This document shows, one piece after another, positions 1 through 64,000 of a stretch of 64,000 nucleotides of DNA. The notes beneath the pieces were generated by a model that had not been told where the DNA came from, searched no databases, and worked only from the letters and a program-made list of their open reading frames with translations. Position 1 is the stretch's first letter, and each line of letters opens with the position of its first letter. Location of the stretch: assembly GCA_000092065.1 (NCBI GenBank), contig CP000582.1; one strand, 5' to 3'. The position numbers and the translations under genes are program-made. The stretch comes from Ostreococcus lucimarinus (taxonomy: Eukaryota).

Positions 1-283
1 ATCAGCAACCAGCCGGCTGACTTGAAGCTGTCGCGTTCGCAGTCAAAGAGATTACGCAAGAAGAAGCGAGATAATTCATAGTAATTTGTTGTTCACATGA
101 AATAACATACAATATTCGAATCGATATACGTACAGCTATAGATACTAGTCAACGCTGAGTTGGGCTATTTCGCCTTCCAATGACTTCAAAGTAGCCAACT
201 GCCTGTTCAAAATGTTGACATATTTGCTCAAAGAGCTAGAGCCTTCTTGATCACTCTGTGTAATAGGTATGAACCATGTGCTG

Positions 284-859
284 TTACCTGTGGGATAGTT
301 CACGTACCGTTTTTTCATCGAACATGCTGCTCACGTCTTGAATTTTTTCACAGACGTCCTTCAGTTGAGCGCTCATGCTTTCTGCAAAACAAAATAGTCG
401 GTCGTTGCGATCCAGTTGCACCGCACCCGGTCCGTGTCTGCATGACTTTTTAACCATCATATAATACACGTTCATCGGTACAAACCTGACTAATTCATGT
501 GTATCTTCTTCAATTTTGGCGAGCGCCACCTCGAGGTCACTCTGATAGTTCTCAAGTGTCTCAAGCTGAAATTTTAACCGATATTGTGCAGCAGAAAGAC
601 CGCATAGATCCGTCTGCGTATGTTCGCGTAAATTCACAATAGTTTGAACATGTTTACATACTTGGATCGAGTTAATAGACTTCCTTTGCCTTGATAGCGT
701 CGTGTCGAGCGAGTTTAGCACTCGTGTCTGTCTGGAAAACGTTTCCTGTGTTTGAAGTGTAAGATTTTCCGAGAGGCAGGGAGTGAGTGCACTCACATTT
801 GTGGCTGCTAAGCCAGACTGCCAGCCGCGGATTAAATCTTCGGTTCCTCGTGTCATCAA
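284..859 (-). CDS. coiled-coil protein of unknown function (probable extra 3' exon at ~150-250 after a short intron)
   Basis: 191-aa ORF with heptad-like coiled-coil composition; no family motif recognised; minus-strand reading continues after a short gap with ...SKYVNILNRQLATLKSLEGEIAQLSVD-stop. Confidence 0.3.
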   Translation of the reverse strand: MMTRGTEDLIRGWQSGLAATNVSALTPCLSENLTLQTQETFSRQTRVLNSLDTTLSRQRKSINSIQVCKHVQTIVNLREHTQTDLCGLSAAQYRLKFQLETLENYQSDLEVALAKIEEDTHELVRFVPMNVYYMMVKKSCRHGPGAVQLDRNDRLFCFAESMSAQLKDVCEKIQDVSSMFDEKTVRELSHR

Positions 860-1890
860 CGTCGTACTATGCGCCGTCGACTGGTTGCTTCGACGTTCAC
901 TTTCGCGGGTTGTGCTGTGATTTTGGTTTCTTAACTTAATAAAGAAAAAGAACTATTATTGGTTTAAGTATGACAACACACGCGTGCCCCAAAGAATCTT
1001 CAAAGATTTGGATTTGGGTTGCGGTTATCGCGATAAACGTTGGACACCGTTCGAAGCGCGTCACTGTCGCGTCGTTTTACGAGATCCAACTTAAGTGAAC
1101 ATGTCCGTTCACACGTCACTTAAAGTCATTGCCCTGCCGAAGGTTCACGCTCGCAGTGTTCGCAAGCAAGGTGCGAGAAGCGCATTATCTTACTTGATCG
1201 CGACTTGCATCCGTTCGCGATCGTTCTTCGTTTCTTTTCCTTCAGCGGCTTTACGCTCGACCGTTGCTCGTTACAAGGAGCGCCGAACATTTTCTATGAG
1301 TAACCTTTACCCTCGCCACAGCGTCTTACGTACCGACTGACTCGTATACTTCTCGAACACCGACAGGCAAGACCTTCGCGGTATCCGCGAAAGCGTCCTC
1401 AACCTCCGAAACCGTATTCAACTTCGAGAAGTATGTCCATTAAGTTGAGCTCTGTAGAAATCACATGACATCGTATGCGTAGGGTGGAGAAGGTTAAATC
1501 AAAGGCCAGCGCCGCTATGTCTGCCGCAGTTATCACGTCTATGACTTCTCCTTTGTTGGCTGAAGCCTCCGTGACGCCATCTTTGAAGAATACGTTGCTC
1601 TCCGTTGTCGCAGGTGGTGTCGTACTTGGGGCTATCGCCGCGGCTGTCATAGGGGTCTCTTCCTTTGACAAAGTCTCACGCAAATAAGCTCTGAAGAGCC
1701 AAGTCAAATGAAGAGGCGACTAGAGTTTATGAGGTATCGCTAACAAGTGTGCGATTATGGCAAGTTGAAGAAGATCGTGTATATGCGCAATAGTTAAATA
1801 CTTGACATACTCTAACCTCACTTAATTCTCACACCGAACCTCGCGCTAAGTGATCCGTGCCCGTCGATTTTTAATTAAAGACTAATCAAT

Positions 1891-2892
1891 ATGGAGTGCG
1901 TCGCGGTCAACTATGTACTTATATCTGAGTACCCAAGTTCCACAGGCCCAGTTTGCTCATACAGATCGAGTATCCGATTTCCTATAAGCTCAGAGATTTC
2001 TGGGTCAACATTCACGGCTTCCCACCATTTCTTCGGCAGTTCGAACTTGGAGCTCAGAAATTTGGTAGCTGTTTGAACTCAGAGAAAGTTCTGATTTCAA
2101 GCGCACGCAACTTACCTAAGTAGACGACTGCTTCAGCTATATGGTTTGCACTATACTCAAGGCATAGTGATGTTCGTAGACTTGCGCATTCGTCAGAAAT
2201 GTTATAATGTCGCGCGCAGATTTCTCGTACCTATCGTTAGCGAAATTCCAAGAAACTTGCGCAAGCGTTTTTGTTGACTCTTCCTCTATTAAACCAGCCT
2301 GACTCATCCTTTTAATTACTGAAAGTAAATGCTTATACGGATGTTCTACATTGAAATCAAAGCCAAGGCGATGCAGAAGTACACGTTCAGCTCTGAGAAT
2401 TGTCTCCTTCAGCTCAACATGAAGTTCCTGTCGCCGTTTAAGGGTGATTGTTACGAGCAAAATGAACATAATACCTGCTGCGAACTTTCTAGACGCGTGG
2501 GGTCGCTTGCTTTACGCTGTAATAAGTGGGACGTACGAGCAAGGTCATTGAGAGGTTTCGGGGTTTCTTCCACCTTTCCGGCAAGAAAAAGACACGCAGT
2601 GGCCATGACCTGCAAAGCTATCAACTCGAGCATGTTTCGGTTTTTTGGTTCCTTACCGCCGTCTCAAACTGTTGTGCATTTTGACTATCGAGCTCAAAAA
2701 AACGATGACAGAACACTGCCGCGGTCGCAATAGTGAGCTGGGGCCTGTCGCAGTCTGTTCTTTAGGAAAACTCGAACTGTACTACTTCATATGCTTACAC
2801 TTTTAGCTTCATGCCCGCTTCTTTGAGAAAATCGCAGTAACGCCATCTTCGCTCAGTGCTGGCATCCTTAGCTGTGCGAATTGAGCTTGACA
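1891..2892 (-). CDS. cyclin K/T-like transcription cyclin, multi-exon
   Basis: cyclin-box motifs LTIATAAVFCHRFF, ATACLFLAGKVEETPKPL, ERVLLHRLGFDFNVEHPYKHLL, LAQVSWNFANDR across at least 4 exons; 47-nt GT..AG intron at ~2610-2656 (minus strand) joins ...QQFETA to VMATACLF in frame. Confidence 0.6.
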
Positions 2893-3699
2893 TGGTCAGT
2901 AATGTGGGTGTTGAGCACGCGGCGGGAGCGCAGGGACTCACGTTTGTTTGTGACTGGTGGCGGTGCCGTACTTTCTTCGACTAACTCAATATACAACCAA
3001 CAAATAGAGCTATTAGCGTGCACGATTCGGGCAGCATTGCTCATGGTAATAATGTCTGCACGTGCAAGTTGCGCATCTGGCACGTACAGAAAGCCCGTGT
3101 CCGTCTGGAGCCCAGAACCGCCAGAGCAAGGTAGACGTAGGCTCGGACCGCCGACACGCCGGTCGATCGTTCCATGGACGATCTCATTGTCGTTCGTTGC
3201 AATAGAGACGTGAGCAAGTCATCACTTATCTCGCATGTCACACGGACGAGTTCTGCGTATTTTGAGACAGACGGCGTCGAGCGCGGGGAAAGGTCTCTCG
3301 GGGACCCTGGAGCTCTCGCTGATTCTGAGGTCTGGGTGCTCACGGACAACGGCCAGATGTTGAAAGTTGCGGACGTTAATCAAGTCCTACCGGTCAAACT
3401 CATTGAAACGGCGAGTGGGTACGTCGTGTATTCGCTTTTACTGTATGGTCTTGCCTACTCACGACCCCAGGGAACGTACCAGGACTGAGTGCGAGCTAAG
3501 TGAAGAGAACGTGGCGCCGGTGGAGGTAAGCTGATTTAAAACACGAATGTCCCTCAAATCATTGGAAATATAGATGGACGTGCTGCGCTTAGCTACTTGC
3601 AGCGCGACAAGTGCCACCGTCCAAACGGAATACGTGGCAGAGCTGCTGTGAGACTGGCCAAGATTTGCCTATCCCTGTTAGCATTGGAGTACCAAGCTA

Positions 3700-3775
3700 G
3701 TAGCGTATGTATGTATGTATGTATGTATGTATGTATGCATGTATGTAGGCGTGTATGCATGTGTGTTATCGGTGT
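3700..3775. repeat. (GTAT)n/(ATGT)n microsatellite
   Basis: gtatgtatgtatgtatgtatgtatgtatgcatgtatgtaggcgtgtatgcatgtgtg seen directly. Confidence 0.9.
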
Positions 3776-4541
3776 GAATCTATGTACGCGCATCGTTTAA
3801 TAGACCGTTGCACGTCGTATTTGTAATTTGTAACTAAGGTATCCACGTGTACTAGTAGTTCTAGACACCTCAAAGAGCTAATGCAGCTCTCTGGCTGTTT
3901 TAGTTGGTGCTATCAAAAATTGCGCATAGTAAGCGCGAACATTCGCCTTGTGTTTGAAGCCGCTGTTGTGTTGCTTTCGGACCGTTGCCGAGTCGTGTGT
4001 CAGGTGGGCGTTGCAGTAGTCTGAAGCGGAATATTGTTGAGGTATGTTGTACTTTTACCAACAGCGAGAAATGTGCGTACCGCAGTAATACCGTGCCATG
4101 CTGCGCCGTGTGTTCGCTCTAGTAACGAGCCTCCTGTTTCCACTTCGGAATGTGGAGTTATCCGAGCTCTTCTAGTCTTAACTCGCGTTACTCCTGCACT
4201 CCAGAACTGCAGAAGCAATGTGCCGCGCGCTCGCCCTCGCACGAGTCTCGGAATGAAGTTCTGACTCAGAACTTCTGAGTTAGCCGATTTCCGCTATCGG
4301 ATTCCTGGGTCATTACGGCCCGTAATTACGGGGAAGAATCGTATAATGTTTGTTTTATCCCATATTTGATTGAGCAAGCCAGCCTTAGCTCAGTACTTAG
4401 AACGTGCACAGTAAGTTCCAGTCCAGCTTCTAGAAGTTTGAGCTTGATCTTACAGAGCTTGATTAGCAACACACTCCGTAGAATGTCGGTGAAATAACAG
4501 CGCTATAGTATAGTAGTGATAATATGAACATGATAATATTA

Positions 4542-4569
4542 TCATTGTTGATATTAATATCAACAATGA
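4542..4569. repeat. perfect 28-bp AT-rich palindrome tcattgttgatattaatatcaacaatga
   Basis: sequence equals its own reverse complement; lies in the 3' intergenic region just downstream of the transporter gene. Confidence 0.85.
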
Positions 4570-4756
4570 GTTGCGCCACGATTAAGCGTCTTGAATAAAA
4601 CGTACTCGGGACTTCTTCTCAGCTTGCATAAGGCCTTTCTCTTGGCGATACGATGAACATAATGTATAAGTTATTTCTTTATTTCGTTGTACAGAGTGAT
4701 ATACGCTACAGATGCGACACTATGGTCATATACTGAATACGAGCGATTATTTCAGG

Positions 4757-6307
4757 CTATTCCCGCTGAAGATAGCTCTTCGCGTTGATGAGCGGGGCAA
4801 GCAGACAAATTCCGACAAACGTGGCGGTGAGAAGCGCAGCGAAAAATGCGTCCCATCCGTACTGTTGCACAAGAAGAGAAAGTGGAACGCCCGCGTTGGC
4901 TGCTCCTAGATATGCAATCCACCCAAGGAATCCCTCACTCGCACCAACGGAGCGACGACCAACAATTTCGGCCCCACACAGTCCTACTAGCATTTGCGGA
5001 CCGTACAGGAAGAACCCAATCATAAAAACTATGAGAGCTTGAGTGACGGGCCAACCAGCAGGAACCATCTTGAATGCAAGTAAAGAAGCCGCAACGCCAA
5101 TAAGATATACCATCACGACTCGAATACGATTACCGACGGCTCCTCTCGTTGATTTCGCAATCAAAGAGTCACTGATCCTTCCAGCTATCAGACTACCAAG
5201 CAAACCACCAAGTTCGAGGCCAGATACTCGGACGGCCGCCGCGCCTGCGTCGATCACACCCTTTTCTTTGATAAGATAAAATACTGACCAAGAAGTGATG
5301 CCCTGACGAACGACATAGACACAAAAGTATGTGAAAGCAAGCCCCCAGATGAAAGGGTTGGAGAGAACATTATGAAGAAGATTGTTCAAAAGGCTCGGTT
5401 GTTTCGAAATGTCGGCAGCATCAGCCTTAAGTCCGCCGGCAATGCTGACGTCTATCTCGACTGGTTCGAAACCTTTATCTTCTGGAGAATCTTTCAGCGT
5501 CGAGACGATGATCACACCAACAACGACAGCTATGCAGCCAGGAGCCCACAGACCCCAGTTCCAACCAAACGTACGAGCAGCAGTTCCAGCTAAGATGGGC
5601 GCCATAAAACCTCCAAGATTATGGGCAATGTTCCACATTCCCCAGTATGTTCCACGCTCGCTAGCAGCGAACCAAGAAGTCAAAATTTTCGCACAGCTTG
5701 GCGCACCGAACCCCTGCAAGATTCCATTCATCGCCCAGAGGACACAAAAGAAAGGAAGTGTCGAGCTCGCACCAAACGCAATATTTACAAGGCCAGTCGC
5801 AATCAAACCTCCGCCAAGCATTAGACTTGGCGATAACATATCACCCACCACACCGCTGACGAACTTACTGCAGCCATAACAAAGTGGAAAGATAGAGGTG
5901 ATAACACCAATAGAAGTTATATCAAGATGTAAAGACGGAGAAGCCACCATAGCTGGAGCAGTGAACGTCAAACTGTTGCGGGTCAAGTAGTAGCACGAGT
6001 AACCGAACAAAATGCTGAAAAACACGGAAAGGCGTGTTCTTAGAAACAGACTGTCGTATGTCCTCTTTGGCTCGGAAGTAGTTGCTGAGAAACCACAAAC
6101 TGTCGACGGACGGTGCAACTTGCTTCGACAATTGCGTATATGCCGCTTCTGGGGCGTAAAGTCACGTCGCACTGCGCATTTAATCCAAGTTACACGCTTC
6201 GGACCTCTCCGAGTTGTTCGAGATCCCACGGGGCTCCCCGGCTGGGCGTTGAGTGTTGTGACGTGTGCCGAGACGAACATTTCTGCTACGAAAGCAAAGC
6301 AAACCAA
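4757..6307 (-). CDS. MFS organophosphate:Pi antiporter (GlpT/UhpC/SLC37 glycerol-3-phosphate or sugar-phosphate transporter family)
   Basis: 516-aa ORF; 12-TM profile; matches to GlpT family e.g. FGYSCYYLTRNSLTFTAPAMV, GMWNIAHNLGGFMAPILAG; N-terminal ~95 aa may be UTR read-through or targeting extension. Confidence 0.75.
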   Translation of the reverse strand: MVCFAFVAEMFVSAHVTTLNAQPGSPVGSRTTRRGPKRVTWIKCAVRRDFTPQKRHIRNCRSKLHRPSTVCGFSATTSEPKRTYDSLFLRTRLSVFFSILFGYSCYYLTRNSLTFTAPAMVASPSLHLDITSIGVITSIFPLCYGCSKFVSGVVGDMLSPSLMLGGGLIATGLVNIAFGASSTLPFFCVLWAMNGILQGFGAPSCAKILTSWFAASERGTYWGMWNIAHNLGGFMAPILAGTAARTFGWNWGLWAPGCIAVVVGVIIVSTLKDSPEDKGFEPVEIDVSIAGGLKADAADISKQPSLLNNLLHNVLSNPFIWGLAFTYFCVYVVRQGITSWSVFYLIKEKGVIDAGAAAVRVSGLELGGLLGSLIAGRISDSLIAKSTRGAVGNRIRVVMVYLIGVAASLLAFKMVPAGWPVTQALIVFMIGFFLYGPQMLVGLCGAEIVGRRSVGASEGFLGWIAYLGAANAGVPLSLLVQQYGWDAFFAALLTATFVGICLLAPLINAKSYLQRE

Positions 6308-6579
6308 AAGAACACGGATTCAACTTCGAATCGCCTTGCTCTATGTCGCGCGACTCTCTGAAAACGGCCGTTACGTCTTCTTCTTCAACCACGCACGGGA
6401 CGTTCGGTACACGTGCAAAATCATATCAATGATGGCATATTGTAAGACAATTCTCGCGAAATAGTCCACGTCGAGTGGGTTTTCTGCCCGGCGAAAAACC
6501 GAAAAGTTGTGCGTCGGTGCGCACGTACCTCAGACGTCGCCTCAAGTACGCGGAACAGGCAACGCCCACAGAGCCTGTC

Positions 6580-7401
6580 ATGAAAGCTACTGGTTTTGAT
6601 TTTCACCGCGTGCACGCCCCCGCGCAAGATTTTCGCGCGAAAAAGACCGGTACAACGATATGTGGAGTAGTCTTCGCGGGGGGTGTTGTTCTCGGTGCAG
6701 ATACTCGGTCTACGAACGGGGAAACAGTAGCCGACAAAAACTGCGAAAAAATACATCACATAGCACCAAACATATATTGCTGCGGAGCTGGAACAGCTGC
6801 CGACACGGAGTCTCTGACTGGTAAGAGTTGCAACGTTGTCGGATTGTTCGAGATTTTGTTCCAATATTTATTCTAATAACACCACATAGGCCTGATTTCT
6901 TCCAATCTTCACCTTCACAGGGCACAAACAAATCGACAGAATTTGGTGAAGACTGCGCTCACTATGCTTAAAAGCTATCTTTTCCGTTATCAAGGTCATG
7001 TTGGCGCCGCACTAGTTTTAGGCGGCGTCGACAAGGAAGGCGCACATCTTTACACTGTCTACCCCCACGGATCCTCTGATGCTTTACCGTTCGCAGCGAT
7101 GGGTAGCGGATCTTTAGCGGCCATTGCAACGCTCGAGACGGGCTATAGTGAGGTTTTGAAGTTGGATGATGCAAAGGAGTTAGTGACACGAGCTATTCTA
7201 GCAGGTGTACTAAATGATCTCGGTTCCGGCTCTTCCGTCGACTTGTGTATAATTTCAAGGAGTGGGACAGAATATGTTAGGAATTATCGGTCTGATATGC
7301 ATCGAACTTTCAAATTGACACCTGGTTACGAATTCGGAGACGAATGCAACGAAGTGAACAGCGCCAACTTTGATACTGCCACTCGTATATTACGCAACTA
7401 A
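6580..7401 (+). CDS. PSMB7: proteasome subunit beta type-7 (beta2), 2 exons
   Basis: exon 1 ...[57 protein letters not shown]; exon 2 ...[32 protein letters not shown]...; both exons in the same frame separated by stop codons, so the intron length must be a multiple of 3; best fit is a donor at ~6846 and acceptor at ~6920 (75 nt). Confidence 0.8.
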
Positions 7402-7510
7402 AGAACCCAGTTGAGTGAGATATGTCACGTTTATGTCGCTAAATATTTCCTTTAAGCTTGTAAAAAGTTTTCGTCTTGTTGACTTGAATGTTCGACTTGA
7501 AAAGCCCATC

Positions 7511-9469
7511 CTATTGACTTCGCTCTTTCACAAGGGCATCCACAACGCTAGGATCAGCTAGAGTGGATATGTCACCCAACGAGTCTTCTTCTCGAGACGC
7601 TATTTTCCTCAAGATGCGTCTCATAATTTTACCACTACGCGTTTTTGGTAATCCTGGCGCCCATTGAATAGTATCAGGTGCTGCGAACGGACCGATAACA
7701 GTCCTCACACAGTTCACCAGAGCTTTCTTCGTTGCCTCCGTGAGAACACAACCTTCGCGCAACGTTACAAAAGCGTATATCGACTGACCCTTGATAGCGT
7801 GATCAATTCCCACTACAGCGGCTTCAGTACACTCCTGATGGGTGACTAATGCCGACTCGACCTCCGCAGTGCCGATACGATGACCAGACACGTTGATGAC
7901 ATCGTCAACACGTCCGGTAATCCAATAATACCCATCCGAGTCACGCTTGGCCCCATCGCCTGAAAAGTAGTACCCTTTAAACATGGAGAAGTACGCTTCT
8001 TCGTACCTTTTATGATCCGAAAAAAGTGTTCGAAACATGGATGGCCACGGTTTCTTGAAACACAAATACCCTTCGGCCTCTCCTGTCAATTCTTCTCCGG
8101 CATCGTTCAGTAATACTGGTTGAACACCAAAGAACGGGAGAGTCGCCGAACCTGGCTTCTGCTCTATCGCAAAAGGCAGTGGAGTGATCATATGCCCACC
8201 GGTTTCCGTTTGCCACCAGGTGTCTACGATCGGACAGCGTCCACCTCCGACGATCTCGGAGTACCACTGCCATGCTTCGGGGTTAATCGGTTCTCCGACT
8301 GTACCCAATATTTTCAGCGACAGCCTTTGGTGTTTGAGAACAAAGTCGTTACCGTATCGCTGCAACGCTCTTATCGCAGTTGGCGCTGTGTAGAATGCTT
8401 TCACATTATATTTGTCCACGATTTGCCAACACCGACCAGCATCTGGATGTGTCGGTACTCCCTCAAAGACAACTGAAGCGGCACCGTTTAGAAGTGGTCC
8501 ATATGTCACGTACGTATGACCTGTTATCCAGCCACAATCTGCAGTGCACCAAAATATATCACCTTGTTGCATGTTGAAAACAGAGGCGCATGTAGCTCCA
8601 GCATAAACCATGTACCCTCCGGTAGTATGGAGGACGCCCTTCGGGGAGCCTGTAGAACCAGACGTGTACAACATGAAGAGTGGATGCTCCGCATCAACCC
8701 ATTCTGTTGTGCACTCCATGGATTGTGCATGTACTGCTTGCTGCCAATGTTCATCACGACTAGTTGTGAGAAAGCCCTCCACGTCAAGCCTCTCGTTCAT
8801 GAAACATAAGCAGTGTTCAATTTTATGACCCTTTTCGGCACTGGAATCACATGCTTCGTCGACGACAGCTTTTAAATTTATGTGTTTCGAACCTCTCATC
8901 ACAGCTGAACATGTTAACACCACTTTCGCCGCCGATCCCAGAAGACGCTGCGCTAACGCCTCAGAAGAAAATCCTGCAAACACAACAGAGTGGACAGCCC
9001 CGATGCGGGCACAAGCAAGCATCGCAATAGGAAGTTCCATAATCATAGGTAAGTACAGTACAACAGCATCACCCTTAGCAACTCCGACCGATTTCAGCCA
9101 GTTTGCCAGCCGATTGACATCTGCTTGGAGCTCACTGTACGTTTTTGTCCCTTCTTCACCGACGTCATTACCTTCCCAGATTAACGCGACCTGCTCTCCA
9201 CAGCCCCTTTCAATATTTCGTTCGATGCAATTCCACGCAATGTTGGTCTTCCCGCCGGCAAACCATGAGACGTCAACTTTTCCGACGTCGGTATTGAAGT
9301 TGAAGGCGCTCACACTATCAGACCAGTCAGCACTCCAGACGAAGTCCTTGGCCAGTTTGGACCAAAATTTCTCTGGCTCAGTAACGGATTCGCGATAGAG
9401 CTCGTCGTACTGGCCACGACTCGAACAGTTTCGAAGTGTATCCATCACGTTCACGGTCGAAAGATTCAC
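7511..9469 (-). CDS. ACS: acetyl-CoA synthetase (acetate-CoA ligase), single exon
   Basis: 652-aa ORF with N-terminal ACS domain (PEKFWSKLAKDF...WF.GGKTNIAWNCIERN), AMP-binding motif YTSGSTGSPKGV, C-terminal PKTRSGKIMRRILRKIA. Confidence 0.9.
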   Translation of the reverse strand: MNLSTVNVMDTLRNCSSRGQYDELYRESVTEPEKFWSKLAKDFVWSADWSDSVSAFNFNTDVGKVDVSWFAGGKTNIAWNCIERNIERGCGEQVALIWEGNDVGEEGTKTYSELQADVNRLANWLKSVGVAKGDAVVLYLPMIMELPIAMLACARIGAVHSVVFAGFSSEALAQRLLGSAAKVVLTCSAVMRGSKHINLKAVVDEACDSSAEKGHKIEHCLCFMNERLDVEGFLTTSRDEHWQQAVHAQSMECTTEWVDAEHPLFMLYTSGSTGSPKGVLHTTGGYMVYAGATCASVFNMQQGDIFWCTADCGWITGHTYVTYGPLLNGAASVVFEGVPTHPDAGRCWQIVDKYNVKAFYTAPTAIRALQRYGNDFVLKHQRLSLKILGTVGEPINPEAWQWYSEIVGGGRCPIVDTWWQTETGGHMITPLPFAIEQKPGSATLPFFGVQPVLLNDAGEELTGEAEGYLCFKKPWPSMFRTLFSDHKRYEEAYFSMFKGYYFSGDGAKRDSDGYYWITGRVDDVINVSGHRIGTAEVESALVTHQECTEAAVVGIDHAIKGQSIYAFVTLREGCVLTEATKKALVNCVRTVIGPFAAPDTIQWAPGLPKTRSGKIMRRILRKIASREEDSLGDISTLADPSVVDALVKERSQ

Positions 9470-9811
9470 CTACCCTTGGTTTTCGCTCTTCGTAGTGCGA
9501 CGCAATGTGGGAAAGGCAGAGGTCACGGTGCCACATTGCAAATCACATGTCTGATATAGTGATATCCTTTAAATAGTTCAAATTTCCATTTGTATATTAC
9601 TATGAAAAGAGATTTGGAAGAAAAATGGACAAAAAAAGCCACGAACTTTTCGCTTTCCCCTCAACCCCTTAACCGTAGCGAGGTTAGTGGGGTAGCGCCG
9701 CCGCACTCAGGTTCTACAAACGTGCGAAACATCCATCACTGCACGGAGCGTGTCATCATCATTCTCAGTTTATCGATATCACGACCGTATAGACTCTAAA
9801 CGTAGCTCCGC

Positions 9812-10658
9812 ATGCGTCCGCCCAATCGAGGTGGCCGTGTTCTCGACGTGCGCTCAGGCAACTCTGGTAGGACTGGTTCAAGATTTTCTAGTGCCGGCCG
9901 TGGGCGTGGGCGTGGGCGTGGCGGCCAGTTCCGTGACGAAGGCCCCCCTGCCGCAATCGAAGGTACGCTTTCTTGACGTGTCTTTTCTCGAGACTCAACG
10001 CCACTTACAGAAATTGGCACTTTTTTACACGCGTGTGAGGGCGAAATCGTATGCAAATCTACGAATAAGAAGGTAATAGCGCGCGTTTGAGAATCTACCT
10101 GTCCCGAACGTAATTACAGATACCATATTTCAACGGCGCCATCTACCTTCAAAACAAGACCCAAGTATGTCGAAATGTTTCGATATGGAGAGAACTCACT
10201 TTCTCTTTAGGTTGGCAAAATTGAAGAAATATTTGGCCCGGTGAATGAAACGGTATAGTGCTCACCTCGCATTCATGACGCCAAACTAAACATCAAACGA
10301 ATGAAGTTGTTTACAGTGAAGCTCCTCGAGAGTATCAATGCAAGCTCATACGAAAAAGGTTTACTATCCTTTTCCTTGTTCTTGTTGCACGTTTCTTACC
10401 TGTCACTCAGGTGCAATTTTCTACATAAGCCCCGACAAGCTGTTACCGGTTGAACGCTTCACGAATACAACAAGGTGACCATGAATGATTCTTCAATTGT
10501 ATACGCACTAATTTATTTGCAGTGCTGGTAAAGTTCGCGGTAGAGGTCAAGGGGGTAGATCCACGGGAGGAAGAGGTGGTCGGGGAGGTCGAGGTGGGCG
10601 GGGCGCCCAGTTTAGCGCCCGTGGCCGAAGCGGTCGAGGAGGTCGAGGTCGTTTTTAA
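9812..10658 (+). CDS. GAR1: H/ACA snoRNP protein GAR1, ~6 exons with 47-48-nt introns
   Basis: N-terminal GAR domain GRGRGRGRGGQFRDEGPPAAIE; core exons IGTFLHACEGEIVCKSTNKK, IPYFNGAIYLQNKTQ, VGKIEEIFGPVNET, AIFYISPDKLLPVERFTNTT; C-terminal GAR RGRGQGGRSTGGRGGRGGRGGRGAQFSARGRSGRGGRGRF-stop. This is the textbook GAR1 architecture. Confidence 0.8.
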
Positions 10659-10815
10659 ACAGAGTGCAACTCCGTGTTTCTTGTGTCATGGCTCAAAGTC
10701 CATTGCCTACATCGTCAATGCTGGAAGTTTGACGCATTGTGAAGCTCAGTATTTTTTGTTCTCTACCACAAGCTCACTGGTGCATCAACTACAGTTTGTT
10801 CGCGAGACGACAAGT

Positions 10816-11580
10816 CTTCGCGATACCTATTGATCTCGAATCTGCGATCAATGGTAATATCGATTAGTAAACCTCAAAATATGTAATAATCAACACTCAC
10901 CTTGAATCCAAATATTCTAGGTTCATACAAGTCAGTTTGTTTTGGGGTCTGCAAGTGCTTGAAGCTCATCAGAAACAAATGCGGAAACGTCGTTCCAAAG
11001 TACGCTCCGTCGGTGTTTCCTTGATATTTACTTCGAGGAAAGTATATATCCTAAAATACGGAGTTGGAAGCAAGAGATGCCAATATGGATGACGTACCTT
11101 GCACTTCGGACAGAATATTTTCACCGTCGCAGTTCGAAAGATATCCGACGTGCCGACCGGTAAGCACGGCGTATTCGCGCACATAAATCTTGGACAACGT
11201 CCAAAGTGGTTCTGTTTGTACTTCTCCAACATCAATGTCATACCTCTTTGGGTCAGTATGTATCGCGCGTGAATTAGACCATAGAGCATTTCTGCCGCCG
11301 ACTCAACAAGCTCCTGCTGCTGTTCGCTCAACGTGCTATGCCCTCTTTCTACATCAAGAATTGTGTCAAGTGCGTAATCATAATATGGAACAGAGGAGCT
11401 GAGGCCGCTCAAGTTGAAATCGTCTTGTATGTATTCTTCGTCAACTTCACAAAATAACTCATTTCCTTTCAATCCGCAAAACCACGCAATCCACGACTGT
11501 TCTGTATCTTCGATCGAATCGTCGAAGGAATCGTCGCCAGACGACGCCGTTTCGTCGCTCAAATACGCAGGTTTTTTCAT
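10816..11580 (-). CDS. CKB: casein kinase II regulatory subunit beta, >=3 exons
   Basis: [79 protein letters not shown]; after a 47-nt intron (gtacgtcatcc...attttag) the protein continues [28 protein letters not shown]...[10 protein letters not shown]; the terminal exon is uncertain. Confidence 0.85.
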
Positions 11581-11905
11581 CTGTTTTGAACGAGCGCTAT
11601 GTGGTGATTAGTCTCAGCCAACGTGGCTTCCTTAAAGCGACCTCATAAAGGTTATATAGCCACATATAGACAGTCTTATGTTAATATATGAGAGCAAGGA
11701 CCGAGCCAGCACTTTGCAGACGTTCCCAACGAACTGCTCGGCAGGAAAGCTCAACAGTTCCCGTCGGAAGCGAAAACGAGCGGTAAATCTATTGCTCGCG
11801 TGTCACCCTCCTCGAAATTTCGACTCGGGGCCTGCGTGTTTCACATAGCAGTAGCATACTTTTCTACATCGCAAATCAAGCCGACCCGAAGCAACGAGTG
11901 AATAG

Positions 11906-12330
11906 ATGCCTACTGCGCACGAGGCTGATGCGAGCGTTGCCCGCGAGCAGGACAGATTCCTGCCCGTGGCGAATATCAACAGGATAATGAAAAAAGCACT
12001 TCCGGCGAACGCGAAAATCGCGAAGGACGCAAAGGAAACAGTTCAGGAATGCGTATCAGAGTTCATCAGCTTCATCACAAGCGAGTAAGTGTCTGTCTAG
12101 TCCAGCCTTGATTTCAACTAAGAGAAAATTAGGGCTAGTGATAAGTGCCAGCGCGAAAAGAGGAAGACTATCAATGGCGATGATTTGCTGTGGGCGATGA
12201 GCACTTTGGGCTTCGAAGAATATATCCGACCATTAAGAGTGTATCTACAGGGCTACCGGAATGTAAGTAGTATTTTTTTTCATGAACTTGTGTTTTGATG
12301 ATTTTTTGAAAAGGTTGAAGGCGAGAAATG
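11906..12330 (+). CDS. NFYB: nuclear factor Y subunit B (CBF-A/HAP3), 3 exons
   Basis: near-identity to plant NF-YB histone-fold: [48 protein letters not shown] | [43 protein letters not shown] | VEGEK-stop; introns of 48 and 51 nt. Confidence 0.85.
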
Positions 12331-12423
12331 ATCGCTAGCGGTAAAGTACATTGGGTTGTGGACTGCAGTTTGATTGTTTTTTTTGTAAATTCGCGGTATA
12401 TGTGTGTGTACATTTGTAACCGA

Positions 12424-13465
12424 TTAAAGATTTGTCAACAGGGTAGTCACTTCTGCCGCGCTTTTCAACGTATAAGTGTTTAGCTCTACTATCGCCACTT
12501 CGCATTTGTCCGATGTGAGATCACTAGCATCTACATTCGATTCGTTTAGCGCTCTCAGTGCAATCATGATCATCTGGCCATCTACATCATTCACGGAGTA
12601 ATGCAAAGCGTACAACAAACGTACCTCGTCAACGCTGGCAGTCTCGAGGGCCTCCATATTTTTTTCAAGATATGTTCGTGCTGACTGTGACCTCCCACCT
12701 AATTCACACATCAACGTCTTATTTGGATTATTCGAATGCTTGACTGGCTCATACCTATTGCAGTGCACGACATTTGGTGAACTTCACCACTAGGACAAGT
12801 TTGGAAGATTTGACAACCGAGCTGTTCACTTGAACCAACAAGTACCAAACCGACTCCACAAGGCCGTCCTGAGCTTTTTCGCATAGAGATCTATTCAAAA
12901 CAATAAGAGAAAGCAAGTCTACCTGTGATCAATTCACCTGTAATGATTTTGAAGCTGCTGCAGCGAGCCGACCAGGGCATGCGCTTCGACCGTACACAAA
13001 CTCTTCTCTTGTACTTTCCTCGCGAAGAAGTTTTACTAACTTTGCCCCATCTGTTGAAAGACCTGACACTGCGACGCCCACTCGTGTGTTTATTGCGAAA
13101 ATCTTTTCTTGCATCGAAGATAGCTTCGATTGTTTGCGCTTCAAAGCAGCGAGCACAGCGCACTTTTTATTCTGCGATCACCATTAACAAACTTTGTAGC
13201 AAGTTTCAGAAAGTTTAGACACATACACCACAAGCTACAACGGTACTTCCTTGCTTCACGGCTTCCATCGCATCTTTTGATCATTTGAGGTCCATCACTC
13301 ATAGAAGATATGTGAAAGACTTACACTCCACCTGATGCAAGCGTCCCTGTGGACTCCATGTCAACATGTCCTGTAGGTCAACGACGTCAGCGAGAGGAAC
13401 GTCGTTCAGAGACGAGAGCGCCGTCAATTTTAGATAGTTACCTGATCATATTGATTGCGAAACAT
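12424..13465 (-). CDS. PSMA1: proteasome subunit alpha type-1 (alpha6), multi-exon
   Basis: exon-wise match to PSMA1: MFRNQYDQ | DMLTWSPQGRLHQVE | YAMEAVKQGSTVVAC | KKCAVLAALKRKQSKLSSMQEKIFAINTRVGVAVSGLSTDGAKLVKLLREE... | ...GGRSQSARTYLEKNMEAL...ALRALNESNVDASDLTSDKCEVAIV; 51-nt introns. Confidence 0.8.
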
Positions 13466-13776
13466 GGTGATAGCGACGAAACGCGTGACGAGTTATGACG
13501 ATCTACGACAACTCTGAACGTTGTACCACTTGATGTCGCTTGTCGCTTCATACTTTGTCGAAAACATGTTCTAATACGGGAGTCTCAAGTACAGAGTGCA
13601 CAGAGTGAAGGTGAAACACCGACAGCTGAACTATGCAGCGGCCGACGAGCTGCAACGGCCGGTCAGCAAGTTGCGGATACTGAGGTAATCGCGAGTGCAC
13701 GCTTGGCCTACGCAAACTCCACGCTCTGGCTCACAGTATCCGTCTACAAAGCTGATACACATCTACATCTACCTCG

Positions 13777-14280
13777 ATGCGCTTTCAACTTGCTGTCACG
13801 AAACTAGTTCGTCGTGCACGTCGCCTGCAGCGCATTTCTCACGTACGAATCGATTCGCAACCGTTCATCACGTTACAGTTGTCCTTTAAGGATGAGCGAG
13901 ATCACGCTCGCCCTCGTTCCATCAGCCAGAACCGGTTCAGCACTTCAGAATCGAAGGAGTACGTCTTCAACGACGTCGCAAACTGTACTTTGCAGAATAT
14001 TCTCGATAGTATTGAAGCTTTGATAGACAAGGAACGGCTGGACATGGATATATCACTCGAAACTGGCGTGTTGACTATCGATTGCGGAGAAAACGGGGTC
14101 TTTGTGTTGAATAAGCAGACCCCGAATAGACAAATTTGGCTCGCCTCACCCGTCAGCGGCCCTTTCAGATATAATTACACACCATCCGGTGAATGGTTGA
14201 GCACACGAGATGACTATTCTCTACAAAGCCGTCTAAAATATGAGTTAGAGTCTATATATAAACTGGAGGTCAATTTCTAA
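13777..14280 (+). CDS. FXN: frataxin (mitochondrial iron-sulfur cluster assembly), with presequence
   Basis: EYVFNDVANCTLQNILDSIEALIDKERLDMDISLETGVLTIDCGENGVFVLNKQTPNRQIWLASPVSGPFRYNY; N-terminal Arg-rich presequence. Confidence 0.85.
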   Translation: MRFQLAVTKLVRRARRLQRISHVRIDSQPFITLQLSFKDERDHARPRSISQNRFSTSESKEYVFNDVANCTLQNILDSIEALIDKERLDMDISLETGVLTIDCGENGVFVLNKQTPNRQIWLASPVSGPFRYNYTPSGEWLSTRDDYSLQSRLKYELESIYKLEVNF

Positions 14281-15215
14281 GGTCGAAAAGTATGGATTGT
14301 AAAAAGTACAACGTATTGGCTTTCACACGGCTCTTGACTTCGTGAGACTCTATCTTGGAGAAAGTGAGGGGCAAGACCACATAGTTTATAGACGCACTCA
14401 CCTGAAAGTGTCCTGTGCAGTTATTCATAATATCATCGAAGTTAATATTGCGCGGTAGGAAGCACACAGTATTGTTTGACGCTGCCAGTGATCTCGTTAT
14501 CACTTCAGTGCCTCGAAGTCCGCCAATCCATTTTTGCGAGAGCAGAAACTCTTCTCTCACGGAATAAGATGGCCCTCCCCAGGGTGGGGACAAAAATATA
14601 AAGTCTACTCGAGAACTGCTCATCAACTCCAGAAAGTTACAGCATATAAACTCGATGTTCTGATGTACTGACGTGGTTGACGCATTATGTTGAGCCTGTA
14701 TCAGTGGAATGTAAATACGCGCCAACTCAGTCGCGATTAATAACACTTACCATTTTCAACTTTTCGCTATCGATGTCGCACGCCAATACTTTACACCCGA
14801 CTTTAGCGAAGGCAATTGAGTTCCCACCCACACCGCAGAAAGCGTCCAAGACTACGGGGGGCAAGTCTGAACGCCGCTTTCGCTGGAAACATTCGACGCA
14901 CAATCTAGCTTGATGGTCGGCTATAATTATTGGAGTTGTCGAGTACCACGCTTCCGTATCCAATAGCATGCCCATTTCCCACTCAGAGAAGAGATCGTAG
15001 CGTTGTCGCCAGTATTTGGAAAGTGGGGCAGTATAAGTTTCAGTTCCAACTCGTGTTTGAACGTCGACTTCGTAAGGGATTTCACGAGAGAAGTCCATCC
15101 ACTCATTCAATACAACCAATATGTGAACTAGCGTCAGAGACAATGCGTTCAATTCATCCCCTCGAACGCGCCGTGCGTCAGACTTTGACCGGTGCGACTG
15201 CACTTCGTGTCCCAT
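14270..15215 (-). CDS. TGS1: trimethylguanosine synthase (snRNA/snoRNA cap hypermethylase), >=2 exons
   Basis: KYWRQRYDLFSEWEMGMLLDTEAWYSTTPIIIADHQ, SAM motif VLDAFCGVGGNSIAFAKVGCKVLACDID, then after an intron IEFICCNFLELMSSSRVDFIFLSPPWGGPSY, CFLPRN; the stop codon lies 11 bp inside the frataxin CDS (convergent 3' overlap). Confidence 0.75.
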
Positions 15216-15314
15216 CCTCGACTGGCGTTGACGTGCACAATACGACTAGCATGATATGATATCTGCAGAATCTGAAACGAACCAGTCACTACTCGATTCA
15301 AGATCATTAGTGGC

Positions 15315-17823
15315 ATGACTCCTACGGCGGTCACGACCTTCGAGCGAGAAACTGTGTATTGGAGTGAGAATGATTCGACAAAGTTGCGAGAGATACCGAT
15401 CACGTTTCACGACGTGGAAGAGTATTATGCAACGTTCTACACAACTCTTGTAGAGGAGGTGCGGTCAGATTTGAAAGATGCGTATGACGGTTCGATAGGT
15501 AAGACAGTACAAATTCCAACTTGCTTGAACCTGAGCTTGAACCTGTATTCAACTCGCAGCAGGACGTCGCACGTTTAGAATTTCTATCGAGCGCAAATGG
15601 ACAGAAAGTAGCTGTACATACTTAGAATTGAAGTTATGGATTGAGGAGGGTGCGCCTTCAATCGTAGAAGGTACAGTCATCTATATAAGTTCAGCTCGCG
15701 TTACGAACACAAGGCTGCATTCAGAGTTGGCACTTCTTGGAACAGTTGCTACACAAACGTTTGAAATGGGTAAACGTTGCGAAGTTCGAGTAATTCACCC
15801 CAGAGACGCTAGATGTGGTGCTGAACAACTTTTAGAAGCCATACGTCCTGGGCATTCGAAATACCTGTGGGGTGTTCCAACTTGTCGGCTATCAACACAT
15901 GTGCGTCAATTTGAAGCGCTTGCGGCAGTTTGCGATACAAATCCGGTAAGGCAAAACACACCTCTAGGATCTTGGACTTACGATGTACAGAACTTTCAAC
16001 ATTATCTTTTGAACCCGAAACGCGTCGCAGAACTTTTCATAGCGCCTCCACCTCCAACAGTGAGGCAACTGAATCTTGATAAAGCTGGTGGATTTGTTGC
16101 GCCCATGCAAGCCACGCTGAATACTCCTCAACTCGATGCTTTACTGGCTTGCGTACAGCGGATCCATAATTCAAAAAAAAGTGATCAACCTCCTTTCTCA
16201 TTAATTCAAGGTCCACCAGGGACAGGCAAAACAAAAGTGATTGTACGTACAGTTTATGTTTATATTTTGTTTCACTTACGCTTACATTTATCTATGGAAT
16301 AGTTGAGCTTAGCAAACGTCGTACATCTATTGCAGTTTCATGATTATTTCGAGAAAGTCATGTCTCTGGTAAAGGCAGGTAAAGTTGCACAGGCAGACTC
16401 GCTCAAAAGAAAGCGCCAAACGGAGCAAGACAACGCGAACACACACAACTTCAAGCCACGGATACTAATATGTGCACCCAGCAATGCGGCAGTCGATAAT
16501 ATTTTGGAACGGATAATTCGTGAAAGATTCGCACAACTGGATAATTCGCGCTATTCGCCCGACATACTACGTCTAGTATCCGGTGACGCAAACGTCTCAA
16601 CGACCGCGCAGTCTGTATCAGTTGAGCAACGCGTTAGAAACCTCATGGAGATGTCAACTTTGGATTGGAGCTCGTGGTATTCGCGTCAGTATCATACTGT
16701 CACCGTGTCTGAATTGAAGATAAAAGAACACTTACGAGATGATATCCAAGTCCTCAACTCCTCAGAGAGCAGTATCATACAACTGTATGAAGTGCGTGAC
16801 AGAGCTTTAGGTGATCTTGCTAGGCTGGAAAGACTACGCCCACTACATCATTGTACTTCAACGACACAAAACATGTGTTCATTTCGACAAATATCTGAGC
16901 ATATATCCGCTTCATTTGTCGACGAGGCGGAGATTGTATGCTGTACCCTTACCTCCATCAAACGCCACGTGCTTGCCAGTTCGCGACCTTTCAAAACAAT
17001 TATCATCGATGAAGCATGCCAGGCGAACGAATTATCGACTTTGATCCCGATGACGTTGTCTAATGCTCATTGTGTCTTGGTGGGTGACCCTAAACAACTA
17101 CCAGCCACCGTCAAATCGCTGAATGCCAAACAAGCAAAATTTGACCGTTCACTATTTGAACGGCTAATGGTCGCAGGCATGCGCTGTAACCTGCTCACTG
17201 TCCAATACAGGATGCACCCGCAAATACGGATGTTTCCATCGTCGATATTTTACTCAAATGCACTGATCGATGCTCCTGGGCTTGCCAAAATTAGAGACTT
17301 ACCTTCTCACCGTTGTTGGCCGTTTCAACCGTACATGGTTTTCGACGCAGTGGATGGACAGGAAATCCAAGCGGCAAGTTTTTCTCGATACAACCAAGTC
17401 GAAGCATCTTTTATAATCGATTTACTGGAGAAGTACTACCAACTTTTCCCTCTTGTTGACGATAGTACTCAGAAAGTTGTGGTTTTGAGTGGTTACAGGA
17501 AGCAATGCGAGCTGATACAAAACATGCTGCATCAGAAGCCCACGCTGGGTCAACTGATCTCTGTAAGTACGATTGATGCGTTCCAAGGTCAGGAAGGGGA
17601 CTTAGTTATCCTCTCGTGCGTACGAACGTCAGCAAATGACATTGGTTTCGTGTCAGATATGCGGAGATTGAATGTGGCTTTGACGAGAGCAAAATCATCG
17701 CTATGGATCGTCTGCAAATGCGAGGCGGTGTCAAAATTTAATTTTTGGAAAGCTTTGCTGAAGAACGCAAAAGAACGAGGATGTTATACAGACAACTTAC
17801 AAGATGCACTTGCATTAGAATGA
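15315..17823 (+). CDS. superfamily-1 UPF1-like RNA/DNA helicase (SEN1/senataxin/MAA3 family), multi-exon
   Basis: motif I LIQGPPGTGKTKVI, Ia ILICAPSNAAVDNILERI, II IIIDEACQANELSTLIPM..VLVGDPKQLPATVKS, TVQYRMHPQIRMFPSSIFY, VSTIDAFQGQEGDLVILSCVRT, NVALTRAKSSLWIV; a 93-nt in-frame intron at ~16243-16335 joins the two large ORFs; further small introns near 15578-15630. Confidence 0.7.
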
Positions 17824-17910
17824 TGTGATGATTCAATAAACCAAGAAACTGTGTTGAAAGACTATGAATACAAAACTTTGCGCTCAATATGGCGCTGTAT
17901 GTGCTTTTTT

Positions 17911-20193
17911 TCACCTACGTTTGCCTTTGGTACAACAAATAACGTTCAATGTACCCAAGTTATTACTCGTGGTATTGTCTAACTCACTCTGCTTTCTACT
18001 CAAATCGCGGGACATCCGTTTCAAGCACATAACGTCTATTTTCTTACTCGTCGAATTCAGCATACTTAAACTCAGTGCAAGCAAGTGTTCTAAGTGTACC
18101 GATTCTGACAAAAGCTCGAAACATGTAACGATGATTGCCTCGGCAAAACTACTCGAAGTATTTCGCATGGCAGCCATTTGCTGCGAAGTTGGCACGCGAT
18201 TTAAAATTGCCTGAAGTACAAAGGGTGTCGTCTTCAGCGCAGCTGCCAGATGTAAGGCCGACAGAAAGTCCTTACGTTGTAAGGCAGAAGCGACATTCGG
18301 CAATGATGCATCTTCAGATAGCCGAGTTGATATTTCATTTTCGTCCGCAGCAAGTCTATGAATATGAACTCCTCTCTTCGTCACAATAATGAAAACATCG
18401 GATTCTTTACTGTATGATAGAGCTCCAACAATATTCTTAGTGGGCATAGAAAGACCTACGTGCGGCAGATGTCGCTTAAGTAGAGTGTGCCGTCCGGGGT
18501 CATAGATACATATAAGTGCCGCTGACGTGCTACAAACAAGCATAGACCCAGACGGGTTGTACTGTAACGAAATGAAACTAGAATCGTCATTGAGTCGCGG
18601 AACATCTCGCGAGTAGTCCACAGTTCCCAAAAGTTGACTTCCTTCCATCTTCCAAAATGCTATTTTTTGCCCGGAGGTAGATACAGCTAATTGTTTATCA
18701 TCGCGGCGTATTGCGACTGCAATCACATCACGACTGTGTGGAATGACTTCACAGGCGAACTCTCGATGGCTCATGTCCCACAGTCGGACTGTACCATCCC
18801 AAGATCCAGACACCATGGTTGTCGTCATGCAGAAGTCCAAGGAGGAGATGATAGCGCTGTGACCAGACAGTACCTCAAGGAGTTGACCTGTGGTGAACGA
18901 CCACATCAGTATCTGAAATGTGTCTAGCGTACTTGCACATACGAGTTCCTCGCTAGCATCGACAGTAACTCTGTTGAATCTACTGTCAAATGAGGCTGTA
19001 AACGTCCGAAAAACACGCAGTCTATGTATGTCATGAGCGCGAACTGTGCCATCAAAGCTCGCGGACAAGAATCCGCCGCCGGATCGTAAGCATTCTACTG
19101 CCGAAACTAGTGCTTCGTGGTGATGAAATGTCGCCACGCATGACGAGGTCTGAATGCTCCAAACATTCACAACACCACTGTGCGTTCCAGTGATGAGTGT
19201 CTCGCCGTCGTCACTCAAAGTTGTACAGCTAACGCTTGCCGTGCTCGTACGGTGGTTCAGCCTTAAACTTTGCGAGCTTGTATCCCATACAACAATTCTT
19301 TCCGTTCCGAAAAGCGCTAAGCTCTCGCCCGTTTCATCGAAGCAGCATTTCTCTACATCAAAACCGAACGTGATCTGCCCCAGTTCTTGTGCTGTTTGCA
19401 CTGCGAACAATTGCACAAGATCGGGTGACGTGACCACCGCGACTTGATGTGCCCTATGACTAAATGTCGCGTATAACACCTCATTCACCGTGCCCAGCTT
19501 TTCTCGACGCACCAACTGCTTTTTAAACGGAGACATTGAGTCGTCATGATTTGTTACAGAGCACTCCAGTAATGTCCCAGCACGCGTTATGCTGATTATC
19601 TCATTCTTTTCACGAAACGAGACCGCAGCGATGTTTCTGTCATCAAATAGTATGCATCGATATTTGCCTGAGCACTCACGGTGGTATAGTCTGCATGTGC
19701 TACCCGCAGATACTGCGAAATGTCCATCGTCACTTTGTCCTCCAAAGCCGGTGACCGTGCCCTCAGCAATTGTTTCCCTAAATACTCGATTCATAGGTTC
19801 GGTCGGCGTGTAGCACTTGTTTTGCCATACTTCCAGTGCATGATCGTAAAGCACAACAACATTTGGCCATGTTCCACCTGCACTTGATACGAACTGCACC
19901 AAAAGCGGGAGCCCTGCCATTTTCTTGCGTTGTATCTGTGTCGCCGTGGCGATGTTGAAGATTGTGATGTAGTCGTCCCTATCTAGTGCAACCAAAATCA
20001 TCCTTTCAACACTAACATCTATTGACTTAATGCCTACGCGTTCGTTCCTGGCGATACATTTGCTGCTGGATGTTTGTACATCGACTTCAGAAACCACGTT
20101 GTCGGTTGCGACAAAAACCCTCCCTCTAGAGTAAACGACGCGGTTTGAATCGAAATCTGTATTGACGACTCCGCACGTAAGAAGTCGACTCAT
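17911..20193 (-). CDS. PWP2: periodic tryptophan protein 2-like U3 snoRNP WD40 protein (PWP2/UTP1)
   Basis: N-terminus MSRLLTCGVVNTDFDSNRVVYSRGRVFVATDNVV resembles PWP2 MKFxYKFSNLLG..GN; about 12 WD repeats; C-terminal Utp12-like helical domain ...HLEHLLALSLSMLN; the ORF upstream of MSRLL (to 20397) is probably UTR read-through. Confidence 0.6.
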   Translation of the reverse strand: MSRLLTCGVVNTDFDSNRVVYSRGRVFVATDNVVSEVDVQTSSSKCIARNERVGIKSIDVSVERMILVALDRDDYITIFNIATATQIQRKKMAGLPLLVQFVSSAGGTWPNVVVLYDHALEVWQNKCYTPTEPMNRVFRETIAEGTVTGFGGQSDDGHFAVSAGSTCRLYHRECSGKYRCILFDDRNIAAVSFREKNEIISITRAGTLLECSVTNHDDSMSPFKKQLVRREKLGTVNEVLYATFSHRAHQVAVVTSPDLVQLFAVQTAQELGQITFGFDVEKCCFDETGESLALFGTERIVVWDTSSQSLRLNHRTSTASVSCTTLSDDGETLITGTHSGVVNVWSIQTSSCVATFHHHEALVSAVECLRSGGGFLSASFDGTVRAHDIHRLRVFRTFTASFDSRFNRVTVDASEELVCASTLDTFQILMWSFTTGQLLEVLSGHSAIISSLDFCMTTTMVSGSWDGTVRLWDMSHREFACEVIPHSRDVIAVAIRRDDKQLAVSTSGQKIAFWKMEGSQLLGTVDYSRDVPRLNDDSSFISLQYNPSGSMLVCSTSAALICIYDPGRHTLLKRHLPHVGLSMPTKNIVGALSYSKESDVFIIVTKRGVHIHRLAADENEISTRLSEDASLPNVASALQRKDFLSALHLAAALKTTPFVLQAILNRVPTSQQMAAMRNTSSSFAEAIIVTCFELLSESVHLEHLLALSLSMLNSTSKKIDVMCLKRMSRDLSRKQSELDNTTSNNLGTLNVICCTKGKRR

Positions 20194-20647
20194 ATGGCTT
20201 TGTGTTGCGTTCTGGCGCAAGTATCCGCCTTCAAAGCGCGCGCGCTCAGTTTTGCCGGCGGCGCACGTTGGCTTTCGAGCGCTCAGTGCAAACTCATTTT
20301 CATACTGACGTATCCAGCTGTATACGGGCGTATATATATTGGGTGACTTATTAGTGATACAATATGCTCGCGCGTAAACAAACCCGAACTTTGTCAAATC
20401 TCGGCCTCGCGGTAAATGTGCGGGTTCTGTTGCGTTTAGCCAGACCCTCGTTTCACGTGACAGTTGCCGGTGCTGCCCGTATCACGTTATACCCTCTGCT
20501 CTGACTTCGTCTCAAAGTTTCCGACGATTGACTGTAGTACTCGAACCCGCCGCGGCTGCACGGGCTTCCTGTGTTCGGATAAGCAGCGACGATGTGCATA
20601 TCTGCACCGCGCGTAGCCAGGCTTTCATCAAGTCAAACAGAGTTGAA

Positions 20648-21977
20648 GATGTCCATGAGATCAGTGCGATCCAACACCCGACGTAGCAGTACGACCCAAT
20701 CTCTTTCGGTACGTTTCTAACGCCGTGAATATGAAGTCAAACTCACTCATCGACACGCACATGACACAGGGTACCAGTGCAAACTTGCTAAGCGTAGTGG
20801 CGGGAACGCAGCAGGCTCGATCTGTTGACGGTGTTCGAGTATTACAGCGTGAAGGTACTCTTGGCATTCAATATCTCGTGAGCCTCGAAGACGAGACGAG
20901 AGTATGGTGATGTCACGTACTGCTGTTTCGACTTGACACTAACACAGTTGTAGGCTGCCCAACGAATGTGTAGCCGACGATTTGAGGAGTCAGTACGGTC
21001 TAGAGTGGTGGAACGCGTGTCGACAGGTGCGTAAACCAGCCCGCAAATGATGCCAGCATTATCCTGAAAGAAACCATAACCAGGGTGACCAAGCTACCCT
21101 AGAGAAGTTCTTGAGTACAAGCTCCGGGACTTTGCTGCACTCCAAGGACTCAAAACAGAGAAGGTATATTGCTGATGGAAAAGTGAAGCGCATCTAAAAT
21201 AAATACTGTCTAGCCCCATTCATTTTCTTGCAGGGGTTGGCGACACATTCGTTCTTGACCGACTGTTGAAAGAAGGCGCAGATGTAAACGCCCAGGTATG
21301 CTGCCCATTTTAATTATTTCTAATTTGATCTCAGAATCTTAGGACGTCGATGGCTACACGGCTGCGCACCTCGCTGCTGGGTACATGAGACTCGACTCCC
21401 TACGGTGCTTACTTAGTGCAGGAGCTGATGCAGAACTCGAGGATAACACAGGTCGCTCGGTACGCTCGACACACTTAGTGCACTTTCTTGCTTCTTATCT
21501 ATTCACTCAAAGGTGCAAGGACTAGTGCAGACCCTTCTTTCGAATACGCCAGTAACAACGACGACGTATTCGCGCAGAGTGGCACTAGAGTCAATGTTAT
21601 CTGCCATAGAGGCCCATATATATGAAGAGATTGTCCCTGTCGCGCTACTTTCAAAGCGCTTGTCAAACGGCACTGCTGAATACCTGGTGAGATGGATCGA
21701 CGGTGAGGCTGCAAGCTTATATTAAACACCATGTACTAATACTAGATCAGACGTTGATGATATGTGGGTACCGGAGGGAGATATCGCGGATGATGTCATC
21801 CAGACATTCGAAGAGAACTTAGAGCTCACAAAAGGGGAGCTATTGACGCAGAAAGAAGACGAGAGTAATGGACAACGTAGGCTCATTCAGGTGAGGCTAA
21901 TTATTGTTTGGGGTTAATCAGACAAATTGATTCCTTATTTCAGTGGCATGATTCGCAAATCTTGACATGGATCTAAC
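20648..21977 (+). CDS. cpSRP43: chloroplast signal recognition particle 43 kDa protein-like (chromodomains + ankyrin repeats), multi-exon
   Basis: Ser/Thr/Arg-rich transit-like N-terminus MSMRSVRSNTRRSSTTQSLS; chromodomain-like exons ...LGIQYLVSLEDETRVW / VADDLRSQYGLEWWNACRQ; ankyrin repeats GVGDTFVLDRLLKEGADVNAQ, DVDGYTAAHLAAGYMRLDSLRCLLSAGADAELEDNTGRS; later chromodomains EYLVRWIDGE and DVDDMWVPEGDIADDVIQTFEE; exon boundaries approximate. Confidence 0.6.
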
Positions 21978-22090
21978 GTGCCAATAGACAAAGCACTAAC
22001 CTTGCCAACTTGGCACTTGAGTGCCAAGTGGCAAATATTAAAAAGCCTGTTGAGGCTCTCTTCACTTGGAAGGATATCCCAGTCACTCAG

Positions 22091-22871
22091 GGCTCAGGCA
22101 AACGATAGTGTCAACGAATGGTTCGCGTTCAATCGAAATCCTTGTAACCCATTTAGCGCAGCTACGGCATTTGCCGTGGTATCAAATTCAACCTCGCCGT
22201 CGCCTGATTCACGCGTCATAGTAGCGTCTTTGTAGCCAGAGAACTGCTGAAAGAGTAATGCCAACATGTGTGTCGTCGTTGCACCTACGATAGCGAAAAT
22301 GTAAAATATGTGTCTTCTCGGTTCAATTGAATAAAGATAGATCTTCGACCGTTTGACTTACCTGGCAGTCCCTGCACAGCTATACGTGTGCTGGGAGGGC
22401 GCTTCATACCATCCATTGCTTTTGGCTCATGTCTTGTGGCATTCTCAGCAGTTGCGTTTTTTCTACGCAAACGCTCCCGTTCTTGGTTTTCTACTTTTCT
22501 ACTCAATCGAACTGCTCCATCGCGTTCGATATGCTCGCCTCTGCGTCGGCGGATTGCGTCTGATGTGGTGTTCGCAACCACAATTTTCTTGTGAACGCGT
22601 AAGTCAAAGTCATGAAATATGGCTTGCTACGTACCATTGGTTTATCATAAAATGGGAAGCTCTGTAATGACTGCATTGCATTATTTGCATCCATGGATGT
22701 GTCGTATACAATCCAAGCTTGTCCTCGTAGTCTATATGTGTTTGCCGTTACTATGTCTAAAACCTTCCCGAATGGAGAAAATACTGCATGTAGTGCAGCT
22801 CGTAATTCTGTTAAGGAAAATGTGAGAATCGAACCGTTGACGCATTCATGATATTCCGTCCGGTGGCGCAC
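22091..22871 (-). CDS. U1 snRNP A / U2 snRNP B-double-prime type protein with two RRMs, multi-exon
   Basis: RRM1 LHAVFSPFGKVLDIVTANTYRLRGQAWIVYDTSMDANNAMQSLQSFPFYDKPMV (RNP1/RNP2 of U1A); RRM2 in the terminal exon LFQQFSGYKDATMTRESGDGEVEFDTTANAVAALNGLQGFRLNANHSLTLSFA-stop. Confidence 0.75.
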
Positions 22872-23377
22872 TAGAATGCTGACGTTCCTCCATACATCGT
22901 ACCTTGCTTCGGAACTTTTTCGTTCAAGTTGTTCACATACAAGGTGTGGAATTCTTCGGAGACTTGTGACGCCATCTCAATATCTCTCTTTTAAAGTAGA
23001 GCCCGCAGCGCCGTGCGACGTATTGAATATTCCGGTGTATACGTGTGTTGCGAAGTTGTCTTGATTTTTCAGGTCGAGTCGCTGCGCAAACTGGGGGGAA
23101 CATTGTTGGGTTTGTCGGTTTGTTGATTTGCCGCAGTGGCTGTGATGTATTTTGAGAAATGTACTTTCACGATACGTATACTTATGAACTTGAAACGCCT
23201 ATATATTCATTGGACGATACGAGCGCTCGAGATCCGAAGTCGCGAGGATCTCCGCTACACGCACTCGCCAGGGCACCACTTCAACGCGCGCGGCGCAGCG
23301 TACAATTGCAGCACATTTTATCTAGTTCATACACAACACGTGACCAGCTGAAATACCGTCCGGTTGCCTCCCCCAGA

Positions 23378-24283
<906 letters not shown>

Positions 24284-24433
24284 CCTTGTTTGCCGAACAG
24301 TTTCTACAACTTGATTCGGAGCCCAGTGTAGTAAGTTGTTGCACACGTGTAATACGAATACTAGTACAAGTAACCAGCACGAAATTTATACTTTCGGTGA
24401 ACGCAGAACAGTCGACGTTCGAGTCAACATCGA

Positions 24434-24754
24434 CTATTCTACACGTTGTGCATCTGTCTGTCTTTGGCTCTCAGTGTAGTGCGGTGTTGCACGCGACACA
24501 ACTAACTTTCTACCTTTCCATCTGCAATGATTGAGCACCGACATACAACGATCAATCTCACTTTCTTGTGAAACAGTCAAATCTACAAAAGCAAATCCTC
24601 GACACTGCTGCGGCTCCGTACTGAACTTGTCGAGCTTGATGTCCACAGAAACTACGTCCCCAAAAGGTGCAAGACGCCTACTGATTTCGTCCACTGTGAC
24701 ATCTGGAGCAAGCCCTCCAACATGCAGACGGCTAGAAAACTTCATACGATGCAC
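24434..24754 (-). CDS. small RRM-domain protein, NOL8/Nop8-like RRM
   Basis: MKFSSRLHVGGLAPDVTVDEISRRLAPFGDV...RGFAFVDLTVSQESEIDRCMSVLNHCRWKGRKLVVSRA resembles the N-terminal RRM of NOL8 (..KCMSVLNKTKWKGG.L); little room downstream for more exons before Rab11. Confidence 0.4.
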   Translation of the reverse strand: MHRMKFSSRLHVGGLAPDVTVDEISRRLAPFGDVVSVDIKLDKFSTEPQQCRGFAFVDLTVSQESEIDRCMSVLNHCRWKGRKLVVSRATPHYTESQRQTDAQRVE

Positions 24755-25051
24755 TCGTGACTCTCGTTTTCGTTCTGCGTGAACTCAGTCGCCAATAGTT
24801 TGCTTGTCGCACAGGTTTTACGTTTCTGACCACGCTTGTAATTACGTCTTCCTTCGATGAGCGCGTGCGCCACGAAATAATAGCGACAACGGCTGCGTAA
24901 AAACTCGTTTGCGACCGAGCGTGATAGTGCCGAAGCAGGGCGTAGCGCGTGCGTTCAGGCGCGCGACTTCTTATGACGAGTCAACTACGTGTTGTTCATA
25001 TAGCTACAATGTTCCACAGCTACGACGGTAGTTATTGTCGCTCCCACAGCA

Positions 25052-25145
25052 ATCAAATAGGCTCTGCCTGCGCAGGTTCGAATCCTGCCGTCCGCGCACT
25101 GAACAAATGCGGACGTGCCCGAGTGGTTAAGGGGTTTGACTCGAA
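25052..25145 (+). tRNA. circularly permuted tRNA-Ser(CGA) gene: 3' half (anticodon-stem 3' strand TCAAA, long variable arm, T-arm GCAGG-TTCGAAT-CCTGC, acceptor 3' strand CGTCCGC, discriminator G), then a 12-nt spacer cactgaacaaat, then the 5' half (acceptor GCGGACG, D-arm CCCGAGTGGTTAAGGG, anticodon stem TTTGA, loop CTCGAA)
   Basis: acceptor strands GCGGACG/CGTCCGC and anticodon stem TTTGA/TCAAA are perfectly complementary only if the two halves are rejoined at anticodon-loop position 37/38; the D-loop GAGTGGTTAA and long variable arm are class-II (Ser) hallmarks; the anticodon is CGA. Confidence 0.55.
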
Positions 25146-25409
25146 TGAATGAATAGAGGAAAACATCTGAATGTACGTGACATTCGGCGTCTGAACAGCA
25201 GCATGTATTGACAAGACAAACGCCGAATTAAATACGCTTCCGCAAGTGTGTTCGAAGCAAAACACGCGGTTACCCTTGTTTTTTTTGCACCCTTGATGGC
25301 GGCGCATCACACGCGTACAGACGCTTTCGGCCGTCCAACCCGGGTCGAATTGAAAGGAACGAAACATTCTTTCGATCGATCGAACCACGTAAGGAGCGCA
25401 TCCAACTAC

Positions 25410-26745
25410 ATGGGCCAAACAGAAAAGGTTCGTTGAGTCGTATTTATAATTTTCGGCAATTGAACGCTAAGTAGGACCTGAAAATCGAACCCGAAAGTGC
25501 CAACCATACGCTCGATACGTCTGCATGGCCGCTTCTGCTAAAGAATTATGACAAGTTGATGGTACGTATCAATATTACGTGTTCTTTGCAAGTGTTCTTA
25601 GAGGGTATCTGTAGGTACGAACTGGTCACTACACTCCAATTCCGTGTGGAAGCTCTCCACTGCGACGACCACTGGCAGAGTATCTACGTTACGGGGTCAT
25701 CAATTTAGACAAGCCCGCCAATCCTTCTTCGCATGAGGTAGTTGCATGGTTGAAGCGCATCCTAAGGGTTGAAAAAACTGGACATAGTGGTACACTCGAC
25801 CCAAAAGTTACTGGTTCACTCATTGTCTGCATTGATCGTGCCACGCGCCTGGTAAAGTCTCAACAGGGTGCAGGCAAGGAGTACGTGTGCGTTTGTCGAT
25901 TGCATTCAGCGCCGACAGGTGGTAAGAGTGCTGTTGAACGCGGTATTGAAACTCTTACCGGCGCACTTTTTCAACGGCCACCGTTAATTTCAGCTGTCAA
26001 AAGACAGTTGCGCATTCGAACTATCTATGATAGTAAACTTCATGAGTTTGATGAGGCCAGGAATCTTGTTGTTTTCTGGGTATCATGTGAAGCAGGCACT
26101 TACGTTCGTACTTTATGTGTGCATCTTGGATTACTATTGGGAGTTGGTGGTCACATGCAAGAGTTACGCCGAGTTCGCTCTGGAATCTGCTCAGAGTCAA
26201 AGAACCTCGCGACCATGCACGACGTGCTAGATGCTATGTGGGTGTGTGACAACTTGAAAGATGATCATTACATTAGACGCGTTGTTATGCCGCTCGAGGT
26301 TTTGTTGACGAACTACAAGCGGGTTGTTGTGAAGGACTCCGCCATAAATGCAATTTGTTACGGTGCCAAGCTCATGATTCCTGGTTTATTAAGATATGAA
26401 GCTGGCATCGAGGTTGGGGATGAGTGCGTTCTGATGACAACGAAGGGCGAAGCTATCGCAATCGGCATAGCTGAAATGACAACTGCTGTTATGGCGACTT
26501 GCGACCATGGCAGCGTTGCTAAGGTCAAGCGAGTGGTAATGGAAAGAGACACTTATCCAAGACGTTGGGGTCTGGGTCCCAACGCGCAGAATAAGAAACA
26601 AACAAGCACCGATAAATCACAGAAATTAGGAGCGTCGATTATTGCATCCGACGGCGCAAATACGGGAAAAGAGATGATAAAGGAGAAGAAAGAGAAGAAA
26701 GAGAAGAAAGAGAAGAAAGAGAAGAAGAGAAAGCTGGACGAATAA
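25410..26745 (+). CDS. CBF5: H/ACA snoRNP pseudouridine synthase Cbf5/dyskerin, >=3 exons, C-terminal KKE repeat tail
   Basis: MGQTEK | [29 protein letters not shown] | [67 protein letters not shown]...TruB and PUA domains; tail [18 protein letters not shown]. Confidence 0.85.
26683..26731 (+). repeat. (GAGAAGAAA)n 9-bp tandem repeat encoding the KKE tail of Cbf5
   Basis: gagaagaaagagaagaaagagaagaaagagaagaag seen directly. Confidence 0.85.
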
Positions 26746-26886
26746 TTGCTGACAGTTTTGCAGTTTTTTTGATCCGATCGAGTGTACAAATCACACTGTA
26801 CTGCGACTGTTTTTAATAATAATCATATTGGTATGTTCTAGTTTCTACTTTTGACCACCATTCAAAGTCACTATTGCAGTTCAGCT

Positions 26887-27990
26887 CTACTGCGGACAAG
26901 CTCGCCTCTTATACAAAAATATCGACTTTTGATCACACAAGACAATATTAATCCCATCCGCCGTACAGTCCGCTAAACAAGTTTCGCACAGTTCAGCTGA
27001 TTCTTGATTGTCGCGCGTCATTAGTTTGATTTCTTTAAAGCTGTTTTTATTCGCATCTGACTCCCATGCACTACACGTACCAGCTCGTGAGCCAATCACC
27101 GTGAACACACAATTTTCGCTACAACCCACACACCCAGCGAAATGTAAAGTTGTATCCAAATACTCAAGCTCATCTACATCTGATGTGAAGACAGAAACAC
27201 TACTAAGTAGCCTTCTATCAAGTGTGCCCAGAAGGATAGAGGAACTTGTAGGTGCAAATGCAAGACGTGTGATGGGTGATAGACCACTTCGTCGCAGTGT
27301 ACGAATACAACCACACGTATGGACGTCCCACAAGCGGCAGCTGCCATCATAACTGGAACTTACTAGAAATGAGCCATCTCTGGCGAATTGCACGCCCGTG
27401 ACGGGGTCTGCGTGAGCAGGTATAACAGCTACACATCCTCCAGAAGCAACGTTCCAAAGTCGAATAGTTTCATCAATCGAACCACTAGCAATTATCGTAC
27501 TCAGCGCGTTTATACAACAACATAGCACTGCAGAAACATGTCCTCTGTAAGCTTGTAAGCATGTCGCCCCCGAGGCTTGCCATAAGAGGACTAGACCGTC
27601 ATCTGAACACGTGACTACAAATTTATCATCAGTGGACCAGCAACAGTCAGCAATAGCTCTCAAGTGTCCCCTGAAATTCTCGAGTCGCTCACCCGTGCCT
27701 ATACATCGAATGCTGCAACTGCCGTTCACCAAACCTAGTACTACCCTGGGCCAATTAAATCATAATCTATTACATCGGAGTATTGAGGGATTTGCCTACC
27801 TTTTACCGTCGTTCGATATCTTCAGTGACGTTATGCCTTCACAGCTCATGGTCAGTACGCGCGCACACTTGTACTCCATCGATCAGCGCATGTGGCCGAC
27901 GCCGTCTGTTAAACTTGCGGTTGCTTCAACAGTTTGCGTCCGCACTTGGTACCAGGTTACACTGCCGTTCGCACTGCTCGCGTCATCTTT
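26887..27990 (-). CDS. WDR5-like WD40-repeat protein, multi-exon (N-terminal exons upstream of 27732 not resolved)
   Basis: FRGHLRAIADCCWSTDDKFVVTCSDDGLVLLWQASGATCLQAYRGHVSAVLCCCINALSTIIASGSIDETIRLWNVASGGCVAVIPAHADPVTGVQFARDGSFLVSSSYDGSCRLWDVHTCGCIRTL aligns repeat-by-repeat with WDR5; the first ~2 blades are missing from the ORF, so upstream exons are needed. Confidence 0.55.
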
Positions 27991-28147
27991 GTGTTTAAAT
28001 TTCAACTGTACTGAAGTTCAGTTACTGAACAGTTTTTCATGCAGTTGATTTAACACCTCGGTCGGCTGCAGTTTTTTACATGTAGTAAACGCGTCGCATT
28101 AAGTGCATGATAATTTAATTTGCGTGCGATCATCGAACTTGCGTTGC

Positions 28148-28195
28148 GAGCGACCTCGGCAAATGTGTACTAAACGCAGTTGCCGAGGTCGCTTT
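28148..28195. promoter_or_regulatory. 14-bp perfect inverted repeat (agcgacctcggcaa ... ttgccgaggtcgct) with a 17-nt loop in the divergent WDR5-like/TRM13 intergenic region
   Basis: seen directly; position ~150 bp upstream of the TRM13 ATG. Confidence 0.4.
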
Positions 28196-28343
28196 GGGGC
28201 GAGAGGAACGTCAAAGTTTTGTGCACGCTGCGTCGATGTCTTCGCATAGAACCTCCCGTCGTCTCGCAGATTGTGTGACGTAAGCTGATATCCTGTACAC
28301 ATCTTGTTCAGTCATATGTGTCCAGCTGTGTTGTGAAAGCGCC

Positions 28344-29597
28344 ATGTCGGTTTGCGGAGAAAGGGAGCAACTTGGCTCCAACGCTGTAGAAAATGGAACA
28401 ATCTATAGACATCCATATTGCGCACGCTTTATCTCTTCCAAGCAAAGGTTTTGTGGATTGATGGCAAAAGCTGGGCATTCGTTCTGCGTTCACCACCTAC
28501 CCACAGAACAGTCGGAGTATATTTTTGCTTTCTGTCCAAAGTGCAAAACAAAAATTGCTAGTGATAGGGTAGACGCTCATTTAAGAAAGTGCCCCGTTCG
28601 CTTGAAAGAACAGCAGATTACAAATGAGATTTACTTTTGGAAAGATATCAACAGTGCCAAAGAGACGGTGGTAGACAAAACAGTAAGCTTGCGCGAACTC
28701 TCAGGCACGCAACTCGCTCTTCTGCTCGATAAAATTAGTCAAGCCGAACCAAAATGCTCGTCTTACTTGAGTAGACGTTCGAGCAGCTCACACGATGACG
28801 GCAAGACCATGCATAGTGTACACGTCCCACAGCGGACAAGTGAATCGGAAGCGCTACAGCGTGTCGCCATAGCAGAGGCCGTGCAAAAAGTTCGAGACGT
28901 CTTTGATCTTAGTACTAATAGTGCACTTGTTGAGCTTTGCTCCGGACGTGCGTATCTTTCAGCAGAGATCATGAAAACATGGCCGTTCTCAAAGCTATTA
29001 CTTGTCGACCGTCGTTCACATCGCTTCAAGGCGGATAGATTCCTTCGTCATCAAAGTGAGCTGAGGCGTTTGCTCATTGACATCAAGGATCTGGATTTGT
29101 ATAAAGTCTCTCTATTGAATAAATCGGAAGTGACCATCGTGGGTAAACACTTGTGCGGTGAAGCTACTGATTTCGCTTTAAAGTGTGCATTATCTTATCT
29201 GAAAGATAGTACAGTCACGTTCAGAGGATTGGCAATTGCTCCATGTTGTCACCACGCTTGTAAATGGTCTTCTTTCGTCAATACACCGTTTCTTGAAACA
29301 CTCGGCTTCAGCGAGACGGATTTTGGCTATCTCATACGTATGACGAGCTGGGCAACCACACTGTCTACTGGTTGCACGTCCCACGGATTCAGTTCTGATT
29401 TTGCGATTCACACTGAGGATATGGATGCGTGCCGAACCCTTAGTAGCAATGATAAACTACGCGTAGGGCGATACGTAAAGCTGATTCTCAACACAGCTCG
29501 TGTTCTATGGTGCAAAGAGCGCGGTTTCGACGTAAGCTTGGAGGAGTATACTAATGTTTGGGTAACGCCTGAGAATCAGCTAATACTTGTAAGATAG
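28344..29597 (+). CDS. TRM13: tRNA:m4X (2'-O) methyltransferase TRM13, single exon
   Basis: N-terminal CHHC zinc fingers (CARFISSKQRFCGL...HSFCVHHL; FCPKCKTKIASDRVDAHLRKC) and C-terminal TRM13 methyltransferase domain (HLCGEATDFALKCAL, LAIAPCCHHAC). Confidence 0.7.
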   Translation: MSVCGEREQLGSNAVENGTIYRHPYCARFISSKQRFCGLMAKAGHSFCVHHLPTEQSEYIFAFCPKCKTKIASDRVDAHLRKCPVRLKEQQITNEIYFWKDINSAKETVVDKTVSLRELSGTQLALLLDKISQAEPKCSSYLSRRSSSSHDDGKTMHSVHVPQRTSESEALQRVAIAEAVQKVRDVFDLSTNSALVELCSGRAYLSAEIMKTWPFSKLLLVDRRSHRFKADRFLRHQSELRRLLIDIKDLDLYKVSLLNKSEVTIVGKHLCGEATDFALKCALSYLKDSTVTFRGLAIAPCCHHACKWSSFVNTPFLETLGFSETDFGYLIRMTSWATTLSTGCTSHGFSSDFAIHTEDMDACRTLSSNDKLRVGRYVKLILNTARVLWCKERGFDVSLEEYTNVWVTPENQLILVR

Positions 29598-29949
29598 ATC
29601 AGAGTGCGGAATAGTGCTGATATGCATGTTGATCGCCCCGCGTAGTATTATTCATTTTGGAGAAGGGCTTACGCGATTACGTCTGAAGAAAGACATGTAA
29701 CGTCGAAAGTTGGTGGAGTGTTCTTATATCGTTCTACTGCTCTATGTCAAAGTGATGGTCACGTTCACACGCGTTTAATTTTCGAGTATGGCATGGTAGC
29801 CGCTACCAGCGAAAGTTGCGACGTGCCAACCTGCCGCAAGTGACTCAGCCGTGCCTTTCTGGTGGTTGGTTTAGGGCCGTTCAAGTGCGCTTTTCCTGGT
29901 CTCCTGTGCAAAACCTAGACGAAATTCCAAAGCGAGAAGATTCTGGGTT

Positions 29950-30342
29950 AGTCCTCAGTTCCCCTCACGAAACGAATGAAGTAGATGCATTTTCGATTTT
30001 CGATTTTCGATCCGTTTGTGGCGATCGTTTCATCTCTGAAAACGCAGACTAAACCGTGGCACGAATGACTGTGGACGGTCTAACGCGAACGGGTGCGTAC
30101 CTTGCCACTTGCGGTAACTTTGTATCGCTTCGCTGCAGCTTTGCGGGTTTTCATTTTAGATGCCGCAACAAAAAACTGTTTTCGCTCTGGTTCACCACGC
30201 GGCTTCGCCACGACGCGTGTTCCAACAAGGGAACTGCAAAACGTAAGCGCGCGATTAGACCCTGTTTGACTCCGCGCCGTGTGCGCTGCCTTTGCGCCCG
30301 TAAGTCGCGGTATGGTTGCAGCCGACTGAAATGAAATCATTG
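29950..30342 (-). CDS. putative organellar ribosomal protein bL35 with N-terminal presequence; 3' exon structure unresolved
   Basis: MKTRKAAAKRYKVTASGKVRTR matches the bL35 signature (MPKxKTxxxAKKRF..TGxGK..R); preceded by an S/T/A/R-rich presequence MISFQSAATIPRLTGAKAAHTARSQ...; the C-terminal half after GKVRTRSR was not found in frame, so an intron is assumed. Confidence 0.35.
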
Positions 30343-30759
30343 TCAGCTGTTTGAGAGTCGACAAGCGCTCGGTCGCGCGCGCTCGCGTAACGACGAAGTA
30401 GAGTGGCGCTTCAGGGTTTCCACGGATAGCGCGACACGATGATAGGGTCCCTCGCCTTTTTATGAGATGAATGATATGATATATCGTCATGATGCTTGCA
30501 TGGCGATCTAAGCAATATTGTATGGATGTAACCAAGAAATTAAAGAAATTCTCACTTTCAACAAGTTCTACAAGTTCTTGTGCGCGAGGCGCACTACTTT
30601 CATTAGGCTGCGATTGGCTTTGGAGAGAAAGTTTATATCGTCGTTTAGCATAATTCAACGGCCATCTTGATTTCGTGACTGCGACCGAGCACTTTTCTTC
30701 AAAAAAGTAGTTCATAAAATGCACTTTGTAGAACGCGTTGCCCCGTCACCCTCAGTACC

Positions 30760-32136
30760 TTAGTCTTCAAAGGGTGCAAATATAACGCAAGAATTGTGGC
30801 CACCGAAACCAAAGGAATTACTAATGGCGGCGGTAACCGTGTGCGCCTTCTTTTCGTTTGCACACGTATCGATCCCTTCAACTATCGGTTCCAGTTCGTT
30901 TTGGTTCAGAGTCGGATGCAGCATGCCAGTCTTTATCGCCATGATACAAGCGATGGCTTCCATCCCCCCTGCAGCACCGAGACAATGTCCGATCATTGAT
31001 TTGGTTGCATTCATTTTGACATTTTGTACGTCTTTGAATACCTTGCGAACAGCGTTGACTTCTGCGACGTCGCCGACAAGAGTTGAGGTGGCGTGTGCGT
31101 TGATGTAGTTTATATCTGACACGGAGATACCAGCATCCTTGATGGAAAGCTCTATGCACGTGGATACTCCAAGACCATCGGCTCGTGGATCAGTCATATG
31201 ATGCGCGTCACAGGTGATGGCTCCACCAAGATACTCTGCGTGGATGCGAGCACCACGCTTCTTTGCGCTTTCCAACGTCTCCATGATGAGGACACCAGCA
31301 CCTTCACCCATCACGAATCCATCTCTAGACTTGTCCCAGGGTCGAGAGGCCCCCTCCGGATCATCATTATTTTGGCTGAGAGCTCGACAAGCGACGAAAC
31401 CACCCAGACCAACAGGAATGATGGGTGCTTCAGAGCCACCGGCGATCATGATTTCTGCGTCGCCGTTCCTGATGTGATTGGCTGCCGCGTGAAAGGCGTA
31501 ATTTGCCGTTGCGCAGGCGGTCGAGATAGAATAATTCGGTCCCATAAAACCTTTTTCAATAGCAAGCATTGCACCGCCCATGTTTGTGATGGCATAAGGA
31601 ATGAAAAATGGAGTTATCTTCTTCGGCCCCTTCTCCACGAGTGCTTTCACACCATCCTGGAAAACAGTGAGGCCACCCATACCGCTGCCAACGAGAACAC
31701 CGACGCGTTGTTTATCGAGGTTTTCGAGTGCGGCAGCATCCAGACCTGCATCTTCCAAAGCTTTGTTACCAGACACGAGAGCATAACGAAGACAGTCGTC
31801 AAGTCGTCTATCGTTTTTCTTGTCGATGTAACCCTCGCTGTCGAAATTGCGAATTTGTGCAGCGAATTTCGTTGGAAAGTCACTCGTATCGAATCGATCG
31901 ATCGGCGCAACGCCACTTTGTCCAGAAAGAAGCTTATCGTAGTATGCGGTGTAGTCGTTACCAAACACAGAACATAACCCCATTCCCGTAATCACGACTC
32001 TTTTCTTCGGATCAGTCTCACGTGCCATCGCAATAACGGCGGAACGACATTTTGATCTCCGACATGATGATCTAGGGGTCGCGCGTAAGATATTGTGCGT
32101 TGGTTGCCTACTTGCCAAAGAGTTCATCGCCGTCAA
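30760..32136 (-). CDS. KAS: 3-oxoacyl-[acyl-carrier-protein] synthase I/II (plastid type-II FAS KAS), single exon with transit peptide
   Basis: RVVITGMGLCSVFGNDYTAYYDKLLSGQSGVAPIDRFD, active-site region ISTACATANYAFHAAANHIRNGDAEIMIAGG, HATSTLVGD, GHCLGAAG, NSFGFGGHN; N-terminal ~45 aa are S/R/C-rich. Confidence 0.85.
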   Translation of the reverse strand: MTAMNSLASRQPTHNILRATPRSSCRRSKCRSAVIAMARETDPKKRVVITGMGLCSVFGNDYTAYYDKLLSGQSGVAPIDRFDTSDFPTKFAAQIRNFDSEGYIDKKNDRRLDDCLRYALVSGNKALEDAGLDAAALENLDKQRVGVLVGSGMGGLTVFQDGVKALVEKGPKKITPFFIPYAITNMGGAMLAIEKGFMGPNYSISTACATANYAFHAAANHIRNGDAEIMIAGGSEAPIIPVGLGGFVACRALSQNNDDPEGASRPWDKSRDGFVMGEGAGVLIMETLESAKKRGARIHAEYLGGAITCDAHHMTDPRADGLGVSTCIELSIKDAGISVSDINYINAHATSTLVGDVAEVNAVRKVFKDVQNVKMNATKSMIGHCLGAAGGMEAIACIMAIKTGMLHPTLNQNELEPIVEGIDTCANEKKAHTVTAAISNSFGFGGHNSCVIFAPFED

Positions 32137-33089
32137 TTATATGCCGCTTGAGATTTCTTTGTGGTAGGAGAAGTTGCCTGCGATTGCGAATGGGCGCATT
32201 TCTAGAGTCAGTAATCGTGTGCATGTGCACACATCATCGCGGAGGAACGATAGTCCGCAATTTGCGTCGGCTTTGGTGCCTGGCGCACCGCACGTATGGA
32301 GATAACGTTGACGAAGTGAAATAGATAAGGAAATAGTGATCCTCAGCGGATGACGCGACGCGCGTTTGCGGCACTCTGCAAACACACCGATCGATGGGCG
32401 TACCTCAAGATCACACTGCCCGACGTTCCGGTCCGAACTCGAAGCGTTCAATTGCGGCGGACGTGAAAGCTTCACACTGAGGGTTTGTTCGGCCGACGTT
32501 GGCGCGCGGCTCCATTTTTTCGGTTTTCATACTAGATTTAACCCACAGGATAGCGGAAACTCAAAACGCTCGAGTTGGATTGTTCATTGTGAAAAACATA
32601 CCGCGTTACGTAAAAAAGAATTGGTTTCCCCTGTGATTTGATGATGACTACCGAGCTATCTGTAAACACGAAAGTAACTCGCCGTGCTTTCACTCCGCCC
32701 AAGTCGCACCCAGCCGCGGTTGAAGCGCAAGTGGCACTGAGAGATATGCAGCTAAACTGTGTAGGCTCGATGAACTCGCGGTTGTCGGCCAATTTCAAAA
32801 GTATCTGTCGACTCATCGAAGCTACAGCTAGTACGGGCCGCTCTTATTTCGTACGTATTCCCTTCACTCTCTGATAATTCTCAAGTCTTCGACGTAGACT
32901 CATCCGCTCGATGCGGTTAGTGTATGCAAGGCTTCAAACGAACGTGCAAAGTCGAATTGGCACCGCTGCTCGCCCATAGCAAAGTGGTCAAACGCATTAA
33001 ATGGCTGGATAAGCGGACCGTCCACCAAGCTGAGTTCTCTACCGGGACGTGTTACCGACGTTAGTACTTTGCGCGATAGCACGTACGAA

Positions 33090-34519
33090 GCAGAATTTGT
33101 CCGCACGACACCGAGTTCTAATACTTATTCTCATACTGCGATCTTACCGGGAGTTCGAGGCGTACATCGCCCTAAATCGTATGGAGACAACTTCTCTGTG
33201 AACAGGAAAGGATATCCAATCTGGCCTTAAGTCTCCTGTAATATTGCAATTTTCATTGTACAAACTAGCTCTGCCGTCGTTCTAATCACTAAATTGAAGT
33301 TCACGCTTGCAGCTTCGTGTAAAAGTCGATTTCACGTTCGTAGGTATTTGCGTATTCGGATTCTCAAAGGTAGGCCCCTTGCCAGAGAGCCCCGTTATCT
33401 CTTGAATATTCGCCCAGTCGCCGCGCGTAAAGTTGTAGGTTTGCATCAAATTCAGGACGTCTGGTATACCATCTAGTTCTTTACCCCCTCGAGCTTGACT
33501 AAAAAGCGGACGAGTGAGCAACCGTTTTGTCAAAGAAGCGTACCAGAGGCAAAACTCAAGTTGAGTGCTGCAGCTCCTACCACTTGATCGAAAATGTTGA
33601 TACAACTCTGATAACAGCCGCTGCGATTTTGACTTTGACGACAACTTCCCCAAGAGACTTGGGAATCGATGAGTGTGGCGTTCAGCCTGACCAAATGTTT
33701 CTCTTGAGCCTCTGACGGCAGAGGTTGGCAGGACACATGAAACTATGTTCGCAGGAGGCATCATGGTCCAGTTTTGTGTCTTGTTTATTGTCGTCGCAAA
33801 CACATCTCCTTCTGCTACACGTGACGATGCCGCAGCAACGTGCACAATTCTTTGCAACTCGTTTGTACTGTCTCGCGGGCGCATACACGCATAGTTTTCT
33901 TGAACGAACAGAGGGATCATGTCTGAGTGCTGGAAAACCAGATTAAGCCTCTCATCGAGTGTTTTTAATGGGCTTGGACGAAAAAGAACATCTATTGCTT
34001 GAAAAACACTTGTGGCGACATCTTTTTTCGAAATTTCATTCCTTCCGTGATGCTTCGAGCTCATGCCCCATAGTTGTAGCTGGTTGATACTGGATCGAAG
34101 GTCATTGTTGTTTGCTTCTATGAGAGCATCAACTGCGTCGCTATCAACATCCAAGCGTTGTGAGGCTACAATTTGATTCAAGTACTTTCGGAGCTGGAGC
34201 TTATTTGGCCGTTGGAAAGGTAAATCGACACAATAGTTTGCAAGAGTCTTTAGTTTTTGTGAATATCGGTCGTTGCAGATGCATATGATGGGAATGCGCG
34301 TGTGTTTGATGACTTCTATCAACTCCGAGATACCACCCCGATCGCCACCAGCCATACCATCTACTTCATCCATGATCAGTGCAGTCTTTGTTGATCGCAA
34401 ACCATCAATACCGATGTTACGATTAGTTACAAACTCTCGAACAGTACTCGCCAATGTTCCCGCTATCCCATCACTTACTGCTCCAGTCTTACCTCTTGAA
34501 TCGCTTGCGTTTACGTTCA
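33090..34519. repeat. segmental duplication copy A (1430 bp, 100% identical to 35382-36811 as far as every ORF reads)
   Basis: six identical ORF translations in both copies (e.g. 33294-33476 = 35586-35768; 33527-33715 = 35819-36007); boundaries read from the sequence: left ...gaag|gcagaatttgtccgcacga, right ...gcgtttacgttca|acgacgtgcac. Confidence 0.9.
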
Positions 34520-35141
34520 ACGACGTGCACACGTCGTCGCCGAACAAATACCCCGCCCCTCGAGGGGAAAGCCCCCAGCCGGAGACGTCCTCGGGGTCGC
34601 TCCAAAGCAAATCGCACATCGCGCCTTCGTGCGGCACCTCTTGTTTACGATCGATCGTTCGAATCTGATCGATCGTCGTGATGCTCGGGGACAACCCCCC
34701 GTGCACGCAAAATATCTTGTTATCTATGAGCGCAGACAACGAAAGGTAATCGAACACATCCGTGCAATATCGCCACACGTTGACGCTCCCGTATTTGCGC
34801 AAACACTCGTCGTAAAACCCGTACACCTGCGTGATCTGTCGACACTCGTGATTCCCCCGAATGAGATACATTCGATCCGGGTACCTCACCTTCAGCGCCA
34901 GGAGCAACAAAAACGTCTCCACGCTGTAAAACCCGCGATCGACGAAGTCCCCCATGAACAAATAGTTTGTATCCGGGCAGTCGCCGCCGACTTTAAACAG
35001 TTCCAACAAATCGTAAAACTGCCCGTGAATGTCCCCGCATATCGTCATCGTTTGCTCGTTAATCCACCGCACGCGATCGAAATCGTCGCTCGAAAAGTCA
35101 CGCAGCGACGCCTTCGCGTCCCGCATCGCCGAACACATCAA
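33282..35141 (-). pseudogene. chimeric in-frame ORF: N- and C-truncated PP4-type Ser/Thr phosphatase catalytic fragment (34520-35141, GC-richer) fused at ...[11 protein letters not shown]... to a P-loop-less copy of the RFC1 C-terminal 411 aa (duplication copy A)
   Basis: the PP4c part ([57 protein letters not shown]...[42 protein letters not shown]...[10 protein letters not shown]) lacks the ~50-aa PP4c N-terminus and everything after the GAGY motif; the RFC1 part starts after the Walker A motif. Confidence 0.5.
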
Positions 35142-35403
35142 TGTTGAGCGAAATATCTAACGCGGTGACGCTGTGCGTGAGCGCACCGCTGGATATGTAC
35201 GTCACGCCTGTTTGGCCGATGGCGTGGACGGTGTCTAGGGTGACGTTACCCGACGCCTCGGTGTCGACTCTGCCGTCGATGAGACGCACGGCGGCGGTCA
35301 TGTCCTCCACGGACATGTTGTCGAGCATTAAACGAGTGACGCTGCCCGTCGGGACGTTCGGGTCGTGCAGAATTTGTTCGTGCAGAATTTGTCCGCACGA
35401 CAC
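35141..35403 (-). pseudogene. 3' fragment of a nicotinate-nucleotide pyrophosphorylase (QPRT/NadC) gene, C-terminal ~90 aa plus stop, no upstream exons
   Basis: [65 protein letters not shown] matches the QPRT C-terminal domain (LDNxSxEEM..AV...GRV.LEASGGITL.T....A.TGVDYIS.GALTHS..ALD.SL); GC-rich codon usage unlike the surrounding genes. Confidence 0.5.
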
Positions 35404-36811
35404 CGAGTTCTAATACTTATTCTCATACTGCGATCTTACCGGGAGTTCGAGGCGTACATCGCCCTAAATCGTATGGAGACAACTTCTCTGTGAACAGGAA
35501 AGGATATCCAATCTGGCCTTAAGTCTCCTGTAATATTGCAATTTTCATTGTACAAACTAGCTCTGCCGTCGTTCTAATCACTAAATTGAAGTTCACGCTT
35601 GCAGCTTCGTGTAAAAGTCGATTTCACGTTCGTAGGTATTTGCGTATTCGGATTCTCAAAGGTAGGCCCCTTGCCAGAGAGCCCCGTTATCTCTTGAATA
35701 TTCGCCCAGTCGCCGCGCGTAAAGTTGTAGGTTTGCATCAAATTCAGGACGTCTGGTATACCATCTAGTTCTTTACCCCCTCGAGCTTGACTAAAAAGCG
35801 GACGAGTGAGCAACCGTTTTGTCAAAGAAGCGTACCAGAGGCAAAACTCAAGTTGAGTGCTGCAGCTCCTACCACTTGATCGAAAATGTTGATACAACTC
35901 TGATAACAGCCGCTGCGATTTTGACTTTGACGACAACTTCCCCAAGAGACTTGGGAATCGATGAGTGTGGCGTTCAGCCTGACCAAATGTTTCTCTTGAG
36001 CCTCTGACGGCAGAGGTTGGCAGGACACATGAAACTATGTTCGCAGGAGGCATCATGGTCCAGTTTTGTGTCTTGTTTATTGTCGTCGCAAACACATCTC
36101 CTTCTGCTACACGTGACGATGCCGCAGCAACGTGCACAATTCTTTGCAACTCGTTTGTACTGTCTCGCGGGCGCATACACGCATAGTTTTCTTGAACGAA
36201 CAGAGGGATCATGTCTGAGTGCTGGAAAACCAGATTAAGCCTCTCATCGAGTGTTTTTAATGGGCTTGGACGAAAAAGAACATCTATTGCTTGAAAAACA
36301 CTTGTGGCGACATCTTTTTTCGAAATTTCATTCCTTCCGTGATGCTTCGAGCTCATGCCCCATAGTTGTAGCTGGTTGATACTGGATCGAAGGTCATTGT
36401 TGTTTGCTTCTATGAGAGCATCAACTGCGTCGCTATCAACATCCAAGCGTTGTGAGGCTACAATTTGATTCAAGTACTTTCGGAGCTGGAGCTTATTTGG
36501 CCGTTGGAAAGGTAAATCGACACAATAGTTTGCAAGAGTCTTTAGTTTTTGTGAATATCGGTCGTTGCAGATGCATATGATGGGAATGCGCGTGTGTTTG
36601 ATGACTTCTATCAACTCCGAGATACCACCCCGATCGCCACCAGCCATACCATCTACTTCATCCATGATCAGTGCAGTCTTTGTTGATCGCAAACCATCAA
36701 TACCGATGTTACGATTAGTTACAAACTCTCGAACAGTACTCGCCAATGTTCCCGCTATCCCATCACTTACTGCTCCAGTCTTACCTCTTGAATCGCTTGC
36801 GTTTACGTTCA
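35382..36811. repeat. segmental duplication copy B (source copy, embedded in the RFC1 gene)
   Basis: see copy A; a 15-bp microduplication tcgtgcagaatttgt tcgtgcagaatttgt sits exactly at its left junction (35364-35393). Confidence 0.9.
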
Positions 36812-37070
36812 TCGTTTGAAATCCAAGTTCTCGGCAAATAAGGATGGCACTCGTGGTCTTGCCAATTCCAGGCGCTCCACTTATGAGTATTGCTTTTCGG
36901 GTCGACACTTTTGAAGCTTTTCCTGTGGCTTGATTCCCTGGCCAGTTTGAGAGCCAAGTTCGGAGAGTAGCGATGGCGCTACTATTTCCGACCAAGTCTG
37001 CGAGTACTCTCGGAGAAAATTTGTCAGTCCACAAATTTGCAGAATTTTCTATACCATAGTAGGCATGCAT
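35574..37070 (-). CDS. RFC1: replication factor C large subunit (RFC1), AAA+ module to C-terminus only; N-terminal/BRCT region absent
   Basis: LWTDKFSPR...[37 protein letters not shown]...[17 protein letters not shown]...[15 protein letters not shown]..., C-terminal ...[25 protein letters not shown]...[22 protein letters not shown]; an in-frame stop lies 21 codons upstream of the first Met and no BRCT-encoding exon fits before the GC-rich block. Confidence 0.8.
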   Translation of the reverse strand: MHAYYGIENSANLWTDKFSPRVLADLVGNSSAIATLRTWLSNWPGNQATGKASKVSTRKAILISGAPGIGKTTSAILICRELGFQTMNVNASDSRGKTGAVSDGIAGTLASTVREFVTNRNIGIDGLRSTKTALIMDEVDGMAGGDRGGISELIEVIKHTRIPIICICNDRYSQKLKTLANYCVDLPFQRPNKLQLRKYLNQIVASQRLDVDSDAVDALIEANNNDLRSSINQLQLWGMSSKHHGRNEISKKDVATSVFQAIDVLFRPSPLKTLDERLNLVFQHSDMIPLFVQENYACMRPRDSTNELQRIVHVAAASSRVAEGDVFATTINKTQNWTMMPPANIVSCVLPTSAVRGSRETFGQAERHTHRFPSLLGKLSSKSKSQRLLSELYQHFRSSGRSCSTQLEFCLWYASLTKRLLTRPLFSQARGGKELDGIPDVLNLMQTYNFTRGDWANIQEITGLSGKGPTFENPNTQIPTNVKSTFTRSCKRELQFSD

Positions 37071-37079
37071 AGAAGTCCT

Positions 37080-37260
37080 CGCCAGTTTGCTGGCGGGATA
37101 CTCCTCGAAGCCAACTCTCTTCCTGCTGCTCAGTGGCTCCTATTCAAACTTGTCAAGGCAGTGCGTTTGTGCTTACTTATTATCGTACCATGATGCGCAC
37201 AGTCTTTGTGTCTACGATTCAGTCCAGTGGCGATGCGTATAGCGTTTTCACACCGCGAAC
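37080..37260. other. compositional and architectural junction between the low-GC intron-rich compartment and the high-GC intron-poor compartment
   Basis: abrupt switch to gcgcgc-rich sequence at ~37205; gene structure, codon GC3 and intron density differ on the two sides. Confidence 0.8.
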
Positions 37261-37350
37261 TGCGCCGCTCGACGCGACGCCGCGGCGCCCCTCCGCCGCG
37301 CGTCGAGTCTAAATTTTCACGCCTCTGTACATGGGCTCAAAACGCCCACA

Positions 37351-38238
37351 ATGCGCACATTTACGACCGCGCGACACCGCCGCGCGACCCCGCGCGCGCC
37401 CGCGTCCGCGCGCGCGCGCGCGCGCCCGCGCCGTCCGCGCCGTCCGCGACGCCGATCGATGTCGACCTCGACCGCGACCGCGACGACGACGACGACGGCG
37501 ACGCCGTCGCGCGCGCGCGCGCGCGGACGCGGCGCCGTCGCGCGCGCGTCGTCGTCGTCGTCCGCGTCGTCGTCCGCGCGCGCGCGCGACGCGGACGACG
37601 CGCGGCGCGCGCGCGCGCGCGGGCGCGTGCACGTCATCTGCGGACCGATGTTCGCGGGCAAGACGACGCACCTGATGCGATGCGTCGAGCGCGAGCGCGC
37701 GCGCGGACGGACGGTGTTCGTGATCAAATCCGAGCTCGACGTCGAGCGGTTCGGCGAGGACGCGCGCGACGCGCTGATCGCGCACGACGGGAAGCGCGTG
37801 CGGTTCGACGCGAGCGACGACGGCGGAAGGGTGCGCGCGGTGCGGACGCTGGACGCGGCGGGACTGGGCGCGGACGCGGCGGCGTGCGACGCGGCGGACG
37901 TCGTCGCGGTGGACGAGGCGCAATTCATGGGAGACTTGGCGCCGTTCGCGCGACGGTGCGCGGAGGAGCTGGGACAGACGGTGTACGTGTGCGGGTTGGA
38001 CGGGGATTACAGGCGGGAGAGGTTCGGGGGGGTGTTGGATTTGATTCCGCTGTGCGACACGGTGACGCGATTGAGAGGGACGTGCGCGGAGTGCGGAGAC
38101 GAGAGTTTATTCAGTCGACGCGTCGAGGCGAGCGAGGACGTGGTGCGCGTGGGAGGGAGGGATAAGTACGCGCCCGTGTGTCGAGCGTGTTACGTCGCGG
38201 CGTCGACGCGGGAGAGAGGGTCGGCGTCGGCGCGGTGA
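37351..38238 (+). CDS. TK1: thymidine kinase (TK1 type) with a long Ala/Arg/Ser-rich N-terminal extension (true start uncertain)
   Basis: VICGPMFAGKTTHLMRCVERE (P-loop), VVAVDEAQFM, VYVCGLDGDYRRERFG, zinc-ribbon CAECGDESLFSRR...YAPVCRACY. Confidence 0.75.
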   Translation: MRTFTTARHRRATPRAPASARARARPRRPRRPRRRSMSTSTATATTTTTATPSRARARGRGAVARASSSSSASSSARARDADDARRARARGRVHVICGPMFAGKTTHLMRCVERERARGRTVFVIKSELDVERFGEDARDALIAHDGKRVRFDASDDGGRVRAVRTLDAAGLGADAAACDAADVVAVDEAQFMGDLAPFARRCAEELGQTVYVCGLDGDYRRERFGGVLDLIPLCDTVTRLRGTCAECGDESLFSRRVEASEDVVRVGGRDKYAPVCRACYVAASTRERGSASAR

Positions 38239-38338
38239 ACGGGACGCGTGTAATCGATAAATCGTACCGGTGGCTATTCACGTTTCGCTAATCGTATCGT
38301 TTCTTCGTTCGTCGCCTCGCTCGAGGCGCGCGCGCGTC

Positions 38339-41300
38339 CTAAAATTTTAATCGTTTCTTCGACGCCGGTTTCGCCGCCTTTTGCGCGGAGTTGACGGCGC
38401 GCTTTTTCGACGTCGTCACGCCCGCGGAGCGCAAGCCCGGCAGCGAGGCGTCTTCGTCGTTTTCGTCCTGGTCGTCGTCTTCGTCTTCCTCTTCGTCGTC
38501 GTCGTCGTCCACCACGACGGCTGCGCGACGTCGACGTCGGCTCGCTGGAGTCCCCGGAGTCGCCTCGGCGTCGGCGTCGGCGTCGGCCTGCGTCTTCGTC
38601 GCGCGCTTCCGGCCTCGCTTCGTCGCCGTTTCTTTGAACATGTCTTCGGCGAAATCGCTCGCGTCGCGAGTCATGAGATCGCGGAACGTGTCGACCGCGC
38701 GCCGAGCCGAGCCGTAGGATTGTCCAGCGGTTGCGTCGACAATACCGGTCTCAAATTTCACGGTATCGTCGAATTTCACGACTTCTGCGTTTCTCGTCGC
38801 CTCCGTGGGGACGTACGACGCCACGCGAGCGTCGGACAACTCGTACGCCTTCTTGACGTGAGATTTGAGCAACAAAACGACGCTCAGCGCACACGCGAGT
38901 TCGACGTCGCTCTTGAATTCGTTATCTGGCACCGCATCGTCCGCCTTGGCCGCCGACGCTTCCACGCCCTTCGTGAGCTGTTCGAGCAACAAGCCGCCCT
39001 TGAGCGATATGACGCGATTGAGCTGAAAGACGACGTAGAGAGTCTCATCCACTGATGTGAACGGAAGCTCGGTGACGACGCTCGCTAGGAATCGCAAGAA
39101 TAGCGCATCGGACGATCCGCTCGTGGTTTCAAACCGACGCAAAAGAGTGTTCAAGAACGCGTTTCGGGACGTTCTAGACGAGTTCACCAAGCTGTAGACA
39201 AACGCGAAACCGTCCGAGGCGTCGGCGATTTTCTTTTGCCCGCTTTCGCTTCTTCTAGCCGCCGTTTCCAGACGCTTCTTGAAAGAGTACGCAAGCTCGA
39301 CGCCGTGAGTGAGCTGATGCTCAAAAAAGTCACCGTGTCGTTGAACTTGCGCCTTCAGGAGCTTACGCGCGAGACGCTTAACGCTCGGCACTGGGTCGAT
39401 TTGTAGCGCGATGAGCGTGGGGAACGCGCTTGCCGGGTGAACCAAGCCTTGACGAAGGACCACCTCGACTAAATGCAAGCCTTTCAACCGCACGCTGTAC
39501 GCGGAGTCGACGCAAAGCGCTAAAACATCTGTCCAATATCGTTGCGCGATACCGCCGGCGATAGAACGATCACTCTGGCCGTTGACGACTTGCAATTTTT
39601 CCGCGTCTCGCGAGCGCTTTTGCGCCGACTTGAGCACCGAAGCCTTAGTGGAAGCGTTGACTTCATTGGCCGCCGCCGATCCACTCGTCGCAGTCATACG
39701 AAATTCTTCCTCTCGAATGAGCTCGCTGAGATTCGTCAGCGCCTGCTCCTTCAAGCCACGCTCGGCGCTGGATGCCAACGCGGCTCGCATGATGGAATCA
39801 AAGCTTCCTTTGCCGAAACCGCCGTCGCGATTAAACATGAGTTCTGGTCGAGCGACGAACAAGTCTCCGCACGCCCCGAGCGCTCCACGAGTGAGATCGT
39901 ACTCTTCTGCAGGCTGAGACTCCAGGGTCTTGCGGAAGACTCGAAGAAGATCCTGAATCGAGATATCGCATTCACCATTTTCGACGGCCGCGTCCACGAC
40001 GTCGGCTCCAAATCGCGCAATATTACCCAATACGTACAGCGAACGCGCGCAGTGCGATTTGTTCTGAACGCTCAACGCTTCATCACTAGATATGGATTCG
40101 ATGACGATGGCAACGAATCGTTTCAGCATAGACATCGTTCCACTATCCTTACCGCCGCGAGTCTCCGCCACGGCGCACAACGTCTTACACGCGTAATAAA
40201 TGACAGCTTTGTCGTGATGGCGGAGTAAGAGGATGCGCAAGTCTCGTTCGATCTCTTTCGCAATCGGCGCTGGAAGACGACCAGCGTGTTTCGCAACAAT
40301 ATGCACGACGGACATGCAGCACTGGAGCTTCTCACCGACGAAAGGCGCGTCGTCGTCGACCCGCTTCAGATACGGCTGGAGCGCCACGGCGAAATACGAT
40401 GGGTCGCGTTTCGGAAGGCAGAGACACGGATCGACGACGGTCAGAATGTGGAGACCGAGTGCGTACTTGACGCTCATCGGCACCGACTTCGACGTGCCCG
40501 GCTCGTCTTTCACGACCACGCCATTGTGTGCTCCGTTCGATTTGACTCGTTCACCGTTTGGCGCGCGACTTTGCTCGTCGGATTCGCTCTCGATGAGCGC
40601 GTGCAACACCTGCACCGATAAACGCTTCGCTACCTTTCGCATACCGCGAACATTGACCCATGCATCAACCTTCTCGTCTTCGCTCGGATACAGCACCGCG
40701 CTGATGATCGCAACGACCGGAAACGTGGGAAGTAAAGGAAGCTTTTGTTTGCCGCTTCGGGAAACGAGTCGGTAGACGCCCCAAGCGACGGAGACCATTT
40801 GCCGCGCGCGAATCGCGATTGGATCATTATCCTCGATACCATCATGCCCAACGGTGGCTAAGTGCGCCGTAGATGCGTCTTCGTCATCACTGCCATTGTT
40901 TCCGTCCCCATCATCTTCGTCGTCATCGTGTTCATCGTCGGCTTCGTCTTCCAATGCAACCGGTGAAAACCAAAGCTCGCGAAAAATCTTCACAACGTGC
41001 GAACGGATCGTTTCTTCTTCATCCAGTATGCGAAACGCCAACACTTGCATCGCCTTATCCGCTTTAGTAAAGTCAGGATTACGCAGGCATTCTTGCAGGG
41101 TGGAAACCACGCGCTTGCGCACAGATACACCGACGTCGGATACGCGGTCTTCAATCAAGTCGTAGTACTTTTCGGCAAGACTGACGTTTCGCACCATCTG
41201 TCTGCCGATGACATCCACCACGGCGGCTCGCACGGACGATCCCGTATCTTTCAATCGGATTTTCAGCGCGCGAACGATATCCGGAGACTCTAACAGTTTC

Positions 41301-43762
41301 GGGTCTTCGTTCACGATACCACCGATTGCTCTTGTCGCTGATGTGCGCACCAAGACGCTCGCGTCATCGAGCATAGCCGTCACGCGCTGCACGAGCACGT
41401 CGAGCTGTCTTGCCAACGGTCGTCGAGCGTTGAGTTGAAGACACAAAGACTTGGCGAGCTCGCGCGGAAGTCCAGCCAGCGAGCCATTTGTAGCCTTTTT
41501 CGCAGTGTCCGCGACTCGCACCATGCTAGCGTGCAGAGCTGCGTACATCGCCCGCGAACCGCCAGCGACGACTTCTTGACGAAAACCGACGCCCGCGCGC
41601 TCAGCGTCCCGCGCAAACTGACACAAATGGTACGATACTGCGGAAGTGTTGAGCGTCACACGCGAATGAGACGCCGTATCGTCCGACATCCTCGCGCCTT
41701 CACGCGGTGCTGCGCCATTTTCGTCGTCTTCATCCGCGTCGTCGTCGCGAGTAAACGTCGTTGAAGACGGGCCTCGATTGTTCTCTGCCAAATAGCGCGC
41801 GATAATCGATTCCATCGCAAAAATATCCGCACTCGCCTCGTCGGCCTGCACCAACGCACTTTCCGTTTGCGCGTCGACTCGAGTTCGAACGCGCGCTGCG
41901 TCTTGATGAGCAAACATGACCGCTTTTTCGTGCAGCGTCTCGGCGTTTGACGTAAATTCTAAATCCTCCGCGCGTGGCAACTCGCGCCAGAACGCATCCT
42001 CCTCTACTGCTTTCGAGTCAGCGCGAAGTTTTGATGCGATTTGACCAAGGAAATCGAGCGCAATCTCGCGAATCTTGGAGTCTTTGCACTGCAGACCGGC
42101 AGACCCGAGCAGGTTCCCGGCGAGATTGAGCACAAGCAAGTTTGCCACGGGCCATTCGGGAAGGTTTCTGCATGTGAGCGCGTCCACGAGAGCGTTGTGG
42201 ATCACCGCGCGTATCTGACGCTCGTGTTCCGCCGCTTTCACCTTCGGCCACCTCGTCAGCAAATCTTTCCAAAAGTAGTTCGTCCAGTAAAACGCCGATC
42301 CAAACGCACGCGCGTGCACGTCTGTCGTCATTTCACCTTCTTTATCCGCCTTGGGCATTGTCGCTTCGTCGTCGGAAAATTCCACCGTGGCTTGGAAACA
42401 CTGCATCAACAGAGCGAGCAAGACTTGGATTTGCACTGAGTCTTCGCCTGGGACGTTAAAACATCGCACGCTACGCCCCTCAGTCGGAAGTTTCATGAGA
42501 GACGACAGAATATTGTCCACGACGAAGCCTCTGTGCTCAGAGTATTGCGTAAAAATGCTCGACACGAGTTCGACGGACTTGAGTTGCACAAAGCTCACGT
42601 CCTCAATTTCGAACGCCGAGAACGCCAAAGACGTCAGCTGCAGTACCGTCGCATCTGGAAGTGCGAGGAGGGAAATCAAATTGGCCAAGTGCGTGAAAAT
42701 GACGCCTATTTTCGCCCCCAACATTTTTGCTACCTTGTATCCCCCGCTGCCTGATTTCTTCGACGATGAGGGCGGCGGCGGCGCCGAGACGCCCTTACTC
42801 TTGCTGGCCGGTGTCTTCTTTTTCCCATCTTGCTCGACGTCATCTCCGTCTTCGTCACTGCCGCGATGAACGTTCCACATGCCGGCATCGTAAAAGACGA
42901 AGACATTCCGCACCAAGTGTTGCCTCGCGCACTCGATCATCTCGTCGATGCCTTCCTCGCGATAAATCTCCTTCGGCATGTCCGTCGCCGCCAATATGAC
43001 AAAGTACGCCCCGATAGCTTCCAACGATTTCAACACACGCTGTGCGTCGGCACCTCTGTACTGCGCGTTCGCGGCGATCAACGTTTCGTTCGCGCTCTTT
43101 GCGACTCGCTCCAACATTGACAGCGTCTTGACTAAATCTCGTTTCCCGACGCCCTTCAACAACCCGCGTTCTCGCAACAATTCACATCTCGAGCTAAAGT
43201 CGCGAAGTTCGCTCAGCATCACGGCGCCAGATGCGTCGTCCATGTCGTCGCCAGCGCTCGCGTCTTCATCATCCAATTCAATCCTGTCGCACAAATCTTC
43301 CGCCGCGCGCACAAAGTCTGCCACCAGCGCCTCGCCGTCTATCGACGTCACCAACTCCGTCGTCGTCATGACACTCTGCGGCGCCGCGATCGCACGCGCG
43401 ACTTCTTTACCCCTCGATCGCCCGACGTCATCCTCTCCATCCTCCATCGCGTCCGCGCTACCCTGAATCATCCCCGTCGACGCGTTCGTCGCCGCCGCGG
43501 GCAGCGTCGCGTTCGCTCGAACCGTCACGCACGCCTCGTCTCCCATCGCCTCCACGATCTTCGCCGTCATCGGGCAGTGCACCGCGTCTGTTTTCGCATA
43601 TTTTCGTTTCGCTCGCATCAGCGTCGTCGACCTATCGCATCGTCGTTTCGCGCGTCGTCCGTCCGTCAGTCGCTCGCTCGCTCGCTCGCTCGCTCGCCTC
43701 GCCTCGCCAATCGCATCCGTCCCCCTTCCGTCATCGCGCGCGCCTCGCTTCGCTCGACGCAC
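38339..43762 (-). CDS. SCC2: sister-chromatid cohesion protein 2 / Nipped-B-like cohesin loader, intronless ~1750-1800 aa (true start probably an internal Met at ~43570-43620)
   Basis: HEAT-repeat block SVRTSATRAIGGIVNEDPKLLESPDIVRALKIRLKDTGSSVRAAVVDVIGRQMV...VGVSVRKRVVSTLQECL...VKIFRELWF characteristic of SCC2/NIPBL; acidic and basic C-terminal tail; contains (GGCGTC)n and (GTC)n coding repeats. Confidence 0.65.
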   Translation of the reverse strand: MRRAKRGARDDGRGTDAIGEARRASERASERLTDGRRAKRRCDRSTTLMRAKRKYAKTDAVHCPMTAKIVEAMGDEACVTVRANATLPAAATNASTGMIQGSADAMEDGEDDVGRSRGKEVARAIAAPQSVMTTTELVTSIDGEALVADFVRAAEDLCDRIELDDEDASAGDDMDDASGAVMLSELRDFSSRCELLRERGLLKGVGKRDLVKTLSMLERVAKSANETLIAANAQYRGADAQRVLKSLEAIGAYFVILAATDMPKEIYREEGIDEMIECARQHLVRNVFVFYDAGMWNVHRGSDEDGDDVEQDGKKKTPASKSKGVSAPPPPSSSKKSGSGGYKVAKMLGAKIGVIFTHLANLISLLALPDATVLQLTSLAFSAFEIEDVSFVQLKSVELVSSIFTQYSEHRGFVVDNILSSLMKLPTEGRSVRCFNVPGEDSVQIQVLLALLMQCFQATVEFSDDEATMPKADKEGEMTTDVHARAFGSAFYWTNYFWKDLLTRWPKVKAAEHERQIRAVIHNALVDALTCRNLPEWPVANLLVLNLAGNLLGSAGLQCKDSKIREIALDFLGQIASKLRADSKAVEEDAFWRELPRAEDLEFTSNAETLHEKAVMFAHQDAARVRTRVDAQTESALVQADEASADIFAMESIIARYLAENNRGPSSTTFTRDDDADEDDENGAAPREGARMSDDTASHSRVTLNTSAVSYHLCQFARDAERAGVGFRQEVVAGGSRAMYAALHASMVRVADTAKKATNGSLAGLPRELAKSLCLQLNARRPLARQLDVLVQRVTAMLDDASVLVRTSATRAIGGIVNEDPKLLESPDIVRALKIRLKDTGSSVRAAVVDVIGRQMVRNVSLAEKYYDLIEDRVSDVGVSVRKRVVSTLQECLRNPDFTKADKAMQVLAFRILDEEETIRSHVVKIFRELWFSPVALEDEADDEHDDDEDDGDGNNGSDDEDASTAHLATVGHDGIEDNDPIAIRARQMVSVAWGVYRLVSRSGKQKLPLLPTFPVVAIISAVLYPSEDEKVDAWVNVRGMRKVAKRLSVQVLHALIESESDEQSRAPNGERVKSNGAHNGVVVKDEPGTSKSVPMSVKYALGLHILTVVDPCLCLPKRDPSYFAVALQPYLKRVDDDAPFVGEKLQCCMSVVHIVAKHAGRLPAPIAKEIERDLRILLLRHHDKAVIYYACKTLCAVAETRGGKDSGTMSMLKRFVAIVIESISSDEALSVQNKSHCARSLYVLGNIARFGADVVDAAVENGECDISIQDLLRVFRKTLESQPAEEYDLTRGALGACGDLFVARPELMFNRDGGFGKGSFDSIMRAALASSAERGLKEQALTNLSELIREEEFRMTATSGSAAANEVNASTKASVLKSAQKRSRDAEKLQVVNGQSDRSIAGGIAQRYWTDVLALCVDSAYSVRLKGLHLVEVVLRQGLVHPASAFPTLIALQIDPVPSVKRLARKLLKAQVQRHGDFFEHQLTHGVELAYSFKKRLETAARRSESGQKKIADASDGFAFVYSLVNSSRTSRNAFLNTLLRRFETTSGSSDALFLRFLASVVTELPFTSVDETLYVVFQLNRVISLKGGLLLEQLTKGVEASAAKADDAVPDNEFKSDVELACALSVVLLLKSHVKKAYELSDARVASYVPTEATRNAEVVKFDDTVKFETGIVDATAGQSYGSARRAVDTFRDLMTRDASDFAEDMFKETATKRGRKRATKTQADADADAEATPGTPASRRRRRAAVVVDDDDDEEEDEDDDQDENDEDASLPGLRSAGVTTSKKRAVNSAQKAAKPASKKRLKF
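38567..38594. repeat. (GGCGTC)n hexanucleotide repeat inside the SCC2 CDS (encodes DADADADA on the minus strand)
   Basis: ggcgtcggcgtcggcgtcggcgtcggcc seen directly. Confidence 0.85.
43660..43707. repeat. (TCGC)n microsatellite in the SCC2 5' region
   Basis: gtcgctcgctcgctcgctcgctcgctcgcctcgcctcgcc seen directly. Confidence 0.85.
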
Positions 43763-44104
43763 AGGTACGACACATCACACGTCTCCAGCAGCGCGCCGAT
43801 CGCTCGCGCGAGCGCCACGGAGCCCTCATCGTCGCCTTCGAGCGTCGCATCCGTCGACCATCGCTCGCCATCGCGTTCGACGTCGTCGGACGCCGCGAGC
43901 GCGACGTGCGAGGCGTCGACGCTCGGCAGCGCGCCGCAGACCGCGAGGTGATGTTCACCCGGACCGATCGCGGTGAACCGCGGGTGCGTCGCGCGCGCGG
44001 TACCCATGGCGTCGCGGTGTGACGATCGCGGGTGGTTTGAACTCGAGTTTTGGCGGGAAGCCGACGCCGACGCCGACGAGCGACGATTCGATTACACAAT
44101 TCTG

Positions 44105-45426
44105 CTAACGCTTGCGCTTCTTCTTCTTGGAAGAGGGCCAGAGAACGACGAAACCGCGACCCGGGACGTGATCGAGCGGGTGGAACGCGCCGGATTTGCG
44201 CTGGGCGGGATTCTTGCTCTTGGCGTCGTAACCGCGCACGGGGACGTAACACTTGCGAGCGAAGAGACGACGCTCGAGGTCGTCGGAGGACGCGCGCGCG
44301 GACGCGGACGCGGGCGCGGGCGCGGGCGCGGTGAAAGCGTCGTGGGTCATAACCGGAGCCAAACCCTCGAGCGCGGCGATCGGGTTGACGTCCACGGAGG
44401 TGCCGAGGAAGATTTCTTCGGGCTCGGTCGACGGCGGAAGGTCGCCGCCCCACGCGCGCACCTCGTCTTGCGTCATGAACCAACAGCACTCGATCATCAT
44501 CGATTTATCGTCGTCCTCGAAGCATCGCTGGATTTGAGCCAAGTACATGTTCTCCGTCGTGCGCTCGGGGAGGCAGTAGACGCAGTCGCCGTTTCTGAAC
44601 TCGACGCCCTCGCGACGGAAGCCTTCGTAAAACGTTCTATCGCGCCTGACGCCATCCTTCTTCCCTTCGCCGATCCAACTCACGAGCGCCAAGTGATTCC
44701 CAGCCTTTTCGTTCGCTAAATCCTTTCGTCTCTTCTTCACCACCGTCGTCGCCGCCGCCGTCTTGCCGCCCGCGCCCTCGGCGGTTGACTTCGCCTTGGC
44801 CTCCGCGCGCGCCCTCTCCTTCTCCGCCAACTCCGCCAACGGATTCGCCGTCCGCGGCGCCCGTCGCTTTTCCGGCGACGCCGCCGCTTCCCCGAACACC
44901 TTCTCCCTCGGCGCCTCGTCCGCGCCCTGCGTCTCCCGACACATCCGCAGCACCTCCCGCACGCTCGCGTGCGGCGCGCGTCGCCGCCGTTCCTTCCCCT
45001 TCCGCGCCTCCCCCCCCGTCCCCAACCACGACCTCGGCGGCCTGTACTCGCGCCCAGGGAAATCAAATATCGTCTCTCGCATCTCCTCTCGCGTCGCCGT
45101 CGCCCCCAACGCGTCCTCCGCGTCCGTCCGCTTCGTCCCGCTCGCGCTCGTCCTCGTCGTCCACCCCCCGTTCCCGTCCCTCCCCGCCGCCGCTCGCATC
45201 GCCTCGTACGCGCTCCGCTCGCGCGCGTGATCGACGTCGCCCTCCATCAGCGACTTCCGCGCGCGCTCGCACGTCATCTTCGTCAGCGCGTCCGCGACCT
45301 CGCGCGCGGTGACGCCGTCGCTGCCGCTCAGGATGCATCGCGCGGCGACGGACAGGATCGTCTCCGTCGCGCGCGGCGGCACGTCGAGCGGCGTCGGCGG
45401 CGCGCCGCGATCGTTCGCATCGCGTC
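44105..45426 (-). CDS. BAH (bromo-adjacent homology) domain chromatin protein (~440 aa; the 713-aa ORF's 5' part overlaps NudC antisense and is rejected)
   Basis: C-terminal BAH domain FYEGFRREGVEFRNGDCVYCLPERTTENMYLAQIQRCFEDDDKSMMIECCWFMTQDEVRAWGGDL...EEIFLGTSVDVNPIAALEGL...RKCYVPV; K/R-rich end KKKKRKR; start taken at MRRDANDRG. Confidence 0.5.
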
Positions 45427-45533
45427 GCATCGCGTATGGCGATCGCGCGCGCGGCGTCGCGCGGTGACGACGCGATTCAGCGACGACCGGGACGACGACC
45501 GGGACGCGGTTTGAATCCGCACACGCGCGCGCG

Positions 45534-47180
45534 ATGCGCGGCGCGAGCGCGGCGCGAGCGCGCGCGGTGCGACGCGGTGCGACGCGCGCGGCGTCGAACG
45601 CGGGCGCGCGATCGAGAGCGCGGGCGCGGGAAAATCCGCGAACGGCGGTCGAGCGCACGACGCTGCGGTACGACGGCCACGCGCGCGTCGACGGCGACGC
45701 CGCGGGACGCGCCGGGAGGGGCGACGCGATCGCGCGCGAGCGTGGGTCGGTCGCGTTCGCGTGCTCGGCGAGCGGGAGCGAGGTGCTGTGCGCGTCGAGG
45801 GACGGTGAGGGGTGGGAGGCGGCGTACGCGCCGACGGCGACGCTGCGGGACGGGGACGCGAGGGCGGATTTCGACGACGCGGCGAGCGCGGTGTACGTCG
45901 GGAGAGACCTGAGACGGGGAAAACGAGGGGTGTTCGCGATGGTGCTTCGGGGGGGGGAGGCGGGAGAGCGCGCGATGCGAGCGGCGTTCGAGGCGGCGGC
46001 GCCGGCGGGGACGAGGTTCGCGATGAAAAACGTCAAGCGAGCGACGGCGAGTTTCGAGGACGAGATCGACGCGGCGATCGTCGCGAACGGCGCGGCGCTG
46101 ATTGGATGGGGCGGGAGACAAAAGTTTTGTCGAAATTGCGGCGCGGCGAGGCCGAAAATCGTAAAGGGTGGGAGTAAGGCGACGTGTCGCGAGTGCGGGC
46201 GGAGCGCGTATCCCGAGTTGATGCCGTGCTGTTTGGCGCTGATCACCTGCGGTAATTACGTTTTGCTCGGACGAAATGCGAAATGGCCCAAGAACTTTTA
46301 CTCTTTACTCGCGGGGTTCGTCGAGGGGAGCGAGAGTTTGGAGGCGTGCGTCGCGCGCGAGGCGCTGGAGGAGGCATCCATCGTCGTCGACGCGTCGTCG
46401 GTGGAGTACATCGCGAGTCAACCGTGGCCGTTTCCGAACCAGTTGATGATGGGATTTCGCGCCGATGTCGCGCCGGAACGTCTAGGGCCGTTGAAAATGC
46501 CGCCAGAACCGAAGATGATCGACGGCGAACTCGCAGACGCGCGATGGTTTCACGTTGATTACCTCGCAGCGCGACTGTCGCCAGAGCGCGCCTTCGCCGA
46601 TCCGAGGGGCGGCGACGACGACGACGCCATTCCTTTCGGCGAGATCGCGCTTCCCGGCGAACACGCGCTGGCGAGAGTTCTGGTGCAGAACTGGGTGGAT
46701 GAGAAAATGATGTACAGAAGACGAAGATGCGACGATCGACTCGTGACCACGGTCGTGGAGGGATCGTTTTTCACCGAATGCGAATTAGCCAGCTTTGACG
46801 ACGACAAGGGCGACGCGTTTGTCTTTGAGAACGATAACGGGGAACTACAAGATTTGGCTTTGCACTTTGTCATGGTGGAAGTATTGCTTGCGCAAGAAGG
46901 TCAGGCACCCGTCGTCTTTCGCGCGGCACCGGGCGACGTATCCGCAATTCGCGAAGACGTCGTCGCAGAAGTCGAACGCGTGGGCCAAGGCGCTCGAGCC
47001 ATCGCCTTCGTGCGCGCGACGGGTCGAATTAAGTGCAAGCGTCGGTCGGATGGCGTGCAGTCCATACGCATCACAATGCTTAGCGAAGCGAGCGATGATG
47101 GGTTCGACGCGCGTCGATGCGTCGTCGCCATGCTTCAGAAAGCTTGTCCTTTCCACCTGTACGAGTTTGACCAGCCGTAG
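45534..47180 (+). CDS. NUDC: NADH pyrophosphatase (NudC/NUDT12-type Nudix hydrolase) with a C-terminal extension of unknown function; start uncertain
   Basis: NudC N-terminal domain, zinc ribbon FCRNCGAARPKIVKGGSKATCRECG, Nudix box LLAGFVEGSESLEACVAREALEEASI, SQPWPFPNQLMMGF. Confidence 0.65.
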   Translation: MRGASAARARAVRRGATRAASNAGARSRARARENPRTAVERTTLRYDGHARVDGDAAGRAGRGDAIARERGSVAFACSASGSEVLCASRDGEGWEAAYAPTATLRDGDARADFDDAASAVYVGRDLRRGKRGVFAMVLRGGEAGERAMRAAFEAAAPAGTRFAMKNVKRATASFEDEIDAAIVANGAALIGWGGRQKFCRNCGAARPKIVKGGSKATCRECGRSAYPELMPCCLALITCGNYVLLGRNAKWPKNFYSLLAGFVEGSESLEACVAREALEEASIVVDASSVEYIASQPWPFPNQLMMGFRADVAPERLGPLKMPPEPKMIDGELADARWFHVDYLAARLSPERAFADPRGGDDDDAIPFGEIALPGEHALARVLVQNWVDEKMMYRRRRCDDRLVTTVVEGSFFTECELASFDDDKGDAFVFENDNGELQDLALHFVMVEVLLAQEGQAPVVFRAAPGDVSAIREDVVAEVERVGQGARAIAFVRATGRIKCKRRSDGVQSIRITMLSEASDDGFDARRCVVAMLQKACPFHLYEFDQP

Positions 47181-47207
47181 CAGTCATGTCGTTCTGTTTT
47201 TGGAGTT

Positions 47208-48194
47208 GTGACAGTTGGACGGCACAGACGCACGCGCGCCATGCCCGCGATTGCACCTACCTATGCGCAAAGGCGCGGTCCCATTCGAAGCAGTCAGTTC
47301 ATGGATCTAGTTCGCGCGTTCGGCTTGAACGGCGTCGATAGGGATCTGCAGCACGTCATTCGGGCTCTCAAGGCCGAGGAACGGCACGACGCCGCGGTGC
47401 TCGCGGTAGAGATGCGAAACTTGCGCGCGCTGCGCATCTGTCACGAAGAAGGCGCGTGGTTATCGGCCGAATGTCTACGCGCCGCTATTCGCGTCGACGA
47501 TTACGGCATCCTGATGTTTTTGTGGCAGAATAAGTCACCCGGCTTTGACGAAGCGTCGATGGCTGCGGTGGCTGCCTTCACCGGAAACGCTCGTTTCATC
47601 ACCGATTTCATGAAAGATCTCGTCGACGAGCGCACGACGAGCGCAGCGGCCGCGGGCGGTCAATTGGGATGCCTGCGACTCGCGCATTCGTACGGCGCGC
47701 CTATTAAGGCGTCGGCGATGTTGAACGCCGGTGAACGAGGCCATCTGAATTGTCTGAGATTCTGCGTCGCCGTCAGCGGCGAGGACTTCACAGCGGCGGA
47801 TATCGAGAGATGCGCGAACGCAGTCGCCGCCCAAGGAAATGACTTTATTGAGATATTTCAAGCGTTGCAGTCGGCGCCAGCGTTCAGGTGGAACCCTAAT
47901 TATCTCGTCGTCGCGGCGAGTACTGGTGCGTTTCACATGGCGCAGTTCATCCTCGAAAATGGCGGCAGGGAACTGAACACAAACCAAGCGCGCGACGTTG
48001 CGCGAGCCGGACGAACATCCGGCCATCGTGCTTGCTACGAGTTATTGGATCGCAATTCGAGCGGGCGGGCCAAACCGTCTTTGAGAGAGGAGGCGGCGCG
48101 CGACGTCGCCGCCGTCATCTTCATCGCCGCCGCGGCGTCGGTGTTCGTGAGCACATATCGCGTCCTCGGTCGAGCTTTTTCACGCCAAGACTAA
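47208..48194 (+). CDS. hypothetical protein, degenerate ankyrin-like repeats and a C-terminal hydrophobic tail anchor
   Basis: 328-aa ORF with high-GC3 coding periodicity; repeats of the GHLNCLRF / AV..GNARFI type; C-terminus VAAVIFIAAAASVFVSTYRVL. Confidence 0.3.
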   Translation: MTVGRHRRTRAMPAIAPTYAQRRGPIRSSQFMDLVRAFGLNGVDRDLQHVIRALKAEERHDAAVLAVEMRNLRALRICHEEGAWLSAECLRAAIRVDDYGILMFLWQNKSPGFDEASMAAVAAFTGNARFITDFMKDLVDERTTSAAAAGGQLGCLRLAHSYGAPIKASAMLNAGERGHLNCLRFCVAVSGEDFTAADIERCANAVAAQGNDFIEIFQALQSAPAFRWNPNYLVVAASTGAFHMAQFILENGGRELNTNQARDVARAGRTSGHRACYELLDRNSSGRAKPSLREEAARDVAAVIFIAAAASVFVSTYRVLGRAFSRQD

Positions 48195-48308
48195 ACGCAG
48201 CGTTCCCAACGTTGCAACACAGCATACGCTCACCGCGAAGACGAAGTTTAGCGCGTCCTATAATCTAAAATATGCGTTACAACGAGACGCGTCGACGACG
48301 CCGCGCGT

Positions 48309-49040
48309 CTACACCGGCAGCGCGCCCCCCCCCCCCCGACTCGACGCCGCGAACCCGATCGCGCGCGCGCACGCCCCCATCACCGGCTGCGCGATCTGCC
48401 ACGCCGTCGCGCACACCGTCCTGAACCCTTGCGCGCCGTACGGAAAATAACTCACCTGATAATACCCCACCGCGCACGTCTGACACGCGCTCCAAAACAC
48501 CGTCTGCGCGTACGCGTGTCGATACGCCGCCGCGCGCACCGTCATCACCACCGTCGTCACCATCACCACCGACGTCACCGCCCGCTCCTCGCTCAGCATG
48601 TGCGTCACCTGCGCCTGCGCCCCTCGCAGCGCCCCCGTCGCGCACACCCCGCTCGCGCTCGCCGCCGACACGCACAGCCCAAACTTGGCCGGCGCGATCG
48701 CCAGCGTCGGCGCGCCCACGACGAACGCCAGCGCGTACATCAGCGCGCTCGTCGCGCTCAGCGCCAGAAACCACGCGACGCGCTCGGGCGTGAGCGACTG
48801 CAGCGCCGCCGTCGTCGCGCGCGCGCCCTGGCTCGTCCGCCGCGCGAGCGCGCGCGCGCGATCCGACAGATTCTCAAACTGCGCGCTCGCGCCGTCCGCG
48901 AACGCGCGCCAGTCGTCGGCGAACGACGGCGAGGGAGGTCGGTCGCCGACCGGCGCGACGCTCGCGCGCATCGCGCCCGCGTCGCGGAGTGGCGACGAAC
49001 GATTCGTCGCGCGATCGACGATGGTCGCCACCGTTCGCAC
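48309..49040 (-). CDS. SFT2: vesicle transport protein SFT2-like (4-TM Golgi protein); start probably an internal Met
   Basis: LSATSALMYALAFVVGAPTLAIAPAKFGLCVSAASASGVCATGALRGAQAQVTHML...VSYFPYGAQGFRTVCA resembles SFT2 (..FxxxGPxKQLKxM..., LSFIPFARDAV). Confidence 0.5.
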   Translation of the reverse strand: MRTVATIVDRATNRSSPLRDAGAMRASVAPVGDRPPSPSFADDWRAFADGASAQFENLSDRARALARRTSQGARATTAALQSLTPERVAWFLALSATSALMYALAFVVGAPTLAIAPAKFGLCVSAASASGVCATGALRGAQAQVTHMLSEERAVTSVVMVTTVVMTVRAAAYRHAYAQTVFWSACQTCAVGYYQVSYFPYGAQGFRTVCATAWQIAQPVMGACARAIGFAASSRGGGGALPV

Positions 49041-51599
49041 TGCGCGACGCGCCGCGCGCGCCGAGATGCGCGAGGACGCGCGCGCGTCGCGCGTCGCGTC
49101 GCTGCTGTCGTCGTACTACGACGAGGACGCGCGAACGGCGCGAGACGCGACGTCGGCGCGCGACGAATCGACGACGCGCGACGGGACGCATCGCGCGACG
49201 ACGACGACGACGACGACGACGACGGGACGCGCGACGCGCGCGAGCGTCGATCTCGACTCGCCGGACTTCGACGTCGACGCGTACGTGCGGGAGACGCTGG
49301 CGAACGGCGACGGGGGGGGGGCGCGGGACGCGTACGCGCGCGTGAGCGCCGAACTCGGCGTCGTCGAGAGCCGGGCGCAGATGTTGGTGTACGACAACTA
49401 CGGGAAATTCATTCAGGTAATGCGGAAAAGCGCGCGACGCGCGATGCGAGGGACTGACGGATGGCTCGGTGGTGACAGGCGGCGAGCGCGGCGAGCGCGT
49501 TGCGAGAGGCGAGCGCGGCGATGCGGACGCGATGCGACGCGCTGCGGGAGAGCGCGCTGCGGGCGAAAGCGCTGAGCGAACGCACGCAGGAGCGATTGTC
49601 GGCGAGGAGGGAGGTGGTTGAACAGTTGCGAGGCGTGCGAGGGTTGATCGGGAAGCTGAGCGCGAGTTTGCGTTCGGCGCCGGCGTTGGAGGCGCTCGCG
49701 AACGCGTCGGCGGCGACGGCGACGGAGGGCGAGGACGCGAGGACGACGATCGCCGAGTACGTCGAGGCGAAGGAGGTGCTAGATGCGCTCGGGGCGGAAG
49801 GTTCAGACGCGATAGCGTTCGTGCGCGCGAAAAAGCGGTGCGATGCGGCGATGGAAAAGATTGTGGCGGTGTTGAAGGCGCGCGCGAGAGCGAGCGCGAT
49901 CGGGGGCGACGAAGATGACGGTGCGTCGAAGTCAGCGTTCGGGATGTCGGACGAAGTTTGTTTGGAACTGTTATCGGCGTTGAAGGTGTCACAGGACGAG
50001 CTCGTGGACGACTTCTTGATGTCAAGGAAAAAGAAACTCGACGACGCGATCGAGGCGTCGAGAAAATCGTTCGCCGAGCTCGCGTCGACGCCGGTGAGCG
50101 AACGGAATTTGAAGGATTTCATGAGCGCGTTGAATCAATCTTTCTTGGGCGAGTTTTCAAACGCGTCAGAGGCGTTCAAGAAACTGTTTTCGAACGTCAA
50201 CAGCGCGCGAAACGCCCTGGTAAAGTTTACCAAAGATGCGTTTGGCGAATATTTCGCCTTCATTCGAGAAATCTACGCACCGCACGTGGATAAGACAGAC
50301 ATGATCGCCGCCTCATCGAGCGCAGATTTGTTGAATCCCAAGCAGTTGATGTGTGCCATGGGTACTATGGCGGCTGACCTCGCGAGCGTGCACAGATCCG
50401 TTCCCGAGGCTGCGCTCGGCGACAGAGCCGTGGAGACTATAGAGCGCGCCGTGCGTAGTCGCGTCGGCGCTGCGTTCATGTGCCTAGAGCGTGACTTGGT
50501 GCGCGAGCTTGACGCCACGTATGTCGCGGCCAAGGCAGTCTCAGCGGCGGCGGCGAATCGCGCGTCGGGCGCAGACGCTGCCACGAGCAAGTCGCTGCTG
50601 CATCGTTTCATAGCGCTCTCAGACACCTTGCTCACGAGCGTGCAAACGCTGTTGAGTGACGTGGAATCTTTGATGGACGAACGTCCAATCTTGATTTCGA
50701 GTTGGCGCGAAGAATTCGCGTACGCCGTTCGCGGGCATTTTGCGAGCCTGATTCACGCGCTTGTCTCTCGACTCATCGTCGGATCGCCCATCGCGCCGAA
50801 TCCCGCGCCGAATCCCACGCCATTACGGACGCCTCTCGCGGTGGCGGTCGATGAAGCGCGGGAATCGAGTTCGAAAACTCCACCGCCGCCGAGCTTCCTA
50901 CTCGTATGCGCTCGAATGTGCGCGTTTTTGCACACTTCGGCGACGAAGCACATCGCGGATGCGTTGACGAAGATGTTCCCGGCGTCGTCGGCGATGGGTG
51001 GAAGTTTCAGCTTGGATGAGACGCGTGCGATGTGCGAGTCGGCGTCGCACGTATTATTGATGTGGTACGTCGAACAAAGCGCGCAGCGCATTAGCTTTAT
51101 GATTCGAAAATCGCTCACTGCGGTGGATTGGAGCAAGGCGCGCGAACCTCGCGAGGTTCGCCCGCTCGCGGATTACATCGCGGACGATTTGGCGACGATT
51201 GAGAACGAGTGCGCGCAAGTTTTGGATGTTGGAGAAATCGACAGCGGTGATGGCAGCACTTCGTTCGTCGCGGACGGCGCGTTCACGCCCGTGAGGTCGA
51301 CGCAGTCTTCGGTGATGTGCGCCGTGATCAAGCGCGCCGTCAAATCGTACGTCGAGTGCGTTCGTTGTCAAACCTTCCACACGAAATTTGCGTTCCAGCA
51401 AGTCTCGCTGGACGTGCGCTATCTCGCCGAGCGCGTGCTGTTTCGCTTCATGCCAAGCGGACAGTTCGAGTCGGATGTGTACGAGCGACGGGCGATCGAG
51501 ATTTTACTCAAGGAGTTGCGCTCGGCGTGCGAGCTTCGAGCGTGCGACCCGACGCCCATGGACAAAGCCGTCGGCGATCGCATTTTAGAAAAAATCTGA
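49021..51599 (+). CDS. VPS51: VPS51-like (GARP complex) protein, 2 exons with one 62-nt GT-AG intron at ~49417-49478
   Basis: exon 1 ...LDSPDFDVDAYVRETLANGDGGGARDAYARVSAELGVVESRAQMLVYDNYGKFIQ | exon 2 AASAASALREASAAMRTRCDALRESAL... matches the VPS51 N-terminal signature (LDSPxFDPDxYL...[20 protein letters not shown]); the frame shift between the two ORFs is explained exactly by the intron. Confidence 0.65.
49197..49224. repeat. (GAC)n trinucleotide repeat in VPS51 exon 1 (poly-Thr in the reading frame)
   Basis: gacgacgacgacgacgacgacgacg seen directly; encodes TTTTTTTTT. Confidence 0.85.
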
Positions 51600-51682
51600 G
51601 CACATTACGATAGAAAAATAGAGTGTGAAAAGTACGTTTCGTAAGCGCGAGCGCGCGCGTCGACGTGAATCGTATCGGTCCG

Positions 51683-52582
51683 TCATTCACGTTCTCTCGC
51701 GGCGCGTTTCGACTCGACGCGACGACGCACGTACGCCGTGCGCGTTCTTCGCCGTTCATTCAACTTGACTTCGCTCGGACGTTTCTTTTCAGGCGCCCGA
51801 GCTCGCGAGACGAGCGACGAGACCCACGCCCCGTCCTCGCGTTCGAAACCGCGCGTTTCATTTTCATCGACGAAGGCGCGCCGACCGTCGTCGTCGACCA
51901 ATCTAAAGTGCAAGCACTCGCCCGGCTCAAACGGAAACACGAGATAATCCTTCCCGCACCCCCCCGGCGCGCGATCATCGCACCAGGACCACCCATCGCA
52001 CCGCCCGTCGTCCTCGCACGCCCCGCAGCACGCCGCCGCGGTCGCCGCCGCCCGCGCGCGAATCCTCCGCGCCCCTCGCTCGCGTTCGCCGTCCATCGGC
52101 GTCTCCGATCGAAACGCCCGTCCCTCGTCCTCGCACCTCTCCCTCGACCACTCCCGCAGCGCCTCGTCCAATTCCCCTCGCGCGCCGTCCCTAAAAAACG
52201 TCGGCGCGCATCCCATCGCGCGCGCCAGCGCGCTCGCTCGGATCGTCGCGTTCTCGACGGCGCCCATCGCCGCGAGCGCGCACGCGCGCGCCTCCGCGCC
52301 GCTCGCGTCGCTCGCCCCCTCGCCGTGCGCCTCCCAGAGCGACGCCGCGAGGCACGCGCCGCACGATCGCGTCGTCGCGCACGCGTCCGCGACGCGCGTC
52401 GCCGTCGCGTTCGCGCTCCCGGCGCGCGCGAACGCGCACCGACGCGTCGCCGCGCGCGCCGAACCGGGCACCGCGAGCGCCGTCATCATCATCGTCGCCA
52501 GCGCGCGTCGACGCGTCGCCCGGCGCGTCTCGGACGCGCGCGGCCGCGTCTCGAGCGCGCCTCGGCGCGCGTTCGCGCGCAT
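51683..52582 (-). CDS. hypothetical Cys-containing secreted protein (signal-peptide-like MMMTALAVPGSARA)
   Basis: 299-aa ORF with coding-like GC3; no family assignment. Confidence 0.3.
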   Translation of the reverse strand: MRANARRGALETRPRASETRRATRRRALATMMMTALAVPGSARAATRRCAFARAGSANATATRVADACATTRSCGACLAASLWEAHGEGASDASGAEARACALAAMGAVENATIRASALARAMGCAPTFFRDGARGELDEALREWSRERCEDEGRAFRSETPMDGERERGARRIRARAAATAAACCGACEDDGRCDGWSWCDDRAPGGCGKDYLVFPFEPGECLHFRLVDDDGRRAFVDENETRGFEREDGAWVSSLVSRARAPEKKRPSEVKLNERRRTRTAYVRRRVESKRAARERE

Positions 52583-52698
52583 CGCCGGGTCCCTCGCGTC
52601 GCGCGCGACGCGCGGCGCGGCACAGTGCGGATGCGACGCCGACGCGACGACGAGGACGACGACGACGGCGCGCTCGCGCGCGCGATGGACGCCGCGCG

Positions 52699-53334
52699 GT
52701 GCGCGACGTCGACGACGACGCGCGAGCGGTGCGCGACGACGCGCGACGCCGCGGGCGCGGCGCGGCGGACGTGCGCGCGCGAGCGAATCGTCGAGCGGAA
52801 ATGTCCGGGACGGTGCGCGACGCGCGACGACGCGACGAGCGCGCGTTCGACGACGTCGAACGCGCGATGCGACGACGTCGAACGCGCGCTCGACCGCGAC
52901 GCGCGCGACGCGCGGCGTCGAACGCGGGACTGACGCGACGGGACGCGCGCAGCGCGCCGGAGACGCTCGAGCGAACGCGCGAGACGGTCGAGCGCGACGA
53001 CGACGACGCGGAAAACGCGATCGAACGCTCGAACGCGTGGTCGACGACGTGGTCGACGACGTCGTCGCTCGGCGGCGGGTTCGGCGACGGCGAGGATGGG
53101 ACGGCGGCGCGCGCGGCGGCGGCGGCGGCGCGAGCGCTCCTCGGGGGCGCGACGGAGCGCGATCGCGGGAAAGATTTCGGCGCGATCGAGCGCGGGATGC
53201 TCGACGCGTTCGTCGCGGGCGCGCGCGCGGTGGCGGCGGAGGTATCGCGCGCGGCGGACGCGCTGGAGACGAGAGGCGCGGACGACGCGGCGGACGGCGA
53301 GGACGACGCGAGGCGAATTCCGCCGCGCGCGTGA
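52699..53334 (+). CDS. hypothetical low-complexity acidic/basic protein
   Basis: GC3-rich codon pattern on the plus strand, whereas the overlapping 395-aa minus-strand ORF is pure Arg-rich antisense; weak call. Confidence 0.2.
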   Translation: MRDVDDDARAVRDDARRRGRGAADVRARANRRAEMSGTVRDARRRDERAFDDVERAMRRRRTRARPRRARRAASNAGLTRRDARSAPETLERTRETVERDDDDAENAIERSNAWSTTWSTTSSLGGGFGDGEDGTAARAAAAAARALLGGATERDRGKDFGAIERGMLDAFVAGARAVAAEVSRAADALETRGADDAADGEDDARRIPPRA

Positions 53335-53379
53335 GCGCGGTCGAGCGCGCGCGCGACGACGCGACGCGGACGACGTGAA

Positions 53380-54768
53380 ATGAAACTGAACGCTAGAACA
53401 CGCGAGCGAACGCCGCGACGCGACTCGGCGACGACGCGTCACATCATGACGCGCGTCGGCGTCCCGCTCGTCGCCGCCGCGCCGCCGCGCGCGTCTCGCG
53501 TCGCCGCGCGCGCGACCTCCGCGCGACCGATCGCGCCCGGCTCGGCGTATCCCGCGAAAGAGCACTGCAGCGAGTGCGGACTGTGCGACACCGCGCACGT
53601 CGCGCGCGTCAAGGAGGCGTGCGCGTTCCTCGGTCCCGGCCAGTCCAGGATAGAGACCTTGGAGCCGGTGGTTCACGGGCGCGCGCGATCGGCCGCGCCG
53701 AGCGACGAGAGCCGCCTGGGCGTCGCGCTCGAGACGTTCTACGGCGCCATGCGAACTCCGGTCGACGGCGCGCAGTGGACGGGGATCGTGACGAGCGTCG
53801 CGCTCGCGGCGCTGCGAAGCGGCGCCGTCGAGGGCGTCGTGTGCGTCGCGTCGCGCGAGGACGACTCGAGAGCGCCGAGACCGATATTAGCGACGACGGA
53901 GGAGGAAATATTGAGCGCGCGAGGCGTGAAACCGAGCCTGTCGCCGAATCTGAGCGTGCTGGCGGAGGTGGAGGCGAGAGGCTTGAAACGCGTCTTGTTC
54001 ATAGGCGTCGGCTGCGCGGTGAGCGCGCTGCGCGCCGTCGAACCGCACTTGGGCCTGGACGCGCTGTACGTCGTCGGCACGAATTGCACCGATAACGGGA
54101 GGTGGGAGGGATTCAACAAGTTCATCGACGCCGCGAGCGACGACCCGGACACGGTGATGCACTACGAATTCATGCAAGACTATCAGGTGCACCTCAAGCA
54201 CGTCGACGGGTCGTACGAAAAGGTGCCGTATTTCTGCCTGCCCGCAAAAGATTTGACGGACGTCATCGCGCCGTCGTGTTACTCGTGCTTCGACTACGTC
54301 AACGGTCTCGCCGACGTCGTCGTCGGCTACATGGGGGTGCCGTACATGGACAAACCGATGGATCGACATCCCCAGTACGTCACCGTGCGAAACGAGCGCG
54401 GACGCGAGATGATTGATTTGATTCGCAACGACATGGAGATCACGCCGTCCACGTCCAGCGGCGATCGTCGACCGTTCGTCATGCAAACCGTCGTCGCCGA
54501 CGACGAGGCGAAGCTCGGTCGAGGGCCGGATAAACCGGCGCCTCGCGTCGTCGGCAAGCTCCTCGCGTGGCTGCTCACCAAAATCGGTCCCAAGGGCAAA
54601 GAGTTCGGGATGTACTCGCTGGATTACCACACCATACGAAACTACATGTACGTCAACCGCGCGTGGGGCGCGAAGCGCGCGGAGGAGCACGTCCCCGAGT
54701 ACGCCAAGCGCGTCGTCCGCGAGTACGACGTCGACGGCGCGATATCCGCCCGTCTGCGCCTCAAGTGA
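53380..54768 (+). CDS. HCAR: 7-hydroxymethyl chlorophyll a reductase (FrhB-family Fe-S flavoprotein), plastid-targeted
   Basis: transit-like N-terminus MTRVGVPLVAAAPPRASRVAARATSARP; conserved CSECGLCDTAHVARVKEACAFLG, ETFYGAMRTPVDGAQWTGIVTSVALAAL, VLFIGVGCAVSALRAVEPHLGLDALYVVGTNCTDNG, VIAPSCYSCFDYVNGLADVVVGYMGVPY. Confidence 0.75.
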   Translation: MKLNARTRERTPRRDSATTRHIMTRVGVPLVAAAPPRASRVAARATSARPIAPGSAYPAKEHCSECGLCDTAHVARVKEACAFLGPGQSRIETLEPVVHGRARSAAPSDESRLGVALETFYGAMRTPVDGAQWTGIVTSVALAALRSGAVEGVVCVASREDDSRAPRPILATTEEEILSARGVKPSLSPNLSVLAEVEARGLKRVLFIGVGCAVSALRAVEPHLGLDALYVVGTNCTDNGRWEGFNKFIDAASDDPDTVMHYEFMQDYQVHLKHVDGSYEKVPYFCLPAKDLTDVIAPSCYSCFDYVNGLADVVVGYMGVPYMDKPMDRHPQYVTVRNERGREMIDLIRNDMEITPSTSSGDRRPFVMQTVVADDEAKLGRGPDKPAPRVVGKLLAWLLTKIGPKGKEFGMYSLDYHTIRNYMYVNRAWGAKRAEEHVPEYAKRVVREYDVDGAISARLRLK

Positions 54769-54863
54769 CCGCTCGCGTTCGCATCGCCGCGCTTCGCGCG
54801 CGCTCGTCTCTGCGTTACAACGCGCCTATAGTCCTATAGTCCTAGTGGTCCTATCCGTCCCGC

Positions 54864-55184
54864 TCAGCCGCCGCGCGCGTCGTCCCCGCCTCCCCGCCTC
54901 CGCGCTCGGTACTCGTGCGGATCCCGCGCCGTCGCCGCCGTCGCCTCGCGTCCGCCGTCCATCTCCAGGCTCGCCGCCGCGCCCAGCGCCGCCAGCGTCG
55001 CCGCCTGCGCGTACAAGCGCGAGTGAATCAGCTTGACGCTCATCGCGCTCGCGCGTCGCGCCCTGTGCTCCATCGCGAGCGCGCTCGCGATCCCGAGCGC
55101 CCAGAACGCGCCCAAGACGCGAAGTTTATTCTCGCGCGCGTAATCCCCGATCGCCGTCGCGAGCGACGGCGCGTCGGTCGGCAT
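54864..55184 (-). CDS. HIG1 (hypoxia-induced gene 1 / Rcf1-like) domain protein
   Basis: ARENKLRVLGAFWALGIASALAMEHRARRASAMSVKLIHSRLYAQAATLAALGAAAS fits the HIG_1_N two-TM domain (..ENP.VP.G......R..QxMMRxRVAAQGFTV.AL). Confidence 0.5.
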   Translation of the reverse strand: MPTDAPSLATAIGDYARENKLRVLGAFWALGIASALAMEHRARRASAMSVKLIHSRLYAQAATLAALGAAASLEMDGGREATAATARDPHEYRARRRGGGDDARGG

Positions 55185-55195
55185 TCCGCGACGCG

Positions 55196-55363
55196 ATGTC
55201 GCGCCCGACGACGACGGAAAGCGAACCGGCGCTCGACGTCGACGCCGTCATGACGCAGCTCATGGACGAGTTCAAGCGAAGAAACGGACGCGAGGCGACG
55301 GAGGACGAAGTGCGGCAGTGGATGGCGGAGATCTCGGCGGCGATCGCGGAGGGCGGGCTGTGA
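55196..55363 (+). CDS. possible 55-aa small protein (below the ORF-track cutoff)
   Basis: ATG..TGA ORF MSRPTTTESEPALDVDAVMTQLMDEFKRRNGREATEDEVRQWMAEISAAIAEGGL with strongly GC3-biased codons; no homolog recognised. Confidence 0.25.
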   Translation: MSRPTTTESEPALDVDAVMTQLMDEFKRRNGREATEDEVRQWMAEISAAIAEGGL

Positions 55364-55395
55364 ACGCGTCGCGGACGCGTGCGTGAATGAAAGAA

Positions 55396-55417
55396 TGGAT
55401 GGATGGATGGATGAATG
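55396..55417. repeat. (GGAT)n short microsatellite
   Basis: tggatggatggatggatgaatg seen directly. Confidence 0.8.
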
Positions 55418-55618
55418 TTTCGGACGCGCGAGGACGACGAGGGCGAGGACGAGGGCGCGCGACGCGACGGACGCGCGCGCTCGAAAACGATCGCGGCGGT
55501 GGCGTCGCGCGCGGCGCGCGAAGACGGCGCGCGGATCGCCGAGGTGGGGACGCTCGTTTGAAATGATGAATAAAAGTTTGAAATTTTGAAATTACAGCGC
55601 GGCGAGACGACGCCGCGC

Positions 55619-56449
55619 TCACGCCTCGGTCGGGTCGTCGTCGCGCGTGGGGGTGAAATAATCCTCGCTCGCCGTCGGCGTGGACTGGTAGTAGTGATCG
55701 AACGTGTCCTCGGGCGAGGGCTTGATCAAGTGATTGGCGTCGTCGAAACACGCCGCGTTTCGCGTCATCAACGCCGAGGCGGCGACGAATTCGAAATCCC
55801 TAAAATCAAACCCCGGGCTCACCCCCTCGCCGATCAGCGCGAACTCCGCGCCCGGTTCTAACACCGCCGCCTTGTACGTTCCGCCCGCGACGACCAACTG
55901 CGGCGTCTCGCCGTTCTCCACGTCCGATCCCAGCGTCCGTCGCTCGTACGTGCCGTCCGCCGACACCAAGTGATACGTCACCGCGCCTCCCGCGTGATGA
56001 TAGTGCACGTGATCGCTCGCGTTCAGCGCCCACCACTGATGATCGCTGTCCCTCGTGAGCATGTAATATATGCTCGTCATCTGATTTCGCTTCCCGTCGT
56101 CGTTCGGTTCCGTCCTTCGCGTCGTCGCCGCGCTCGCGTCGCCGCGTTCCCGCGCGTCTTCGTCGAACGCCGTCTTCCCTCGGCTCGACATCGGCGCGCA
56201 CCCGGCGCGATACGTTTCCACGAAAAATCCTCCCTCGGGGTGCGGGATCAGTCCCAGGCGAGTGATCAGCGCGTCCTTCGCTCGGCGCGCCGCGTCGTCG
56301 CCGCGCCGTCCTCCGTCGCCGCCGCGCGCCGCGCGCAGCAGCGCGTCGCGCGCGCGCGCGCTCGTCGCCACCATCGTCAGCGCGCTTCCGAGGACGACGC
56401 CCATCGCGAGACCGCGCGCGAGCGCGTCGGCGCGCGCGTCCGCGCCCAT
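55619..56449 (-). CDS. cupin-fold protein of the DUF985 (YML079w-like) family with an N-terminal signal/anchor
   Basis: signature LGLIPHPEGGFFVETYRA; C-terminal beta-rich cupin region; start taken at MGADAR... Confidence 0.55.
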   Translation of the reverse strand: MGADARADALARGLAMGVVLGSALTMVATSARARDALLRAARGGDGGRRGDDAARRAKDALITRLGLIPHPEGGFFVETYRAGCAPMSSRGKTAFDEDARERGDASAATTRRTEPNDDGKRNQMTSIYYMLTRDSDHQWWALNASDHVHYHHAGGAVTYHLVSADGTYERRTLGSDVENGETPQLVVAGGTYKAAVLEPGAEFALIGEGVSPGFDFRDFEFVAASALMTRNAACFDDANHLIKPSPEDTFDHYYQSTPTASEDYFTPTRDDDPTEA

Positions 56450-56736
56450 CGTCAGCGCGTCGCGGTGTGCGGGACAGCGCGCTTTCGCCACTCATCGACG
56501 CGCCGCGACGCGCGCGAGCGTCGCGCGGCACCGCGACCGCGTTCGAGCGTCGCGGCATCGCGTCGCGGAACGGCGCGCGCTCGAGCGCGGCGTCGCGCTC
56601 GAACGCGCGCGCGCGAAGGGCGAAAGATTTGATTTCGATTTGAAATCATCGATTCGCGAACGCGAAGTAAAATCGAACGCGGAGCGCGCGCGCGCGCTCG
56701 AGACCGCGCGCGATCGCGGCGACGGACGCGCGCGAG

Positions 56737-58854
56737 ATGTCCGCGTGGCCGGACCCGCGCGCGGGGCTGCTGCGCGCGAACGCGACGGCGCGGGGGGGTG
56801 ATGAGGCGGCGCGAGGACGCGACGGCGCGCGCGGCGGCGGCGCGGCGGCGTTGACGCTGGATGATTTGATCCTGCGACGCGCGGGCGACGCGAGCGCGGG
56901 CGCGAGCGCGAACGTCGTCGACGCGGGCGCGCGCGGGACGGGCGCGAGCGGGACGGGCGCGAGCGGGACGCTGTTTTCGAGAGCGCGCGCGCCGGTGGTG
57001 GTGACGGGGTGGGCGAATCCGCACGCGGGCGGCGACGAAGCGCGGGACGGCGCGCGCGGTCGCGACGGAGTCGATCGCGCGTTTTCGGACGCGCGCGATC
57101 GCCGTGGCGCGGGGAGACAGCCGTTGGAGCTCGCGGGACGGCGAAACGCGGTGGGCGTGGTGCGAGACGCGGTGGATTACAACGCGGGATATTTGTCGCC
57201 GGACGAAGTAAACGCCGATCTCGACGGGCCACCATCGCCCGTGCGAGGGTTCGCGCAGCGGTTGATGTCGCTCGATGCGTCGCCGACGCCGCGAGGGAAG
57301 CACTCGCGGAAGCGTGGGACGACGAATCGAAGCGCGGAACCGGATGGGGCGTACGAGTACGAGCAAAGGCGAAAGCGCGCGCGCCGCGCGGCGATGAAGG
57401 AGGCGGAGGCGCTCGCGGCGGCTGCACGGCGGATGCCCGTGAGTCCAGGAAGCGATTCGGGCGCGCCAGGATCGGCGTCGCGATCGGGCCGCGCGTTGCG
57501 CGCGCCTGGAGCGTTCTGGACGGGTGCGGGTGTCTCGAGAGATGAGCGCTCCTGGCGGCAGCCGGCGTCGCCGCCGAAACGCGGACGAGGCAGACCGCCG
57601 AAGAACGCGAAACGATACTCACCGCCGTCGTCGGAGGACGAATACGAAGACTTCGGCGGTGCGGAGGAAGGTGAGCGAGGCTGGAGCGAGGACAAAGACG
57701 CGCACGCGCGAGGTGGTCGTGCGCCCGCGAACGCGGCGCGCGCGCTGAATAGCATTAGAGGACACGCAGCGCCGACTCGGCGACAACCGCAGGCGCCGCG
57801 CGAGCGCGGCACGCGCAAGGGTAAGCCCGGACCGAAGCCCGGTGTTGCGGCAGCGAAGAAGGCTGCCATGATCGCCGCTGGGATTCCGATCCCCGTGCTT
57901 CCACCGGGCGTCAAGCGCGGTCGCGGTCGCCCGCCGAAGAGCATGCTTATCATCCCGGACGGCCCTCCGAACGCAAACCTTCCGGACACCGTCATTCGTT
58001 CCATAGCCGAGGTCGACCCAAGAGTGATCGAAAAGGTGAAACCCGAACGTTTTCGCGCGGTCTCTACGACGAATTCAGCGCTGAGATCTTCGTACGTGGC
58101 GCCGCCGCTTCAAGAAGAGCGAACGGCGTGCATCGCGTGCGGCCGCGTCGACGGCGAAGACAGAATGCTCCTGTGCGATGGATGCGATAAGGGCTATCAC
58201 ACGCACTGTTTGGTCCCTCGACTAGACAAAGTCCCAGAGAATGAATGGTTTTGTTACGAATGCGTGACGCAAAATCGACCGAAGACAGCCGCGGCGGAGG
58301 CGTTTGAACGCCGCCAAGCCTCCAAGGCGCGGTTCGCGCCGGAGACGACGTACGACGAATGTCAGCGCGTGAGCGACAAATTGAAGCTCAACGGCGAACG
58401 CAAGCTCAAACCCGGACCGAAACCAGGGTCGAAAATGAAAAAGAATCACCGCCGCGACGACGAGTTCGATGACGACAGATACGCCGCGGCGCCGTCGACG
58501 GAGAAGCGCCCGGTCGGTCGACCGAAAAAGGACCCCAACGCTTGGTCGGACGAGCAATTAGAGGCGTTACAAAACGCTCAAGTGCGCGTGGATCTCGGTC
58601 GTAAAAACTTTTGGACCGAAGTCGCGAGTTACGTTCCTGGGAAAACGGCACAGCAGTGCAAAGAACAAGTGTACGCTGGCTTGAACATCGGCGCCGACGA
58701 CGCCGACGACGCAGACCGATCCGATACCGACGAAGACGTCGAAGATACCCCACACAACCAGCATCAACAACGAACGTTTCGAACGCCCACCAAGCCTAAC
58801 TCATCGCGCGAAAACGCAGAGCGCTGGCGCAATCGCGCGCCCCAGCGCTCGTAG
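56737..58854 (+). CDS. chromatin protein with two AT-hooks, a PHD finger and a Myb/SANT-like domain
   Basis: AT-hooks PKRGRGRPPKNAKR and VKRGRGRPPKSM; PHD CIACGRVDGEDRMLLCDGCDKGYHTHCLVPRLDKVPENEWFCYEC; SANT/Myb-like WSDEQLEALQNAQVRVDLGRKNFWTEVASYVPGKTAQQCKEQVY. Confidence 0.6.
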   Translation: MSAWPDPRAGLLRANATARGGDEAARGRDGARGGGAAALTLDDLILRRAGDASAGASANVVDAGARGTGASGTGASGTLFSRARAPVVVTGWANPHAGGDEARDGARGRDGVDRAFSDARDRRGAGRQPLELAGRRNAVGVVRDAVDYNAGYLSPDEVNADLDGPPSPVRGFAQRLMSLDASPTPRGKHSRKRGTTNRSAEPDGAYEYEQRRKRARRAAMKEAEALAAAARRMPVSPGSDSGAPGSASRSGRALRAPGAFWTGAGVSRDERSWRQPASPPKRGRGRPPKNAKRYSPPSSEDEYEDFGGAEEGERGWSEDKDAHARGGRAPANAARALNSIRGHAAPTRRQPQAPRERGTRKGKPGPKPGVAAAKKAAMIAAGIPIPVLPPGVKRGRGRPPKSMLIIPDGPPNANLPDTVIRSIAEVDPRVIEKVKPERFRAVSTTNSALRSSYVAPPLQEERTACIACGRVDGEDRMLLCDGCDKGYHTHCLVPRLDKVPENEWFCYECVTQNRPKTAAAEAFERRQASKARFAPETTYDECQRVSDKLKLNGERKLKPGPKPGSKMKKNHRRDDEFDDDRYAAAPSTEKRPVGRPKKDPNAWSDEQLEALQNAQVRVDLGRKNFWTEVASYVPGKTAQQCKEQVYAGLNIGADDADDADRSDTDEDVEDTPHNQHQQRTFRTPTKPNSSRENAERWRNRAPQRS

Positions 58855-58915
58855 TCCTGGTTGCAATTCACACCTCGACACGCCACACAACCCTGCGCGC
58901 GCCGACCCACCGCGA

Positions 58916-59152
58916 ATGCGCGACCGAACCTTCGGTGCGCTCGCCCTCGCCGTGCTCACCGCGCTCTTCGCGTACTACACCGTCTGGGCGCTCGTGACGC
59001 CGCTGATCGACGTCGGACACCCGGTGTTGAAACTGTTTCCCAGTCCAGAGCTCGCGGTGGCCATCCCAGCCTACCTCGGCGCGTGCGTCGTGTGCGCCTC
59101 AGCGTGCGTCGTTGGCGTGGCCATGATCACGCACAAGCCCAAGCGCGCGTGA
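58916..59152 (+). CDS. DPM2: dolichol-phosphate mannosyltransferase regulatory subunit DPM2
   Basis: 78 aa, two TM helices; ALAVLTALFAYYTVWALVTPLIDVGHPVLKLFPSPELAVAIPAYLG matches DPM2 (..FTYYTAWVILLPFID..H...KYF.PR.YAVAIP). Confidence 0.65.
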   Translation: MRDRTFGALALAVLTALFAYYTVWALVTPLIDVGHPVLKLFPSPELAVAIPAYLGACVVCASACVVGVAMITHKPKRA

Positions 59153-59170
59153 GCGGCGAAGCGCGCGGCG

Positions 59171-60829
59171 ATGGCGGCGCAGGCGAGGGCGTTGGAGTCC
59201 CAGGTGTGGCGCGAGCGGGACGAGGAACAGGACGACGACAAAGCATCGACGGCCGACGACCGGCGCGCGCAGGAAGAGGAGATGTCGATTCTCGTGAGTA
59301 TTTTCTGCGACTGCGCGAGAGGCGACGACGCGAACGCCGTGAGGGAGGCTTTGGCTTCGGGACGCGACGTCGGCGACGCGACTTCGAGCGGGCGGTTGTT
59401 TCGCGCAGAACTGGAGATCGACGTCGAGATCGACGGCGAAGCAGAGGTCTTGAACGGAGATTCCACGCATCTTGTTGCTGCTTTACCGCCGATATTTCTG
59501 GAATTCATCTTCCCGAGAAGGTATCCCTCGCGCGAGGCGCCGAAGTTCGTCATTCGTAGTGATTGGTTGTCGAACAGCCATTTGAGCGCGATGTGCGCGA
59601 GATTGGACGCCATATGGGAAGACCAGCGTCCAAACGGTGAGCCAATAGTGTATGAATGGACTCAATGGATAAAGAACGACGCGATGCGAGACGTATTGTT
59701 GAATGCGCAGGGCGCGCTCGACGTCTCAGCTCGAGGTCTTGGGTGGGCGGACGGCGAGTTTGAAGTCGACGCGAGAGCCGTCGTTACGGCTCGAGACGCG
59801 AATGAGGCGGTGTTTACGATTTTACGTGCAGACGCACATGCTAGACGACGAGCATTTCTGATCAGCTGCGATAATTCGTGCTCAATGTGCCTCGCGGATG
59901 ACATCAAAGGCGTCGACGTTCGACGAGTGTCGAGCGCCTGCGCGCACACGTATTGCGTCGAGTGCGTGACGCGCATGGCGCGCGTGCACGTGAGCGAAGG
60001 CTCTGTCTTACGCTTGGTCTGCCCGGAATGTTCGTGTGCGTTCGATCCTCATGTGCTGCGCGCCATTCTGAACCATGATGAGTATGAAAAGTATGAAGCC
60101 ACGCTGCTCGCGCGCACGCTCGACTCGATGGCGGATCTCGTGTACTGCCCTCGATGCGAGCATCCCGTTATTGAAGAAGAAGATCAAAATTTTGGGCGAT
60201 GTCCCGGTTGCTTCTTCGCTTTCTGCACGCTTTGCCGCGCGTCGTGGCACGCTGGGTCCGAGTGCCTCAACGCTGAGCAAAAGCTCGCGGTGCTCGAGGC
60301 GAGACGTCGCGGTGACTCGAAAATGTCCGAAGAAGCGTTGCGTCAGTACAAAGAACAAATCGCCGACGTATCCGCGGCCGCATACGTCGAACGGAACGGC
60401 CGCAAGTGCCCAGTGTGTGGTCAAGGGGTTGAGAAAAACGAAGGCTGCAACAAGATGACGTGCGCGTGCGGCGCCTACTTTTGTTGGAAGTGCGGTCAAA
60501 AGCTTGAAGGCGACGGGTATTCTCATTACCGAAACGTCAACGGCGAACCCGGCACGAGCACGTGTCAACTCTTCGACCTCGACGCCATCGAAGCGTGGGA
60601 GCGCGATATGGCCGCGCTTCGCGTCGACGGTCGCGCGCCTCGCGCGCCGAGAGCCGCCGACGTCATCTCCTGCATCCGCTGCAAGGCCCAAAACGTCGCC
60701 TTCGATCGAAACAACCACGTTCGATGTTGGGCCTGCAACTCTTCTTTTTGCGCCGCGTGCAGGCGCGTCGTTCTGAAGACGTCCGAGCACTACGCGCCGA
60801 GCGCCCCGTGCAAGCAGCACCGAAAGTGA
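59171..60829 (+). CDS. RBR-type E3 ubiquitin ligase with N-terminal RWD domain (RNF14/ARA54-like)
   Basis: RWD region ...FLEFIFPRRYPSREAPKFVIRSDWL...; RING1 CSMCLADDIKGVDVRRVSSACAHTYCVECV...CPEC; IBR YCPRCEHPVIEEE...CPGCFFAFCTLCRASWHAGSEC; RING2 CPVCGQGVEKNEGCNKMTCACGAYFCWKCG. Confidence 0.75.
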   Translation: MAAQARALESQVWRERDEEQDDDKASTADDRRAQEEEMSILVSIFCDCARGDDANAVREALASGRDVGDATSSGRLFRAELEIDVEIDGEAEVLNGDSTHLVAALPPIFLEFIFPRRYPSREAPKFVIRSDWLSNSHLSAMCARLDAIWEDQRPNGEPIVYEWTQWIKNDAMRDVLLNAQGALDVSARGLGWADGEFEVDARAVVTARDANEAVFTILRADAHARRRAFLISCDNSCSMCLADDIKGVDVRRVSSACAHTYCVECVTRMARVHVSEGSVLRLVCPECSCAFDPHVLRAILNHDEYEKYEATLLARTLDSMADLVYCPRCEHPVIEEEDQNFGRCPGCFFAFCTLCRASWHAGSECLNAEQKLAVLEARRRGDSKMSEEALRQYKEQIADVSAAAYVERNGRKCPVCGQGVEKNEGCNKMTCACGAYFCWKCGQKLEGDGYSHYRNVNGEPGTSTCQLFDLDAIEAWERDMAALRVDGRAPRAPRAADVISCIRCKAQNVAFDRNNHVRCWACNSSFCAACRRVVLKTSEHYAPSAPCKQHRK

Positions 60830-61019
60830 AGCGAAAGCTTGAAAACTGAACGAAAGCTCTCACAGCGCCCTCGCGTTCCCGCACTCGCGCGCGCTCGATG
60901 TGATGGGCGCCGAGCGCCCCGTGCAAGCAGCACCGAAAGTGAAGCCAAAGCTTGAAAACTGAACGAAAGCTCTCACAGCGCCCTCGCGTTCTCGCACTCG
61001 CGCGCGCTCGATGTGATGG
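60795..61019. repeat. 2 x ~112-bp tandem duplication (2 mismatches) spanning the E3-ligase stop codon, the whole intergenic spacer and the first bases of ureF
   Basis: cgccgagcgccccgtgcaagcagcaccgaaagtgaagc[g/c]aaagcttgaaaactgaacgaaagctctcacagcgccctcgcgttc[c/t]cgcactcgcgcgcgctcgatgtgatgg occurs twice back to back. Confidence 0.85.
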
Positions 61020-61843
61020 AAGCGTTCGTTTTAATCGACCCGTTGCTACCGACGGGCGCGTTCGCGCACTCGCTCGGGCTCGAGCCCGCGCGAATCGCGC
61101 GCGCGGTCGGGACACTGGACGAGACGTCTCGCGAAGCCTCGCGCGCGGTCGAGACGTACGCGCGCGAGTGCGCGCAGAGCGCGATCGACGGTCAACTTCC
61201 GTTCGCGCTCGCCGCGCGCGCGCTCGCGGTGCGAGCGAACGAAAAACGCGCGCGCGAGGGAGACGAGGACGGGACGACGCGCGCGTGGCGAGCGGCGAAC
61301 GCGGAGTGCGCCGCGCTCTGCGCGTCGAACGCCGTGAATCGACGCGCGAGCGCGGGCACGGGCGCGGCTTTACTACGAGCGTCGATAGTGGCATTCGGCG
61401 AGGACAGAAGTTGGTACTTGAGGGCGATTAAAAGAACGCTGCGACGACCGCCGCCGCTCGGCTTGGGCGAGGCGCACCACGCGTGCGTCTTCGGCGCGGT
61501 GAGCGCGATCGCGAATTTAGACGCCGAGGCGTGCGCGCGCGCGTACGTGTACTGCATCATGCGCGATGTGTGCTCGGCGGCGACGCGATTGAACGCGAGC
61601 GGACCTTTGGAAACCGTCGCGGCGTTGCGGCGTTGCGTCGAAGACGCCGAGGCGGCGTGCGCCGTCGCCGTCGCCGAGTTCAACGCCTCCACCGTCCGCG
61701 CGTCGACGATCGACGACGACGACGACGATGACGACGACGCCATCATGAATTATCTCCGTCGCGCGCCGGCGACGTCGGCACCGATATACGAAGCCGTCCA
61801 GGGCGCGCACGACCACGCGCGCGCGCGCCTCTTCAACTCCTAG
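61016..61843 (+). CDS. ureF: urease accessory protein UreF
   Basis: N-terminal LIDPLLPTGAFAHSLGLE (UreF signature ..LP.G.F.(H/Y)S.GLE) and C-terminal HDHARARLFNS (..H.RLF.S); contains a poly-Asp run (GAC)n. Confidence 0.7.
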   Translation: MEAFVLIDPLLPTGAFAHSLGLEPARIARAVGTLDETSREASRAVETYARECAQSAIDGQLPFALAARALAVRANEKRAREGDEDGTTRAWRAANAECAALCASNAVNRRASAGTGAALLRASIVAFGEDRSWYLRAIKRTLRRPPPLGLGEAHHACVFGAVSAIANLDAEACARAYVYCIMRDVCSAATRLNASGPLETVAALRRCVEDAEAACAVAVAEFNASTVRASTIDDDDDDDDDAIMNYLRRAPATSAPIYEAVQGAHDHARARLFNS

Positions 61844-61924
61844 CCTTCGCGTCGCGCGCACCTCTTCGACGGCCCGCGCGCGCGCGTCCCGCTGTATTTT
61901 CATTCATAGTTGTATTTTCATCCT

Positions 61925-62135
61925 CTGTACGTCACTCGCGCGCATTCGCGAACGCGCGAATTCGCGCGTAAAAAGGTCCCTTCGCGTCCGGAGGTCGGCC
62001 GCCCTTTCGGAAATCTCGTCAATCTCGACGCCCACTGTTTACCCATATCAGAAAATATGAGCCCGACGTTTCGAAACGTCGTTTCGGAACGTCGTTCCGA
62101 AACGACGTTTCGAAACGACGTTCCGGAACGACGGC
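61925..62135. promoter_or_regulatory. DUR3 upstream region with two CG-palindrome clusters: cgcgcgaattcgcgcg/ttcgcgaa (61935-61958) and a ~70-bp dyad-symmetric array of CGTTTCGAAACG and CGTTCCGGAACG units (62064-62133), embedded in the only AT-rich stretch of compartment B
   Basis: 62064-62120 is its own reverse complement except for three gtcg/gacg core swaps; lies 280-350 bp upstream of the DUR3 ATG. Confidence 0.4.
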
Positions 62136-62415
62136 GCGTGCATCGCCCGAGCCGACGCCGGCGCGGCAGTGCGAGACGCGCGAGTCGACTCCAAAGGTGC
62201 GACCGCGAGCGCTCTTCGCGCCATCTTCGTCACCGTCCATCGCGCGCGCGCGTTGTCTTCGTTCGAGCGCGCGGCGACGCGGCGACGATGGAGGCGAATC
62301 ACGATGGCGGCGCAAGTGACGACGCGATGACGTCGCGATGATTGCGCGATGCGGGGACTGACGATGACGCGCTTCGATCGGGCGACGCAGACACGCACAC
62401 TTGACATCAGCACAC

Positions 62416-64000
62416 ATGTCTTGCGAACAGTATGAAACCCTGGTCGGGAGCTCGTGCGTTCGCGACACGAGCTTCTTCGGCGGGAAAGCCGTGCTCCCCG
62501 AAGGCGCGGGCTACGGTATCGTCATCGGTTTCGGTTTGTTCTTCTCCCTCGCCACGGCGATCATCATGGGTCTCGATAAGCGTTACGGTGGGACGAACAT
62601 CTCGTCTGAATACTTCAACACCGCCGGTCGTAACGTGAAGACGGGTTTGACGGCGTCCGTCATCGTGTCCCAGTGGACGTGGGCGGCGACGCTCTTGCAA
62701 TCGTCCAACGTCGCGTACCAATATGGTGTCTCCGGACCGTTCTGGTACGCGTCCGGTGCGACGATTCAAGTTTTGCTCTTCGGTATGCTTGCCATTCAGG
62801 TGAAGCGATACGCGCCTAACGCGCACACTATTTGCGAAATCATCGACGCTCGATGGGGCGCGAACGTGCAAAAGGTCTTCATCTTCTTCTGCTTCTTGAC
62901 CAACGTCATTGTGTCTTCGATGCTCGTGCTCGGTGGTGCCGCCACGGTGAACGCGCTCACGGGTATGAACACCACCGCCGCTGGTTTTTTGATCCCGATC
63001 GGTGTCATTGCGTACACTATGGCTGGTGGCTTGAAGGCGACCTTCTTGGCGTCGTACATCCACACCGCCATCATCTTCGCTATTCTCATCACCTTCATCT
63101 ACATCGTGTACGCGGCCGACACCAAGCACGGTCTCGGCTCTCCGAGCAAAGTGTACGATCTCCTCCAGAGCGTCGCTCAGCGCAGTCCGACTTCAACCGA
63201 ATGCGTCGCTCGCCTTGCCGCCGACCAAAACTGCGGTCCGGTGGCCAAAAACCAAAAGGGCTCTTACTTGACCATGCTCTCTGAGGGTGGTGTCATCTTC
63301 GGTATCATCAACATCGTTGGTAACTTCGGTACCGTTTTCGTCGACCAATCGTACTGGCAATCCGCCATCGCGGCCAAGCCGAGCTCCTCCACCAAGGGTT
63401 ACCTCCTCGGCGGTCTCGTTTGGTTCACCATCCCCTTCGCCCTCGCCACCGCCATGGGTCTCGCCACCGTCGCTCTCGACTTGCCGGTCACCTCTGACGA
63501 AGCTGGTAAGGGTCTCGTGCCGCCCGCCATCGCCACCCACTTGATGGGTAAGGGTGGTGCCGCTGCGATCACCATCATGCTCTTCATGGCCATCGTGTCC
63601 ACGGGCTCCGCCGAGCAAATTGCCGTCTCCTCCTTGTTTGCGTACGATGTGTACCGCAAGTACATCAAACCGAACGCCACGGGTGAAGACATCCTTCGCG
63701 TGTCTCGTTACGGTGTCGTCGCCTTCGGTATTTTCATGGGTATCCTCTCCTTGATCCTCGACGAGCTTGGATTGTCCCTCGGTTTCGTGTACCTCATGAT
63801 GGGCATCTTCATCGGCTCCGCCGTCATGCCCATCTCTTTCGTTTTGACTTGGGACAAGGCGAACGCCAAGGGTGCCGTCATCGGCGCCATCAGCGGCCAA
63901 GTTCTTGGCTTGGTCACGTGGATCGTCACCGCTCAAGGCCTGTACAAGGCGGTCACCATCAAGACGCTCGGCGAAAACTACCCGATGCTCGCCGGTAACA
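62416..64000 (+). CDS. DUR3: urea active transporter DUR3 (sodium:solute symporter family), 5' partial, runs off the window end
   Basis: near-identity to DUR3: [111 protein letters not shown]...; not in the ORF track because no stop is reached. Confidence 0.8.

What the first reader, a model, noticed from the sequence alone, without database searches (positions are those of the whole stretch)
35574..37260. RFC1 truncated exactly at the compositional junction
The only RFC1 in the window begins at the AAA+ module (LWTDKFSPR...). An in-frame stop sits 21 codons upstream of its first Met. The ~180 bp beyond it runs straight into the GC-rich block, which is occupied by thymidine kinase on the other strand. 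The N-terminal 300-400 aa of canonical RFC1, including the BRCT domain, therefore has nowhere to be encoded. Either this organism uses an N-truncated RFC1 (the yeast N-terminal deletion is viable), or the A/B junction is a rearrangement breakpoint that cut the gene, or it is an assembly chimera. The partial RFC1 duplication 2 kb away shows this locus is rearrangement-prone.
Basis: partly seen in the sequence, partly recalled or inferred. Interest (0 to 1): 0.6.

Follow-up and report, generated by a model that had tools for sequence, protein, structure and literature searches.

The report
Naturally short RFC1 at mating-locus edge
The "truncated" RFC1 is a complete, expressed clamp-loader gene that lacks the BRCT domain in all Ostreococcus and Bathycoccus relatives examined, and the GC jump beside it is the real, already described edge of the alga's candidate mating-type region, not a break that cut the gene.

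Summary
The window matches Ostreococcus lucimarinus chromosome 2. The RFC1 ORF is 100% identical to XP_001416472.1.

**Observation.** It largely holds: the ORF starts at the AAA+ module, the GC jump lies about 184 nt upstream, and TK is on the other strand. Two corrections:
- The in-frame stop is 24 codons upstream, not 21.
- That stop lies inside a 49-nt GT..AG intron (37188-37140).

**Gene structure.** A spliced contig shows the real start is ATG 37191-37189. The protein is 522 aa, with an N-terminal basic tail shared with orthologues.

**BRCT loss.** No BRCT domain is present. RFC1 of O. tauri, the O. mediterraneus cluster and Bathycoccus also lacks it, while Micromonas RFC1 keeps it. The loss is therefore lineage-wide and unrelated to this junction.

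**The junction.**
- At least seven independent metagenome contigs cross it in the window's arrangement, which rules out an assembly chimera.
- Ten other contigs are 99.7-99.9% identical from 37254 onward but carry a different low-GC sequence to the left.
- 37253|37254 is therefore the boundary of a two-haplotype region. This is the published candidate mating-type (BOC1) locus.

**The duplication.** The "partial RFC1 duplication" is an exact 1430-bp repeat around an 862-bp patchwork of PP2A and QPRTase fragments. It is absent from all ten wild contigs.

**Verdict.** Mostly known biology, and a modest new variant.

The parts
35574..37139 (-). RFC1 exon 2. It holds codons 2-522 and the stop codon (35576-35574). 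It contains the AAA+ module, the lid and the RFC1 C-terminal (collar/A') domain.
   Evidence: ORF and Pfam. 100% identical to XP_001416472.1 from the internal Met onward. The 23 codons upstream of that Met are open and present in spliced contig L013.
37140..37188 (-). 49-nt GT..AG intron, about 39% GC, of the small AT-rich type typical of the BOC1 low-GC region.
   Evidence: L013 nt 254-1833 match window 37140->35561 and nt 229-255 match 37214->37188, both at 100%; the overlap comes from ambiguous G residues. BOC1 intron properties: PMC3491373.
37189..37214 (-). RFC1 exon 1. It holds the start codon ATG (37191-37189) and at least 23 nt of 5' UTR.
   Evidence: In L013 this is the first in-frame ATG after an in-frame stop. 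In the genome a TGA lies 8 codons upstream.
37253..37254 (.). Exact boundary between the low-GC, two-haplotype region (candidate mating-type locus, BOC1) and the shared GC-rich part of chromosome 2.
   Evidence: Ten contigs (L019-L028) match 37254->44.2 kb at 99.7-99.86% and are unrelated to the left of it. Window-type contigs L003 and L004 end at 37254 and 37253.
37459..38238 (+). Thymidine kinase, transcribed divergently from RFC1. An upstream ATG at 37351 would give 295 aa instead of 259 aa.
   Evidence: Pfam PF00265. An identical 259-aa product is called on 20 contigs.
35382..36811 (-). Repeat copy R within the intact RFC1 gene. It covers the coding sequence from about codon 111 of the 522-aa protein, plus 192 nt downstream of the stop.
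   Evidence: Exact 1430-bp self-match.
34520..35381 (-). Patchwork insert M (56% GC). 34520-35047 is an internal piece of the PP2A catalytic-subunit gene. 35048-35381 is the 3' end of a quinolinate phosphoribosyltransferase gene plus about 50 nt.
   Evidence: Pfam Metallophos and QRPTase_C. The PP2A part is 100% identical over 529 nt to an intact PP2A gene on GC-rich contigs L029-L031. Microhomologies at both junctions. GC values.
33090..34519 (-). Second copy of R. It gives an in-frame PP2A-RFC1 fusion ORF (33282-35141, 619 aa) that lacks the RFC1 Walker A motif.
   Evidence: All ten wild contigs L001-L010 carry a single R and no M.

Best explanation
This is the complete, native RFC1 gene of Ostreococcus lucimarinus. 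RFC1 is the large subunit of the PCNA clamp loader.

**Gene structure.** It has two exons. A mini-exon ends with the ATG at 37191-37189, followed by a 49-nt intron and then 37139-35574. The product is 522 aa.

**Protein.** It consists of a short basic N-terminal tail, the AAA+ ATPase module, the lid and the RFC1-specific C-terminal domain. The BRCT-containing N-terminal region and the C-terminal tail of canonical RFC1 are absent by descent. The same short architecture is found throughout Ostreococcus and in Bathycoccus, whereas Micromonas keeps BRCT.

**Inferred function.** It assembles with RFC2-5 and loads PCNA at 3' primer-template junctions, as the engineered deltaN forms of yeast and human RFC1 do. 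It would lack the BRCT contribution to the second, 5'-DNA-binding site that helps loading at small gaps.

**The junction.** The compositional junction does not truncate the gene. It lies 62 nt upstream of the start codon. It is the exact edge of the low-GC BOC1 / candidate mating-type region of chromosome 2. The window carries the CCE9901-type (MT-) haplotype. A second haplotype with different gene order, and acetyl-CoA synthetase as its first gene, joins the same GC-rich flank at the same nucleotide in wild populations.

**Shown:** gene structure, domain content, lineage distribution, reality and position of the boundary.
**Inferred:** biochemical function, and assignment of the two haplotypes to MT- and MT+.
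For: **Identity**
- 498/498 identity to XP_001416472.1 of O. lucimarinus CCE9901.

**Gene structure**
- L013 lacks exactly the 49-nt GT..AG segment and reads ...RIM-EPLSSRKRVGFEEYPASKLARTS-MHAYYG, with an in-frame stop upstream of that ATG.
- The recovered tail carries the [KR]KR...K[YL]AR motif seen in the tails of P0002-P0005.

**Domains**
- The 522-aa protein has AAA, AAA_lid_RFC1 and PF08519, and no BRCT at E<=0.1.
- BRCT is detected in Micromonas P0299 and in P0016 in the same run, and not in O. tauri P0002, Bathycoccus P0023, P0033 or P0020.
- N-terminal length before box II is 0-64 aa in the short proteins, apart from one 125-aa model (P0010, whose 524-aa sibling P0009 has 41). It is 105-299 aa in the long RFC1s; the lowest values come from models that start inside or downstream of the BRCT region (P0012, P0018).

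**Core equivalence**
- phmmer aligns residues 33-519 to human RFC1 deltaN (6VVO_A residues 30-518, E 2e-79) and residues 31-513 to yeast Rfc1 291-773.
- Ctf18 and ATAD5 score only about 1e-15 to 1e-18.

**No second RFC1**
- Searches with the window protein and with M. pusilla RFC1 found no BRCT-bearing RFC1 named Ostreococcus or Bathycoccus in their best 120 hits.

**Junction is real**
- L001, L002 and L005 span NUDIX-BAH-Nipped-B-TK-RFC1 at 99.7-99.9% identity.
- L006, L007, L009 and L010 cross the junction by 120-230 nt.

**Two haplotypes**
- L019-L028 share 37254 onward but carry ACS, CK2-beta and TFIIB in 43-51% GC DNA to the left.
- Their ACS is 65% identical in protein to the window's ACS at 7511-9469.

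**Context**
- O. tauri RFC1 sits on chr 2 in 44-50% GC DNA. Bathycoccus RFC1 sits in 33-44% GC DNA on a 646-kb chromosome.
- Literature: GC drops define the mating-type boundaries, CCE9901 is MT-, and both types co-occur in Tara samples (PMC8557840, PMC7016971).
Against: - The intron rests on a single contig (L013). Its first 228 nt match nothing available, so it could be a chimeric assembly or a processed copy rather than a clean transcript.
- Absence of a BRCT-bearing RFC1 elsewhere in the genome was tested only through protein databases of annotated or called genes, not by scanning the whole O. lucimarinus genome.
- AAA_lid_RFC1 scores 32.3 bits, below Pfam's 34.9 cut-off.
- In the NJ tree Bathycoccus groups with the BRCT-bearing Micromonas clade (98%), not with Ostreococcus. 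BRCT loss may therefore have happened twice, or the tree suffers from long-branch effects.
- No biochemical data exist for any short RFC1.
Confidence: 0.85

Rival explanations
1. The junction is a rearrangement breakpoint that removed the 5' third of a once full-length RFC1, leaving a truncated gene that is still used.
For: The gene start lies only 62 nt from a true structural boundary where two haplotypes diverge. The region is known for shuffled gene order (PMC3491373).
Against: O. tauri RFC1 is not next to such a boundary. It has PSF2 upstream and low-GC DNA on both sides, yet it is equally BRCT-less. So are Bathycoccus and more than 15 other lineages. The N-terminal tail is homologous among orthologues, so the present 5' end predates the divergence of these Ostreococcus lineages.
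Confidence: 0.03
2. The junction is an assembly chimera that joins low-GC and GC-rich DNA from different places.
For: Sharp GC step. Several contigs (L003, L004) end exactly there.
Against: Seven contigs from separate metagenome assemblies cross the junction with the same sequence. Contigs end there because the assembly graph forks between two natural haplotypes.
Confidence: 0.01
3. A full-length BRCT-bearing RFC1 exists elsewhere in the genome. This copy is then a redundant or silent paralogue, or an alternative RFC-like large subunit.
For: Ostreococcus-type short RFC1s fall into two deep clades, which could be read as paralogues. The whole genome was not scanned.
Against: No Ostreococcus- or Bathycoccus-named BRCT RFC1 appears among the best 120 hits of two searches, although chlorophyte and plant RFC1s at 39-48% identity are listed. 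The gene is 100% conserved, intron included, in ten wild contigs. A spliced product exists. PF08519 and the PDB ranking place it with RFC1, not with Ctf18, Elg1 or Rad17. The two clades fit the published pattern of mating-type gametologues that predate speciation (PMC8557840).
Confidence: 0.06
4. Upstream coding exons, possibly including BRCT, are spliced on from a distant or trans location. The non-matching first 228 nt of L013 would hint at this.
For: L013 diverges from the genome right after a possible AG acceptor at about 37213, and its 5' part is not in the 64-kb window.
Against: In L013 the RFC1 frame has a stop codon about 30 codons upstream of the ATG, and only a GTG-initiated 18-codon extension was called. 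Transcriptome-derived complete ORFs of related short RFC1s (P0154, P0205, P0333) are 518-530 aa and lack BRCT.
Confidence: 0.03

Closest known systems
Canonical eukaryotic RFC1 (yeast Rfc1, 861 aa; human RFC1, 1148 aa; Micromonas pusilla XP_003060942, 949 aa)
   Same: It has the AAA+ module with Walker A (GAPGIGKT) and Walker B (IMDEVDG), the RFC1 lid, and the RFC1-specific C-terminal domain PF08519. It aligns collinearly with yeast residues 291-773.
   Different: It lacks the N-terminal region of about 250-550 aa that contains the BRCT domain. It also lacks the C-terminal tail of about 80-90 aa. Only a 36-aa tail precedes box II.
Engineered N-terminally deleted RFC1 used for structures (yeast Rfc1 core in 1SXJ_A, 516 aa; human RFC1 deltaN in 6VVO_A, 595 aa)
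   Same: The boundaries are almost identical: residues 33-519 align with 6VVO_A 30-518. From established knowledge, not tested here, such deltaN forms assemble with Rfc2-5 and load PCNA, and yeast tolerates the N-terminal deletion.
   Different: This form is natural, fixed in a lineage and the only RFC1 detected. The engineered forms are laboratory constructs of proteins that normally carry BRCT.
Second (5') DNA-binding site of RFC formed by the Rfc1 BRCT and AAA+ modules (eLife 2022, PMC9293004 and PMC9293009)
   Same: The AAA+ and collar parts of Rfc1 that contribute to that site are present.
   Different: The BRCT half of the site is missing. Loading at nicks and small gaps would have to work without it or by another route. 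This was not tested.
BOC1 low-GC region / candidate mating-type locus of Mamiellales (Moreau 2012, PMC3491373; Blanc-Mathieu 2017, PMC5498103; Benites 2021, PMC8557840; Leconte 2020, PMC7016971)
   Same: It shows a sharp GC drop on the big outlier chromosome, small AT-rich introns, housekeeping genes and scrambled gene order. Two highly diverged haplotypes co-occur in the sea. CCE9901 carries one of them (for the literature; for the data here).
   Different: Nothing differs in kind. The additions here are the nucleotide-exact boundary (37253|37254), the first gene of each haplotype (RFC1 versus acetyl-CoA synthetase), and the fact that both start codons lie 43-62 nt from the boundary.
Alternative clamp-loader large subunits (Ctf18, Elg1/ATAD5, Rad17/Rad24)
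   Same: They share an AAA+ module of the RFC family and lack a BRCT domain.
   Different: They lack PF08519 and score far lower (E about 1e-15 to 1e-18, against 2e-79 for RFC1). The window protein is RFC1 proper.

Membership tests
RFC1 (large subunit of replication factor C) | AAA+ ATPase module with Walker A and Walker B motifs | tested here: met
   PF00004 at residues 85-194 of the 522-aa protein, E 1e-10. GAPGIGKT and IMDEVDG align with human and yeast RFC1.
RFC1 (large subunit of replication factor C) | RFC1-specific C-terminal domain (PF08519) | tested here: met
   Residues 345-515, 140 bits against a cut-off of 23.
RFC1 (large subunit of replication factor C) | RFC1-type AAA lid (PF25361) | tested here: inconclusive
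   32.3 bits, below the 34.9 gathering score, but at the expected position (219-267) and aligned in the PDB comparison.
RFC1 (large subunit of replication factor C) | Closer to RFC1 than to Ctf18, Elg1/ATAD5, Rad17 or the small subunits | tested here: met
   PDB phmmer: RFC1 2e-79 and 2e-63; Ctf18 9e-18; ATAD5 2e-15; Rfc3 and Rfc4 about 1e-12.
RFC1 (large subunit of replication factor C) | N-terminal BRCT domain (present in most but not all eukaryotic RFC1) | tested here: not met
   No BRCT at E<=0.1 in the protein or in upstream minus-strand ORFs. The domain is detected in Micromonas controls in the same run.
RFC1 (large subunit of replication factor C) | Forms a pentamer with RFC2-5 and loads PCNA | not testable with these tools
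   Inferred from homology to the crystallised and cryo-EM cores only.
BOC1 / candidate mating-type locus of Mamiellales | Contiguous low-GC block on the big outlier chromosome with a sharp boundary | tested here: met
   44-50% GC for 1-37 kb against 54-78% beyond. RFC1 GC3 is 0.43, against 0.89 for TK.
BOC1 / candidate mating-type locus of Mamiellales | Two highly diverged haplotypes that share the flanking sequence | tested here: met
   L019-L028 compared with the window and L001-L010 give an identical flank from 37254. ACS gametologues are 65% identical in protein and 69% in DNA. CK2-beta is inverted.
BOC1 / candidate mating-type locus of Mamiellales | Small AT-rich introns | tested here: met
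   One 49-nt intron of about 39% GC in RFC1.
BOC1 / candidate mating-type locus of Mamiellales | RFC1 exists as a pair of gametologues (MT- and MT+) within O. lucimarinus | tested here: inconclusive
   There are two deep BRCT-less Ostreococcus clades. One holds CCE9901 and O. tauri RCC4221 (both MT- in PMC8557840). The other holds the O. mediterraneus cluster. No contig physically links any candidate to the alternative haplotype.
Template-switch (MMBIR/FoSTeS-like) duplication with templated insertions (for the R-M-R structure) | Direct duplication whose junction holds short pieces copied from other loci, joined at microhomologies | tested here: met
   The two R copies are 100% identical. The PP2A piece is 100% identical to the intact gene elsewhere. 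An 11-15-nt ACAAATTCTGC(ACGA) repeat lies at R|M, and 1 nt of microhomology at M|R.
Template-switch (MMBIR/FoSTeS-like) duplication with templated insertions (for the R-M-R structure) | Presence confirmed in independent sequence data | tested here: not met
   It is absent from ten wild contigs. The M->R junction is absent from JGI metagenome contigs. The fusion ORF is not on record. Reads of strain CCE9901 were not available.

The most novel reading that the evidence does not exclude
RFC1 was captured in the non-recombining mating-type region in the ancestor of Ostreococcus and Bathycoccus, and lost its BRCT region and C-terminal tail there. It now evolves as a pair of very old gametologues, so cells of opposite mating type in one species would replicate their DNA with clamp-loader large subunits only about 42-60% identical. 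These algae would then be a natural 'RFC1 deltaN' lineage for asking what the BRCT/5'-DNA site is needed for.
Probability: 0.35. Interest if true: 0.5.

Novelty: new variant of a known kind. Interest (0 to 1): 0.35.

Why it matters
For genome scanning, the case shows how a tiny intron and a lineage-wide domain loss can look like a truncation at a compositional break. Both the break and the gene are genuine.

For replication biology, Ostreococcus and Bathycoccus appear to rely on an RFC1 that equals the minimal crystallised core. This is a natural test of how dispensable the BRCT/5'-DNA-binding region is. I found no paper that discusses it.

For Mamiellales genomics, the metagenome contigs fix one edge of the O. 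lucimarinus candidate mating-type locus to a single nucleotide. They also show that both haplotypes place a divergently transcribed gene 43-62 nt from it.

The reference gene model (498 aa) probably starts 24 codons too late.

Tried and rejected
- **BRCT-only protein search.** It returned only short fragments and bacterial LigA BRCTs and gave no taxonomic anchor. It was uninformative on whether Ostreococcus has a stand-alone BRCT protein.
- **Linking an RFC1 candidate to the alternative haplotype.**
  - Loci around P0004, P0033 and P0205 share nothing with L019-L028 or the window apart from RFC1 itself.
  - No supplementary tables of Benites 2021 are held, so I could not see whether RFC1 is one of their listed gene families.
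- **Fusion ORF look-ups.** The 618-aa and 614-aa forms are not on record. This is weak evidence, because the look-up needs an exact product.
- **First tree attempt.** The BLOSUM-distance bootstrap tree timed out. It was replaced by a Kimura-corrected NJ tree with 100 bootstraps. That tree is adequate for clades but not for the deep Bathycoccus/Micromonas/Ostreococcus order.
- **Giant-virus origin of the short RFC1s.** Considered and rejected. They sit on long algal contigs among housekeeping genes.
- **Read-through or antisense coding under TK.** Considered and rejected. The long minus-strand ORFs there are GC-rich artefacts with no family match.
- **Not done.** No structure prediction was run, because the sequence match to solved RFC1 cores was already unambiguous.
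Full report
**1. What is at the coordinates**

ORF 35574-37070 (-) encodes 498 aa. Pfam finds an AAA module, an RFC1-type lid and the RFC1 C-terminal domain PF08519 (E 7e-41), and no BRCT.

GC content is 44-50% from 1 to 37 kb and 54-78% beyond. In 100-nt steps it rises from 0.48 (37100-37199) to 0.65 (37200-37299) and 0.82 (37400-37499).

Neighbouring genes:
- Thymidine kinase lies on the + strand at 37351/37459-38238.
- A Nipped-B/SCC2 cohesin-loader gene follows on the - strand at 38339-43762.

The protein is identical to XP_001416472.1 of Ostreococcus lucimarinus CCE9901, which lies on an 895-kb contig, chromosome 2. The window is therefore almost certainly the reference chromosome 2, the 'big outlier chromosome'.

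**2. The gene is longer than the ORF**

Translation upstream of the Met at 37070 gives 23 open codons (EPLSSRKRVGFEEYPASKLARTS) and then a TAG. This stop is the 24th codon upstream, not the 21st.

One member of the same 90% protein cluster, P0134, is 540 aa. Its contig L013 (1833 nt, from a Logan assembly of run SRR17264770) shows:
- It matches window 37140->35561 and 37214->37188 at 100%.
- It skips exactly 49 nt that begin with GT and end with AG.

Removing that intron joins ATG 37191-37189 to the 23 codons. In L013 this is the first in-frame ATG after an in-frame stop. The protein is therefore 522 aa.

The recovered tail carries a basic [KR]KR...K[YL]AR motif. The same motif occurs in the N-terminal tails of O. 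tauri P0002 and of P0003-P0005. That argues it is coding.

Small AT-rich introns are a published hallmark of this low-GC region (PMC3491373).

All ten wild contigs are 100% identical over the 1619-nt gene, intron included.

*Caveat.* The first 228 nt of L013 match nothing in the window or in any fetched locus. They remain unexplained.

**3. Lack of BRCT is a lineage trait**

The closest homologues are 475-608 aa and lack BRCT:
- O. tauri P0002: 553 aa, 64% identity.
- P0003-P0010.
- The O. mediterraneus cluster P0020/P0333: 518 aa.
- Bathycoccus prasinos P0023/P0092.
- Many uncultured relatives.

Transcriptome-derived 'complete' ORFs in these clusters (P0154, P0205, P0333) are 518-530 aa.

Length before RFC box II (LWxDK) separates the two kinds:

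| Kind | Residues before box II |
|---|---|
| Short proteins | 0-64, apart from one 125-aa model (P0010; its 524-aa sibling P0009 has 41) |
| Long (canonical-length) RFC1s | 105-299; the lowest values come from models that start inside or downstream of the BRCT region (P0012, P0018) |

The short proteins also lack the C-terminal tail of about 90 aa.

The BRCT-bearing relatives at 43-47% identity are Micromonas. Their clusters contain M. pusilla XP_003060942 (949 aa) and M. commoda XP_002502824 (917 aa). A single Pfam run finds BRCT in these and none in the window protein, O. tauri, Bathycoccus, P0033 or P0020.

A search with the M. pusilla protein lists Micromonas relatives, then other green algae and plants at 39-48% identity. 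No BRCT-bearing RFC1 named Ostreococcus or Bathycoccus appears. The first search gave the same result.

Against solved structures, residues 33-519 align with the human RFC1 deltaN construct (6VVO_A 30-518, E 2e-79). Residues 31-513 align with yeast Rfc1 291-773. Ctf18 and ATAD5 score about 1e-15 to 1e-18.

The alga's RFC1 is thus a natural equivalent of the minimal core used for structural work. The BRCT domain forms half of the second, 5'-DNA site of RFC (PMC9293004, PMC9293009). Loading at small gaps would have to do without it.

**4. The junction is real and is a haplotype boundary**

Window-type contigs:
- L001, L002 and L005 come from three separate metagenome assemblies. They carry NUDIX-BAH-Nipped-B-TK-RFC1 and match the window at 99.7-99.9% across the junction.
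- L006, L007, L009 and L010 cross the junction by 120-230 nt.

A look-up of the exact TK protein returned ten further contigs, L019-L028:
- They match the window from 37254 to about 44.2 kb at 99.7-99.86%.
- To the left they carry a different sequence of 43-51% GC, encoding acetyl-CoA synthetase, CK2-beta and a TFIIB-like protein.
- The alignment switches from noise to identity at CGCGAACTGCGCC, which is window 37254.

Two large window-type contigs (360 kb and 63 kb) end at 37254 and 37253. That is expected where an assembly graph forks.

The ACS of the alternative haplotype is 65% identical in protein to the window's ACS at 7511-9469. CK2-beta matches at 73% in inverted orientation.

This is the published picture of the candidate mating-type locus (PMC8557840, PMC7016971, PMC3491373):
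- Its boundaries are defined by the GC drop.
- It has two ancient haplotypes with scrambled gene order.
- CCE9901 is MT-.
- Both types co-occur in Tara samples.

The new details here are the single-nucleotide boundary and the layout beside it. RFC1 (ATG 62 nt away) and ACS (ATG 43 nt away) are the first genes of the two haplotypes. Both are transcribed away from the shared TK side.

RFC1 also lies in the low-GC outlier region in other genera:
- O. tauri: chr 2, about 123 kb, 44-50% GC, with different neighbours.
- Bathycoccus: 33-44% GC on a 646-kb chromosome.

The short gene therefore cannot be a product of this particular junction.

**5. Phylogeny**

An NJ tree was built from 470 columns with 100 bootstraps.
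- One BRCT-less clade (100%) holds the window protein, O. tauri RCC4221 and P0003-P0010.
- It is sister (81%) to a second BRCT-less clade (100%) that holds the O. mediterraneus cluster and P0033/P0205.
- Bathycoccus groups with BRCT-bearing Micromonas (98%).

The two Ostreococcus clades fit the reported trans-specific MT-/MT+ split. I could not physically link any candidate to the alternative O. lucimarinus haplotype. The deep order is not reliable with this method.

**6. The 'partial duplication'**

33090-34519 and 35382-36811 are 100% identical over 1430 bp. They flank an 862-bp segment M of 56% GC.

M is a patchwork:
- 34520-35047 is 100% identical to an internal part of an intact PP2A catalytic-subunit gene on GC-rich contigs.
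- 35048-35381 is the last ~95 codons of a quinolinate phosphoribosyltransferase gene plus about 50 nt.

The junctions show microhomology: ACAAATTCTGC(ACGA) occurs twice at R|M.

The result is an in-frame PP2A-RFC1 ORF of 619 aa. It lacks the RFC1 P-loop and is probably non-functional.

Evidence on whether the structure exists elsewhere:
- All ten wild contigs have one R and no M.
- The M->R junction is absent from JGI metagenome contigs.
- The fusion product is not on record.

The pattern fits a recent template-switch duplication with templated insertions in the sequenced strain. An artefact cannot be excluded without the reads.

**7. Verdict**

The gene is complete. Its short form is ancestral to Ostreococcus (and also found in Bathycoccus). 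The compositional junction is the known edge of the mating-type/BOC1 region.

Novelty is modest and consists of four points:
- a natural BRCT-less RFC1 lineage;
- a corrected start codon with a mini-exon;
- a nucleotide-exact haplotype boundary;
- a curious patchwork duplication.

Noticed in passing
window 33090-36811: An exact 1430-bp direct repeat flanks an 862-bp patchwork made of a PP2A internal fragment and a QPRTase 3' end, with microhomology at the junctions. This creates an in-frame 619-aa PP2A-RFC1 fusion ORF (33282-35141). The whole 2292-bp extra is absent from ten wild contigs of the same haplotype.
   Followed up: yes
L019-L028 nt 1-5796, compared with window 1-37253: An alternative low-GC haplotype joins the same GC-rich flank at window 37254. 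Its first genes are acetyl-CoA synthetase, CK2-beta and a TFIIB-like protein. Its ACS is 65% identical in protein to window 7511-9469, and CK2-beta matches window 11213-11493 in inverted orientation.
   Followed up: yes
L013 nt 1-228: The 5' part of the spliced RFC1 contig (42% GC, T-rich) matches nothing in the window or in any fetched locus. It diverges just after a possible AG acceptor at window ~37213. It could be a distant or trans exon, a chimeric assembly, or the flank of a processed copy.
   Followed up: partly
P0125 (JGI contig of 1886 nt); window ~37230-37259 (+) joined to ~36830 (-): A called protein reads MRIAFSHREL, from the + strand across the haplotype boundary, and is fused to RFC1 from about residue 81. 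This implies an inverted junction at a GAACT microhomology, possibly an amplification chimera.
   Followed up: no
L014-L018 and L037-L043: Contigs carrying other short RFC1 types also break close upstream of the gene: 250-460 nt for the P0004 type and about 1.6-1.8 kb for the P0205 type, including 186-kb and 79-kb contigs. This suggests forks or repeats near RFC1 in those haplotypes too.
   Followed up: partly
window 37385-37640: (CG)n-rich imperfect direct and inverted repeats (arms of 30-53 nt, 70-81% complementary) lie inside the Arg/Ala-rich N-terminal extension of thymidine kinase. Gene callers disagree on the TK start (222, 259 or 295 aa).
   Followed up: no
window 60794-61019: A 113-nt tandem duplication at 98% identity lies in the GC-rich part.
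   Followed up: no
window 38339-43762: The Nipped-B/SCC2 ORF is 1807 aa here. It is called as 1889/1890 aa, or as 1759 aa plus a small ORF, on wild contigs. This points to start or indel polymorphism, or to an intron near its 5' end.
   Followed up: no
L033 (Bathycoccus, OZ117206.1 325-346 kb) and L011 (O. tauri chr 2, 113-135 kb): RFC1 lies inside the low-GC outlier region in Bathycoccus (33-44% GC) and in O. tauri (44-50% GC). Micromonas RFC1 keeps BRCT and has a GC-rich amino-acid make-up. BRCT loss thus coincides with residence in the low-GC region.
   Followed up: partly
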